A stretch of DNA of 63,677 nucleotides, the filler included, from Octopus bimaculoides (taxonomy: Eukaryota): NCBI RefSeq assembly GCF_001194135.2. It is 7 parts of 7 records of this genome, joined end to end, with 100 filler letters (N's around TTAATTAATTAA, not from the genome) between each part and the next. Parts side by side here need not be neighbours in the genome. Positions count along the whole stretch, not along the records: positions 1 to 24,182 come from NC_069002.1; 6 more parts are not named here. The stretch is one strand, 5' to 3'. The translations under genes and the position numbers were made by a program. This document shows positions 1 through 63,677 of this stretch, piece by piece (position 1 is the stretch's first letter; each line of letters opens with the position of its first letter). The notes under the pieces are model-generated. The model was not told the origin of the DNA, ran no database searches, and saw only the letters and a list, made by a program, of their open reading frames with translations.

Positions 1-320
1 GAAATTAGTGATGTAATCTTTTTCTTTGTCCGTGAGTCCTTGACCTTGCTGGAGTATAAGGGTGGTGAGGTTTTTGAGAGTTTTTTGTTGTTTATAGTTG
101 GTGATAGTTTCATAGAAGGAGTTATCGTTTAGTAAGGAGAGTGCTAGGTGTTTGTAAAAATCTGTGTTCATTAGGACTACAGTACTACCTTTGTCAGCTT
201 CTTTGATAGTAAGGCTTTTGTCCTGTTGTAAGTCTCTTAGATTTTTCCATTCTATGCTATTAAAGTTTGATTTGACCTTGGTTTTAGGTGAGGTAAAAGG
301 GAAACTCTGGATGTGGTTGC
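1..320 (-). mobile_element. Penelope-like retroelement (PLE) ORF fragment, region just N-terminal of the RT core; runs off the window start
   Basis: Open minus-strand frame from about 320 to 1 reads ...IEWKNLRDLQQDKSLTIKEADKGSTVVLMNTDFYKHLALSLLNDNSFYE...LTDKEKDYITNF. It contains the PLE-typical IKxADKGxxVVxM motif. Confidence 0.8.
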
Positions 321-2215
321 ATAAAAACAAATAGTAAATGAGTATATGCATATATACGTACAGGTATGTGCGTACCGACATCCACCTGTATGTATAGGTG
401 CATATCTAGGTACAGGACATTGCAAACAAAACGTAGACGAGAAAACACACAAGCCACATAGAGAACATTCTACTTCATCAGCTACCCCCGTTTTAACACC
501 GGCGTTTCGAAGAGCTGGGCAGGACGCATCGCTAAAACGGCTCTTCCCATGGACCGCAAATTAAATTTGTATACACAAATTAAATCTTGCCATGGAGGAA
601 TGTAGTGGCGGAATATATATATATATCATTGCATCATTGGTGATGGGTCTGCCGCTATTTCTGTGAGGGGTACTCCCATTGCAGTCGTTGATGGTGGTGG
701 TGCTGCCACTGGTTCTGTTCGTGCTTCTACTGCTACTGCTACTATTGGTACTGTCGTCCATGCTCCTGCAGTAGCCGTTGGGGAAGCTGCTGTTGTCGCA
801 GCTGCTATTAGGGTCGGCCAGTACCTCATCGTCATAGAAGATTCCCTTGGTTTCGCAATTGCAGCCCACTGGGTATTTGTTGCAGTCCCTGCATGACCAT
901 CCCTCCGCTCGTGGCCTAGCAGTGCTAACCAGAAAGCTCTTTAATTGGGGGCACGGCTAAATGAGAATGGATCGCCACTGGTACTTTTTTAAAACCTGGT
1001 ACTCATTTATCGGACGCCAGTGCTGAACTGCTAGGCTACGAAAACGTAAACACACGAACAACGTTTGTGAAACGGTGGATGGGGGAGCAAACGCAAACAC
1101 AAAAGACAAATACATGTATACATACATGCATACATACATGCATGCATGCACACACACACTAATATATAGATATACGTGACAATCTTTCTTTTCCTGCACG
1201 GACGTTCTAAAGACTGGACGCTTATACTTCTCCCTCTTCTATTTTCTCTCTTTTCAAATTTGAGTTTGAATTACGGAAAAATATGGATAAGTACTGTTTT
1301 TACTTTGCTAAAGATTTTCTACTATTTGAAAATAATATGTATTCTTGTTTTTTATATTATTCATTTGGTTCTTTAAAGATTATTTTTAATAGATAACTTA
1401 CTTAACACTAAATTATTTAGAAGTTATAGTTTCATTTCTACATAATATTAGAACTTCGATTTGAATAGTGTTGATATATTTTCGATTATTTTTGATTGAT
1501 AATATTTGATTAATAATTAGTCTTTATTGTTTATAATATCGTTAAAGGTTTTTTTTATTAAAACTTTGTATATATATATAAAGTTTAATCTTTTATTCNN
1601 NNNNNNNNNNNNNNNNNNNNNNNNNNNNNNNNNNNNNNNNNNNNNNNNNNNNNNNNNNNNNNNNNNNNNNNNNNNNNNNNNNNNNNNNNNNNNNNNNNNN
1701 NNNNNNNNNNNNNNNNNNNNNNNNNNNNNNNNNNNNNNNNNNNNNNNNNNNNNNNNNNNNNNNNNNNNNNNNNNNNNNNNNNNNNNNNNNNNNNNNNNNN
1801 NNNNNNNNNNNNNNNNNNNNNNNNNNNNNNNNNNNNNNNNNNNNNNNNNNNNNNNNNNNNNNNNNNNNNNNNNNNNNNNNNNNNNNNNNNNNNNNNNNNN
1901 NNNNNNNNNNNNNNNNNNNNNNNNNNNNNNNNNNNNNNNNNNNNNNNNNNNNNNNNNNNNNNNNNNNNNNNNNNNNNNNNNNNNNNNNNNNNNNNNNNNN
2001 NNNNNNNNNNNNNNNNNNNNNNNNNNNNNNNNNNNNNNNNNNNNNNNNNNNNNNNNNNNNNNNNNNNNNNNNNNNNNNNNNNNNNNNNNNNNNNNNNNNN
2101 NNNNNNNNNNNNNNNNNNNNNNNNNNNNNNNNNNNNNNNNNNNNNNNNNNNNNNNNNNNNNNNNNNNNNNNNNNNNNNNNNNNNNNNNNNNTATATATAT
2201 ATATATATATTTATA

Positions 2216-2390
2216 TACACGACGTGCTTCTCTCAGTTTCCCTTCTTCCCCTCTACCAAATCCCCTCACAATGCTTTGGTTGGCCTGTGGCTATCGTAGA
2301 AAATACTTGCCCAAATTGTCACGCAGTTGGATTGAACCTGGATCATGTGGTTAGGAGGCAAACCTCTCACCACACAGCAACGCCAGTGCC
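2216..2390 (-). mobile_element. tRNA-derived SINE head (octopus OK/OR-like family), degenerate
   Basis: Reverse complement resembles the head at 56930-57095 (gtggctgtgtggtaag...ccacatggttccgggttcag...gggcaagtgtcttctactatagcc). Confidence 0.7.
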
Positions 2391-3394
2391 TTTGATCTTT
2401 ACATATCTTTAAAATATATTTTAATCCCTACCAGTATAGGAAATCTGAATTTCTTGGAATTTGCTCCAGCTATAATTTATCTCATCAGATAAAATCAAAT
2501 GCAGGATGCTGATAGGTTATCTGTCTCATAGATAACTCTGTAACAAAACGTTTATTCTTTTTCTTATCTTTGGACAGTAAGTATTATTTCCTATTTGCTT
2601 CTAGAAATTCAAAGGAAATTACTAATATTCCCTCCAAACTAAGCTTTCGTACATGGACATCAATGTTTTCAAAGTGACTCATTTTGTATTATATTTTAGA
2701 AAAATTCAGCGCTGATTTGCTGAAGCAGAAATATCGTAACAGCAAATATTCTGACCAATACCATAAATTTCTTCGTCAGTTACTTCACCTTATCCACTTG
2801 AGCACGTCCTTTAGTGGTTGACAATACGTGCATCTCTGATAATGGGCTGGAGTAGTTGGAGAACATGAATGCCATATGGTGAGAGGCGATTCGTTGGGGT
2901 TTGAATAAATGTAACAAAATCAAAGCCTGAAGGAAATATTATTCATTTTTTAATACATTGTAGGAATAAGAATATAGGAAATAATAGCTACTACACACTG
3001 TAATGATTTCTTGAATTAATAAAAGGATCCCGAGTTTGTAATTGTAGCGTAAAGTGGGGTATACTGGAACATTATTCATTGCCTCAAAAAGGAGGAAAGG
3101 AAGAGTTGAACCGAAGGGATTCGAACACAGGACATAAAAGCCTGAATAAATACTAAAAAGCATTTCCTCTGACGTTTTAAGGCTTCCTCGAAATATGCTG
3201 ACAGTACACATCTCATATCCTGCACTTTGTATTACATTAGGCAGAGTATCTTCATAATACATGAAAACAACAGTTTGAAAGAGTAATTTTATTAAGATTC
3301 TTGTCGGAGAGAAGTGTAGCGACACGTTTTGATAATTACCGCCACAAAGTTGTTAATATGCCATACAGAAGCCACTTCTCTTCTGTCTTACAAA

Positions 3395-3560
3395 TCTAAT
3401 TTTGCTTGAGCAGAAATCCTTTGAGTTCTATAAGTCGTGTGTTTTTGGTATTTAGATCATCTACTATAGTACAAATTTTCCAGACTAGGCATTCGGGATG
3501 TTGCGTTTTGTGTGTTGGGTGATAGGATTTGAAATTTAGGTACTAGTGTGTATCTGTACT
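3395..3560 (-). mobile_element. PLE RT thumb-region fragment (pseudogenised)
   Basis: Minus strand reads TDTH*YLNFKSYHPTHKTQHPECLVWKICTIVDDLNTKNTRLIELKGFLLKQN*, matching the PLE TDTHQYLxFxSxHPxH...LAxRIxTIV...RLxEL pattern. Confidence 0.7.
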
Positions 3561-4529
3561 TTTGTAATAAATATCAGTTGTGATTGTGCTGTTATTTTTA
3601 ATGATGTGGATTAAAAAATATCTTTAACATATGAATATAAACAAATTACAGAAGACTCCCACCGATTAAGGTAAAAACGATCGAAACCAAGTAAGTTTGA
3701 TCACTCATAAAACTATTACATGTAAACCACAAGCTAATTGGTTAAAATAAAGGTGGGGTCAGTAATACCGTTATGTCCGGCAAACAGCGACGTTTAAGAT
3801 TGGTTAAAACTGTATTCCAAATGTTCGGCTTGTTGGAGCCTTCTAAGAAGTACAGAAAGGAAGAAGTCAGGCATTCTACTACAGTTGTGAAGGACTCACT
3901 TATCAGTTAAATACATTTTGAAATCTGATGATTACTATGAATGTATAAAAGCGCTAATTGAACTTTATGAACATTACAAAATAGTTTTTTAATGTTTCTG
4001 CTTCTATGTATTTAAATGTTATAAATATAGAACTTGGAGAATATTCTTTTTTTTTTACAATAATATAGTGTGACACTGCAATGTAAATTCTTACCATCCA
4101 TATCGATAACTTAAGGGGAAACACCACAGCGAAGAACGAAGCACTGAGATTTTGTTACCGTTCAATAAAACAAAGAGCACAGCGAAAAACGAAGCACTAA
4201 GTATTTGTGAGGCTTTAATAAATTTATTTCATTGGAATTTTATTAAAATTTGACGTATTAATAGCATAAATATATTAGATATCAAATACGTTGGTCGTAT
4301 TAATTTAGGTTTGTTAGAAAACTCATAGTTGTAGATTATGGTCTACAGATTTTCTCTTCTTTTACCATTTCCGTTCTTGGTGCAACAAACGTGAATTTCT
4401 TTCCAGGATAAATTACAAAATCAAACTTTTGTTCGTTAATATTTTATATTTCATTATGTCTCTTGATGTTTATTCATAGCTTTTCTACTGTTATAGGATT
4501 TGACGATTGGTTAATTTTCAAAATTGAAA

Positions 4530-4574
<45 letters not shown>

Positions 4575-4818
4575 GAAGAGGTAGATGAGGAGGAGGAGGA
4601 GGAGGAGGAGGTAGAAAAGCACAGCAGCATTATCAGCAACAACACTTGTTGATGTTCTTGTTGTAGTTGATTGTACTTTTGCTGTTTGCTTTGTTTTTCT
4701 CCTTTTGCTTTTGCTCCTTTGCTTTGTTTGTCTGCATTTCTTCTCATCGATTTTCCCCATTGTATAAAAAACAATCTGACGTATGACATTTATCCACAAG
4801 ATTCACCAGAGCAGAACG

Positions 4819-5044
4819 TCAATAAGATGGTAAATTTACAATAAAAATCAGAAAAGCGATTACAGTTTGGTGTATACCGTTATGAGCCATGTGGATCGTA
4901 TCTTTTGAACTACAACGGCATTTAAGTAATATTCTACATACACATTTCAAACCCGGGCAGCAGCGAAAGGATGTTGGACGCCCGCTACCGTCACAGAACA
5001 GTTCGTTACATTTAGGATTAGGTTTATTTCTCTTAAACTTGTTA
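4819..5044 (-). CDS. Paralog A, last coding exon: KR site, 8-Cys agatoxin-like/ICK peptide and hydrophobic tail
   Basis: Acceptor ttcctcctatattctgtatttgcag| at 5045-5046. The exon (phase 2) reads (S)NKFKRNKPNPKCNELFCDGSGRPTSFRCCPGLKCVCRILLKCRCSSKDTIHMAHNGIHQTVIAFLIFIVNLPSY*, with TGA at 4821-4819. It is homologous to 23532-23742, with the same stop position. Confidence 0.85.
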
Positions 5045-5312
5045 CTGCAAATACAGAATATAGGAGGAAATAAAAGATACTATTAAATTCTGGTTTCTAA
5101 TTAAGGCAGAAGTCAAGGAATATTTAGCGAAGAGATTAGACGATAGTGGTGTTTATTTTATCGAGATCGATAGATCCAAAGAATCTAAGGAGACTTGATC
5201 TCACAACATGCAGAACTGAAACAAATACCACAAGTCATTTTTTTCTCTTTTAACGATTACTGACTGTATTTTCTTAATTTTCCTATCAACTAAGTATATA
5301 AATATAAATATA

Positions 5313-5565
5313 CAGTAATCTCTCGCCATATCACGGTTCACCTATCGCGGTTCACCTATCGCGGTTCACCTATCGCGGTTTATTATTTAAGCTTACGTCG
5401 ATTCATCCGTTATGTTGTTTTGCATTTATAATAAAAGAAATATATACTAACTATAAAAATAATGAAAAAATATATATACAGTATAGTACTGTTTCTATTT
5501 CACGGATTTACACCTAATGTGGGTTATTTTGGAACGTAACAGCCGCGATAGTCGAGGGGTTACTG
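5313..5565. mobile_element. Tigger/pogo-type MITE in intron 2 of paralog A
   Basis: Imperfect TIRs CAGTAATCTCTCGCCATATCACGG and (rc) CAGTAACCCCTCGACTATCGCGG, TA on both sides (5311-12, 5566-67), and an internal 14-bp unit ggttcacctatcgc repeated three times. Confidence 0.7.
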
Positions 5566-6940
5566 TATAGCCAGAATTTCATACAAAAATGTAGACAGGG
5601 AAATTAATAAATAAATGTTAATAGTTAGAGAGAAGATAACATTGGGAATATTAAATTTCTTCTCTTAATAATTGTAACAAATATGAATGTATGTTAATTA
5701 GATGTATCTATTTTTAAATACTCTCGACAGTTTTCAATCAATGTCAGACCTATTCATCCAGTATGTTCGAATTACCGTCACTATTTTGACATAATGGGAT
5801 AAATCTAAAATTTGGTTCATTATTCATTTGGTTCAGCACATTTGAATTGATAATCATGATCTATTTGTATTTGTATCAGGAAAATGATTGTCTGTCTAGG
5901 AGTAAATCCTTAAGATCTTCAAGTTGAATAGCATGTCACATTTGTGAATATCGTTTTGGTGAAATTAACACAAATATAGCCCTAGTGTGCTTTGAGTTAC
6001 ACAAAATAATGAATAGTTAACACTACGTACCTTTGGGTATGTTATAAGTTTCCATCTCTGTTCGGCTGTTCAATGTCTTCAAGAAAATAGCTAAAATTGA
6101 TAGTTTCCCTTAATCATATTCTATTTTGAATTGAATGTAATTTATTCCATTATGAGAACAATATAAATTAATTTCATTTCTGCATTCTTTCATAAAATAG
6201 AATAAAACAATTGTCTAGAAATGTTTTGCTCATCTAATTAATATACGAGTAGAAAGTGCTGCCATAGTTTCGTAGCAATTTCAGAATTAATATAATTTCT
6301 AAATATGTCATAATCATATTTGCATAAGTTTTGTCGGGGTTTGAGTGACAATAGTTACACGAAACTCGAAACAGTCAAATCGTCATTAAATCAAGCCCAA
6401 CTATCTCCAACTCACAACAACATATTAAGTAATGTAACAATACACGACGGACACATTATGTATGTCAAAAGACCAAGTAATCATAATTCCGTCGACCGTA
6501 ATCATATATCTGCTGAACTATGGGAGATTCGGGTATTCAACGAGTCTACTAAAAAATATTTCGTGCAATAACAGAGTATGACACTACAATATAAATTCTA
6601 TACTTACCACAGGAAAAAAAATCACACAGTTACAGCAACGAAGGGCGAATAACTGATATAGTGTTGTGGCAAATGCATTTATGTAATTCAGATTCCATTA
6701 CAGTTTCGGTAACAATAATAATCCTTATTATAGTATATTGTAATTTCAAATAACTTTAGTTTTCGAATTATGTGTTTAGGTTCAATTTACTCTTAAACTG
6801 GTTGAAACCTTATTACACTCGATAGCTTGAAATCTTCCTTAAGCAAAAATTAGATTTTTTCCAGCGGAAATCATAAAGCAAAATGCTGCACGAAAGTGTT
6901 ATTTGTTCAGGTTCCTTGTTGTTTATTGATGTTGTTAGTT

Positions 6941-7010
6941 TTATTATTATAGTATTTGGTAAGATCTATTAGTTTTATTATTATAGTATTTGGTAAGATC
7001 TATTAGTTTT
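6941..7010. repeat. Tandem duplication of about 33 bp
   Basis: ttattattatagtatttggtaagatctattagtt occurs twice head-to-tail. Confidence 0.75.
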
Positions 7011-7899
7011 AATACGAATAGTAATATTAGTAAAAGTAATTGTAATATTAGATGCAATAGTTGAATTTGTGTATATTGATGACTTTTGCGCGTTGCTGCT
7101 AAAGCTGAATAGATTTAATGCTGTATAATAGTGAACCCGCCAGATTCCTCTAGGCTTGTCAATCATCTGAGGAATGATACCCATCCTCTATACTTACGAC
7201 ACAAGTTGAATGTCAGTATAATATTAAAAGGGAGGTCAGGATAGAGACTACAGTCTGGATTATGCCATTATTCATCACATGAATTATATTTTGTAAATTA
7301 CAGCAGCAGTCATGCTTTATACTTTTACAATTCCATGTAAAACCTGAACATCAACGACGGCGAGGTTTTAAAGTTTGTATACATCGAAAAACACCCAAAG
7401 ATCGTGGTCCTGCTGATGTCTACAGTTATTGACCAAAAGTCATCAACATTTCAGACACTTAACGATCATATAATTCAATTCCATGGCGTCAACAATTAAA
7501 TGCCCCTGGAGTACAAAAGATCAAGCATGAAGAACGGAATGTGACATATAGAAAACAACACGTGGGTCTCAAAAGTGAAGGATAAAAAGGACGAGTTATG
7601 GGGAGAGCACGAACATAAATTACCTGTATCTGTATACAAGGAAAGCCTTTGTGCTATACGACAGAATTAAAGATGTATAACGCTAATAGGACTTGGGGAA
7701 GTCAAGCGAGATTATGACTGGACAAACGGACAACTATATAAGACGGAAAGTTTAAAGTGATTTAGCCATGAGGAGATAAATTTTCAGTTTCTGATATGTC
7801 ACCTCTGGAAGGTTGAGAGAAGAGTTGGAGGACGAAAGGGAGAAAAGTATTGTGTGCTCTACATTTGAGCCATTGACAGCAACTGATAGAGGACGCAAA

Positions 7900-8030
7900 C
7901 GAACTTGAGATTATACACATTGAGAGGGAAGCAGTGTGAGAAAACCTTTCGGTGAGACAAGAGAAATCATAGTGACAAAAGCTGATGAGATTGATGCAGA
8001 AGTAGAATAATTAACGTGAGGGGAGAGCTT
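7900..8030 (+). mobile_element. Highly decayed PLE ORF remnant
   Basis: One frame reads REIIVTKADEIDAEVE*, resembling the PLE IIVTKADKGNAVV motif. The match is short. Confidence 0.35.
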
Positions 8031-8832
8031 AGAAAATAAAATCGTAATTGCTATATTAGGAGGGGGGGGGGGAGGAATAGAAGGGAAAGTGATTATTTAG
8101 ACCTGGTGGTGTTGTAATTCCTGTCATTTCTTACGTTTATATGTGTGTACGAATCCACAGAGTGCAGATGTGCCGCACATCGATACACTAGCAATGGTGT
8201 GGCTCATTGCGTTGAAGTGAGCAACAGAAGTTTGGCCTGATATACGTTGTAAAATACTACAAATGTTTTGGCGAAAACTGTCGGGAAGCCGATAATATTC
8301 TGGTGATAAATTATATAACGTTGATAAACTTGCAGTTTCCTGTGATGTGAAACTTCTGACTTGTCTTTCTCTTCTCTTCTTTCTTTCTTCTACTGCTTCT
8401 ACTCCTTTCTACATATTGACTCTTACTACTTTGAGAAGGTCCCTGTCGCAAAGATCGGAAATTATTTTGCCCACAAGAACAATACATTACAGACCTCGTC
8501 ACGTATATATATGTACACACACATTTATACAAAACTGCACGTTACTATATTCATTAAATGGGACATATACATTTCAGGTCGTCTCATAAGTTCTGTCCTG
8601 AAACGTTGACGGAGCGTGCTACTCTGTTGTCGAAACTCTAGTTCTCAGCTAGTATTTATTTCATCAACCCAGTAATGTTGAAAGGCGCAGTGAACATCAG
8701 CAAAATTTCAACTCAAAAGAAAAGAAATGCCTCTAAGTATTTTATCCAGAGTGCTAAGGATTCTGCCAACTTCACGCTTTGCCAATACTAAATTATTTAC
8801 ATTTATAAGAGATGTAGATATGTAGTTCTTAC

Positions 8833-8893
8833 CTGTGAGTCATGTTACTCAAACTTACATAATCTCCTATACGTTGATGGAAAGGAGCGACAT
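8833..8893 (-). CDS. Paralog A, propeptide exon (61 nt, phase 1 to phase 2)
   Basis: ttttaatatctctttcag|ATGTCGCT...ACTCACAG|gtaagaac reads (D)VAPFHQRIGDYVSLSNMTH(S). It has the same length and splice sites as 21348-21408. Confidence 0.85.
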
Positions 8894-9654
8894 CTGAAAG
8901 AGATATTAAAATACATATGGAAGCATTGGATGTCTATTTACCAAAGTTTTGTGTAGAAATACACAGAATACTCAGGAAGCACTCAACAGATAATTCATTG
9001 AATAGAGGAGAATGTATTTAAGATAACACCATCTGAAACAAGATGGAGGATCATGAAGACTGGAACTCACATTTCCTCACTCAGACACTTAATATGGCTG
9101 ATCTCTGTTGTGATGGATATTTTTAATACATAAAGGAGGGGATAAAAACCAATGGAGCAATAAAAAGGAATGACTAGAAAAAACAAACAAAAAACACATG
9201 AAACATTATATATAGCACTTGCTGATTCTATTCTGTAATTATTTTAATAATTAAGAATCCTAAAATCAGCGGCGAACTGGCAGAATCGATAGCTCGACAG
9301 ACAATATTCTTCGTGGCATTTTCGCCCGTTTTGCTCTGATATAGGAGTAACAAGTCAGATCACACCACTTGAATTCTTCCCGATTTGTATTATAAAAGAT
9401 TAATCAGTCATAGTGTTAATTAAATGTTATATATTATAGAGAAGAAGCGTAATTCTGTATACTTGGACTATGCGTAGTGTTGATAAATAGAATTATTTAT
9501 TTAAAAGCTGTAATTGCATATAAATGGTGTACATCCGAAAGACCGCTGAGGTAGCGTTATTCATTTTCCTCCTTTCCGCTTTTCTATTTTCCGCCTTTTC
9601 TCCCACTACATTTAAGATGACTATAAAATAAAAGAAATTTCTAATTATACTTAC

Positions 9655-9718
9655 CTTGTTTAACCGAGAGTGTGTATGAGATGAATACAGAAAACAATAG
9701 GACACTGATTCCCTTCAT
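9655..9718 (-). CDS. Paralog A, signal-peptide exon
   Basis: ctatcatcag|gtgcgttATG...AAACAAG|gtaagt reads MKGISVLLFSVFISYTLSVKQ. It has a hydrophobic core, a T-L-S (-3,-1) cleavage site and a phase-1 donor. Confidence 0.88.
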
Positions 9719-10719
9719 AACGCACCTGATGATAGAGAAATATAACAACTAGAGTCATTAAAAACGGAAGCTTTTTTCTTACAAAGAAAGCAAAGGTTTA
9801 CAGCTGAAATTTAGGAAACAATTATCTTTTAGCTGTTCAAATTTATTTCCCTGAAAATCGAAGCTTTATCATTTAAATAATTAGTAGAATGGATAGTTTA
9901 ATTGCACAAATGATACTAATGTAAATTTAATTGCACCAAAATTACTAATGTGAATATATATTTTGGTGAAGATGATGTCTTGGACGCATTTATCTGTAAA
10001 TATTCTCCATAGTGTTAACAGTGGATGAAATACTCCTACTTGAAGTATATCTGGCTTCTATAGCTATATTATTTTTATTTCTGTCTCAAATAAATATGAA
10101 AGGCTTGTCAATTTGCGGTTGGCGGATTGCTGTATGTGAAATGTACGTAGTCAAATGTATTTTCTTTATTTTCTATAACCAAAAACAGTCTTTGCTGCAC
10201 ATTTCACTGTATATTAATTAACATGTTGCACTGGTATCTAACACCATACCTGAATAAACATAATTGTTTGTGGCTAAACATATCATATCATCCTCACATA
10301 GAAAATTGTTATCGACATCTTTGCAAATACAACACATTCTGTTTTAATTAATGGGCTCACTGTTTCTTTTATCTATTAGGGATTTCTGCTATCAATCTCA
10401 GTAAGGAAGAACTCGGCAACAAATCGAAGAATAAGTACGCCAGGTATACGACTCATACCAGAAGAATGTTATGCATTTGGTACATATACGGCAATTTCGA
10501 GAATGCCAACGAGCATTAAAAGCAACCTCTTCTGGATCTGAAATAAATGCATCACATTTCAGTTGGAAAGCTACGTCATTGCCATCCTGGAATCGGAACA
10601 TGTCGATTTCGTTCTACCTGTAGGAAAGTTTCCAGTAAATGTTGAAAAATGTTTTCAAGATTCTACATTCCCCTTTTGGCATGGCATTGTTGACAAACAC
10701 ACACGCATACCCTCACCCC

Positions 10720-10758
<39 letters not shown>

Positions 10759-12200
10759 GCATGTACATTGATATAAATGAGGAGACTCCCCTCAGTCATC
10801 TGTTTGTTGTTTACACACCCGTCTTCGTCTTTTGTTATTTTGTAAATTCTTAATATATATATCTATGTGTGTACATATCTAAGTATGTATATATCTATGT
10901 ATNNNNNNNNNNNNNNNNNNNNNNNNNNNNNNNNNNNNNNNNNNNNNNNNNNNNNNNNNNNNNNNNNNNNNNNNNNNNNNNNNNNNNNNNNNNNNNNNNN
11001 NNNNNNNNNNNNNNNNNNNNNNNNNNNNNNNNNNNNNNNNNNNNNNNNNNNNNNNNNNNNNNNNNNNNNNNNNNNNNNNNNNNNNNNNNNNNNNNNNNNN
11101 NNNNNNNNNNNNNNNNNNNNNNNNNNNNNNNNNNNNNNNNNNNNNNNNNNNNNNNNNNNNNNNNNNNNNNNNNNNNNNNNNNNNNNNNNNNNNNNNNNNN
11201 NNNNNNNNNNNNNNNNNNNNNNNNNNNNNNNNNNNNNNNNNNNNNNNNNNNNNNNNNNNNNNNNNNNNNNNNNNNNNNNNNNNNNNNNNNNNNNNNNNNN
11301 NNNNNNNNNNNNNNNNNNNNNNNNNNNNNNNNNNNNNNNNNNNNNNNNNNNNNNNNNNNNNNNNNNNNNNNNNNNNNNNNNNNNNNNNNNNNNNNNNNNN
11401 NNNNNNNNNNNNNNNNNNNNNNNNNNNNNNNNNNNNNNNNNNNNNNNNNNATATATATATATATATAAATAAACAATATTATTAAAATTAATAATAATAT
11501 CTTCGAAAATATATGCCAACACAACATTATCAAGGTTATCCTAATTGGGGGACTTCCAACAGAACATCTGAAAAATATTTTAGCTCTTCATAAACGCTAA
11601 CAAAAAATAACACCGAAATCAAATTCAGCTTGAGACTCTTATCAATTCAACCAATATATCGATTCCAAAAATCGCTGCATATTCCAAATCGTTGCTTAAA
11701 TTCAGGTTATTTCTGCTCTAGCAGACATATTATCAAAGACATTAAATTATCATTTCATCATTTAGTAATAGAGCTAATTGCAACAATAGTTATAAGTTCT
11801 AATGCAAATTCTTGATAAAGTGGGAAAATGAGAACGTTTTTTAAGAACTATTGAGAAACATAAAGCCGTAATATCCAACAGTATTATTTTCATTTGTTTC
11901 TTAACAACTAATTTGCATTAACCAAAGAACAAAGTCTAGAAGCGCTGGAGTTTATCCGAAAATTACGGAGTAAATTTATGCATATTCTCCAAATACAATC
12001 AATGAGTTGTAAAGCGAAAATTTGTAAATCATTGCGGGTCTTTCTCAGTTTGAGGTTCTTGGGCTGCACACAGGCAACAAACAGCCTAAGCTTATAAACA
12101 CCCATTCTACTTCTAAAAAGATCATCATTACCATAACACTCTATATAATGTTACTACTAATTTACATACACCTACAATGAATAATTCAAAGGTTACATAC

Positions 12201-12345
12201 TTGTAAATATTCGAATAATATTCCTATAAATATAACAGGAGACTTCTCATGCGCAAAGTTCGAACTAGTTGCTGGTATTCATACAGAGAGTGTAAGTATC
12301 AAGAGAACTCCTTCAACGTCTGTTTCCACCAGCTTTCATATTCTT
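12201..12345 (-). other. Candidate non-coding 5' exon of paralog A
   Basis: The block is conserved with 15745-15893, and both end in an AA|GTATGT donor-like site. The signal exons are preceded by an acceptor 7 nt before ATG, so an upstream UTR exon is expected. Confidence 0.4.
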
Positions 12346-12496
12346 CTCTCTTTCTCAGCTAGCCAACACATACACGCACGCGAGCGCGCATGCAAACACA
12401 AACACACACATACATACCTACGCACACATATATATATATACATATATGTATATATATGTATATGGACATATATATATCTATATATACATATATATA

Positions 12497-12545
<49 letters not shown>

Positions 12546-13489
12546 ATATATCAAAAACATGATTAATGCGATGAGGTTTAATATTGCTAACACCTGTGTG
12601 GAAGAGTAATAAGAATTAGTAACTGGAATAAATCATTTGAAACAGTATCAAATTTATATCCTCAGTGACGTCAACGTTCATCACTAAATGTGAGAGCAAC
12701 ATCTGCGTTTCAAGAAGTTAGACTACAGTTTTCCTCAGGAAATTAGGTTACAGATATCTGAAGAAGCAAAGAGTCGTGTTGTAACATCTCTTTTCAACAT
12801 ATCTTACACAGAATTTCAAGGAAATATTGCATGATGGATGGATTTTATGACTGATTACAACGGCTGAGAACTAAGATCTCACAAATGATTCCTGCTGATT
12901 AAAACCATAATATATTACAGTATTTAATCAGAAATCGGTGGAAGACAGGCTATAACTTTTTTATTTCTTGGGAACATAAACGAAATGCCTTTTCGTTTTC
13001 CACGTGGTAGAGAATCAGAATGTAAACCAAAGCAGAAAAAGAAATGAAAAAAAAATTAAGTCGAAAAAGAAACAGCGATGAGAACCGCTGGACCCAAGAA
13101 AACGAAGATTATCTCAGATTATCTCTGATGTACTTACGTTTTTTAAGACAAAATCTCTAACACAGGAGACATAGAGCGAAATGTCATCCATGTATGCTCA
13201 AGGATTCGTGGATAAAAATAAATGTAGCAAATGGATAATAGGTGTTTGCACTTTACAGTCTGATGGACTACAAAAAGTAAACTATTTCTTCGTCTGGGAT
13301 CAATTTATAGCACTTTAGTGAAGAATGGAATACTGTTATTGATAACTTTCGATAACACACACTGATGGAGTTGTAAATTCTCCACAGAATTACAAGTGTT
13401 TTCCAAGCATTAATTGCTAGTATCAGTGAACGACAATGAAAACGCAAGTTGAATGACTAGGAAAAATGTAGAAAAAAGAAAGATACACG

Positions 13490-13650
13490 GCCTGTAGCAC
13501 CTCTTCTAGTCTTTGAAATGGTCGTTTGTTTCATTGGGAAACATAAAGTCTGACATTATTGATACGTCATTGAAGCAATTTGGCATTTCTGAAATACTGG
13601 ATGGTAGAGACGAATATTTGTGGGATGACAAGTGTGAGGAAGTGGGGGAT
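13490..13650 (+). mobile_element. pogo/Tigger transposase C-terminal remnant near the A/B inversion junction
   Basis: One frame reads SLGNIKSDIIDTSLKQFGISEILDGRDEYLWDD, resembling the pogo-family I..SFKKCGISN.LDG.EDD.LW ending. Confidence 0.5.
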
Positions 13651-14827
13651 ATGGATATATATATATGAAAATATATATATATATATCCACATCATTTCGT
13701 GTTCTATGACCTCAAAAACATATATAAAGACATCACATGATATTCTTCGTAACAGCTACTGATTTCGTTAACAAATTGTGTATTTTGGCCACCATCTTTG
13801 ATTTCCACAATATTGAAAAATCAAATTGCAAAATTAAAACTATTTTTGGAATTAGCGTATTGAAAAACCCATACTAAACTAAAATACTATATATTTACGT
13901 ACACTATGAGGCTTTCAATTCATTGAATTAGCATTTACCCTTATTTTCGGGTGAGGTGGGGAAATTGTTCAAACTTCAAGGGGTGCTGTCAAAAGCAGCA
14001 AAAAGAGTTTATATCATTGTTTTGTGTCTCTGCCCACAAGTTTTCAGGGGGTTCTCCAAAAACAAGCTAAAAGAAATTAAAATAACATCCCTCCTACCAA
14101 CAAATGAGAAACTGTAGCCTTTCCTCCGCCGATTTCTGATTAAATACTCATGAAATTGTAATATATTATCATTTTGATCAGCAGGCAGCCTTTGTGAGAT
14201 CTTAGATATCAGATCAAGAACTAAGCCATAAGGACCGTCCATCATGCAGTTTTAAATCCAGAGTGAGGTGTGCTGCAAAGAGATGTTACGGCTCGAATTT
14301 GCTTATTCAATTAGCTATAACTCAACGTCCCGAGGATATCTGGAATCTAACTTCGTGACACATATATTTGGCTTTGACATGTGTGAAGAAATAGCATCGA
14401 CGTTTATACGTGATATAGAAATAATTCCACAATATTTCAAGGAAAATAGGGAGCAATTTTTGCATCAGAGTGATCTTTTTTATAGGAGTATGCACAGTAA
14501 TTCATATGTAGCTAGATAACAACATAAGGTGGTCATAAATAAAAAATGTCATTGACCATATGTCTTCTGGATTAGGAATCACCTGGATCTGAACAACAAT
14601 TTCGATTTTTGCCTCGATATTTAGAAATCAAATAGATGTTGGCGTATAAAAAACAAAAACAAAATATAAACATTTTCGTGTTACAATCCCAAATTTTGAC
14701 GTCTCGGCGTAACATGGGACATAAATTTGATATAGTTTCAAATGACATCTTCTATTCACTATTTCACACAGCAGTTGAGTTACAATAGTTTGTAAATATT
14801 GAATCAAATCGTATAAATCATGCCATT

Positions 14828-14867
<40 letters not shown>

Positions 14868-15613
14868 CATATGTGTGTATGANNNNNNNNNNNNNNNNNN
14901 NNNNNNNNNNNNNNNNNNNNNNNNNNNNNNNNNNNNNNNNNNNNNNNNNNNNNNNNNNNNNNNNNNNNNNNNNNNNNNNNNNNNNNNNNNNNNNNNNNNN
15001 NNNNNNNNNNNNNNNNNNNNNNNNNNNNNNNNNNNNNNNNNNNNNNNNNNNNNNNNNNNNNNNNNNNNNNNNNNNNNNNNNNNNNNNNNNNNNNNNNNNN
15101 NNNNNNNNNNNNNNNNNNNNNNNNNNNNNNNNNNNNNNNNNNNNNNNNNNNNNNNNNNNNNNNNNNNNNNNNNNNNNNNNNNNNNNNNNNNNNNNNNNNN
15201 NNNNNNNNNNNNNNNNNNNNNNNNNNNNNNNNNNNNNNNNNNNNNNNNNNNNNNNNNNNNNNNNNNNNNNNNNNNNNNNNNNNNNNNNNNNNNNNNNNNN
15301 NNNNNNNNNNNNNNNNNNNNNNNNNNNNNNNNNNNNNNNNNNNNNNNNNNNNNNNNNNNNNNNNNNNNNNNNNNNNNNNNNNNNNNNNNNNNNNNNNNNN
15401 NNNNNNNNNNNNNNNNNNNNNNNNNNNNNNNNNNNNNNNNNNNNNNNNNNNNNNNNNNNNNNNNNNNNNNNNNNNNNNNNNNNNNNNNNNNNNNNNNNNN
15501 NNNNNNNNNNNNNNNNNNNNNNNNNNNNNNNNNNNNNNNNNNNNNNNNNNNNNNNNNNNNNNNNNNNNNNNNNNNNNNNNNNNNNNNNNNNNNNNNGTAT
15601 AAATCATGCCATT

Positions 15614-15671
<58 letters not shown>

Positions 15672-15744
15672 TGTATGCATGTATGTAAATATGTGTGTGT
15701 TTGTGTGAGTGTGTGCGTATAAACAAGAAGATGAAGCGTAAAAA

Positions 15745-15893
15745 CTGAAAAAGAGAGAAGAAAACGAAAGCTGTCGTATGCAAGGGCTGAAGTTCTTTTG
15801 ATAACTAACATTATATTATCATCAACCAGTTTGAACTTTGCACAAGAGGAAGTCTACTGAGCTCTTTATATAAATACCGTTCGAATCTAATAA
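15745..15893 (+). other. Candidate non-coding 5' exon of unit B
   Basis: Homologous to 12201-12345 (rc), and ends taa|gtatgtaac. Confidence 0.35.
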
Positions 15894-16561
15894 GTATGTA
15901 ACATTTAAATTATTCATTGTGGCTGTATGTGATTCAGTAATAACAATAGACAGAGTATGTTATGGTAATGATGATGGTGGTAGTGGTAGAGCTTAATCCG
16001 TCTGTTGCCTGTTGAGATCTGCAAAGAGAGAGGATAACCGGAATGATTTACAAATTTTCACTTTACATCTCATCGATTGTATTTGATGAAAGTGAATCAG
16101 TTGATCCCTTAATTTTTGCATGAAGTCGAGCTTCTGTGATTTTTGTTTTATAATTAATGTAAATCGTTTGCTAAGAAACAAATGAACATATTTTGGCATA
16201 TTGATTCTTTAACTAGTTTCTCCTTGCCGTGATTAGTAGCTGAATAAAATAAATAGAGGGGCCATTAAATTAAAACTCATACGTAATATGCTCTTTCAGA
16301 AAGTATTGTATTTGGAAGATGTTGATTACATAATTTTCGGTGTAAGGATCGAACGGCACATATGTTTAACAGCAAACAATTATGTTTATTCAGGTATGGT
16401 GTAAGATACGAGTGCAACAATAATTAATTATACAGTGAATTGAGAAGGAAAGACTGATTTTGGTTATAGAAAACAGAGAAAATACTTTTGACTGTACATT
16501 CTGACGTAGAACACTCTGTCAAATGCAAAGTGACAAGCTTTACATATTTGTTTGCGACAGA

Positions 16562-16607
<46 letters not shown>

Positions 16608-16950
16608 TAGAAGTCAGATAACCTTGAAGTAAGAACATTTCATTCACTGTTAACAGTATGGAGAATATTTACGGACAAATGCTTCGAAGACGTCATCTTC
16701 ACCTAAATTATATATTTACGTTAGTACTTCTGGTGTAATTAAATTTACATTAGTAGTATTGGTGCAATTAAATTAGCCATATTACTTATTGTTTAAATGG
16801 TAAATCTTGGATTTTTAGTGAAATAGATTTGAACAGCTAAGAGAATAACTGTTACTTAAATTTTAGCTGTAAACCTTTGTTTCTTTGTAAGAAAAAAGCT
16901 TCTGTTTTTAATGAGTTTCGTTGTTATATTTCTCTATCATCAGGTGCGTG

Positions 16951-17014
16951 ATGAAAGGCATCAGTGTCCTATTGTTTTGTGTATTCATCTCATACACACT
17001 CTCGGATAAACAAA
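16951..17014 (+). pseudogene. Orphan signal-peptide exon (unit B): truncated duplicate, or alternative first coding exon of paralog C
   Basis: ctatcatcag|gtgcgtgATG...AAACAAA|gtaagt reads MKGISVLLFCVFISYTLSDKQ and matches the C exon at 63/64 nt. No propeptide or Cys exon was found between it and unit C. Confidence 0.7.
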
Positions 17015-17211
17015 GTAAGTAGAATTAGAAATTTCTTTTATTTTATAGTAATCTGAAATGTAGTGGGAGAAAAGGCGGAAAATAGAAAAGCGGAAAGAAG
17101 GACGACCACCAGCACCAGCAGCAGCAGCAACACCACCACCACCACCATCGCCACCGCCACTGCCACCGCCTCCGACGCCTCCGCCGCCTCCAACCTGTGA
17201 TGTTAGTCGGT

Positions 17212-17385
17212 ACTAAAAGTGACGTTCTGAGTTCAAATTCCGCCGAGGTCGACTTTGCCTTTCATCCTTTCGGGGTCGATAAATTAAGTCCCAGTTGCGT
17301 ACTGGGGTCGATATAATCGACTTAATCCGTTTGTCTGTCCTTGTTTGTCCTCTCTATGTTTAGGTCCCTATGGGCAATAAAGAAA
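17212..17385 (+). mobile_element. SINE with Nin/Deu-like core, 5' truncated
   Basis: gttctgagttcaaattccgccgaggtcgactttgcctttcatcctttcggggtcgataaattaag..., a sequence recurring many times in the window. Confidence 0.8.
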
Positions 17386-17399
17386 AAAATATATATATA

Positions 17400-17560
17400 T
17401 ACACACGACGTGTTTCTATCAGCCTCCTTATACCAAATCTTTTGACAAGGCTCTAGGTGGCCTAAGGAGATAGTTGACGACACTTGCCCACGGTGCCATG
17501 CGGTGAGACTGAGCCCGAAACCATGTGGCTGTTAAAAAACTTTTTACCACAGAGGAACAC
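17400..17560 (-). mobile_element. Degenerate tRNA-derived SINE head
   Basis: Reverse complement resembles 56930-57095 (gacacttgcccacggtgccatgcggtgagactgagcccgaaaccatgtgg). Confidence 0.65.
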
Positions 17561-20549
17561 CTCCGCTCCTCCACTTCTTCATGGTGCCTATCTTCTCATA
17601 GATATTCTGTACCATCCAATACTCTGGAAGTGCCAAATCCTTTTAATGGTGTGTAAATAATGTGAATTTTTATGTTTCCACATGAATCAACGACCTTTTC
17701 AAAAACGAGAGGAGGTGTTAAAATCCGCTTACTCTTCTATTTTGCACGTTTCTTCTTGTTATTCCACTTTATCTTTCATCCTGGTTTATTGATACTAACG
17801 TCTAACGGTTGCAAAACACTTGTAATTCTGTAAAGAATTAACAGCTTTATCAATGCTGGTTATCGAATGTTATCAACAACGTTCTTCCGTTCTTCACTAA
17901 ATTGGTCCCAGATGAAGAAGTACTTTACTTTCTGTAGTTCATCAGATCGTTAAGTACCAATTACTGTCATCTATTTTCTATATCTATCTGCATCAATCCA
18001 ACCTTGCGCATGCATGGATGGCTTTGCTCTTTATTTCTCATTTGCTAGAGTTTCTGTATCAATAAACGTAAATACATCACAACCTAACTCAGTACTTACG
18101 TCATTCTTCTTTTCTTGAGGCGAGTGTTTCTCTTCGCTGCTTCTTTTCTTTCTCTGCCTTTTGTAGCCTTTCTTACCCCGATTTCTGATTAAGTACTGAT
18201 AATATTGTAAGCAAGCATCTTTAGTGGTATCTCAGTTCTCAATCCATCATGCAGAACTTATTGGAAATCTAATCGAAGCTCTGCTGCAAAGAGACGTTAC
18301 AGCCCAACTGTGATTATTCTAATGTCTTTAAATTAACGTCTTGAAGAAATCTGTAACCTAACTTCTTGATGCACGGCTAAAGAAATAAAATCTACATTTA
18401 CACGTAATATATGGAAAAATCCAGATTATATTTAAAAAAAGGATGCCGATTTTTACATAAGGTCGATTTTTTTTTATAGGAGTATATTTATTTCATATGT
18501 AAAGCTCAGATACAAAATATAAAGTGGTAATAAATAAAACATTATTGGTTATAAGACTTGAAGATCAGGGATAATCAGGATCTAAACCACAATTTGAACT
18601 TTGCACCTCTGAATCAATAGTAAGTTGGTGTGTAAAAAAGAACTTAAAAATTGTCTCCAATGATGAACATTGGCAGAACCGAGGACATAAATTCGATATA
18701 GTTTGAAATGGTGTTTTCTAATTGCTAATTCACACAGCTGTACAAACTGCGCAGCGATTTAGTAAATATTTTATCTCATAACATTAATCAAGTTGTTGAT
18801 GCTTATACATACATACATACATACATACATACATACATACATACATACATACATACATACATAAATATATGTATATATATATATATGTATATATATGTGT
18901 GTATATGCATATATATGTATGTGTGTGTGTGTATGTATGGATATATATATATATATATATATATANNNNNNNNNNNNNNNNNNNNNNNNNNNNNNNNNNN
19001 NNNNNNNNNNNNNNNNNNNNNNNNNNNNNNNNNNNNNNNNNNNNNNNNNNNNNNNNNNNNNNNNNNNNNNNNNNNNNNNNNNNNNNNNNNNNNNNNNNNN
19101 NNNNNNNNNNNNNNNNNNNNNNNNNNNNNNNNNNNNNNNNNNNNNNNNNNNNNNNNNNNNNNNNNNNNNNNNNNNNNNNNNNNNNNNNNNNNNNNNNNNN
19201 NNNNNNNNNNNNNNNNNNNNNNNNNNNNNNNNNNNNNNNNNNNNNNNNNNNNNNNNNNNNNNNNNNNNNNNNNNNNNNNNNNNNNNNNNNNNNNNNNNNN
19301 NNNNNNNNNNNNNNNNNNNNNNNNNNNNNNNNNNNNNNNNNNNNNNNNNNNNNNNNNNNNNTTATGCTGGATGTTTGTGTTATACATTTCTCATTAGTTT
19401 ACGAAAGATGTTCCCATTTTCTTATTTTATGTCGAAACATTCACATCCACCAAACTGCTGATCTTTGCAACAGTGCCTGACTGCCGTTCTTTGTTCCACA
19501 GAACACCATTTGACCAATTTTGCTATCAGTAGATCGCTGCTTGTATTGAGTTAACTCACCAATATTCTTTGTTTAGAATCGTGTGAATACATTCTGGTTC
19601 TGCTGTAGCTTTGTCATAGCAGTAAAGACAATGCGTTCTTCATATAGCGTTTTTAGTTGGTGTGTGTGTGTGTGTTTGTGGGTGTGTGTGTGTGTCTGTG
19701 TGTGTTTGGTAACAAGGCCATATCTAAATGATGAATGTAGAATCTTGAAGATATTTTTTGACAGTTACTGAATACTGTCCCATGTTTAGAGCAAAACCAA
19801 CATGCATAACCTTCTTCTGGGATGAGACGTATACTTGAAGTACTTCTTCATCGATTCTTCGCTTAGTTTCTCCTTGCCCAGATTAGTCGCTGACATCCCT
19901 AATAAATAAAAGCAATAGTAAGACCATTAATTAAAAGAAAGTGTAGTATTTAGAAAGATAACGATAATAAATTTCTGTGTGAGGATTATATGACACATGT
20001 ATTCAGCAGCAAGCAATTGTATTTAGTCAGGCATAGTGCTAGATTGTTGAATACCAGTGCAACAGTTAATACAATATACAGTGAAATGTGCAGGAAAGTT
20101 TGATTTTGCATAGAGAAAATAGTGAAAATACATTTGACTGAGTACATTTCACATAAATTGACAAACATCTCATAATTGTTTTGGTGCAGACATAAAAATA
20201 ATATAGCTATAAAAACTAGATATACTTGAAGTAAGAATATTTCATTCACTGTTAACAATATGGAGAATATTTACGGACAAACGCTTCGAATACGTCATCT
20301 TCACCTAAATTATATATTCACATTTGTACTATTTGTGTAATTAAATCTACATTAGTAGTATTGGTGCAATTAAATTAGCCATATTACAAATTGTTTAAAT
20401 GATAATGCTTCGATTTTTAGTGAAATAAATTTGAAATGCTAAAGATAATTGTTATCTACATTTCAGCTGTAGATCTTTGCTTTCTTGTAAGGAAAACGCT
20501 TTTGTATTAATGAGTCTCGTTGTTATATTTCTCTATCAATAGGCACGTG

Positions 20550-20613
20550 ATGAAAGGCATCAGTGTCCTATTGTTTTGTGTATTCATTTCATACACACTC
20601 TCGGATAAACAAA
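20550..20613 (+). CDS. Paralog C, signal-peptide exon
   Basis: ctatcaatag|gcacgtgATG...AAACAAA|gtaagt reads MKGISVLLFCVFISYTLSDKQ, with a phase-1 donor at 20614. Confidence 0.88.
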
Positions 20614-21347
20614 GTAAGTAAAATTAGAAATTTCTTTTATTTTAATTGTAATCTGAAATGTAGTGGGAGAAAAGGCGGAAAATAGAAAATCGGAAAGAAG
20701 GAAAATGAATAACGTTACTTCAGCGGTCTTTCGGGTGTTCACCATTTACATGCTTTTACAGCTTTTAAATAAATAACTCTATTTATCAACACAACGCATA
20801 GACCAAGTGTACGGGATTAATATTCTTCTATATAATATACAAATCGGGAAGAATTCTAGTGGTGTGCTCTAATCTATTACTCCTGTATATGATCAGAACG
20901 TAAAAAAACGTAAACGAAACGATACTAATTACATTACTCGTCGAGCTAACGATTCTGCCAGCTCTCCACCGCCGCCCTTAGAATTCTTAATTATTAAAAT
21001 AATTACAGAAGAGAATCAGCAAGTGCTATATATAATGTTTCATGTGTTTTTTGTTTGTTTTCTTGTCATTCCTTTTTATTGATTCATTGGTTTTTATCCC
21101 CTTTATGTATTAAAAATATCCATCACAACAGAGATCAGCCATATTAAGTGTCTGAGTGAGGAAATGTGAGTTCCAGTCTTCATGATCCTCCATATTATTT
21201 CAGATGATATCATAAATACAGTCTCCTCTATTCAATACATTATCCTGTATTTAATACATTATCCTCTATTGATACATTCTTCTCTAGTCAATGAATTATG
21301 TTGAGTGCTTTATTAAAATACCATATGTATTTTAATATTTCTTTCAG

Positions 21348-21408
21348 ATGTCGCTCCCTTCCATCAACAGACAGGAGCTTCTGTAGGTTTTCATGACATG
21401 ATTAAACG
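21348..21408 (+). CDS. Paralog C, propeptide exon (61 nt)
   Basis: tttaatatttctttcag|ATGTCGCT...ATTAAACG|gtaagaac reads (N)VAPFHQQTGASVGFHDMIK(R). The Arg codon CG|T spans the splice junction and completes a KR site. Confidence 0.87.
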
Positions 21409-21989
21409 GTAAGAACTACATATCTACATATGTTATCGAATTGATAGACAAGCAGCCGCTAGTAAGGTTTCATGGCTTGTGTCTATAGTAGAGAGGTCAT
21501 TAATATTGTCGCAATTCTATTCTTGAGACTCTTTCCTAATTATAGTTTCTGCGTAAAAGAAAATATGGAACTGGAAAATATCAAGTGAGACGATCGGAGA
21601 AAATTTTCACGAGTAAAAATTCAATAATATTTGTTTCTATTTTACCTAGAAAATTTATCAACAATTCATGGCTGTCTAGTTAAGAAGTGCGAGCGTTCAT
21701 TCCCTGAACGTATGTCTTCTGCTATACGCTCAGCCCGACCAATACCACCTGAATGAATGTGGTGGAGGAGAACTGAATGGAATTCTATAATATATATCTA
21801 CTATTGGGACCCGTCGAAATTCCACGGAATGGAAAAAGTTAAGAGGACCTATTTAAGAGAGAAAGGAAGATTTGCATTTTTATAGAATTCATAGTTTAGC
21901 TTTCTTTAAATATTCTTGACGTTTGTCTTCATCCATTTCCTCACGTCTTCGACTGCATTGTTTTTTACCTCTTTTCACCATATTTTCCC

Positions 21990-22108
21990 TTTTTTCCCTT
22001 CTGATCCGTGCTCAATGGCTGCCCATTCTTTTTTCCCTTCTGATCCGTGCTCAATGGCTGCCCATTCTTTTTTCCCTTCTGATCCGTGCTCAATGGCTGC
22101 CCATTCTT
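21990..22108. repeat. 39-bp minisatellite, 3 copies, in intron 2 of paralog C
   Basis: ctgatccgtgctcaatggctgcccattc recurs at 22001, 22040 and 22079. Confidence 0.9.
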
Positions 22109-22676
22109 TCCCGAGCAGCTTGCGACTGTATTTCCTGTGAATTCAGAATTTAGACTAAATTGACCTTTATAAGCAAATATCAAATTTTTAAGCGAGCAGA
22201 CGATAAATAACTACACTTACGCGATAAGCAATGGTCACTATGAGAAAAAANNNNNNNNNNNNNNNNNNNNNNNNNNNNNNNNNNNNNNNNNNNNNNNNNN
22301 NNNNNNNNNNNNNNNNNNNNNNNNNNNNNNNNNNNNNNNNNNNNNNNNNNNNNNNNNNNNNNNNNNNNNNNNNNNNNNNNNNNNNNNNNNNNNNNNNNNN
22401 NNNNNNNNNNNNNNNNNNNNNNNNNNNNNNNNNNNNNNNNNNNNNNNNNNNNNNNNNNNNNNNNNNNNNNNNNNNNNNNNNNNNNNNNNNNNNNNNNNNN
22501 NNNNNNNNNNNNNNNNNNNNNNACAGTCGGCGGGCGCTGGTGCCTCTCATTATTTGTTTCATCCTTATCACCCCCATCTCATTAATGTCCATGTCCAGCC
22601 CGCAGCTACTTTATTTCTGTCTGTCTTTGTCTGTCCCCTCTATGTAACGCCGTTAATGGCGAAATTTATTGAAATA

Positions 22677-22965
22677 AAGTAGCTTGGTTACCACAACCAC
22701 ATGCTTCCGGGTTCATCCCACTGCGTGGCACCTTGTGTAAATGTGTTCTACTATAGCCTCGGGTTGACCAAAGCCTTGTGAGTGGATTTGGTAGAAAGAA
22801 ACTGAAAGAAGCCTGTCGTATATATATATATATATGTATATATTGTCCTCCCAACATCGCTTGATAACCGATCCTGGTGTGTTTTCATCCCCGTAACGTA
22901 GCGGTTCGGCAAAAGATACAGATAGAATAAGTACTAGACTTACAAAGAATAAGTCCCGGGGTTGA
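22677..22965 (+). mobile_element. Composite SINE: tRNA-like head, internal (TA)n and conserved tail
   Basis: Head ccacatgcttccgggttcatcccactgcgtggcaccttg...gaaactgaaagaagcc, then (TA)n, then tail atcgcttgataaccgat...gcggttcggcaaaaga...gaataagtactag. Confidence 0.8.
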
Positions 22966-23029
22966 TTATTAACTGACATACATCAATACTCAACTTGTTA
23001 CCTCCCCTCTAACTATTCTTTGCTACTCT

Positions 23030-23232
23030 TTGCACAAGGCCCGAAATTTTGGGGGAGCGGTCCAGTCGATTAGATCGACCTCAGTACGCAACTGGTACTT
23101 AGTTTATCGACCCCGAAAGGATGAAAGGCAAAGTCGACCTCGGCGGAATTTGAACTCAGAACGTAGCGGCAGACGAAATACCTCTAAGCATTTCGCCCGG
23201 CGTGCTAACGATTCTGCCAGCTCACCGCCTTT
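23030..23232 (-). mobile_element. Nin/Deu-core SINE, near full length
   Basis: rc reads ggcggtgagctggcagaatcgttagcacgccgggcgaaatgcttag...gttcaaattccgccgaggtcgactttgcc..., with A- and B-box-like head motifs. Confidence 0.85.
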
Positions 23233-23282
23233 CTAATCTAATTATTAACACTATTTATTTATTAATTACGCTGTCACTAAAG

Positions 23283-23476
23283 TAGCGAGTTGGCAGAAAC
23301 GTTAGCACCGCTACGTTCCGAGTTCAAATTCCGCCGAGGTCGACTTTGCCTTACATCCTTTCGGGGTCGATTAAATAAGTACCAGTTACGCACTGGGGTC
23401 GGTATAATCGACTTAATCCGTTTGTCTGTCCTTGTTTGTCCCCTCTATGTTTAGCCCCTTGTGGGCAATAAAGAAA
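23283..23476 (+). mobile_element. Nin/Deu-core SINE with an internal deletion, inverted relative to 23030-23232
   Basis: gcgagttggcagaaacgttagca[deletion]ccgctacgttccgagttcaaattccgccgaggtcgac...tgtgggcaataaagaaat. Confidence 0.85.
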
Positions 23477-23531
23477 TGTGAAACCATGATTTAATGAATT
23501 TCTTATTTCCTACAATATTCTGTGTTTACAG

Positions 23532-23742
23532 TGACAAGCCCAAGGAAAGCGCTTGCTCAAAGGACGAGTGTTACCAATCTATGCCAAGCAAGTATTGTTG
23601 CGAAGGTTTGACATGTTCTTGCAGTCGCGAAGAAAAGAAATGCACGTGTAATTCACAAGATATCATCCATGGGACTCATAACAGTATACTCCAAAGTGTA
23701 ATCGCTGTTCTCATTTTCTTTGTGAATTTACCAACTTGTTGA
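23532..23742 (+). CDS. Paralog C, last coding exon: 8-Cys agatoxin-like/ICK peptide and hydrophobic tail
   Basis: tttcctacaatattctgtgtttacag|T GAC... reads DKPKESACSKDECYQSMPSKYCCEGLTCSCSREEKKCTCNSQDIIHGTHNSILQSVIAVLIFFVNLPTC*. The phase matches the upstream exon, and the spliced CDS is 336 nt (111 aa + stop). Confidence 0.88.
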
Positions 23743-24182
23743 TGTTCTGCTCCTGTGAATCTTGTGGATAAATGTCATCAGTCAGATTATTTTTACAGAA
23801 GGAGAAAAATCGATGAGATCACGAGGACAAAATATTGGATGTTTTAAATGAGAAGAATTTAGAATTTTAATATCACGCAGAAAGCGGAGGAGCCAGGCTA
23901 ACAGCAAAAATACACTCAACAACAAAAACATCGTTTTTCGCTGTGCTCTTTGTTTTATTGAACGGTAACAAAATCTCAGTGCTTCGTTCTTCGCTGTGGT
24001 GTTCGCCTTTAAGTTATGGATATGGTTGGTAAGAATTCACATTGCAGTGTCACACTATATTATTGTAAAAAAAAAAGAATATTCTCCGAGTTCTATTTTA
24101 TGAAATTTAAATAAAAAGAAACAGAAAAAAAATGAGAGATAAGAAATGAAAAGAGAGAAAAGAAAAAAGGTCAAGCAGTAGA

Positions 24183-24282
24183 NNNNNNNNNNNNNNNNNN
24201 NNNNNNNNNNNNNNNNNNNNNNNNNNTTAATTAATTAANNNNNNNNNNNNNNNNNNNNNNNNNNNNNNNNNNNNNNNNNNNN
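24183..24282. other. Artificial scaffold linker 44N-TTAATTAATTAA-44N (also at 32871-32970, 47748-47847, 50948-51047, 58181-58280 and 62433-62532)
   Basis: An identical 100-bp construct occurs six times, and its 12-mer has stop codons in all six frames. Confidence 0.95.
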
Positions 24283-24660
24283 CCTTTTTTTTTCTATGCA
24301 GTACGTTTTGTATATTATTCTCTTTTTTTCCACTGATTCAGTGTCCTCTTCTGGGGTGGAGACCCGAATCTCCGACCCCTCCTTTGTTATTGATGTCATA
24401 TATTTTTCTAGGTTACTGCTATCCGTGTTTATCACAAATTTCTTTCTACCTGCCACTTCCGCAAACTTTTTCGGTGATACCACCATTGAGACTGCCGGTG
24501 AGATTTCGTCACCGAAAATACTTGTGAACGCGTCACCCACAGGTGGGAATTCACTTGGTGAAAGGTTTTCTATCTTTCAAAGTTGGCTTACAAGCCGCAA
24601 TAAAGATAGCAATGGTTCCCCCGTAGGGGGGAATTTCAACGAGTTGCTTTTCAAAAAGCA
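24283..24660 (-). mobile_element. Possible 5' region/ORF1 start of a non-LTR element (unassigned)
   Basis: Open frame FSPSEFPPVGDAFTSIFGDEISPAVSMVVSPKKFAEVAGRKKFVINTD... looks protein-like but has no diagnostic motif and ends at a linker gap. Confidence 0.3.
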
Positions 24661-25469
24661 AATAACAGTTTGTTTGTTTGTTTTTTTTCCCCCAACAATA
24701 AGCACAATTCACGAAAACAGTTTACAGGTTTTGCAAGTCAAAACTTACTAATAGCAGGGAAATAAGAAAAACACGTCCAGCATCAACGCAATCAGCAGTC
24801 AAAAAAACTTACATCCTATCAGCTTAGTAATTCGTGTTGTCTCCAAATATAATGTTTAAAAAGAGAAGCACTAATACTCAGTTTTTAATGTGGTTAAGAA
24901 GTTCACTTTGCAAATACGTGGCTCCAAGTTCAGTCTCACGCATTGTATCTACAGTAAATGTATATTCTACTATATATTTGAATAAACCAGACTCCTAAAA
25001 GTGAAAGCTGGTCAATGAAAATTATACAAAGTCTCTTATGGTGACCGTTCCTGTTGTGAAATAGATTGAATCAATTGCCTGGCTTAATATCACCGAATAG
25101 CCCTTGGGATTTAACTCTATTGCAGCCATTCGGGCCAAACTTACATTCTGAGGACAAGTTCATAGAATTTTATATATTCGATCCATAATAAATATAACTG
25201 CAGAGTAACATTTAACAATGTTTTCATTTTCATTTTCTTCTACTAAATAAATAAATGTAGTTTTGACATGCTACGATAAACATCTATGGTTCCTACATAA
25301 AGATACTAAGCCCCTATAAATTTTACACACAGGAATTATAAATGTCACCTCGACGGCGATTAATACAATCTTCTACAGGTTTGTTAACGTGTTTATGCTC
25401 TACGATACATGTGCGTTGTGTGTGTGTGTGGGTGTGTGTGTGTGTGTAAAGTATTTTACTTGCTTCAGC

Positions 25470-26095
25470 CATTGGACTCCGTCGTAAAGGTTTAACCGAA
25501 CAAATTGACCGCAGTACTTTTTTTTATCTTAAAGTATCGTTCCTATTCTATTGGTCTCTTTTTGCCGAAACGCAAAGTTACGGAGACGTAAACAAACCAA
25601 CACCGGTTGTCAGAGTGGAAAACACTTTAGTGGAGGACAAGCATAAACGCAAAGACACATATACGCGTGCGCACACACGGATACATAAATATATTTGTAT
25701 ATATACAATGGGCTTCTTTCAGTTTCCGTTTAACAATCACATCCACGAAGATTTGGTTGGCCCGGAACTATAGTACAAAATGCCACGTAGTGGGACTGTA
25801 TGCGGCATCACGTGATTAAGAAGTAAACCTCTTATTTCTTTATTGCCCACAGGGGGCTAAACATAGAGGGGACAAACAAGGACAGACAAAGGCATTAAGT
25901 CGATTAGATCAACCCCAGTGTGTAACTGGTACTTAATTTATCGACCCCGAAAGGATGAAAGGCAAAGTCGACCTTGGCTGAATTTGAACTCAGAACGTAA
26001 CGGCAGACGAAATACCGCTAAGCATTTCGCCCGGCGTGCTAACGTTTCTGCCAGCTCGCCGCCTTTAAGTAAACCTCTTACCACACAATCACGCT
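25470..26095 (-). mobile_element. Composite SINE with a nested Nin/Deu-core SINE (about 25832-26066)
   Basis: Tail, microsatellite and head of the composite family, with the head interrupted by a complete rc copy of the Nin-core SINE. Confidence 0.7.
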
Positions 26096-26569
26096 TGTAC
26101 ATACATACATACATACATACATACATACATGCCCTGTTGTTGATGTTGAAAGTTCAATAAAGGGGCCTTGGATCTAGGTTAGAAACCGGCTCTTTCTCTA
26201 TTGGCAAGAAATCTTGAAATAAAACTGAACAATGATATGCATACACATAAACATATTCACATACATACGTACAAAGATACATGGCCGAGTGGTTAGGGTC
26301 GTAGGATCACGGTTATTGAATCGTAGGTTTGATTCCTGGACTGGGTAATGCTTTTTACTGCTCAGAGCAAGGTGCATTATTTCTCGACGTTTACAATCAA
26401 CAGAGAATGGGTACTAGTCGGTTGCTGTTACAATCTTCTTGCCCAACATCTGTCATTACATCTTCAGTGTTCCGGCGAATATTTCCGAGATGGAGTCTCT
26501 GTCATTTAACCTGAAACAATAAGCGAATACGTAGTACGTGCTTTCATGTTATATTCGCTTGTGAGTGAC

Positions 26570-26950
26570 GGCTGGCTGGTTGGCACTCCGTCGGTTACGA
26601 CGGCGAGGGTTCCAGTTGAACCGATCAACGGAACAGCCTGCTCGTGAAATTAACGCGCAAGTGGCTGAGCACTCCGTAGACACGTGTACCCTTAACGTAG
26701 TTCTCGGGGAGATTCAGCGTGACACAGAGTGTGACAAGGCTGGCCCTTTGAAATACAGGTACAACAGAAATAGGAAGAAAGAGTGAGAGAAAGTTATGGT
26801 GAAAAAGTACCGCAGGGTTCGCCACCATCCCCTGCCGGAGCCTCGTGGAACTTCAGGTGTTTCCGCTCAATAAACACTCACAATCGAAACCCTGATCATA
26901 CGACCAAGAGTCCGCTGCCCTAACCACTGGGCCATTGCGCCTCCACGAGT
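26570..26950 (-). mobile_element. Long (about 370 bp) tRNA-headed SINE
   Basis: Reverse complement aligns with 54320-54690 (aggctccggcaggggatggtggcgaaccctgc ... ggaaccctcg..cgtaa.cgacggagtgccaac). Confidence 0.8.
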
Positions 26951-28327
26951 GACGGCTATGCAAGTTATATATATCAAAGTCATAGAGTTTTAAGCTTTAC
27001 TTTAACTCTATCAGTCTCTAAATAATCTGGTTACATATTTTGGTAGTTAGGTGTGAGTATGAACCTGATATTCAAGACATTTATATAGTTTTTATTTATT
27101 ATCTATTTGGCCTAATTTTCAGTTTACCCTCCCATGTCTTTATACTCAAAACATATCAAACAAGGACACTATGAAATCAAAAACGGAAAACTGCATATAA
27201 GCGAAAAGTTAGACTAGAACATGGGAAATTGTTTCACTTCATTCTTAAACAGCAGCTTTGCGATGACAACTAGTTTTTGTGAATGTATGAGTAAGATATT
27301 CTTTTCTACTCTAGGCACAAGGTCCGAGATTTTGGTAGAAGCGGGGGGGCAGTCGATTAGATGGACCCCAGTACACAACTGGTACTTAATTTATCGACCC
27401 CTGAAAGGATGAAAGGCAAAGTCAACCTCGGCGGAATTTGAATTCAGAACGTAAAGACAGACAAAATAGTATGAGTAAGACGATACTAAGTAACTGACCC
27501 CCTCCAGTGCGCTCTAAATCCACTATTAAGTTATAGAAGCCAAGAACTAAAATGTTTGTTCTGAATGAATAGATCACACTCCGTTTTATAAAACTAGCTT
27601 TGTTAAATGAATAGAATGGAAAAGTTTTCCACCGAGTTTTTTTTTTTTTTTTTTACTTTCACATTCTTTTATTTACTTATTTTACCTCTGTATATATTTG
27701 ATTATACGAGTTTATATATAATGCGTTTGATTGTCCAAAGAAGTTTAATTACCCTAATATCATTATATTTTGTGTAAAAATGGGTTATTTTAATCGCGTC
27801 GTCGATGTATCTCTCAGTCAAATGTATCTGCATTTGTAATGTACTGTTGGAGAGCGACAGCTGGACGCTAACTGAGCTCAAACATATTCAATGGTAACAA
27901 TACGATAACCGTTGCTTTGCTAACGGTAAATGGTAAATCCCACCAGGTCTGTAGTGGTTACCGCTACAAGCGAAGCAGGGTCCACCTCTGGTGGTANNNN
28001 NNNNNNNNNNNNNNNNNNNNNNNNNNNNNNNNNNNNNNNNNNNNNNNNNNNNNNNNNNNNNNNNNNNNNNNNNNNNNNNNNNNNNNNNNNNNNNNNNNNN
28101 NNNNNNNNNNNNNNNNNNNNNNNNNNNNNNNNNNNNNNNNNNNNNNNNNNNNNNNNNNNNNNNNNNNNNNNNNNNNNNNNNNNNNNNNNNNNNNNNNNNN
28201 NNNNNNNNNNNNNNNNNNNNNNNNNNNNNNNNNNNNNNNNNNNNNNNNNNNNNNNNNNNNNNNNNNNNNNNNNNNNNNNNNNNNNNNNNNNNNNNNNNNN
28301 NNNNNNNNNNNNNNNNNNNNNNNNNNA

Positions 28328-30304
28328 ATTAGCAAGGTTTAAAGGAATGATACAAAGGGTGGGGGACGAAGTTAAAGTTGTCCCTCCCAGTGAAATCACC
28401 CACAAGGCGCAAAGCAGCACTATAATATATAAAATTTTTATTACCAAGTTGAAAAACCTGGACATAGCCAAAGAAGTAGTAGAGCGCTGATTGAGACCCG
28501 TATGGGAAGACATAGAGTTCGTTAAACGTGCTCAAAGATTTGCAACGATTGAAGTACAATTTCGATCAAAGAAAGCCAAACAGGAGTTCACGAGTCTGTT
28601 AAAAACGGCTGAAGTCATGATCTTGCCCACATATCTCGGAAGACGTACTTCTAAGATCTGGGTGGGAGACATACCACCAGAGGTGGACCCTGCTTCGCTT
28701 GTAGCGGTAACCACTACAGACTTGGAGGATAAAATTACACTCATCCAGGCACAGGCTACATAATCACAACATTTGGCGGGGCAGAGCCTGGAACAATTGA
28801 TACAGGCTGCCCCTGCAGATTTAGAAAACATCATCGATATAATTTAGGTGGGGGAAGCAAGACTTCCAGTGATAGTCGAGGGGATGAAGCCTCGAGGCTT
28901 CAAATGTGGCCAAAAAGGTCACATGAGATCGGAGTGTAAACCTCCCCCAGAAAAGGAAATCCCACCTGAAAAGAAACGGAAAACACAAAAGATGAAGAAA
29001 GCGAAAGACCAGAATCTGAGACAGAGCGAGAAGGACGTTGAACAAGAAAGGGGTGGGAAAAAGTTAGAAAAAAAGAAGAGGAGAAAAAGAAAAATATCTG
29101 TTCCTCCCCAACAGTCCTACAGCAAAAGGAAAATTTTACATTCAGAACCAGAAACAAATGCCCAGTCCAAGTCCCATCCTCCCCACGCAGACATAAACTA
29201 CATGACTGTGACCGCAAGGAAACTTGTCCAAGAACTACGAGATACGGAAGACACGCATGACATAACACAAAAATTTGAAAAGAAAGGAAACCAAATGAAA
29301 TACGTATATTCGCAATCACTAGGGACAATTACGTTAAAAGAAATATGATAAAGATATGGAGCCCTTGAGGAAGGACTTTTCCTCACATATGTATGAAGGC
29401 CTCATAGACATTACCCCGCAAGCCCCGGATAAAGAACAAGAAGAACAGGAGAAAGTGAGTATATAATTCTTTCTATGCACACTCTTAATGTTGGATGCAT
29501 AAATGTACGCGGCCTGAAGTCGGTTTGAAAACAAGCCTGTTTCCTATATGACCTCGAGTCGCATCGTTTGGATGTTATAGTTGCTACAGAGTCCAGGTTG
29601 AAGAGTCAGAGGGATTTCTGTCCACTCCTAAATGGCTACGAGAAAATTGTTTCTCCATGCCCACCGGGAGGGAGGAGGTGTCACTGTGCTGTTCAGGAAA
29701 ACCCTGGGCGTTGAAGTAAAAACAATTTTTATCGACTCGGAGAGCAGGCTGGTCGTCGCAGATGTGACGTACAGCGGTAAGTCTTTCAAGTTGATTGGTG
29801 TTACGCCCCTGCGAAAGGTACAGGTAAAGCCGATGTTTTTCGAAGTATTGAGAAATTTCATGCTTCGTCTCATTCTATACTTATGTTAGGGGACTTTAAC
29901 GCAATCTGTGATGCACGCGTGGATTGCGTTGGCTCTAATGTTAGTAGGGGTGATCAGTGTTTCCTAAATCTGCTTAGCCGTTTTCATATAGCAGATACGT
30001 ATAGACTAGAGGACCCAAACGCTCCATTGTGGGCATGGATGAATAGTGATGGGCCGGCCAGATCTTATCTAGACAGAATTCTAATTAGGGAATTAGATAT
30101 AAACCTGGTTAGTCGTCCACAATTCCACTATGTCAGCTACAGTGATCACAAATTTGTGACCTGTAAGCGTGATTTAGTTAGGATACATAGACAGGGATCC
30201 GGCTACTGGATACACAACAAGTCTCTTTTGATTCATGAGGAGTACAGGAGTTGGGTTAGGGAGTTAATTTTGAGGGCATTGTGTGGCACCGTTGTGAACA
30301 ATAA
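28328..30304 (+). mobile_element. Tx1/L1-clade LINE, 5' half (ORF1 with zinc knuckle, ORF2 APE endonuclease), frameshifted
   Basis: ORF1 has GFKCGQKGHMRSEC (decayed CCHC) followed by a Lys-rich tract. ORF2 has NVGCINVRGL, GGGVTVLFRK, GDFNA, SYLDRILI, SDHKFV and GYW...SLL. Confidence 0.85.
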
Positions 30305-31017
30305 AAGACGATATTGCATTTCTGTGGTAGATGGCAGAGCTAGGGTTTGGAGAATGGGTGAACGCCATGCTGATGTTTGTGTAGTGGAGACTCATGGGGA
30401 TACAGAGCATCATGCACTAACTGCTGCTCGCTACATCAACCAAGTGTTGAGGCCTCACATTGTGTCATACTTTGCCCGTCATCGGAATCACGTGCTCCAG
30501 CATGACAACATCCGTGCCCATACTGCCAGGTTGACAACAGACTTCCTCCAACAGCACAACATCCAGACACTGCCATGGCCTGCCCTAAGTCCGGACTTGA
30601 ACCCCATAGAGCACCTGTGGGACAAAACTCATAAAGGGCTAAAAGACATCCATCCAAGTCCGACAAATTCAGCACAACTCAGAGCAAGTTTTAAAATATA
30701 GTGGGCTGCTATCTCCATGGCTTTCATCAAGCGTTTGGTGTAATCAATGTACAGAAGATGCCTGGCAGTAATCAACGCTAATGGGGGTCACAGGAGATAT
30801 TGAGTTCATCTCGTTGGATCCTGAACATTCCGTCATGCCGTAACGCCATGTGATGTTAAACATGTTAAACATGTTAAACATGTTTCAGGAAATGAGGTTT
30901 TATGATTAGGAAAGAACGGTTTCTTAATTAGCACTATTCAATCAATGCTATAGCAGTCTGTTAATAAACCAGTTTCTATTTAGTATGAGTGAGACGTTTC
31001 TTTTGTGGTTCAGTTTA
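30305..31017 (+). mobile_element. Tc1 transposon 3' half (DD34E transposase remnant and 3' terminus)
   Basis: DGRARVWR...YINQVLRPH...LQHDNIRAHTARLTTDFL...LPWPALSPDLNPIEHLWD...RRCLAVINANGGHRRY*. The first catalytic Asp (FSDES) and the VMVWG segment are missing. Confidence 0.85.
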
Positions 31018-31139
31018 CGAGGGAAAATTTGAGCTAATGAATTTTGGAAAAAGGACTATGCTAAAACAACCATACTCTCTTCCTTTAGGGAAACGTCTCA
31101 CAGGATCCAATAATATCAGAGACCTAGGAGCAACTGTTG

Positions 31140-32870
31140 ATAACAATCTCAGTTGGATGCCCACATAACAATAAGGTCGATGTATCTCGTAGGATGAGCT
31201 CCTGGAACGTAATAGAACAAGGTGTCATCGTTCCACTTTTCTCCTGCAGTTACGCAACTGACCCTGCCGCTGGTCCACTGCCTGGCACAGTCCCACGATT
31301 CGTCCTTTACAAATCTTCTGTGCCGCTGTCGAAAAATTGGCTGCCACAACCAGCACTTCATCAGCTCCTGCTTCCACCAGGGTTCGTCCGACTGTCACTC
31401 CAGCTTTCATCTTGCTTCGTCTGTCGGGCTCCACCAGCCCGAGACAGCCATCAAACGGGTCGCTCACACGACACTGGAGCAGCTTTTCCGACTTCGGTGG
31501 TATTACCGTCGTCCGTAGCGCTCTTACCTCGATACCGGGCGGGATCCGTTTTACCACCTTAACAGGGACTGGTCTTCCCTGTACCAAAAGCTTCATAGAA
31601 CACAAGTTCAGCTGACAAGGCATCAACGCCAAATAATCCAGTCCTAAAATACACGGATCCTCCATCTCCACCACATAGACAGGAAGCACAACTTCTAGTC
31701 CGGCAACAACGACCTGGACATTAACCGGCCCTCTCAGCTCAGTACAATGTCCGGTAACACCACACAATTGCTGCGATGACTCTGGCAAGTCTAGATGCTG
31801 CAACACATCGGGCCTCCCAAAAGTCTGTCCCGAGGCTGAATCGATCACCAGAGAACACGTCCGGCCGTTAACTCTTCCACTCACTCGTATGCTGTCAATG
31901 ACGGACCCTGCACGCCGCCTCGAGTGTGGGGCTTCTTTGGAACGTCTGGCTGGTGGTTGCCACTTAACACCAGCTCCTCTTAGTTTCCCGACTCTGTTTC
32001 TTTAGTTCTTGTTGGGCAGTCATAGCTCATGTGTCCCCTTTTTCCACAGATCCAGCACTCGCCCTTAAAGACAGACCCTGCTCTACCGTTCTGTTTCTTC
32101 TCTCTCTTCAAGCTGTAACAATCCTGCCGCTTGTGTCCAGGTCTCCCACAGTGCCACCAACACACACCAGTCATCTCTTCATTCCGCTCACTAGGTCCAT
32201 GACTATTTCCAAGTCCTTCAGCTTCATGGACTTTTCCTCTCTTTGCTTGGAATCCGGAGCTGCAACTCACTCGGAAATTTCCGGTGCTAGATTTGACATA
32301 GGACTCGAATTCCAGGGCCCTAGCCAGCGCTTCCTGCATCGTACCTGGCCGTGTCTGCTTCACCTGGACCTTGAGATTTGCAGTGTCCAGAGCATCTATG
32401 AATTGTTCCTTCAAAAGAAGAGACAAGAGGTCGGGGGTCGCTGTAGGGTAAGCTTTGTGCACCATGCTCTCCAAGTCCTTGGCAAGCTGCTGTAGGGGCT
32501 CCCCTCTAGCCCTGACACGGGTACGGAAGCGTGCCCTGTACATTTCGCTCTGGCGCATAGTGCCATACTTCCTCTGGAGAACTTCAACCAGCGCCGAGTA
32601 ACGATCCCTGTCTGCTTTTGACAGCTGGCCCAGCACCTCCAGTGCAGGACCCTTCAAACTGGTGGCAAGCTGAACGGCTCTTTGCCCCTCATCCCAATCG
32701 TTCTGGTCAGCCAGCATCTCAAACTGAATTCGGTAGGCCTCCCAACACACTTTGCCATCGAACTCCTGTGGTTTCTTCCTAATGGGGACTGCACAGCTAC
32801 TTTGAACTCCAGGAAACGCGCGTCCAGACCTCAGAGCATTACGAGATGGCGCAGCAACAGCAACTACTTC
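31140..32870 (-). mobile_element. Ty3/Gypsy LTR retrotransposon fragment: gag (two CCHC knuckles) and protease, truncated before RT
   Basis: Gag 32750-31980 has WEAYRIQFEMLA...QLATSLKGPALEVL, CWWHCGRPGHKRQDC and CWICGKRGHMSYDC. The -1 frame gives VNGRTCSLVIDSASGQTF (aspartic protease site) ...CILGLDYL. Confidence 0.9.
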
Positions 32871-33394
32871 NNNNNNNNNNNNNNNNNNNNNNNNNNNNNN
32901 NNNNNNNNNNNNNNTTAATTAATTAANNNNNNNNNNNNNNNNNNNNNNNNNNNNNNNNNNNNNNNNNNNNAGAGAGTGAGAGAGAGAGACGAAATGAACG
33001 GTGAAAGGAGAAAATGTAGGTAAAACACTTCAAAAGAAAACAAAACACTGATGCGCAAAAATATGAATATAATTTCTTGGTGTTAATAATAAGAATAGCT
33101 CACAGTAATAATATCAATAATAATGATAATAATAATAATTAGAAAAATAATAATAGTTGCCTCACGTTTAAGACCGTTTGTTAACTATTCTATTGTATCT
33201 TTTTCAAGTGATTGCCAGTATTTTTCTTGCTATTTCTTTCTCTTGTTAATTTTTATTTTTAAATACTGTGCAACCAACATAGTTTCAGATGTGATGTTTA
33301 GATAATAGTTCTAAAATATCTTGAAAGAAAGCTAGAAAAAATTTCCAACAACTTTATTATTAGTTTTTGGAATTATTATTAGTATTAATATTAT

Positions 33395-33396
33395 TA

Positions 33397-33449
<53 letters not shown>

Positions 33450-33697
33450 GCTCTGACTCTGTTTCGGTCTAATTTCTGCTAGGATTTATGTGGGTAGCGG
33501 GTTACTACGTGTAATCTTGGGTGTCTACAAGCTTTTAATAGTCTTTCAAGTGCTTACAACATTCTATTCCAATCTCCTTAAACCATTTGTCTATATCTTT
33601 ACTTAGAGTTCCCAATGACCAATTATTATAGGCACAATCTTCACGGTTTTCTTGCTCTAAATTTTTGTAGTTTCAAATTTTAAGAGAATCGTACTTA

Positions 33698-33756
<59 letters not shown>

Positions 33757-34445
33757 ATTATTATTTTTATTTTTATTTTTATTAACAAGGAGGCGTGCTG
33801 GCTCAATCTTTAGCATGCCAGGCAAAATAGCTAACGGCCTTCCATCCGTCTTTTTGATCTGTGCACGAGAATATCGGTTCTAAATCTGATTTAAATTTTG
33901 AGACCTTGCGCATAAATTAAAACACAGAAATATATATTATTTAGTAGCAGTAGTAGTAGTAGTAGCAGTAGTAATAGTAGTAGCAGGAAGGAAGAGGAGG
34001 ACGGTGATTAGGAGGAGGTGGAGAAAGAGAAAAATGGATCATTGAGAGGTAGTGTATATTAATAACATGTTTTATTGTAGACAACTACTAACACAGATCA
34101 TAAGGAAAATGTATATAATGACGATGATGACCAGGATGATGTTCTTACTTCTGCTGCTGATGGTGCTAATGATGACGATGATGATGATGACGACGCTTTT
34201 GCTGCTGCTGCAAATAATAATGACGACAACGATGATGATGATGATGACGACGATGACGATGACGATGACGATGACGATTATGATAATGATGATGATGATG
34301 ATCAGGAGGAGGAGGAGGAAGTGGTGGAAGAGGAGGGGAAGCATAGGGATCACAAAAATATTTTACCATGAATATTACCACTTCAGCAGCTACTATTACT
34401 ACTACAACTATTAACAACGACTGCATCAATAACAACAACAACAGC

Positions 34446-34494
<49 letters not shown>

Positions 34495-34498
34495 CAAC

Positions 34499-34596
<98 letters not shown>

Positions 34597-34600
34597 GAAC

Positions 34601-34637
<37 letters not shown>

Positions 34638-35200
34638 GCAACAGCAACAATAATAATGTTCTTTATCGTTGATATTCTTACTGGTATTGTTACCCTTGTT
34701 GCAATTGTTTGGTTTTATTCCTGTTGCTGCTGTTGATGTTGTTGCGGTTAATGTTATTGTTGTTGTTTTTGTTGATGCTGATATCTTAGTAAAATCTCTT
34801 TTGATTCTTTTAGAAAACAAAAACAAATTTACCAAAAAGCAAATTAAAATGAAGAAACGAAAAAAACATACCAACAAAAACCATATCATCACTGATCTTA
34901 GACTTTCAAAAAGAGATGATTTTTCACAATTGTTGATTTAATACTGTTCTTTTTCATTGTTGTTATTATTGTTATTAACAACTTCATCTTTTCCATCTTT
35001 TCTTTTATTTAGCTGTTGCTGCAGTTTTTCGCTGCCATCCCTGATGACGCTGCTAGTGTCGCTGTTATTATAGTTGAAGTTGCGGTTGCTGTAGCTGTTT
35101 TCCTATTGAATGCTGCATCCATTCATAATGTTATTACAGTTAGTGTTGTTCTTGTTGTTGTTGTTTTTCGTGTGATTCTGTGTTGTAGTTGCTGGGTTTT
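33395..35200. repeat. Dense array of trinucleotide microsatellites (TTA, TAG, GAT, CAA, TAA, GTT)
   Basis: Directly visible; it explains the homopolymeric ORFs at 34052-34941. Confidence 0.95.
33448..33700 (-). mobile_element. 3' end of a Dong/R4-like (REL endonuclease) non-LTR element embedded in (TAA)n
   Basis: Across frameshifts the minus strand reads KYDSLK...KTVKIVPIIIG.LGTLSKDIDKWFKEIGIEC, with (TTA)n tracts on both sides. Confidence 0.65.
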
Positions 35201-35406
35201 TTTTTTTAGATTTTTATTTTATTTCTATATATTTTTCATTAAAATTTTGATCTTGGGGCCTTTGTTGAAGCGAGCATTGATGAAGCATTAGATGTAGTCA
35301 TTGGTTTTTGCTCTTGTTTTTGCTGGTACAAACTCTGGTATGATATAAATGCATACATATACACATATATAAATGTATATATATATATATATATACATAC
35401 AGAGAG

Positions 35407-35480
<74 letters not shown>

Positions 35481-35739
35481 ACGTCTATGCATACATTAAA
35501 ATGAACAGATATAGATGACATATATTTTGCAGTTGTTGCAGCTTCGATTCAGAATGCTTTTGCTCTTCTTCTGGTCGTATTTCTTGATGGTTGCCCATGT
35601 AGTACTTGCGCTGATGTTCTTCGTTCTGTTCGTTTTCAATGTTAAATATTCTACAATGTTCTGTGGCTATGGTATTCCAGATTTGTACAGTGGATAGAAA
35701 CTCTAATGAATGATTAAGTATAGTGCCAACTAAGTCTGC

Positions 35740-51142: not shown

Positions 51143-51215
51143 ATGCAGCTGATGAGGACTAATCAGATTTACGTTGTGAAACGTATTTGAAGAGTCTGAA
51201 ACCTGGGTACTGCAT
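51143..51215 (+). ncRNA. Type I hammerhead ribozyme, copy 1
   Basis: atgcag-CTGATGA-ggact[...]agtct-GAAA-cctgg-GTA-ctgcat: 6-bp stem I, 5-bp stem II base, minimal stem III, and predicted cleavage after 51209. Confidence 0.8.
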
Positions 51216-51580
51216 TATCCTTAATCTGGGTTGTCCATTTTCGAATGTTCTTCCTAAGGTAAGACAAGTTTTTCATGTTTGTTGCACACACGCATTTTTG
51301 CCAGTATATACGCAGTGAAGCTATACAATAGCGTCGTATTTGTATCGATTGCTATTGTCTGGTAAATATCGGTGCCTTGTTGTACCACTCTTATGAATTT
51401 ATATATATACCCTTATAGGGCTATTTTTTGCTGGAAATTAATACATTTGTATTAATACATTTGTATTGAAATATTTTTCATTGATAACTTCTTCACTGTT
51501 TTCAGTTCTGTTAACGGCTGGGGGTTCGGGCGAGTATACTTGGCATTGATGTGGCAACATTTGAAATATTGTCTAGGTAA

Positions 51581-51653
51581 ATGCAGCTGATGAAGACTGA
51601 ACAGATTTACGTTGTGAAACGTATTTGAAGAGTCTGAAACCTGGGTACTGCAT
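51581..51653 (+). ncRNA. Type I hammerhead ribozyme, copy 2
   Basis: atgcag-CTGATGA-agact[...]agtct-GAAA-cctgg-GTA-ctgcat, with predicted cleavage after 51647. Confidence 0.8.
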
Positions 51654-52061
51654 TATCCTTAATCTGGGTTGTCCATTTTCGAATGTTCTTCCTAAGTTAA
51701 GACAAGTTTTTCATGTTTGTTGCACACACGCATTTTTGCCAGTATATACGCAGTGAAGCTATACAATAGCGTCGTATTTATATCGATTGCTATTGTCTAG
51801 TAAATATCGGTGCCTTGTTGTACTACTCTTATGAATTTATATATATATATATATATAAGGTTGAGGAGGGTATTGGATTTAACCAAACCCAAGAGGATAC
51901 AGGTAATACCGAGTAAGTGCTGTACACCGACTAGTTTGCCCCAGTCGTTGTATGAACAAGATTGGGTATTATAAGTCGTGTATTAGCGTGTGTATATGTA
52001 AATATATAAAAATAAAAAGATAAAGAGAAGATAAAGGTTGGAGAAGTATTTTATGGATAGA

Positions 52062-52110
52062 GTCTTACAGCTGTTTCTGGGAAGATCCAGTACTTCCCTT
52101 CATCGGAGGC
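52062..52110 (-). ncRNA. Minimal hammerhead, inverted copy with a stem I mismatch
   Basis: rc: gcct-CCGATGA-agggaag tactggat cttccca-GAAA-cagct-GTA-agac. Confidence 0.5.
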
Positions 52111-52350
52111 AGATTCTGTCTTCATGACTTGACCTAATTACCGCTCACTTTTCACTTGACTTGGCCATTCTTCAAGTAAACAAAAAAAAATCCATCGCAA
52201 TATGGAATATATGTACNNNNNNNNNNTACTACTGGAATGAAACTACACTTCAAGTACTGTTTTCTCTTTTTTCAGCACATCACACTCTTTACCACTTCAT
52301 ACTAAAAATATCCGCCTATGGATATAATAATAGATTACTTTATTTTTTCT

Positions 52351-52399
52351 GTCTCCGATGAAGGGAAGTACTGGATCTTCCCAGAAACAGCTGTAAGAC
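52351..52399 (+). ncRNA. Minimal type I hammerhead of a second PLE family (U4-to-C core variant)
   Basis: gtct-CCGATGA-agggaag tactggat cttccca-GAAA-cagct-GTA-agac: stem I gtct/agac, 6-bp stem II, and palindromic CAGCTG in stem III. Confidence 0.65.
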
Positions 52400-52500
52400 T
52401 CTATCCATAAAATACTTCTCCAACGTTACCATTGCTCTCTTTATCTTTTCATTTTTATATATTTACATATATATATATATATATATACACACATACATAC

Positions 52501-52533
<33 letters not shown>

Positions 52534-53149
52534 TGTATGTATGTATGTATGTATGTCAAGAAAAACAACATGTTTTAAATCTCTGAACGAGAGAAATACA
52601 GTAACAGTACCGGATAGTAATATTTATTAGCCAACATAACGTGGGAGTCCTGTAAAGGACGATGCTACTGTTGTTTTAGCTCCAGGAAAACATATTTTCC
52701 AACTGGCTGACGACACAGTCTATGTTCGTATATAGCATTTGCAAGGGAGGTCATCGCTCCCATCTCTAGCCTTTACTGTTATTGTATTTCTCTCGTTCAG
52801 AGATTTAAAACATGTTTTTCTCGATACGGAATCAGTAACTGTGTGTCGTTTAGAGAATATATAGTATTTGCGAGCGGAGATAGCTTTCGTTATTAACTGG
52901 TAATTGTGTTACACTGAAGACGGATGACATCCAGAAACCTAGATCTGTGTGTATTGCGTAAGGCTAGAAATGGGAGTGATGACCTCCCTTGCAAATGCTA
53001 CATATTGACACAGACTGTGTGTCGTTAACCATCTGGAAAATAGGTTTTCCTGGGGCTAAAACAACAGTAACATCATCCTTTTCCTTTCTGCCACGTTATG
53101 TTGGCATATAAACATTACTATATATACCGTGATGTCATTGGTAAGAAGT

Positions 53150-53591
53150 GTATTCAGGATGCTGAAGGTACAATCACTATTGAGCTATTGATATTGAGAA
53201 CAAGAAAGTGGCGTTTTATGAGATGCTGATGAACATGGAGAAATGTATAGGGACAAAGAGGGACTTCTTCATGGTGATCCTACAGAGAGACCAGCAGTTC
53301 AAGTTGATAGCAACGCGATAGATAAAACGATTAAAGACATTCACTTCTACTCGCCTCGTACCTTGAGTGTCCACCTTAATACCTCATTAACATTACTATT
53401 ATCTTTTTCCTAGATTCAGATCCATCAAGGATAGTTACGGAGATACTCGAAATATTTGATAAAGTAGGATACTTGATGACCATCCAGGTACTTAAATAAA
53501 ATTATACAGGAAGGTGTCATAGCCATTGACTGGCGTAGTAGTGTTATTGTGACGTGCCACAAATGCAAAAGTGGTGTGTTGGAGAGAGAGG

Positions 53592-53675
<84 letters not shown>

Positions 53676-54300
53676 ATAGTAATGGTGGAATCATACAAAT
53701 GGACCATGTTATGAAGGTCGCGGAAAAAAGTTATTGTACAATTGATCCGTGACAGAGTATATCGAGTTTGGCCACCAGCCCCGAAGAAATATTGCAGATG
53801 TTATCTTACTGGTGAGGCTTACTTCACCAGCTCATATGTATCATTGATCATCCCCACCCTTACTCATCATTCACTACCTCTACCCATCAACGCTACCCAA
53901 TCACTAGTCGTCACCTACTCTATTATACTGACCCTCCAAAGTATACTTATCATCTCTCGACAATAGCTCTTCATCTATTACAGTCATCTCCTCATCCATT
54001 TCCCATCTCTAATCATCTCTTACTCTCCCCGTACACTCTTGCAACGTATATCCACCCACTATTCCGGTTTTTCTTTTCGCACTCACTCCTACTCACCTCG
54101 TACCCTGACTGTTCACCCTAATACTTCAGCAGCACTATTATTATTTTTTCCACCTCCACATTGGTTACTCTTATAATCTCGTCTATAATGTGAGTTGCCA
54201 TGTTGCTTATCACAGCAAAGAACTTGTTCTGTTCTGGCTTTCTTTCTGTCATAACTTCAACCCTTCATCTCTACTGTAGTCCTACTCAGTCGAAGGACAT
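53150..54300. mobile_element. RTE-clade LINE remnant: RT N-terminal part on + (53150-53825), decayed 3' part probably on - (53830-54300)
   Basis: DKEGLLHGDPTERPAVQVDSNAIDKTIKDI; IIQEGVIAIDWRSSVIVTCHKCKSGVLER-(GA)n-ENSNGGIIQMDHVMKVAEK; EFGHQPRRNIADVILLVR. Confidence 0.7.
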
Positions 54301-54319
54301 TTTAGTTTTACATACTACA

Positions 54320-54690
54320 TGGCGGTGGTTAGGGCAGCGGACTCGCGGTCATAGGATCGCGGTTTCGATTCCCAGACCGGGCGTTGTGAGTGTTTATTGA
54401 GCGAAAACACCTAAAGCTCCGCGAGGCTCCGGCAGGGGATGGTGGCGAACCCTGCTGTACTCTTTCACCACAACTTTCTCTCACTCTTACTTCCTGTTTC
54501 TGTTGTGTCTGTAATTCAAAGGGTCGGCCTTGTCACACTGTGTCACGCTGAATATCCCCGAGAACTACGTTAAAGGTACACGTGTCTGTGGAGTGCTCAG
54601 CCACTTGCACGTTAATTTCACGAGCAGGCTGTTCCGTTGATCGGATCAACTGGAACCCTCGATGTCGTAAGCGACGGAGTGCCAACAACT
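54320..54690 (+). mobile_element. Long tRNA-headed SINE, full length
   Basis: ggcggtggttagggcagcggactcgcggtcataggatcgcggtttcgattcccagacc (A/B-box-like head); the body matches 26570-26950 in reverse. Confidence 0.82.
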
Positions 54691-54929
54691 GTATGGCGAT
54701 CTCAATAGTGCTAGTTCCACGAAGAAAAACACCCAAAAACACGCTGTAAAGTGATTGGCGTAACGGAGAGTAACCAAGCAAAGAAGACATTGGAGCATGA
54801 TGCAGTTTCCAGGCCTATCGGATCCTGTCAAACCGTTAAAACCCATGTCAGAATGGAACATGAACGATAACTGATGATGATAATAATAACAACAATGATG
54901 ATAGTGATGATGATGATGATGATGATGAC

Positions 54930-54977
<48 letters not shown>

Positions 54978-55320
54978 AAAGAAACGTGTGTGTGTACATA
55001 CATACATATATGTATACACACACACATATACATGCATACATAAATACACGAGCACACACACACACACACGCACACGCACACGCACGCGCACACGCACACA
55101 CACGCACGCGCATAAACTCGCGCTCGCACAAACAAACGTATCGGCTTACTGTGTCGCTTTGTGCATTTAACATAGGCTAACATCTAAGGTCAGATTACTG
55201 ACAGCTCTTCAAGACAAGGATTCAGAGACACATAGAAAACACATCCGAAGAAAGGATTCTAACTTGTGTTTATCTTTTTAAGTAGGTCTATGATGAGCTT
55301 ATGTGTATTCGGTAATTCAT

Positions 55321-55391
<71 letters not shown>

Positions 55392-56013
55392 NNNNNNNNN
55401 NNNNNNNNNNNNNNNNNNNNNNNNNNNNNNNNNNNNNNNNNNNNNNNNNNNNNNNNNNNNNNNNNNNNNNNNNNNNNNNNNNNNNNNNNNNNNNNNNNNN
55501 NNNNNNNNNNNNNNNNNNNNNNNNNNNNNNNNNNNNNNNNNNNNNNNNNNNNNNNNNNNNNNNNNNNNNNNNNNNNNNNNNNNNNNNNNNNNNNNNNNNN
55601 NNNNNNNNNNNNNNNNNNNNNNNNNNNNNNNNNNNNNNNNNNNNNNNNNNNNNNNNNNNNNNNNNNNNNNNNNNNNNNNNNNNNNNNNNNNNNNNNNNNN
55701 NNNNNNNNNNNNNNNNNNNNNNNNNNNNNNNNNNNNNNNNNNNNNNNNNNNNNNNNNNNNNNNNNNNNNNNNNNNNNNNNNNNNNNNNNNNNNNNNNNNN
55801 NNNNNNNNNNNNNNNNNNNNNNNNNNNNNNNNNNNNNNNNNNNNNNNNNNNNNNNNNNNNNNNNNNNNNNNNNNNNNNNNNNNNNNNNNNNNNNNNNNNN
55901 NNNNNNNNNNNNNNNNNNNNNNNNNNNNNNNNNNNNNNNNNNNNNNNNNNNNNNNNNNNNNNNNNNNNNNNNNNNNNNNNNNNNNNNNNNNNNNNNNNNN
56001 NNNNNNNNNNNNN

Positions 56014-56085
<72 letters not shown>

Positions 56086-56929
56086 ACAAGTCTAAAAGTG
56101 CAGAAGGGAGTACGGTTTTTTGAATGTAGTTTGTACTGCAGACGTTAGAAAATTATCAAGTATTTTGATTTGTTACCAAAACAGCTGGTATCCAGGTGAG
56201 AAACGGATTAAAAGTGTAGGTAACTATGTTGACAGTTTGTTAGTTAGTTTGTTGGCAGGTAGTACGAAAGTTTATACAGAGGTGGGTAGTTTCTCTACTT
56301 TAACAGATGTCATGGCTTCCAATGCAATTACGGACAGCTGAGTTTTTTGTATGGTTGGCGAGTTTTTTCTAGGTTTTGTTTTTCTGTGAGAGAAGTATCG
56401 TTTCGTTTATACAAGAGTCATCTACCACCAGCTAAAATAACGCTAGCTATATATTACGTATTCTAAATACACTACAAAGAGAAAGCCGCTGGAAAAGGCC
56501 AAACGAATGATTCAAAATGAGGAAACTATGTCACAGAAAGATCAAAATATCAATAAAAACAAAACTGAGAAAAACAAGCAATGTTATATAATCGACACCC
56601 TGTACCAGATACAAAGACAAGACGAGGTGGAAGTATTATTCTATGACATTGTATAACACGATTTTTATCCTTGGGTAGCAACTGTTATTTCCTGTTTGCT
56701 TACTCCTAGAAAGTATGAAAAATGACAAATATTTCTTCAAACTTTGTTTTTGAATCTGTCCGAAATGTAGTGGAAAATAGACCAGTCCCAAAACATTGAT
56801 GTCCATGTCACAAACGCAAAGTTTGAAGCGAATATTAGACATTTCTTTAGATTTCTTGACAGAAGCAAATATGATAACATATACTGACCAAAGACAAAAT
56901 AACAAAACCATTTTCTGATAAAGTATATT

Positions 56930-57095
56930 AGGCGCAGGAGTGGCTGTGTGGTAAGTAGCTTGCTTACCAACCACATGGTTCCGGGTTCAGTCCCACTGCG
57001 TGGCACTTTGGGCAAGTGTCTTCTACTATAGCCTCGGGCCGATCAAAGCCTTGTAAGTGGATTTGGTAGACGGAAACTGAAAGAAGCCCGTCGTA
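56930..57095 (+). mobile_element. tRNA-derived SINE head followed by (TA)n and a gap
   Basis: aggcgcaggagtggctgtgtggtaagtagcttgcttaccaaccacatggttccgggttcagtcccactgcgtggcac... Confidence 0.88.
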
Positions 57096-57129
<34 letters not shown>

Positions 57130-57635
57130 NNNNNNNNNNNNNNNNNNNNNNNNNNNNNNNNNNNNNNNNNNNNNNNNNNNNNNNNNNNNNNNNNNNNNNN
57201 NNNNNNNNNNNNNNNNNNNNNNNNNNNNNNNNNNNNNNNNNNNNNNNNNNNNNNNNNNNNNNNNNNNNNNNNNNNNNNNNNNNNNNNNNNNNNNNNNNNN
57301 NNNNNNNNNNNNNNNNNNNNNNNNNNNNNNNNNNNNNNNNNNNNNNNNNNNNNNNNNNNNNNNNNNNNNNNNNNNNNNNNNNNNNNNNNNNNNNNNNNNN
57401 NNNNNNNNNNNNNNNNTGTACATGAGATGCCGTAATTATACCTGCATTACATATATTTCGTTCGTATAAATATCAAATGAAGTTTTTTTCCCAAAAGATT
57501 TTTCGGCAGTGTAGTGAATTTGAATTCCTACATCTGGATGTTTGAAATATAGGAACGCTCGAAGGTACAAATATGCATACAGACAGATGTTCGCATCGTA
57601 TGTATATGTATATATATATATATATATATATACAT

Positions 57636-57666
<31 letters not shown>

Positions 57667-58084
57667 TTATACACACACCTAAAACGCATGGTGTAAGACA
57701 CCTCAAAATCATAGACAGGCGAGATAACTTACCTTCAATCCCATTTGGATGTGATGGACACCGGGTGTTTCGCTATTGCTGTGGCTTGTCAACACCACGT
57801 ACTCGCCTGGGTTGATGGCAAGTTACCTAGCCAGTCCCCGACTTATATGCTCATAGCTTGTAAAATTGTGTGTTGGTATGTCCGGAAATTGTATACATAA
57901 TAGAAAATTTAGATATGAAATAAAGGCAGCTCGGTATAATAAATATTATTAACTATATATATACTTAATTATATATAATATATATGTTTTGTGTACTTTC
58001 CAGTGGCTGCAATGGAGTGGCGGAGCGTATGTACTCCCAAAGCGCTGGGTGTAAAACACCTCAAAGTCATGGACATTTATATAT

Positions 58085-58135
<51 letters not shown>

Positions 58136-58524
58136 AATATATATACATATATATACATATATATACACACATATATATATNNNNNNNNNNNNNNNNNNNN
58201 NNNNNNNNNNNNNNNNNNNNNNNNTTAATTAATTAANNNNNNNNNNNNNNNNNNNNNNNNNNNNNNNNNNNNNNNNNNNNGGGGTCGATTTGTTCGACTA
58301 AAGGCGGTATTCCAGCATGGCCGCAGTCAAATGACTGAAATAAAAGAATATGTGCGTGTGTGTGTATGCTTCTGTGTGTGTGTGTGTGTGTATTGGGTGC
58401 TTGCTCTGGTAGGAAGATGTGTTTAGGAAGTACGTGAACTATGTACTTTCGGGTTCAATCCCACTGTCTCGCAGTATCTTGGACAAGTGTTTTTTTTTAC
58501 AATAACCTCAGACAATCTCTTTTA

Positions 58525-58915
58525 CTCTTTTACTTGTTTCGCTCATTTGAATGCGACCATGCTGGAGCACCGCCTTTAGTCGAACAAATCGACCTCAGGT
58601 CTTATTCTTTCTAAGCCTAGTACTTATTGTATCGTTCTCGAATTACGAACCGCTAAGTTACAGGGACGTAAACACACCAACATCGTTTGTCAAGCGAAGG
58701 TGGTGGTGGGGTAACAAACAGACACACAAATACATACATGTATAAATAGATATATATATATAAACGACAGGCTTCTTTCAGTTTCCGTCTACTAAATCCA
58801 CTCGCAAGGCTTTAGTCGGCCCGACGCTATAGTAGAAGACAGTTGTCCAAAGTGCCACGCAGTGGGACTGAGCCCAGAACCATGTGGTTGGTAAGCAAGC
58901 TACTTACCACACAGC
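58525..58915 (-). mobile_element. Full-length composite SINE
   Basis: Same organisation as 40818-41208. Confidence 0.85.
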
Positions 58916-58939
58916 GACATGTATATATTTATGAATAGG

Positions 58940-58976
<37 letters not shown>

Positions 58977-59190
58977 TGATTGATTGATTAATGCATCTGT
59001 GTGCTGTGTGTCTGTCCCCACAGCGCTTGACATACAATTTAAGTTCTTTTTATTTTTTTTATCGTGTCCGAAACTTAGATGTCCGGCAATAATTGAACGC
59101 TTGGAGCACCAAGCTTAAAACAAATAGTTCCTGCGGTCAGTTTTCAAGCGATGCCCCATTATGGGCACAGTCCAGTGACTGAAACAACAA

Positions 59191-59228
<38 letters not shown>

Positions 59229-60624
59229 NNNNNNNNNNNNNNNNNNNNNNNNNNNNNNNNNNNNNNNNNNNNNNNNNNNNNNNNNNNNNNNNNNNNNNNN
59301 NNNNNNNNNNNNNNNNNNNNNNNNNNNNGAGAGAGAGAGAGAGAGAGAGACAGACAGATAGACAGACAGAGAGTGAGAGAGAGAGAGAGAGAAACAACAC
59401 AAATATTATTTAGGTTATAATCCAAGCTGTGCCCTCATGAAGCACAACTGCAAATGCTAGTATTCCAAAGTCGTGTGTCGGTGTTATACTTGTGTAAAGT
59501 ATGCATAAGAGTTGAAAATTACTTGAAAAATCTTTTTTATAGAGTAATTACACATCAAAACAGGAGATTGGAAAAAAACATTTAGGTATTGTTTGTTCGC
59601 CATTATTTATTCATGAGGAATAAACAATACCCAAATTATTATTCTTTTTTCGACTGCCTACTTTGATACACACACACATAGATATATGTAAATATTTTTA
59701 CATACACATGTTTTCCTGTATGTTTATGTACACACACACACTCTCTCTCTCTCTCTATATATATATACTTACATACACACTCATATATATTTAGTGTCTG
59801 TACGCACCACCTCTCCACCATTATTACATCCCCAGCTTTATAAAGCAAGAAGAAGAGAGACGTGACAAATCTACCCCACGCTGAACTGGTTTAACTGGCT
59901 GCTGAATGGTTGTCGTTTTGTATCTTACCACTTGTTACTTACGTGTGTGCGTGCTCGCGCGCGCGTTTATGTGTGATATAACTGAGTAGAACTTTTGAGA
60001 GTCTCCCTTCTATCTCAGCCCTTCAATCACACTCCCTTATTCACATTACAATGCAGTGCGTAGTTACAGTACCCCTTTTCTTCATTTCCTTCCCTATTTT
60101 TCATTTGTTCTAGTCTAGTCTAGTCTGTCTGTCTGTCTCTGCATTTATCTAGACATCAATCTTGCTCTCAGTCCATATTCTTTAATTCTTTTATGCTTTT
60201 ACTGCTATCGGACATTCGACTGCAGCCATGCTGGAGCACCGTCTTAAAGGGTTTTTAGTCGATGAAATCGATCCCAGGGCTTTATTGTTTGTAAGTCTAA
60301 GTTCTTATTCTAACGGTCTCTAATGTCGAACAGCTGAGTTACGTGAACGTAAACACACCAACATCGGTTGACAAGTGATGGTGGTGGGGAAAACAGAGAC
60401 ACAAAGATACACATAAATTTATATATATATATGTGAGACATGAAGACACATAAATTCATATATATATGTATATATATATATATACTAATATATACTTTTG
60501 TTATTTACACCACCTGTCCTCGTCTGTTGTTATTTTTTGTATATTCTCCCATATNNNNNNNNNNATATATGTGAGACATGAAGACACATAAATTCATATA
60601 TATATGTATAAATACATATATCTG

Positions 60625-60713
60625 TAAAACTCCGAGTTTCGGATGTCGGGGCGGAAAACCACGCCGACATCTCTTCAGTTATCGGACCCCAACATCCGAA
60701 ACTCGGAGTTTTA
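60625..60713. mobile_element. Miniature hairpin/MITE-like element with a perfect 22-bp terminal inverted repeat
   Basis: taaaactccgagtttcggatgt (60625-60646) and acatccgaaactcggagtttta (60692-60713). A related one-ended sequence lies at about 62743-62800. Confidence 0.65.
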
Positions 60714-61429
60714 TCATGGGTACCGAATAATTGTCACGTATTATATTTACAGATAAATTCCTCTATTTACATAATATCGAGGTCTCTTTCATTCTTTTGT
60801 TGTCTTACCATTTCTATCAATATATATATTCGCTATGCCTCTCTCTCTCTCTCCCATCTATTTCTCTATCCTTTTCTAAGTTTTCTGACGTTGGTGGCCA
60901 TCATTTTTACTCCTTTCTCTCTGGTTGGCATTTCTTCCTCCTGTTTTGTCATTCCTTCGTTATATTTCCTTCCGTCATTCCTTTCTATTTTCCTCGCCGC
61001 GTTTCCATTTTTTTTTTCTTTTCGTTCTCCGTTTCTTGCTTGCTTGCCTGCCTTCTTTTCTTTCAGTATTCCTTTTCTTCTTTGTTTTTCACACGAGGAA
61101 AAGAGAAGACAATTAAGAAATTGTCTTCTCGTTTCCTCGTGTGCTGTCAATTCTGTCTCTGCTTCTGTCTGTCCGCCTGTCTTGTCTGCCTGTCTTGTCT
61201 GCCTGTTTTGTCTGCCTGTCTCTCTCCTTCTCTCTCTTTCTATCCCTTTTCCTGGTCGGTTTCTCTCTCTAACATGTCTGCCTCTCTCTCTCTCTGTCCT
61301 TCTTTCTGTCTGTCGGCCTGTCTGTCTTCTTCCTCTCTATTTCCTTCCTTGTTCCTCTCCACTTTTTTCTCACCTTCTTCCACACTTTCTCCTTCCCTTC
61401 TCTATAGTTTCAAATTTTGTCACGTGGTC

Positions 61430-63677
61430 AACAATTTCAGGGAATGCAGTAAGCCGATTACGTCGACCCCAGTGCTCAACTGGTATTTAGCTTATCGATC
61501 CCGAAAGGATGAAAGGCAAAGTCGACCTCGTCGGAATTTGAACTCAGGACGTAAAGACGGACGAAATATCGACAAGCATTTTGCCCACCATCTTAACTAT
61601 TCTGTCAACCCGCCACCTTCCCTCTGTTTAATAATATGTTTCTTTCATCACTTTTTTCTCTTTTTCGTATTCTTTTCTTTTTTTGCTTCTTTCATTCTTG
61701 CTTACTTTCCGCAATTAAAATAAACCCAGGTTGATCCAATTAAACTTTTGACCTCACCTCCTCACCTATAAAACCTCTAGACTGATTAAACAAAGAAAAG
61801 AAAAGATCATATACGTAGAGGTTTCACTCGCTAGAAACATGCCAAATGTCCCCGACTCTCGTTAAAGAAAAGAGAGAACAAATTGCATTTAAATAAAACA
61901 AACTGTATAGTCATGTCTGGAACGTCTTTGATAATAGGTCTGCATGTCGAGACCTGATCTATGTTTAAAACACCAACTACTACATCAAGGCTTATAAACC
62001 CACCAACGCACTTTTCTCTAAATGGTCGCATACTTTCGCACAAGCCTAACAATTTTAGAAGCACGGGTATGTCAATTACATCGATCCCAGTACTTGACTG
62101 AGCTGGTCTTTATGATAATAATAACGGTTTCAATTTTGGGCACAAGGCCGGCAATTTCGAGGGAGTGGATAAGTCGATTAGATACCTCACTGGTACTTAT
62201 TCTACCGACCCCGAAAGGATGAAAGGCAAGGTCAACCTCAGCAGAATTTGAACTCAGAACGTTAAGGCGGACGAACTGTCGCTAAGCATTTTGTCCGGCG
62301 TGCTCGTGATTCTAGCAACTCCCCACCTTAATAATAATCATAATTCTTTCTCCTATAGCCACAAGGCTTGAAATTTGTGTGGAGGGGGTAAGTCAATCAC
62401 ATCGACCCCAGTACTTTACTGGTACTTAATTTNNNNNNNNNNNNNNNNNNNNNNNNNNNNNNNNNNNNNNNNNNNNTTAATTAATTAANNNNNNNNNNNN
62501 NNNNNNNNNNNNNNNNNNNNNNNNNNNNNNNNCACACACACACACATATATATATATGTATTTGGCAGGAATGGCAACAAAAGAAAGAAGGAGACCTTGA
62601 TATTATGCAAATAGAGGAATGTATCTGTAAAAATATGTGACACTTATTCAGTAGCCATGCTCTTACTTGTTTCAGTCATTTGATTGTGGTCATACTGGAG
62701 CACTAAGTTAAAGGGATTTTAGTCACAAGAAATCGACCCCAGTACTCCGAGTTTCCGATGCCTGGGCAGGGTTCCGCTCCAACCATCTTTTCAGTTATCC
62801 AGCCACCGGAGGTTCTATTTGAAAAACAACCCCTATTCATATAAGCAGAAGACTTTCTTTCCATTCTACAATGGAAAAGGGTCTGGTTAGAGGGAAATAT
62901 TAGCGAGGTCAGTATTGGCATGGTTTTTACAGCTGGATGTCCTTTGAAATGCCATCCACTTCACAGTGTGGACTGGATGCTTGTTATGTGGCGCCAGCAC
63001 TGGCAGGGTCACCAAGTAATTAAGAAATTATTAAAAAAACACTGGTTTACAACAATAAAAGAAAAATTTTTAAATCAAATTATAACAATCCTTTCTACTA
63101 AAAGCACAAGGCCTGAAATTTGGTGTAAGAGGACTGGTCAATTACATCAACTCCGGTATTTCACTGATACTTAATTTATCAACCCCGAAAGGATGAAAGG
63201 CATAGTCAACCTCAGCGGAATTTGAACTCAGAATGTAGCGATGGGTGAAATATCGCTAAGCATTTCGTCCAGCATGCTAATGATTCAGCGAGATCACCAC
63301 CTTTCAGATCAACTTATAATAATGGTTATGATAAAGGTAATGTTAACATGAAGGTTCCAAGGGTTAAGAAAAAATGCATCACTTAGTGGAAAATATTTAG
63401 CAGAAGCTCACTTTGCAACCACATGGTTTTAGGGTCAGTCCTACTGCACAGCACCTTGGGCAAGTATCTTCTACTATAGCTCTAGCCTGACCAATGGCTT
63501 GAGTGAATTTATTATGGAAACTGTGTGGAAGCCTGTCATTTGTATATATATATATGTGTATATAAATAATATATACTCTTACTTGTTTCAGTCATATTGA
63601 CTGCAGCCATGCTGGAGCACCGCCTTCAGTCGAGCAAATTGACCCCCAGGACTTATTCTTTGGAAGCCTAGTACTTA
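61430..63677. mobile_element. Cluster of SINE copies: about 61430-61620 (-), 62135-62330 (-), 63100-63305 (-), 63400-63540 (+) and 63577-63677 (-)
   Basis: Repeated ccccgaaaggatgaaaggca..gtc.acctc..cggaatttgaactcag cores, plus composite-family head and tail sequences. Confidence 0.8.

Follow-up and report, generated by a model that had tools for sequence, protein, structure and literature searches.

An Octopus-restricted cluster of eight-cysteine peptide genes with positively selected inter-cysteine loops

Two genes and their surrounding cluster

The window (the whole stretch of DNA that was analysed, 63,677 nucleotides) was placed on Octopus bimaculoides chromosome CM046622.1, at ~29.23–29.26 Mb. 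It contains two genes in head-to-head arrangement, A on the minus and C on the plus strand, whose exon calls match exactly the NCBI models LOC128250513 (A) and LOC128250516 isoform X1 (C). The spliced products agree at every residue with P0001 (116 aa) and P0005 (111 aa), respectively, and all introns of both genes are bounded by GT-AG. In both genes the first intron is in phase 1 and the second in phase 2, as follows from exon lengths of 64 and 61 nt. The features are as follows:

9655–9718, minus: gene A (LOC128250513, product P0001) signal-peptide exon, 64 nt, beginning with the ATG; the phase-1 intron comes next; encodes MKGISVLLFSVFISYTLSVKQ
8833–8893, minus: gene A propeptide exon, 61 nt; the phase-2 intron comes next; 15 nt differ from gene C
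4819–5044, minus: gene A last coding exon, with the propeptide end and its putative KR site, core, tail and stop
4912–5010, minus: gene A eight-cysteine core
4822–4911, minus: gene A 30-codon hydrophobic tail
4819–4821, minus: gene A stop codon
4742–4923, minus: gene A tail and 3′ flank, 82% against gene C 23638–23818; alignability begins right after the last cysteine
20550–20613, plus: gene C (LOC128250516 isoform X1, product P0005) signal-peptide exon, 64 nt
21348–21408, plus: gene C propeptide exon, 61 nt
22251–22522, no strand: assembly gap in intron 2 of gene C, the sole gap within either gene
23532–23742, plus: gene C last coding exon, with core, tail and stop codon
23554–23649, plus: gene C eight-cysteine core
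23650–23739, plus: gene C hydrophobic tail

The layout suggests a short secreted precursor, in which exon 1 would encode the signal peptide, exon 2 a short propeptide, and the last exon the propeptide end (usually with a putative KR convertase site) and an eight-cysteine domain of 31–34 residues. In gene C the Arg codon of the Lys-Arg pair (CG|T) is interrupted by the phase-2 intron. The cysteine framework is C-x4-C-x7-10-CC-x4-C-x-C-x4-7-C-x-C, i.e., the four-disulfide inhibitor-cystine-knot pattern. The cores run from 5010 to 4912 in A and from 23554 to 23649 in C; the end coordinate given in the initial annotation fell 1 nt short. That annotation did not include the C-terminal tail: the frames of A and C both run 30 codons past the last cysteine into a common hydrophobic end, …QTVIAFLIFIVNLPSY, followed by the stop, and in this cluster the last exon carries such a 30-residue extension. 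Among close paralogs the omega of the tail is ~1, and this extension could be a non-functional read-through that is tolerated.

No assembly gap lies inside or adjoins any exon, and gene A (4819–9718) is free of gaps. Because of the gap in intron 2 of gene C, the joining of its exons 2 and 3 is supported by collinearity with A together with the NCBI model. Another gap, at 14883–15596, has flanks that share an overlap of ~70 nt, i.e., they are contig ends left unmerged.

Genes A and C belong to a cluster of at least 80 kb in which at least five genes are complete and spare exons of all three kinds (signal, propeptide and core) also occur. Over 91 kb, the window and the five loci of the map overlap with 0 conflicts, and the map shows 5 complete genes, additional core exons, one pseudo-core, and signal and propeptide exons that stand as orphans. 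The debris in the window includes:

7219–7383, minus: degenerate second core exon in intron 2 of gene A, similar to the P0007 core
16951–17014, plus: orphan signal-exon copy, 63/64 identical to that of gene C

In the pseudo-core a former TGC cysteine codon now reads TGA, further cysteines are gone, and the 5′ part including the splice acceptor is absent. The orphan signal exon sits in a duplicated block (16200–17102, matching 19850–20702), and no propeptide or core exon was found between it and gene C. The cluster arose through tandem and inverted duplication of small genes, with duplication acting on whole genes and on single exons as well. In eight core exons the reading frame is open and the GT-AG sites are intact, and their eight cysteines are invariant. 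When a profile was run against 1.84 billion representative proteins, the only match outside O. bimaculoides and O. vulgaris was one repeat artefact. The family is uncharacterised and restricted to Octopus.

Divergence along the precursor and positive selection on the loops

The comparison of A and C gave identities of 58/64 in the signal exon and 46/61 in the propeptide exon, the same counts as in the initial annotation. The 15 propeptide differences correspond to 1.5 synonymous and 14.5 non-synonymous changes, CCT/CCC being, as had been stated, the single clearly synonymous one. The poor alignment described for the cores was also found here: blastn fails to align them, and in a codon alignment 51/93 nt are different (55%), against 6–31% in the flanks. 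Both the change in loop lengths (4,10,0,4,1,5,1 in A; 4,8,0,4,1,6,1 in C) and the charges reported earlier (8 K/R and 2 D/E in A; 7 K/R and 7 D/E in C) were recovered. The flanking introns, which had been said to align well, do so close to the exons (94% over the first 100 nt of intron 1, 78% over the last 60 nt of intron 2), but most of intron 2 is unalignable. Identity was 85% over the 150 nt upstream of the ATG and ~69–82% in the 3′ region. The A–C core pair taken alone is saturated, and its omega of 0.74 was not significant (LRT 0.2).

The diversifying selection proposed earlier from this pair found support once paralogs were added, both in codon site models and in the youngest pair. The models were fitted with our own maximum-likelihood code on NJ trees, from alignments of 28–34 codons and with very long trees. 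For the eight core exons, M2a against M1a gave an LRT of 35.7 (p = 1.8e-8), in a type of test that recombination between paralogs can inflate; omega was 0 at 26.5% of codons (the cysteines and one Gly) and 4.6 at the other 73.5%. Five core exons with equal loop lengths, for which the alignment is unambiguous, gave LRTs of 37 (equal codon frequencies) and 34.9 (F3x4), and the highest LRT among 16 data sets simulated under M1a was 4.2. No positive selection was seen in the two control partitions, tail and signal (LRT ~0–2). Along the precursor, the substitutions per codon on the tree were 1.4 in the signal (M0 omega 0.9), 5.7 in the propeptide (M0 omega 1.9, p = 0.03), 9.2 in the core (M0 omega 1.7, p = 0.02) and 2.5 in the tail (M0 omega 1.1).

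The youngest pair of core exons (P0002 and a neighbouring core exon, at locus L001 outside the window) has a dN of 0.42 and a dS of 0.15, with a pairwise omega of ~8 (p = 0.007), 15% of sites different in the upstream intron and 3–5% in the tail and 3′ flank. In the younger pairs, core codons whose amino acid is unchanged differ at only 1/16, 0/11 and 1/9, no more than the flanks. The inter-cysteine loops are under positive selection, with omega > 1; the outcome set beforehand as contradicting this (core dN/dS at or below 1 and divergence not above that of adjacent introns) did not occur with the larger set of paralogs. After duplication, the cysteine scaffold stays fixed and the loops, and more weakly the propeptide, gain replacements by positive selection; the signal exon, the tail, the adjacent intron ends and the 3′ flank carry only the background-rate divergence of young duplicates.

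The same gradient could be produced by concerted evolution, if the cores were old and changed at ordinary rates and everything around them that looks conserved (signal exon and tail, intron ends, 3′ flank) were homogenised between paralogs by gene conversion. Gene A and P0002 share 79/80 nt at the 3′ end of intron 1 and 57/61 of the propeptide exon, with a core pN of 0.48, and the NJ trees disagree from one partition to the next (signal, propeptide, core, tail). Between A and C the NG86 pS is 0.65–0.69 in the core vs 0.23 in the tail, a high core value that is expected in saturated pairs because most of their codons carry 2–3 differences. However, in the younger pairs core synonymous change does not exceed that of the flanks (dS 0.15 and intron 0.15 in the P0002 pair), the codons with conserved amino acids mentioned above hardly differ, and an omega significantly above 1 cannot be generated by age alone, so we consider concerted evolution improbable.

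A raised local mutation rate in the core, without selection, would fit the contrast between the A–C core and its flanks, and hypermutation of this kind was once suggested for conotoxin genes. We find it very hard to sustain, since in the informative pairs the excess is limited to non-synonymous sites (dN 0.42 vs a dS of 0.15 similar to the intron), and the eight cysteine codons are amino-acid-invariant in every intact copy. Hardly any credence can be given to relaxed constraint either, i.e., neutral drift of the core in redundant, dying duplicates. The debris (the pseudo-core at 7219–7383, the orphan signal exon at 16951–17014 and the orphan propeptide exons) and the tail omega are in its favour, but it predicts an omega of 1 and erosion of the cysteines, whereas we found omega ~4+ at 73% of sites and 0 at the cysteines. 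The eight core exons keep their open frames and GT-AG sites, and real decay in this cluster is that of the pseudo-exon, with a stop codon and lost cysteines.

Fold and relationship to other cystine-knot peptides

Taking all the data together, we regard as probable that this Octopus-restricted cluster derives from CCWamide and is knottin-like, with a fixed cysteine scaffold and positively selected loops. Pfam and PDB searches gave nothing significant (best Toxin_35, E = 0.005, and purotoxin-1, E = 0.03), and the weak matches were all to spider or horseshoe-crab cystine-knot peptides. The AlphaFold model had a pLDDT of 69 for the mature part and was poor at full length (pLDDT 54). The top Foldseek matches of the mature model were nearly all cystine-knot toxins, with TM-scores of 0.5–0.6 and E-values of at least 0.7. 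Together, these matches are consistent with a knottin fold of the core.

The most likely parent would be the protostome CCWamide/agatoxin-like peptide gene, of which octopus retains a separate canonical copy (P0013). According to Thiel et al. (2021; PMC8557429), such genes comprise three exons, the first intron being in phase 1 and the second in phase 2, and their peptides contain eight cysteines. The octopus cluster shares with this neuropeptide family (CCWamide in spiralians, agatoxin-like peptide or U8-agatoxin in arthropods) the three coding exons, the order of intron phases with the phase-2 intron just before the mature peptide, and a short precursor with a signal, a non-conserved propeptide, a basic site and a C-terminal eight-cysteine peptide; the motif CC-x-G-[LY]-x-C-x-C...C-x-C is common to both. 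In hhalign, the octopus cores matched the CCWamide/agatoxin-like peptides with a probability of 96% and a score of 37.9. There are also clear differences. The cluster is multi-copy and positively selected, whereas CCWamide is conserved in one or few copies. The cluster lacks the C-terminal aromatic plus Gly amidation signal, has the 30-residue hydrophobic tail (although one O. vulgaris member stops 2 residues past the last cysteine) and has 4 residues in loop 1 vs 6 in CCWamide; in contrast to CCWamide, only some of its members have an aromatic between Cys6 and Cys7.

Such differences would also fit an independent, convergent invention of the cystine knot, or descent from another molluscan knottin lineage. 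A CCWamide/agatoxin-like profile scored just 5–20 bits against the octopus proteins, barely above the spider-toxin Pfam families; the aromatic amide is missing, loop 1 is shorter and A and C lack the NLW motif. The cysteine framework by itself yields an hhalign score of ~25 and a probability of ~76%. Yet the true score exceeds all 100 within-loop column shuffles that preserve the framework (25 ± 4; 0/100 reach 37.9), the two families agree in exon number and in the phase of each intron, with the phase-2 intron at or adjoining the basic cleavage site, and the canonical CCWamide in the same genome is a plausible parent. A convergent origin seems to us possible but rather unlikely.

The resemblance to venom peptides is one of evolutionary mode: the octopus cluster evolves as cone-snail and spider venom peptides do, by positive selection on the loops, and the label "toxin" is applied here by analogy. 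Conotoxins combine a conserved signal, a less conserved propeptide and a hypervariable mature region with fixed cysteines, omega > 1 and tandem duplication; their last exon encodes the mature peptide and is less well conserved than the intron ends. The octopus cluster has the same pattern and the mature peptide on the last exon, but it differs from conotoxins (e.g., the O-superfamily) in having no detectable sequence relationship to them, eight cysteines with CxC...CxC instead of the six-cysteine C-C-CC-C-C, and a hydrophobic C-terminal tail. Spider cystine-knot toxins with four disulfides (mu- and omega-agatoxins, delta-palutoxins, purotoxin-1; Pfam Toxin_7, Toxin_9, Toxin_35) do have the same cysteine framework and a beta-hairpin between the CxC motifs, also predicted in the octopus cluster. 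The matches are nevertheless below significance, the phylum is different and the octopus tail is much longer. A lipophilic C-terminal tail is known in omega-agatoxin IVA. As a working guess, the octopus products may be secreted or membrane-associated ligands directed at fast-changing targets (prey, predator or microbe).

Pfam Agouti, a vertebrate family with ten cysteines vs eight in the cluster, had zero matches among the cluster proteins and weak ones to CCWamide; the octopus CCWamide is named "Agouti domain-containing" in UniProt. The AgRP/agouti cystine-knot domain carries its receptor-binding RFF triplet on the loop between the CxC motifs. At this position, in the loop separating the two CxC motifs, gene A has RILLK and gene C SREEKK.

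Genes A and C and their cluster

The stretch that carries genes A and C was placed at CM046622.1:29,231,489-29,255,670 (record orientation, assembly GCA_001194135.2), from the gene coordinates and from a merge with five loci of the same cluster, which joined it with 0 conflicts. The spliced product of gene A is 100% identical (116/116 residues) to that of the NCBI model LOC128250513, an "uncharacterized protein", and the product of gene C is identical to isoform X1 of LOC128250516 (P0005); the last exon of C had surfaced already in an ORF listing. All introns of both genes are GT-AG, first in phase 1 and then in phase 2. Every assembly gap lies clear of the exons, and gene A has no gap at all. 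The one at 22251-22522 lies inside intron 2 of C and therefore leaves the reading frame unaffected; for the linkage of exons 2 and 3 of this gene the basis is the NCBI model, together with collinearity with A.

Exons of the cluster (positions of the window, or of L001, a locus of the same cluster outside it)
9718-9655, minus strand: signal exon of gene A, 64 nt
8893-8833, minus strand: propeptide exon of gene A, 61 nt
5044-4819, minus strand: last exon of gene A
20550-20613, plus strand: signal exon of gene C
21348-21408, plus strand: propeptide exon of gene C
23532-23742, plus strand: last exon of gene C
16951-17014, plus strand: orphan signal exon, 63/64 identical to the signal exon of C
7219-7383, minus strand: decayed core exon in intron 2 of A, closest to the P0007 core
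L001:21904-22123: extra core exon with eight cysteines, tail and stop codon intact
L001:26885-27104: extra core exon with eight cysteines, tail and stop codon intact

A and C stand head to head within an inverted duplication, in which 10481-8805 on the side of A and 19796-21436 on the side of C match at 79%, and 4923-4742 and 23638-23818 at 82%. The 3′ flanks of the two genes also contain a 93% inverted repeat (3995-4192 against 23931-24127), so that the duplication reaches beyond both of them. The 3′ flank of A is lengthened by the microsatellites (AGT)15 and (GAG)8 at 4531-4611.

By profile search we found more members on the same chromosome (LOC128250514, -517, -516 isoform X2, -536 and -541, all uncharacterised) together with two mis-merged gene models of Octopus vulgaris. 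Outside Octopus, the profile search of 1.84 billion representative proteins returned none but one low-complexity artefact, and in the literature on octopus knottins, cephalopod CCWamide and the LOC identifiers we found no description of the family. Exon modules were mapped across 91 kb, giving five complete genes: P0007 and C on the plus strand, and P0002, P0004 and A on the minus strand. There are, besides, two orphan copies of the propeptide exon. Both extra core exons of L001 are downstream of the lone signal exon of LOC128250514 and in no annotated product retrieved; the one at L001:26885-27104 has its own propeptide-exon copy and is without a signal exon in the sequenced parts. The orphan signal exon of the window belongs to a block (16200-17102) that duplicates part of C from its 5′ side, namely the upstream region, the signal exon and ~90 nt of intron, and that terminates at a (ACCACCAGC)n repeat and a repeat element with no propeptide or core exon after it. 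This exon could be a spare first coding exon of C, or debris. The core exon in intron 2 of A is decayed: a cysteine codon has changed from TGC to an in-frame TGA, more cysteines are lost, and the 5′ part and the acceptor are missing.

A polypyrimidine tract followed by CAG is found 7 nt 5′ of the ATG in every signal exon (9719-9745 and 20523-20549 in the window), and the LOC128250541 proteins read "...SRCV-MKG" across this CAG site. The sequence suggests a further, non-coding leader exon upstream of the signal exon; a search for it gave a single weak match, at ~21502 (E = 0.006).

Divergence and selection in the eight-cysteine core

The initial annotation had described, from counts by eye, a conserved signal exon, a diverged propeptide and hypervariable loops between the cysteines. 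Its counts were reproduced: A and C are identical at 58/64 positions of the signal exon and 46/61 of the propeptide exon, the 15 differences of the latter being 1.5 synonymous and 14.5 non-synonymous; the cores have 8 K/R and 2 D/E in A (net charge +6) and 7 K/R and 7 D/E in C (net charge 0); RILLK in A corresponds to SREEKK in C as the last loop, and loop lengths change from 4,10,0,4,1,5,1 in A to 4,8,0,4,1,6,1 in C. Between these two cores blastn finds no alignment, and 51/93 nt differ when they are aligned by codons. The flanking introns, said to align well, do so near the exons (69–94% identity) but not further away. The gradient that it described is seen in the tree lengths per codon, 1.4 for the signal, 5.7 for the propeptide and 9–13 for the core. 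Overlooked in that reading was that the frames of A and C stay open for 30 codons beyond the last cysteine, continuing as SSKDTIHMAHNGIHQTVIAFLIFIVNLPSY and NSQDIIHGTHNSILQSVIAVLIFFVNLPTC, respectively, up to the stop codon. This hydrophobic tail is present in the NCBI models.

Diversifying selection on the core, which had been proposed from A and C, is supported once more paralogs are included. The pairwise dN/dS of the A and C cores (NG86 0.45; ML omega 0.74, LRT 0.2) was set aside: at ~3 substitutions per codon this pair is saturated and uninformative on its own. The youngest pair of core exons is formed by the P0002 core and an exon 970 bp upstream of it. Their cores, 33 codons long, differ by 25.2 non-synonymous and 2.8 synonymous changes (dN 0.42, dS 0.15), giving an omega of ~8 (LRT 7.3, p = 0.007). 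Their tails differ at 3 of 90 nt, and divergence is 5–10% in the 3′ flank and 15% in the upstream intron; the intron divergence is lower than the non-synonymous divergence of the core (p = 0.001), a comparison that the initial annotation had proposed.

For the larger sets we used our own codon-model code (M0, M1a and M2a) on NJ trees.

Codon-model tests on the core (data set; M0 omega, with p against 1; LRT of M2a vs M1a; p)
Eight cores, all columns; 1.71 (p = 0.02); 35.7; 1.8e-8
Eight cores, ungapped columns only; 1.47 (p = 0.13); 27.6; 1e-6
Five cores with identical loop lengths; 2.5 (p = 0.003); 37.0; 9e-9
Same five cores, F3x4; 2.3 (p = 0.012); 34.9; 2.6e-8

With the eight cores M2a puts 26.5% of codons at omega 0 and 73.5% at omega 4.6, and data sets simulated under the fitted M1a (n = 16) gave LRT values of ≤4.2. 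The control partitions had no selection signal, omega being 0.9–1.1 (LRT 0.5–2) for the tail, with a tree length of 2.5 per codon, and 0.9 (LRT 0) for the signal. The propeptide had an omega of 1.9 (p = 0.03).

The same contrast between core and flanks could be sought in hypermutation of the core, or in old cores set between flanks that have since been homogenised. Some conversion or exon shuffling does occur in the cluster, as the mosaic relationships indicate. However, core codons that encode the same amino acid in the younger pairs differ in only 1/16, 0/11 and 1/9 cases, not above the flank rate, which argues against both hypermutation and homogenised flanks. The omega above 1 limited to the mature region, the fixed cysteine scaffold and the slower signal and flanks of the cluster genes make up a pattern of the venom-peptide type, a conserved signal with a hypervariable mature region being the textbook pattern for such peptides. 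The word "toxin" would apply to the cluster peptides only by analogy.

Predicted fold and comparison with CCWamide and agatoxin-like peptides

The hydrophobic N-terminus, MKGISVLLF(C/S)VFISY, was taken as a signal peptide by inspection. A KR pair precedes the first cysteine by 2–7 residues in A, P0002, P0003, P0006, P0008 and the O. vulgaris member Ov10. In C it falls on the junction of exons 2 and 3, and it is missing from P0004 and P0007. The framework is C-x4-C-x7-10-CC-x4-C-x-C-x4-7-C-x-C, with the eight cysteines invariant in 12/12 cores. A Pfam scan of the full-length proteins gave nothing significant, the sub-threshold matches being to spider-toxin families only (Toxin_35 PF10530, E 0.0052; Toxin_9 PF02819, 0.036; Toxin_7 PF05980, 0.067), none of which reached the gathering threshold. 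Similarly, a profile search of PDB sequences matched four-disulfide knottins only, at E 0.03–2: purotoxin-1, delta-palutoxins, agelenin, mu- and omega-agatoxins and tachystatin A. For the mature part of A, AlphaFold2 predicted a hairpin between the CxC motifs (residues 28–32 and 36–40; pLDDT 68.8), and nearly all the top Foldseek matches of this model were cystine-knot toxins or peptides, with TM 0.5–0.6 and E ≥0.7, none significant. The full-length model was too poor (pLDDT 54) and was set aside.

Thiel et al. (2021; PMC8557429) placed spiralian CCWamides and arthropod agatoxin-like peptides in one family, on the basis of the eight cysteines, the layout of signal, propeptide, cleavage site and mature peptide, and a gene of three exons in which the first intron is in phase 1 and the second in phase 2, where it splits a basic codon. 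The cluster genes appear to share the short precursor layout, judged from sequence, with a signal, a non-conserved propeptide, a basic site and a C-terminal mature peptide. The arrangement C...C...CC...C-x-C...C-x-C is also common to both, and the octopus cysteines align column for column with 20 CCWamide/agatoxin-like sequences. The three-exon, phase 1/2 structure is found in the cluster as well: in A, C, P0002 and Ov10 the exon lengths of 64 and 61 nt set the two phases, and the exons of P0004 and P0007 are shorter with unchanged intron phases. In C the phase-2 intron splits an Arg codon (CG|T) after Lys, reading "IKR", for comparison with the Lottia junction "...TIKR|R" (PMC8557429). In the other genes a Ser codon (AG|T) is split, and KR follows some codons later.

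The amidated aromatic C-terminus of CCWamide/agatoxin-like peptides (...W/F-G-(K/R)), however, was found in no cluster member. The cluster proteins end in ...NLPSY, ...NLPTC or ...AILY, and CRCKQ in O. vulgaris, whereas P0013, the canonical CCWamide of O. bimaculoides, has the C-terminus ...CKCNLWMQNCRCVNKLWGG (KLWGG). Between Cys6 and Cys7 there is a Phe in P0002 (IFSFI), P0004 (NFIFR), the alternative P0002 core (AFAQS) and the O. vulgaris member P0009 (IPFKG); the aromatic of this loop (N-L/F-W motif) is absent from A (RILLK), C (SREEKK), P0003 and P0007. When the 12 octopus cores were compared by hhalign with the 20 CCWamide/agatoxin-like peptides, the probability was 96% and the score 37.9, a value reached by 0/100 shuffles that preserved the cysteine framework (25 ± 4). 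HMM scores were just 5–20 bits, and a database-wide profile search with the octopus family recovered no CCWamide/agatoxin-like protein. Given these low scores and the missing amidated aromatic terminus, we regard the cluster as a divergent offshoot, outside the family proper.

The hydrophobic tail, possible alternative cores and repeats

The tail is conserved in 7/8 sequenced tail-bearing core exons, with the hydrophobic end (V/I)IAFLIFIVNL. Among close paralogs its omega is ~1, the background rate, and against the most distant member pN/pS is 0.3–0.5. An O. vulgaris paralog on a different chromosome (L006:14866-14989, OX597817.1) has no tail and stops at CRCKQ; its deposited model, P0010, leaves this exon by a splice that appears to be wrong. 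On an origin of the tail by loss of a stop codon into a former 3′ UTR, the alignment of the 3′ region of this tail-less paralog with A, no better than with shuffled sequence, speaks neither for nor against. Candidate roles for the tail are those of membrane anchor or GPI signal, of C-terminal propeptide and of lipophilic tail; it may also be tolerated read-through. In the low-confidence full-length model it is predicted as helical. Features of the GPI type, seen by inspection, comprise an N-x-G triplet in P0002 and P0004, inconsistent elsewhere, and a spacer of only ~4 residues; for a lipophilic tail, omega-agatoxin IVA is one possible parallel.

What emerges is a hitherto undescribed variant, restricted to one lineage, of a familiar kind of gene family. 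A wider reading, to which we give little credence, is that of a cephalopod invention from a CCWamide/agatoxin-like gene, with a shared leader, alternative hypervariable core exons and knottins tethered by the tail. In this view, splicing could join the one leader (the exons for signal and propeptide) to alternative core exons and so yield a combinatorial repertoire, and the tail could hold the knottins at the membrane, by GPI or as a tail anchor, as natural "tethered toxins". The analogue would be the lynx1/Ly6 prototoxins, which modulate the animal's own ion channels or receptors. Alternative terminal exons, and with them this wider reading, are hinted at by the NCBI isoforms X2 and X3 of LOC128250541, which have the same signal and propeptide with different cores. 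The wider reading is hinted at too by the three intact core exons of L001 3′ of one signal exon, the third with its own propeptide-exon copy, and by the dead second core in intron 2 of A. We know of no counterpart, among other knottin precursors, of the conserved hydrophobic tail or of the possible alternative terminal exons.

On confirmation, the cluster would be another independent example, after the known one of spiders, in which the conserved protostome CCWamide/agatoxin-like neuropeptide scaffold was duplicated and rapidly diversified, here in a cephalopod. To our knowledge, the disulfide-rich peptide arsenals of cephalopods are poorly known. The at least 10 natural loop variants on one scaffold are a ready set for screening on ion channels and receptors. 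CCWamide and agatoxin-like peptides have no known receptor (PMC8557429), and the octopus family offers a genomic handle on that question.

The stretch that carries genes A and C has a G+C content of ~31%, abundant (TA)n and (TATG)n microsatellites and five N runs, and Rfam and tRNA scans of it gave no match. On both sides of the gap at 14883-15596, ~70 nt (14811-14881 and 15597-15665) are ~96% identical, including the unique sequence GTATAAATCATGCCATTGG; this gap is probably formed by two overlapping, unmerged contig ends at a microsatellite. The other gaps adjoin microsatellites. In intron 2 of C, just before the gap at 22251-22522, there is a perfect 39-nt tandem repeat (21989-22109, 3.1 copies, 100% identity). 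An element of ~160 nt, probably transposable, is present in three copies 92–96% identical, one of them inverted (17222-17385, 23313-23476 and 23064-23164), two of which are in intron 2 of C near the core exon; it had no tRNA or Rfam match. At 250-900 the G+C content is ~43%, higher than elsewhere in this stretch; open frames overlap there on both strands, and their translations are of low complexity.

Follow-up and report, generated by a model that had tools for sequence, protein, structure and literature searches.

Among the closest described systems is lynx1, which is a GPI-tethered endogenous modulator of nicotinic receptors, and whose GPI signal has been fused together with a linker to conotoxins, bungarotoxins and other toxins in the engineered T-toxins (PMC7056315). 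[quoted passage not shown] GPI signals are formed by an unstructured linker of about 11 residues, small residues from omega-1 to omega+2, a spacer from omega+3 to omega+9 and a hydrophobic stretch from about omega+10, and C, D, G, N and S are the typical omega residues (PMC2571997).

Two paralogous genes of Octopus bimaculoides, here called A and B, encode precursors that share one plan, in which a signal peptide and a propeptide with a KR site at its end precede an 8-Cys ICK-like domain and a C-terminal tail. A sequence-only reading had proposed that this tail may be a GPI-anchor signal. The observation of the tail is confirmed here and extended to the gene family, and its GPI interpretation is plausible and partly supported.

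Genes A and B and their octopus family

The window (the whole stretch of DNA analysed, 63,677 nucleotides with filler, its first 24,182 positions coming from NC_069002.1) is matched to CM046622.1 at ~29.231-29.256 Mb. Gene B lies on the plus strand and is LOC128250516 isoform X1; its three-exon model, with the coding exons placed by tblastn, reproduces XP_052831637.1 (P0001, 111 aa) exactly. NCBI titles this record "uncharacterized protein LOC128250516 isoform X1" (Octopus bimaculoides). Gene A, on the minus strand, is LOC128250513, and its mirror-image three-exon model is an exact match of 116 aa. An exact-protein look-up of both proteins (P0001 and P0012) in the assembly index returned the genome contig only and no transcripts. 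The features of both genes and of their surroundings are the following, with a slash at exon-intron junctions:

20550-20613, plus strand: gene B exon 1, ATG and signal peptide MKGISVLLFCVFISYTLS followed by DKQ; donor AAA/GTAAGT
21348-21408, plus strand: gene B exon 2, propeptide (N)VAPFHQQTGASVGFHDMIK(R); donor ACG/GTAAGA
23532-23649, plus strand: first part of gene B exon 3 (23532-23742), KR processing site and 8-Cys ICK-like domain DKPKESACSKDECYQSMPSKYCCEGLTCSCSREEKKCTC
23650-23742, plus strand: gene B tail, 30 codons and TGA; polar NSQDIIHGTHNSILQS, hydrophobic VIAVLIFFVNL, then PTC
23743-24115, plus strand: gene B 3'UTR up to AATAAA (24110-24115), including the family-specific block 23931-24127
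9655-9718, minus strand: gene A exon 1, signal peptide MKGISVLLFSVFISYTLS followed by VKQ
8833-8893, minus strand: gene A exon 2, propeptide (D)VAPFHQRIGDYVSLSNMTH(S)
4912-5044, minus strand: first part of gene A exon 3 (5044-4819), NKFKR site and 8-Cys domain NKPNPKCNELFCDGSGRPTSFRCCPGLKCVCRILLKCRC
4819-4911, minus strand: gene A tail, 30 codons and TGA; SSKDTIHMAHNGIHQT, VIAFLIFIVNL, then PSY
3995-4818, minus strand: gene A 3'UTR, with microsatellite expansions near 4520-4610 and the block 3995-4192
7213-7383, minus strand: decayed third exon-3 copy within gene A intron 2
16951-17014, plus strand: orphan duplicate of the signal-peptide exon, 1 nt off gene B exon 1

The signal peptide of A and B reads MKGISVLLF(C/S)VFISYTLS, the dN/dS of its exon is 0.17, and an N-terminal signal peptide (MKGISVLLFCVFISYTLS in gene B) is kept in all family members, as judged by inspection. 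The propeptide has ~24-29 residues up to the KR site. The two genes stand head to head within a large inverted duplication, whose paired segments are 8805-10481 and 21436-19796, 4742-4923 and 23818-23638, and 3995-4192 and 24127-23931. The last of these pairs is the distal 3'UTR block, which is 93% identical between A and B; that it is a transposable element was considered and rejected, as within ~180 kb of fetched loci it is found downstream of family genes only. The AATAAA of gene B lies in the 3'UTR, ~370 nt past the end of the coding sequence. The orphan signal exon sits in a duplicated block of ~0.9 kb (16200-17102 and 19850-20702), and in the decayed exon-3 copy the knot is interrupted by an in-frame stop and the Cys framework is disrupted, with its tail, of a second type, still open (NLQNIIHVMNNGIIQTVVSILTSLLILY and stop). 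Rfam and tRNA scans of the window were empty.

Sequence comparison places A and B in a family of about a dozen signal-pro-ICK-like genes that is restricted to octopuses and has expanded in tandem. HMMER, run in full against 1.84 billion cluster representatives, returned seven related octopus proteins, and word-index protein searches returned no relatives outside O. bimaculoides. The remaining matches are tick and aphid repeat proteins, which were taken as spurious. The family proteins are those of O. bimaculoides LOC128250513, -514, -516 (X1 and X2), -517, -536 and -541, plus two O. vulgaris models. Isoform X2 of LOC128250516 was considered as a tail-splice variant and rejected, being a distinct paralog 65 kb upstream with three exons and a tail of its own. 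In LOC128250541, X2 and X3 have exons 1-2 in common and differ in the knot exon, which is an alternative use of exon 3. In the searchable literature, neither ICK-type peptides nor this family were found to be described for cephalopods, and there was nothing relevant on GPI-anchored knottins or on the LOC identifiers of the family.

The ICK (knottin) framework is C-C-CC-C-C, in a domain of about 35-40 residues. The octopus domain has this pattern plus an extra C-x-C pair, i.e. C-C-CC-C-C-C-C, spaced as C-x4-5-C-x8-10-CC-x-G-x2-C-x-C-x5-8-C-x-C, and 8 members have all eight Cys and one Gly unchanged. No Pfam family was matched (for A, Toxin_7 with E 0.61 and Toxin_9 with E 3.3; for B, nothing). 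Among PDB sequences, the best matches are without exception spider four-disulfide ICK toxins, namely mu-agatoxin-I, purotoxin-1, delta-palutoxins and omega-agatoxin IVA/IVB, with E values of 0.75-7, none of them significant. For the mature domain, AF2 predicts the expected hairpin at 26-31/36-41 at pLDDT 71, and the full-length model is poor (pLDDT 54). Of the top 14 matches of a Foldseek search with the mature domain, 13 are toxins of the ICK type or close to it; their TM is 0.43-0.62, with the best fold matches at 0.5-0.6, their probability up to 0.84 and their E values 0.45 or more. The name knottin given to the domain before is reasonable: the framework is invariant and the best sequence and fold matches are ICK toxins, but no match is statistically significant. 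Since these toxins top the lists at insignificant E values and the full-length model is poor, "ICK-like" is the best label for the domain, as a predicted and not proven assignment.

The C-terminal tail and its evolution

In gene B the last Cys codon (23647-23649) is followed on the plus strand by 30 tail codons at 23650-23739 (NSQDIIHGTHNSILQSVIAVLIFFVNLPTC) and by the stop at 23740-23742. In gene A the last Cys codon (4914-4912) is followed on the minus strand by the tail at 4911-4822 (SSKDTIHMAHNGIHQTVIAFLIFIVNLPSY) and by the stop at 4821-4819. The whole third-exon frames read (S)DKPKESACSKDECYQSMPSKYCCEGLTCSCSREEKKCTC-NSQDIIHGTHNSILQSVIAVLIFFVNLPTC and stop over 23532-23742 (plus), and NKFKRNKPNPKCNELFCDGSGRPTSFRCCPGLKCVCRILLKCRC-SSKDTIHMAHNGIHQTVIAFLIFIVNLPSY and stop over 5044-4819 (minus). 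The earlier description of 30 residues beyond the last framework Cys in both paralogs, with no indels and a common stop, holds, both stops being TGA, and a recount gave the same 18 differences in 93 nt. Position 23649, from which that description started the tail, is the final base of the last Cys codon.

The run of V, I, L, F, A and M residues in the tails of A and B is 9 residues long and the hydrophobic core is 9-11 (11 with N-L included); three residues only follow, so there is no cytosolic domain. The mean Kyte-Doolittle value of the last 20 residues is 1.15 in A, 1.65 in B and 1.06-2.2 across the family, and the values of A and B are within the range of true GPI signals, taking the CD59 signal as the guide. 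With a run of at least 9 residues and a mean over the last 20 residues of at least 1.15 as the cut-off, 8 of the 415 six-frame ORF ends in the window are as hydrophobic, A and B counted in, and so are ~0.08% of random open frames of 30 codons drawn at the base composition of the locality.

At least ten tailed exon-3 copies are present on this chromosome in the fetched loci that were scanned. The main tail type is found in seven copies, always has 30 codons and has the consensus SSQNMIHVANNGILQTVIAFLIFLVNLPSY and stop. The second type, found in the intact paralog P0005 and in the decayed copy at 7383-7213, has 28 codons and ends in ...NNG(M/I)IQTV(A/V)SIL(S/T)SL(A/L)ILY and stop. Two further copies are frameshifted near the end and are still hydrophobic there (...VNLHLIDVLFL or ...VNFNLIDVLFL, then stop); as evidence on constraint, these two frameshifts count against a GPI signal. 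Distant relatives are tail-less and end 2-20 residues past the knot, such as an O. vulgaris copy that ends in CRCKQ and a 131-aa gene of the same cluster that ends in CRCHSLSLSQTALEGCRKRK.

The O. vulgaris model P0010 reads ...CRC-SSQNMIHVANN, in which 11 of 11 residues match the main-type consensus; beyond this point the model, which is a chimera of 121 kb, leaps elsewhere. Its apparent junction after ...HVANN was considered as splicing evidence and rejected, since the model chains several paralogs. Retention of the tail in other octopods, a point raised by the sequence-only reading, is seen in O. vulgaris for these first 11 residues, and the complete tail and stop are found in no annotated ortholog of another species (protein searches and the HMMER scan of 1.84 billion representatives).

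By blastn, A and B lose their similarity at the first framework region and regain it at 23638, at the last C-x-C, from where it extends across the tail and on into the UTR. In the knot core pN is 0.44 and pS is 0.49, the latter possibly inflated by uncertain alignment of the loops, against pN 0.17 and pS 0.13 in the tail. Because hypervariability stops exactly at the last Cys, the tail behaves as part of a conserved processing or targeting scaffold, like the signal peptide, the propeptide and the UTRs, and apparently not as the hypervariable binding domain or pharmacophore. Identity of A and B is 81% in the tail, ~85% over 76 nt of adjacent UTR and 93% in the distal UTR block.

Purifying selection on the tail had been described as not evident, and this caveat is upheld: dN/dS between A and B is 0.79 (Nei-Gojobori), and among the seven main-type copies, whose divergence is too low to inform, no constraint is detectable. 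Summed over pairs of these copies, dN/dS is 1.28 for the tail, 1.71 for the polar half and 0.77 for the hydrophobic half. Variable sites at the three codon positions number 8, 8 and 5 in the polar half and 3, 3 and 5 in the hydrophobic half, hydrophobicity is kept by 6 of 8 replacements in the core (58% expected), and survival of the open frame, i.e. the lack of premature stops, has P 0.17-0.27. Selection tests on such close paralogs are uninformative because there is too little divergence. Between the two tail types, the comparison of P0005 with the main consensus (pS ~0.5) gives dN/dS 0.18 at tail positions 1-16 (Fisher p 0.012), and with a real copy, P0011, it gives 0.30 (p 0.09); counts are small in both and the use of a consensus as reference lowers dN. 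At positions 17-27 the same comparisons give 0.65-0.87, with hydrophobicity kept. On these counts the polar linker is constrained between the types and the hydrophobic end is free in sequence, which is the pattern expected of a linker and an anchor signal.

Candidate roles of the tail

Nine of 11 copies carry Asn at tail position 11, and every copy has G, S or A at position 12. At position 10, A, B and P0002 have His, P0011 has Thr and L2b has Phe, and N or D stands in five copies, the consensus and the O. vulgaris fragment. The triple at positions 10-12 is N-x-G or D-N-A in five copies, and that of the family consensus, N-N-G, is canonical and looks ancestral. The omega region of A and B is the weakest of the family. 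Their sole triple with S, N, G, A, D or C at omega and G, A, S or T at omega+2 is C-(S/N)-S, which starts at the last knot Cys, and there the spacing fits, but the Cys is disulfide-bonded and no linker stands before it. Placing omega at position 10 or 11 leaves room for the linker, which is constrained (dN/dS 0.18), but gives a spacer of only ~4 residues, a core of 9-11 and a propeptide of 19-20. In its overall layout the precursor agrees with the four regions of a GPI signal, and the proposed anchor signal is supported by the signal peptide, the small disulfide-rich ectodomain and the hydrophobic C-terminus without a cytosolic domain, but the omega site is poor in A and B and the core is 9-11 residues long.

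GPI attachment, as a putative mechanism, appears the likeliest single one, and we give it rather less than an even chance. The gene structure, the family, the pattern of tail conservation and the hydrophobicity are what the data show; ER targeting, cleavage, GPI addition and any action on channels are inferred. The precursor would enter the ER via its signal peptide, and the hydrophobic end (VIAxLIFxVNL and three residues) would serve as a signal of the GPI-attachment type. Cleavage would take place at or near the conserved Asn-small motif at tail positions 10-12, and the product would be the knot with a polar linker of ~10 residues (SSQNxIHVxN), lipid-tethered on the outer face of the producing cell. 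The putative signal could in this way hold the knot peptides at the cell surface.

A rather unlikely alternative, which survives best among those considered, is that the tail belongs to a secreted peptide without GPI, either as a C-terminal pro-region that an endopeptidase removes or as a lipophilic tail that is kept. The plan of signal, pro-region with KR and mature peptide, together with a hypervariable core, is typical of toxin, antimicrobial and signalling peptides, and the poor canonical omega site of A and B also agrees with secretion. If the tail is removed, an Asn-specific legumain-type cut between N and G/S/A, followed by I/L/M, would set free a soluble knot that keeps 11 residues of the tail, once a transient phase of sorting or membrane binding is over. 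Asparaginyl endopeptidases cut at sites of the Asn-small-hydrophobic kind, and N11 and the small residue 12, followed by I, L or M, are the best conserved polar positions; against this reading, we know of no legumain-type processing of secreted animal knottins, and no dibasic or amidation signal precedes the tail. If it is kept, the lipophilic tail would aid partition into target membranes, as in omega-agatoxin IV or the acylated plectoxins. The agatoxins IVA/IVB, whose hydrophobic C-terminal tail is essential for activity, are among the nearest sequence matches, and plectoxins require their C-terminal palmitate (PMC3653879). However, an extension of 30 residues with an aliphatic core of 9-11 is far longer and greasier than the agatoxin tail, a free peptide of 70 residues would be poorly soluble, and the tail does not have the hypervariability of the binding domain.

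The tail could also be a young and effectively neutral extension without a specific function, perhaps a burden on some copies, and inherited by all of them because the family expanded recently; we regard this as unlikely. It agrees with a main-type dN/dS of ~1, with variable sites of the polar half that fall about equally on the three codon positions (8, 8, 5) and with ORF survival that is not significant. The tail identity of A and B (81%) is no higher than that of the adjacent UTR and lower than that of the distal block, and tail-less relatives, two frameshifted copies and one pseudo-exon fit as well, as does an AT-rich sequence, which favours I, F, L and N. Against neutrality, so hydrophobic an end is met in 0.08% of random open frames, the polar segment has dN/dS 0.18-0.30 between tail types and 11 residues are identical in O. 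vulgaris. Moreover, a secretory protein would not carry a hydrophobic C-terminus without consequence, since such an end is decisive for retention, anchoring or degradation.

Splicing within the tail counts against the GPI reading and bears on a further explanation. NCBI isoform X2 of LOC128250541 (P0013) has the hydrophobic part spliced out and ends in ...NAILQT/CHIMVSIKKTVMAELAVDDRRYG; its junction joins the donor CAAACT/GTAAGC (codons Q-T/V) to the acceptor ttgcag/TGTCAC, 582 nt downstream, and the family can therefore obtain products without a tail from genes that have one. In A, B, P0006 and P0011, which all have the family-specific distal UTR block, the homologous acceptor is found within that block. 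Gene B has an acceptor-like ttgcag/TGTCAC between 24047 and 24048 and a weak donor AGT/GTAATC between 23697 and 23698; gene A has an acceptor-like site between 4076 and 4075 and a weak internal donor ACT/GTAATC between 4864 and 4863. Use of these sites would swap the hydrophobic tail for CHTILL and a stop in both genes. A different internal donor, AAC R/GTATAC, had been suggested from the sequence of A and B, and it does not hold in the family: the intact P0005 has GGC and L5_153 has GCT at the site, so its GT is not conserved.

That the hydrophobic part is untranslated in the main transcripts of A and B, an intron running from Q-(S/T)/GTAA to ttgcag/TGTCAC and the proteins ending in ...ILQS-CHTILL (B) and ...IHQT-CHTILL (A), is quite improbable. 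The use of exactly homologous sites in P0013, the short frame CH(T/I)(I/A)LL and stop kept with its acceptor in A, B and P0011, and an acceptor block that is 93% identical in A and B, above the coding tail, speak for it. However, the donor of A and B, GTAATC, is weak: position -1 is a T and position +5 lacks the G, where the true introns of these genes start with GTAAGT and GTAAGA. The tract before the acceptor is purine-rich, and the splicing paralog has improved versions of both sites. The donor position is CTA in L2b, GTAGCC in P0005 and GTAGTC in copy C, the downstream frame is not kept in P0006 or L5_153, and the NCBI annotation has no tail-skipping isoform of A or B.

A conventional transmembrane anchor, which would make A and B type I membrane proteins with a 3-residue cytoplasmic end, is highly improbable: such single-pass proteins have a hydrophobic helix of ~18 residues or more and usually a basic cytosolic flank, and although AlphaFold gives a single low-confidence helix over B residues 87-106 and the core is close to the C-terminus, the unbroken run is 9 residues (11 with N-L), set between Q-T and N-L-P and so flanked by Q, T, N and P, three uncharged residues and no basic ones follow it, and the apparent insertion free energy over 19 residues is strongly positive by a rough hand estimate.

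Comparison with known systems

By analogy with the systems named at the outset, we tentatively propose that octopods may have natural GPI-tethered ICK "prototoxins", lineage-specific and rapidly diversifying, which would sit on the producing cell via a short linker and a lipid anchor and act in cis or at contact on channels or receptors, their tail-less or tail-spliced relatives being soluble. To our knowledge, membrane-tethered toxin-fold modulators in animals are of the three-finger (Ly6) fold only, and ICK toxins have been tethered by engineering only. If GPI tethering is true, the family would be an ICK-fold counterpart of lynx1/SLURP and a natural version of the engineered tethered toxins, the "prototoxin" solution would have arisen independently on a second scaffold, and cell-autonomous modulators of channels or receptors would be present in an animal whose nervous and chemotactile systems are a subject of study. 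Should GPI not hold, this is still an uncharacterised octopus-restricted tandem family of ICK-like genes, whose core is hypervariable, whose mature-peptide exons are used alternatively and whose hydrophobic C-terminal extension is unusual.

The octopus genes resemble conotoxin families in their conserved signal, pro-region and UTRs against a hyperdivergent Cys core, in which synonymous and nonsynonymous differences are both raised, and in their tandem paralogs and alternative mature-peptide exons. No homology to conotoxins was detected, and we know of no conotoxin precursors with a hydrophobic C-terminal extension of 30 residues. With the spider four-disulfide ICK toxins they have the motif CC-G-x-C-x-C-x(5-7)-C-x-C in common. 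The agatoxin tail differs from the octopus tail in having ~10 residues, within the mature venom peptide, and no aliphatic block like a membrane span. The plectoxin lipid is a palmitate, esterified to a secreted venom peptide whose precursor has no hydrophobic tail, unlike the GPI reading of the octopus tail.

The engineered T-toxins have the identical order of signal peptide, toxin knot, polar linker and hydrophobic GPI-type end. They are artificial, with long Gly-Asn linkers and a proven signal, whereas the octopus proteins are natural, with a putative signal and a short linker, a conserved polar stretch of ~10 residues before the consensus N-N-G. Lynx1 and the Ly6-uPAR prototoxins, including quiver/sleepless, share with the octopus precursors, in which the toxin fold and the C-terminal signal are putative, a small disulfide-rich ectodomain of toxin fold, a signal peptide, a C-terminal hydrophobic signal and the lack of a cytosolic domain. 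The octopus proteins have no match to Pfam UPAR_LY6 or to the three-finger fold, and their framework is other than the 8-10-Cys LU pattern with CCxxxxCN; because the fold differs, the family stands outside Ly6 and the likeness is one of analogy only. Unlike lynx1, whose fold is three-finger and whose GPI anchor is demonstrated, the octopus proteins have an ICK-like C-C-CC-C-C-C-C framework with no homology to it and a putative GPI anchor. Tail-less relatives stand beside tailed ones in the octopus family, as in lynx1/SLURP, and there may therefore be a split between secreted and tethered forms like that between SLURP and lynx.

Duplication of exons and cassette-like isoforms

Exon 3, which encodes the eight-cysteine ICK-like knot and, in genes A (LOC128250513) and B (LOC128250516 isoform X1), the hydrophobic tail, is duplicated in place in this family, as follows from a decayed copy inside gene A and from a closely spaced pair at another genomic locus, L002. 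The first lacks an intact cysteine framework and has an in-frame stop codon, yet the tail beyond this decayed knot still reads open and matches the type found in P0005, an intact O. bimaculoides paralog. The L002 copies (21905-22120 and 22872-23087) are both intact and lie only ~750 bp apart.

Exon copies
Window 7213-7383, - strand: decayed additional knot exon, gene A intron 2
L005 17145-17963, - strand: LOC128250541, proteins P0013 and P0002 (NCBI isoforms X2 and X3)
Window 16200-17102 and 19850-20702: direct duplication of ~0.9 kb, holding an extra signal-peptide exon
Window 16951-17014: this second signal-peptide exon, nearly identical (1 synonymous difference)

The NCBI isoforms X2 and X3 of LOC128250541 have exons 1 and 2 in common and different knot exons, so that their mature peptides resemble “cassettes”, each used to the exclusion of the other; in X2, splicing additionally removes the hydrophobic tail. 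The second signal-peptide exon keeps its ATG and a GTAAGT donor, and no exon 2 or exon 3 belonging to it was recognised; it may be an orphan or serve as an alternative first exon.

Gene models of the family

NCBI treats gene B and P0005 as isoforms “X1” and “X2”, respectively, of the single gene LOC128250516 (CM046622.1 29.184-29.255 Mb, covering L004, L002, L003 and the window). The two are 65 kb apart and have no coding exon in common; between them, on the opposite strand, lie three further members of the family. In O. vulgaris, the annotated family protein P0008 exits its knot exon (L006 14864-14986, OX597817.1) early, at …CCNGYN|YLDSL…, and this model is probably mis-spliced, since the genomic frame there encodes a complete tail-less knot, AACTMEACGEGIVLPCCNGYNCKCDKKPTDCRCKQ*.

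Repeats and 3'UTR blocks

Repeated and flanking features
Window 23931-24127 and 3995-4192, inverted: distal 3'UTR block, 93% identical between A and B
Window 17222-17385, 23313-23476 and 23064-23169 (inverted): three copies of a short interspersed repeat, 92-96% identical
Window 1599-2191, 10903-11450, 14883-15596, 18966-19361 and 22251-22522: five assembly gaps (N runs)

In about 180 kb of scanned loci the distal 3'UTR block occurs only downstream of family genes. It contains the poly(A) signal as well as an acceptor-like site, and its similarity between A and B exceeds that of the proximal UTR and of the coding tail (81%). In the gene A 3'UTR, microsatellites of the (GTA)n and (GGA)n types are expanded (window 4520-4610). 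The short interspersed repeat contains a tRNA-like segment, GAGTTCAAATTCCGCCGAGGTCG, for which ARAGORN and Rfam gave no match, and one copy stops ~55 bp upstream of gene B exon 3. Intron 2 of gene B carries three perfect 39-bp tandem units (window 21989-22109), and simple repeats rich in AT/GT border all five assembly gaps.

Divergence of the knot core

Among paralogs the knot core (window 23532-23649 and 4912-5044) has a pS of 0.49, which uncertain alignment of the loops may inflate, and a pN of 0.44. Synonymous and nonsynonymous differences are both 3-4 times as frequent as in the tail and the signal exon that flank it, and the last cysteine marks the edge of this hyperdivergence. The pattern resembles either the outcome of homogenised flanks or the focal hyperdivergence of conotoxins.
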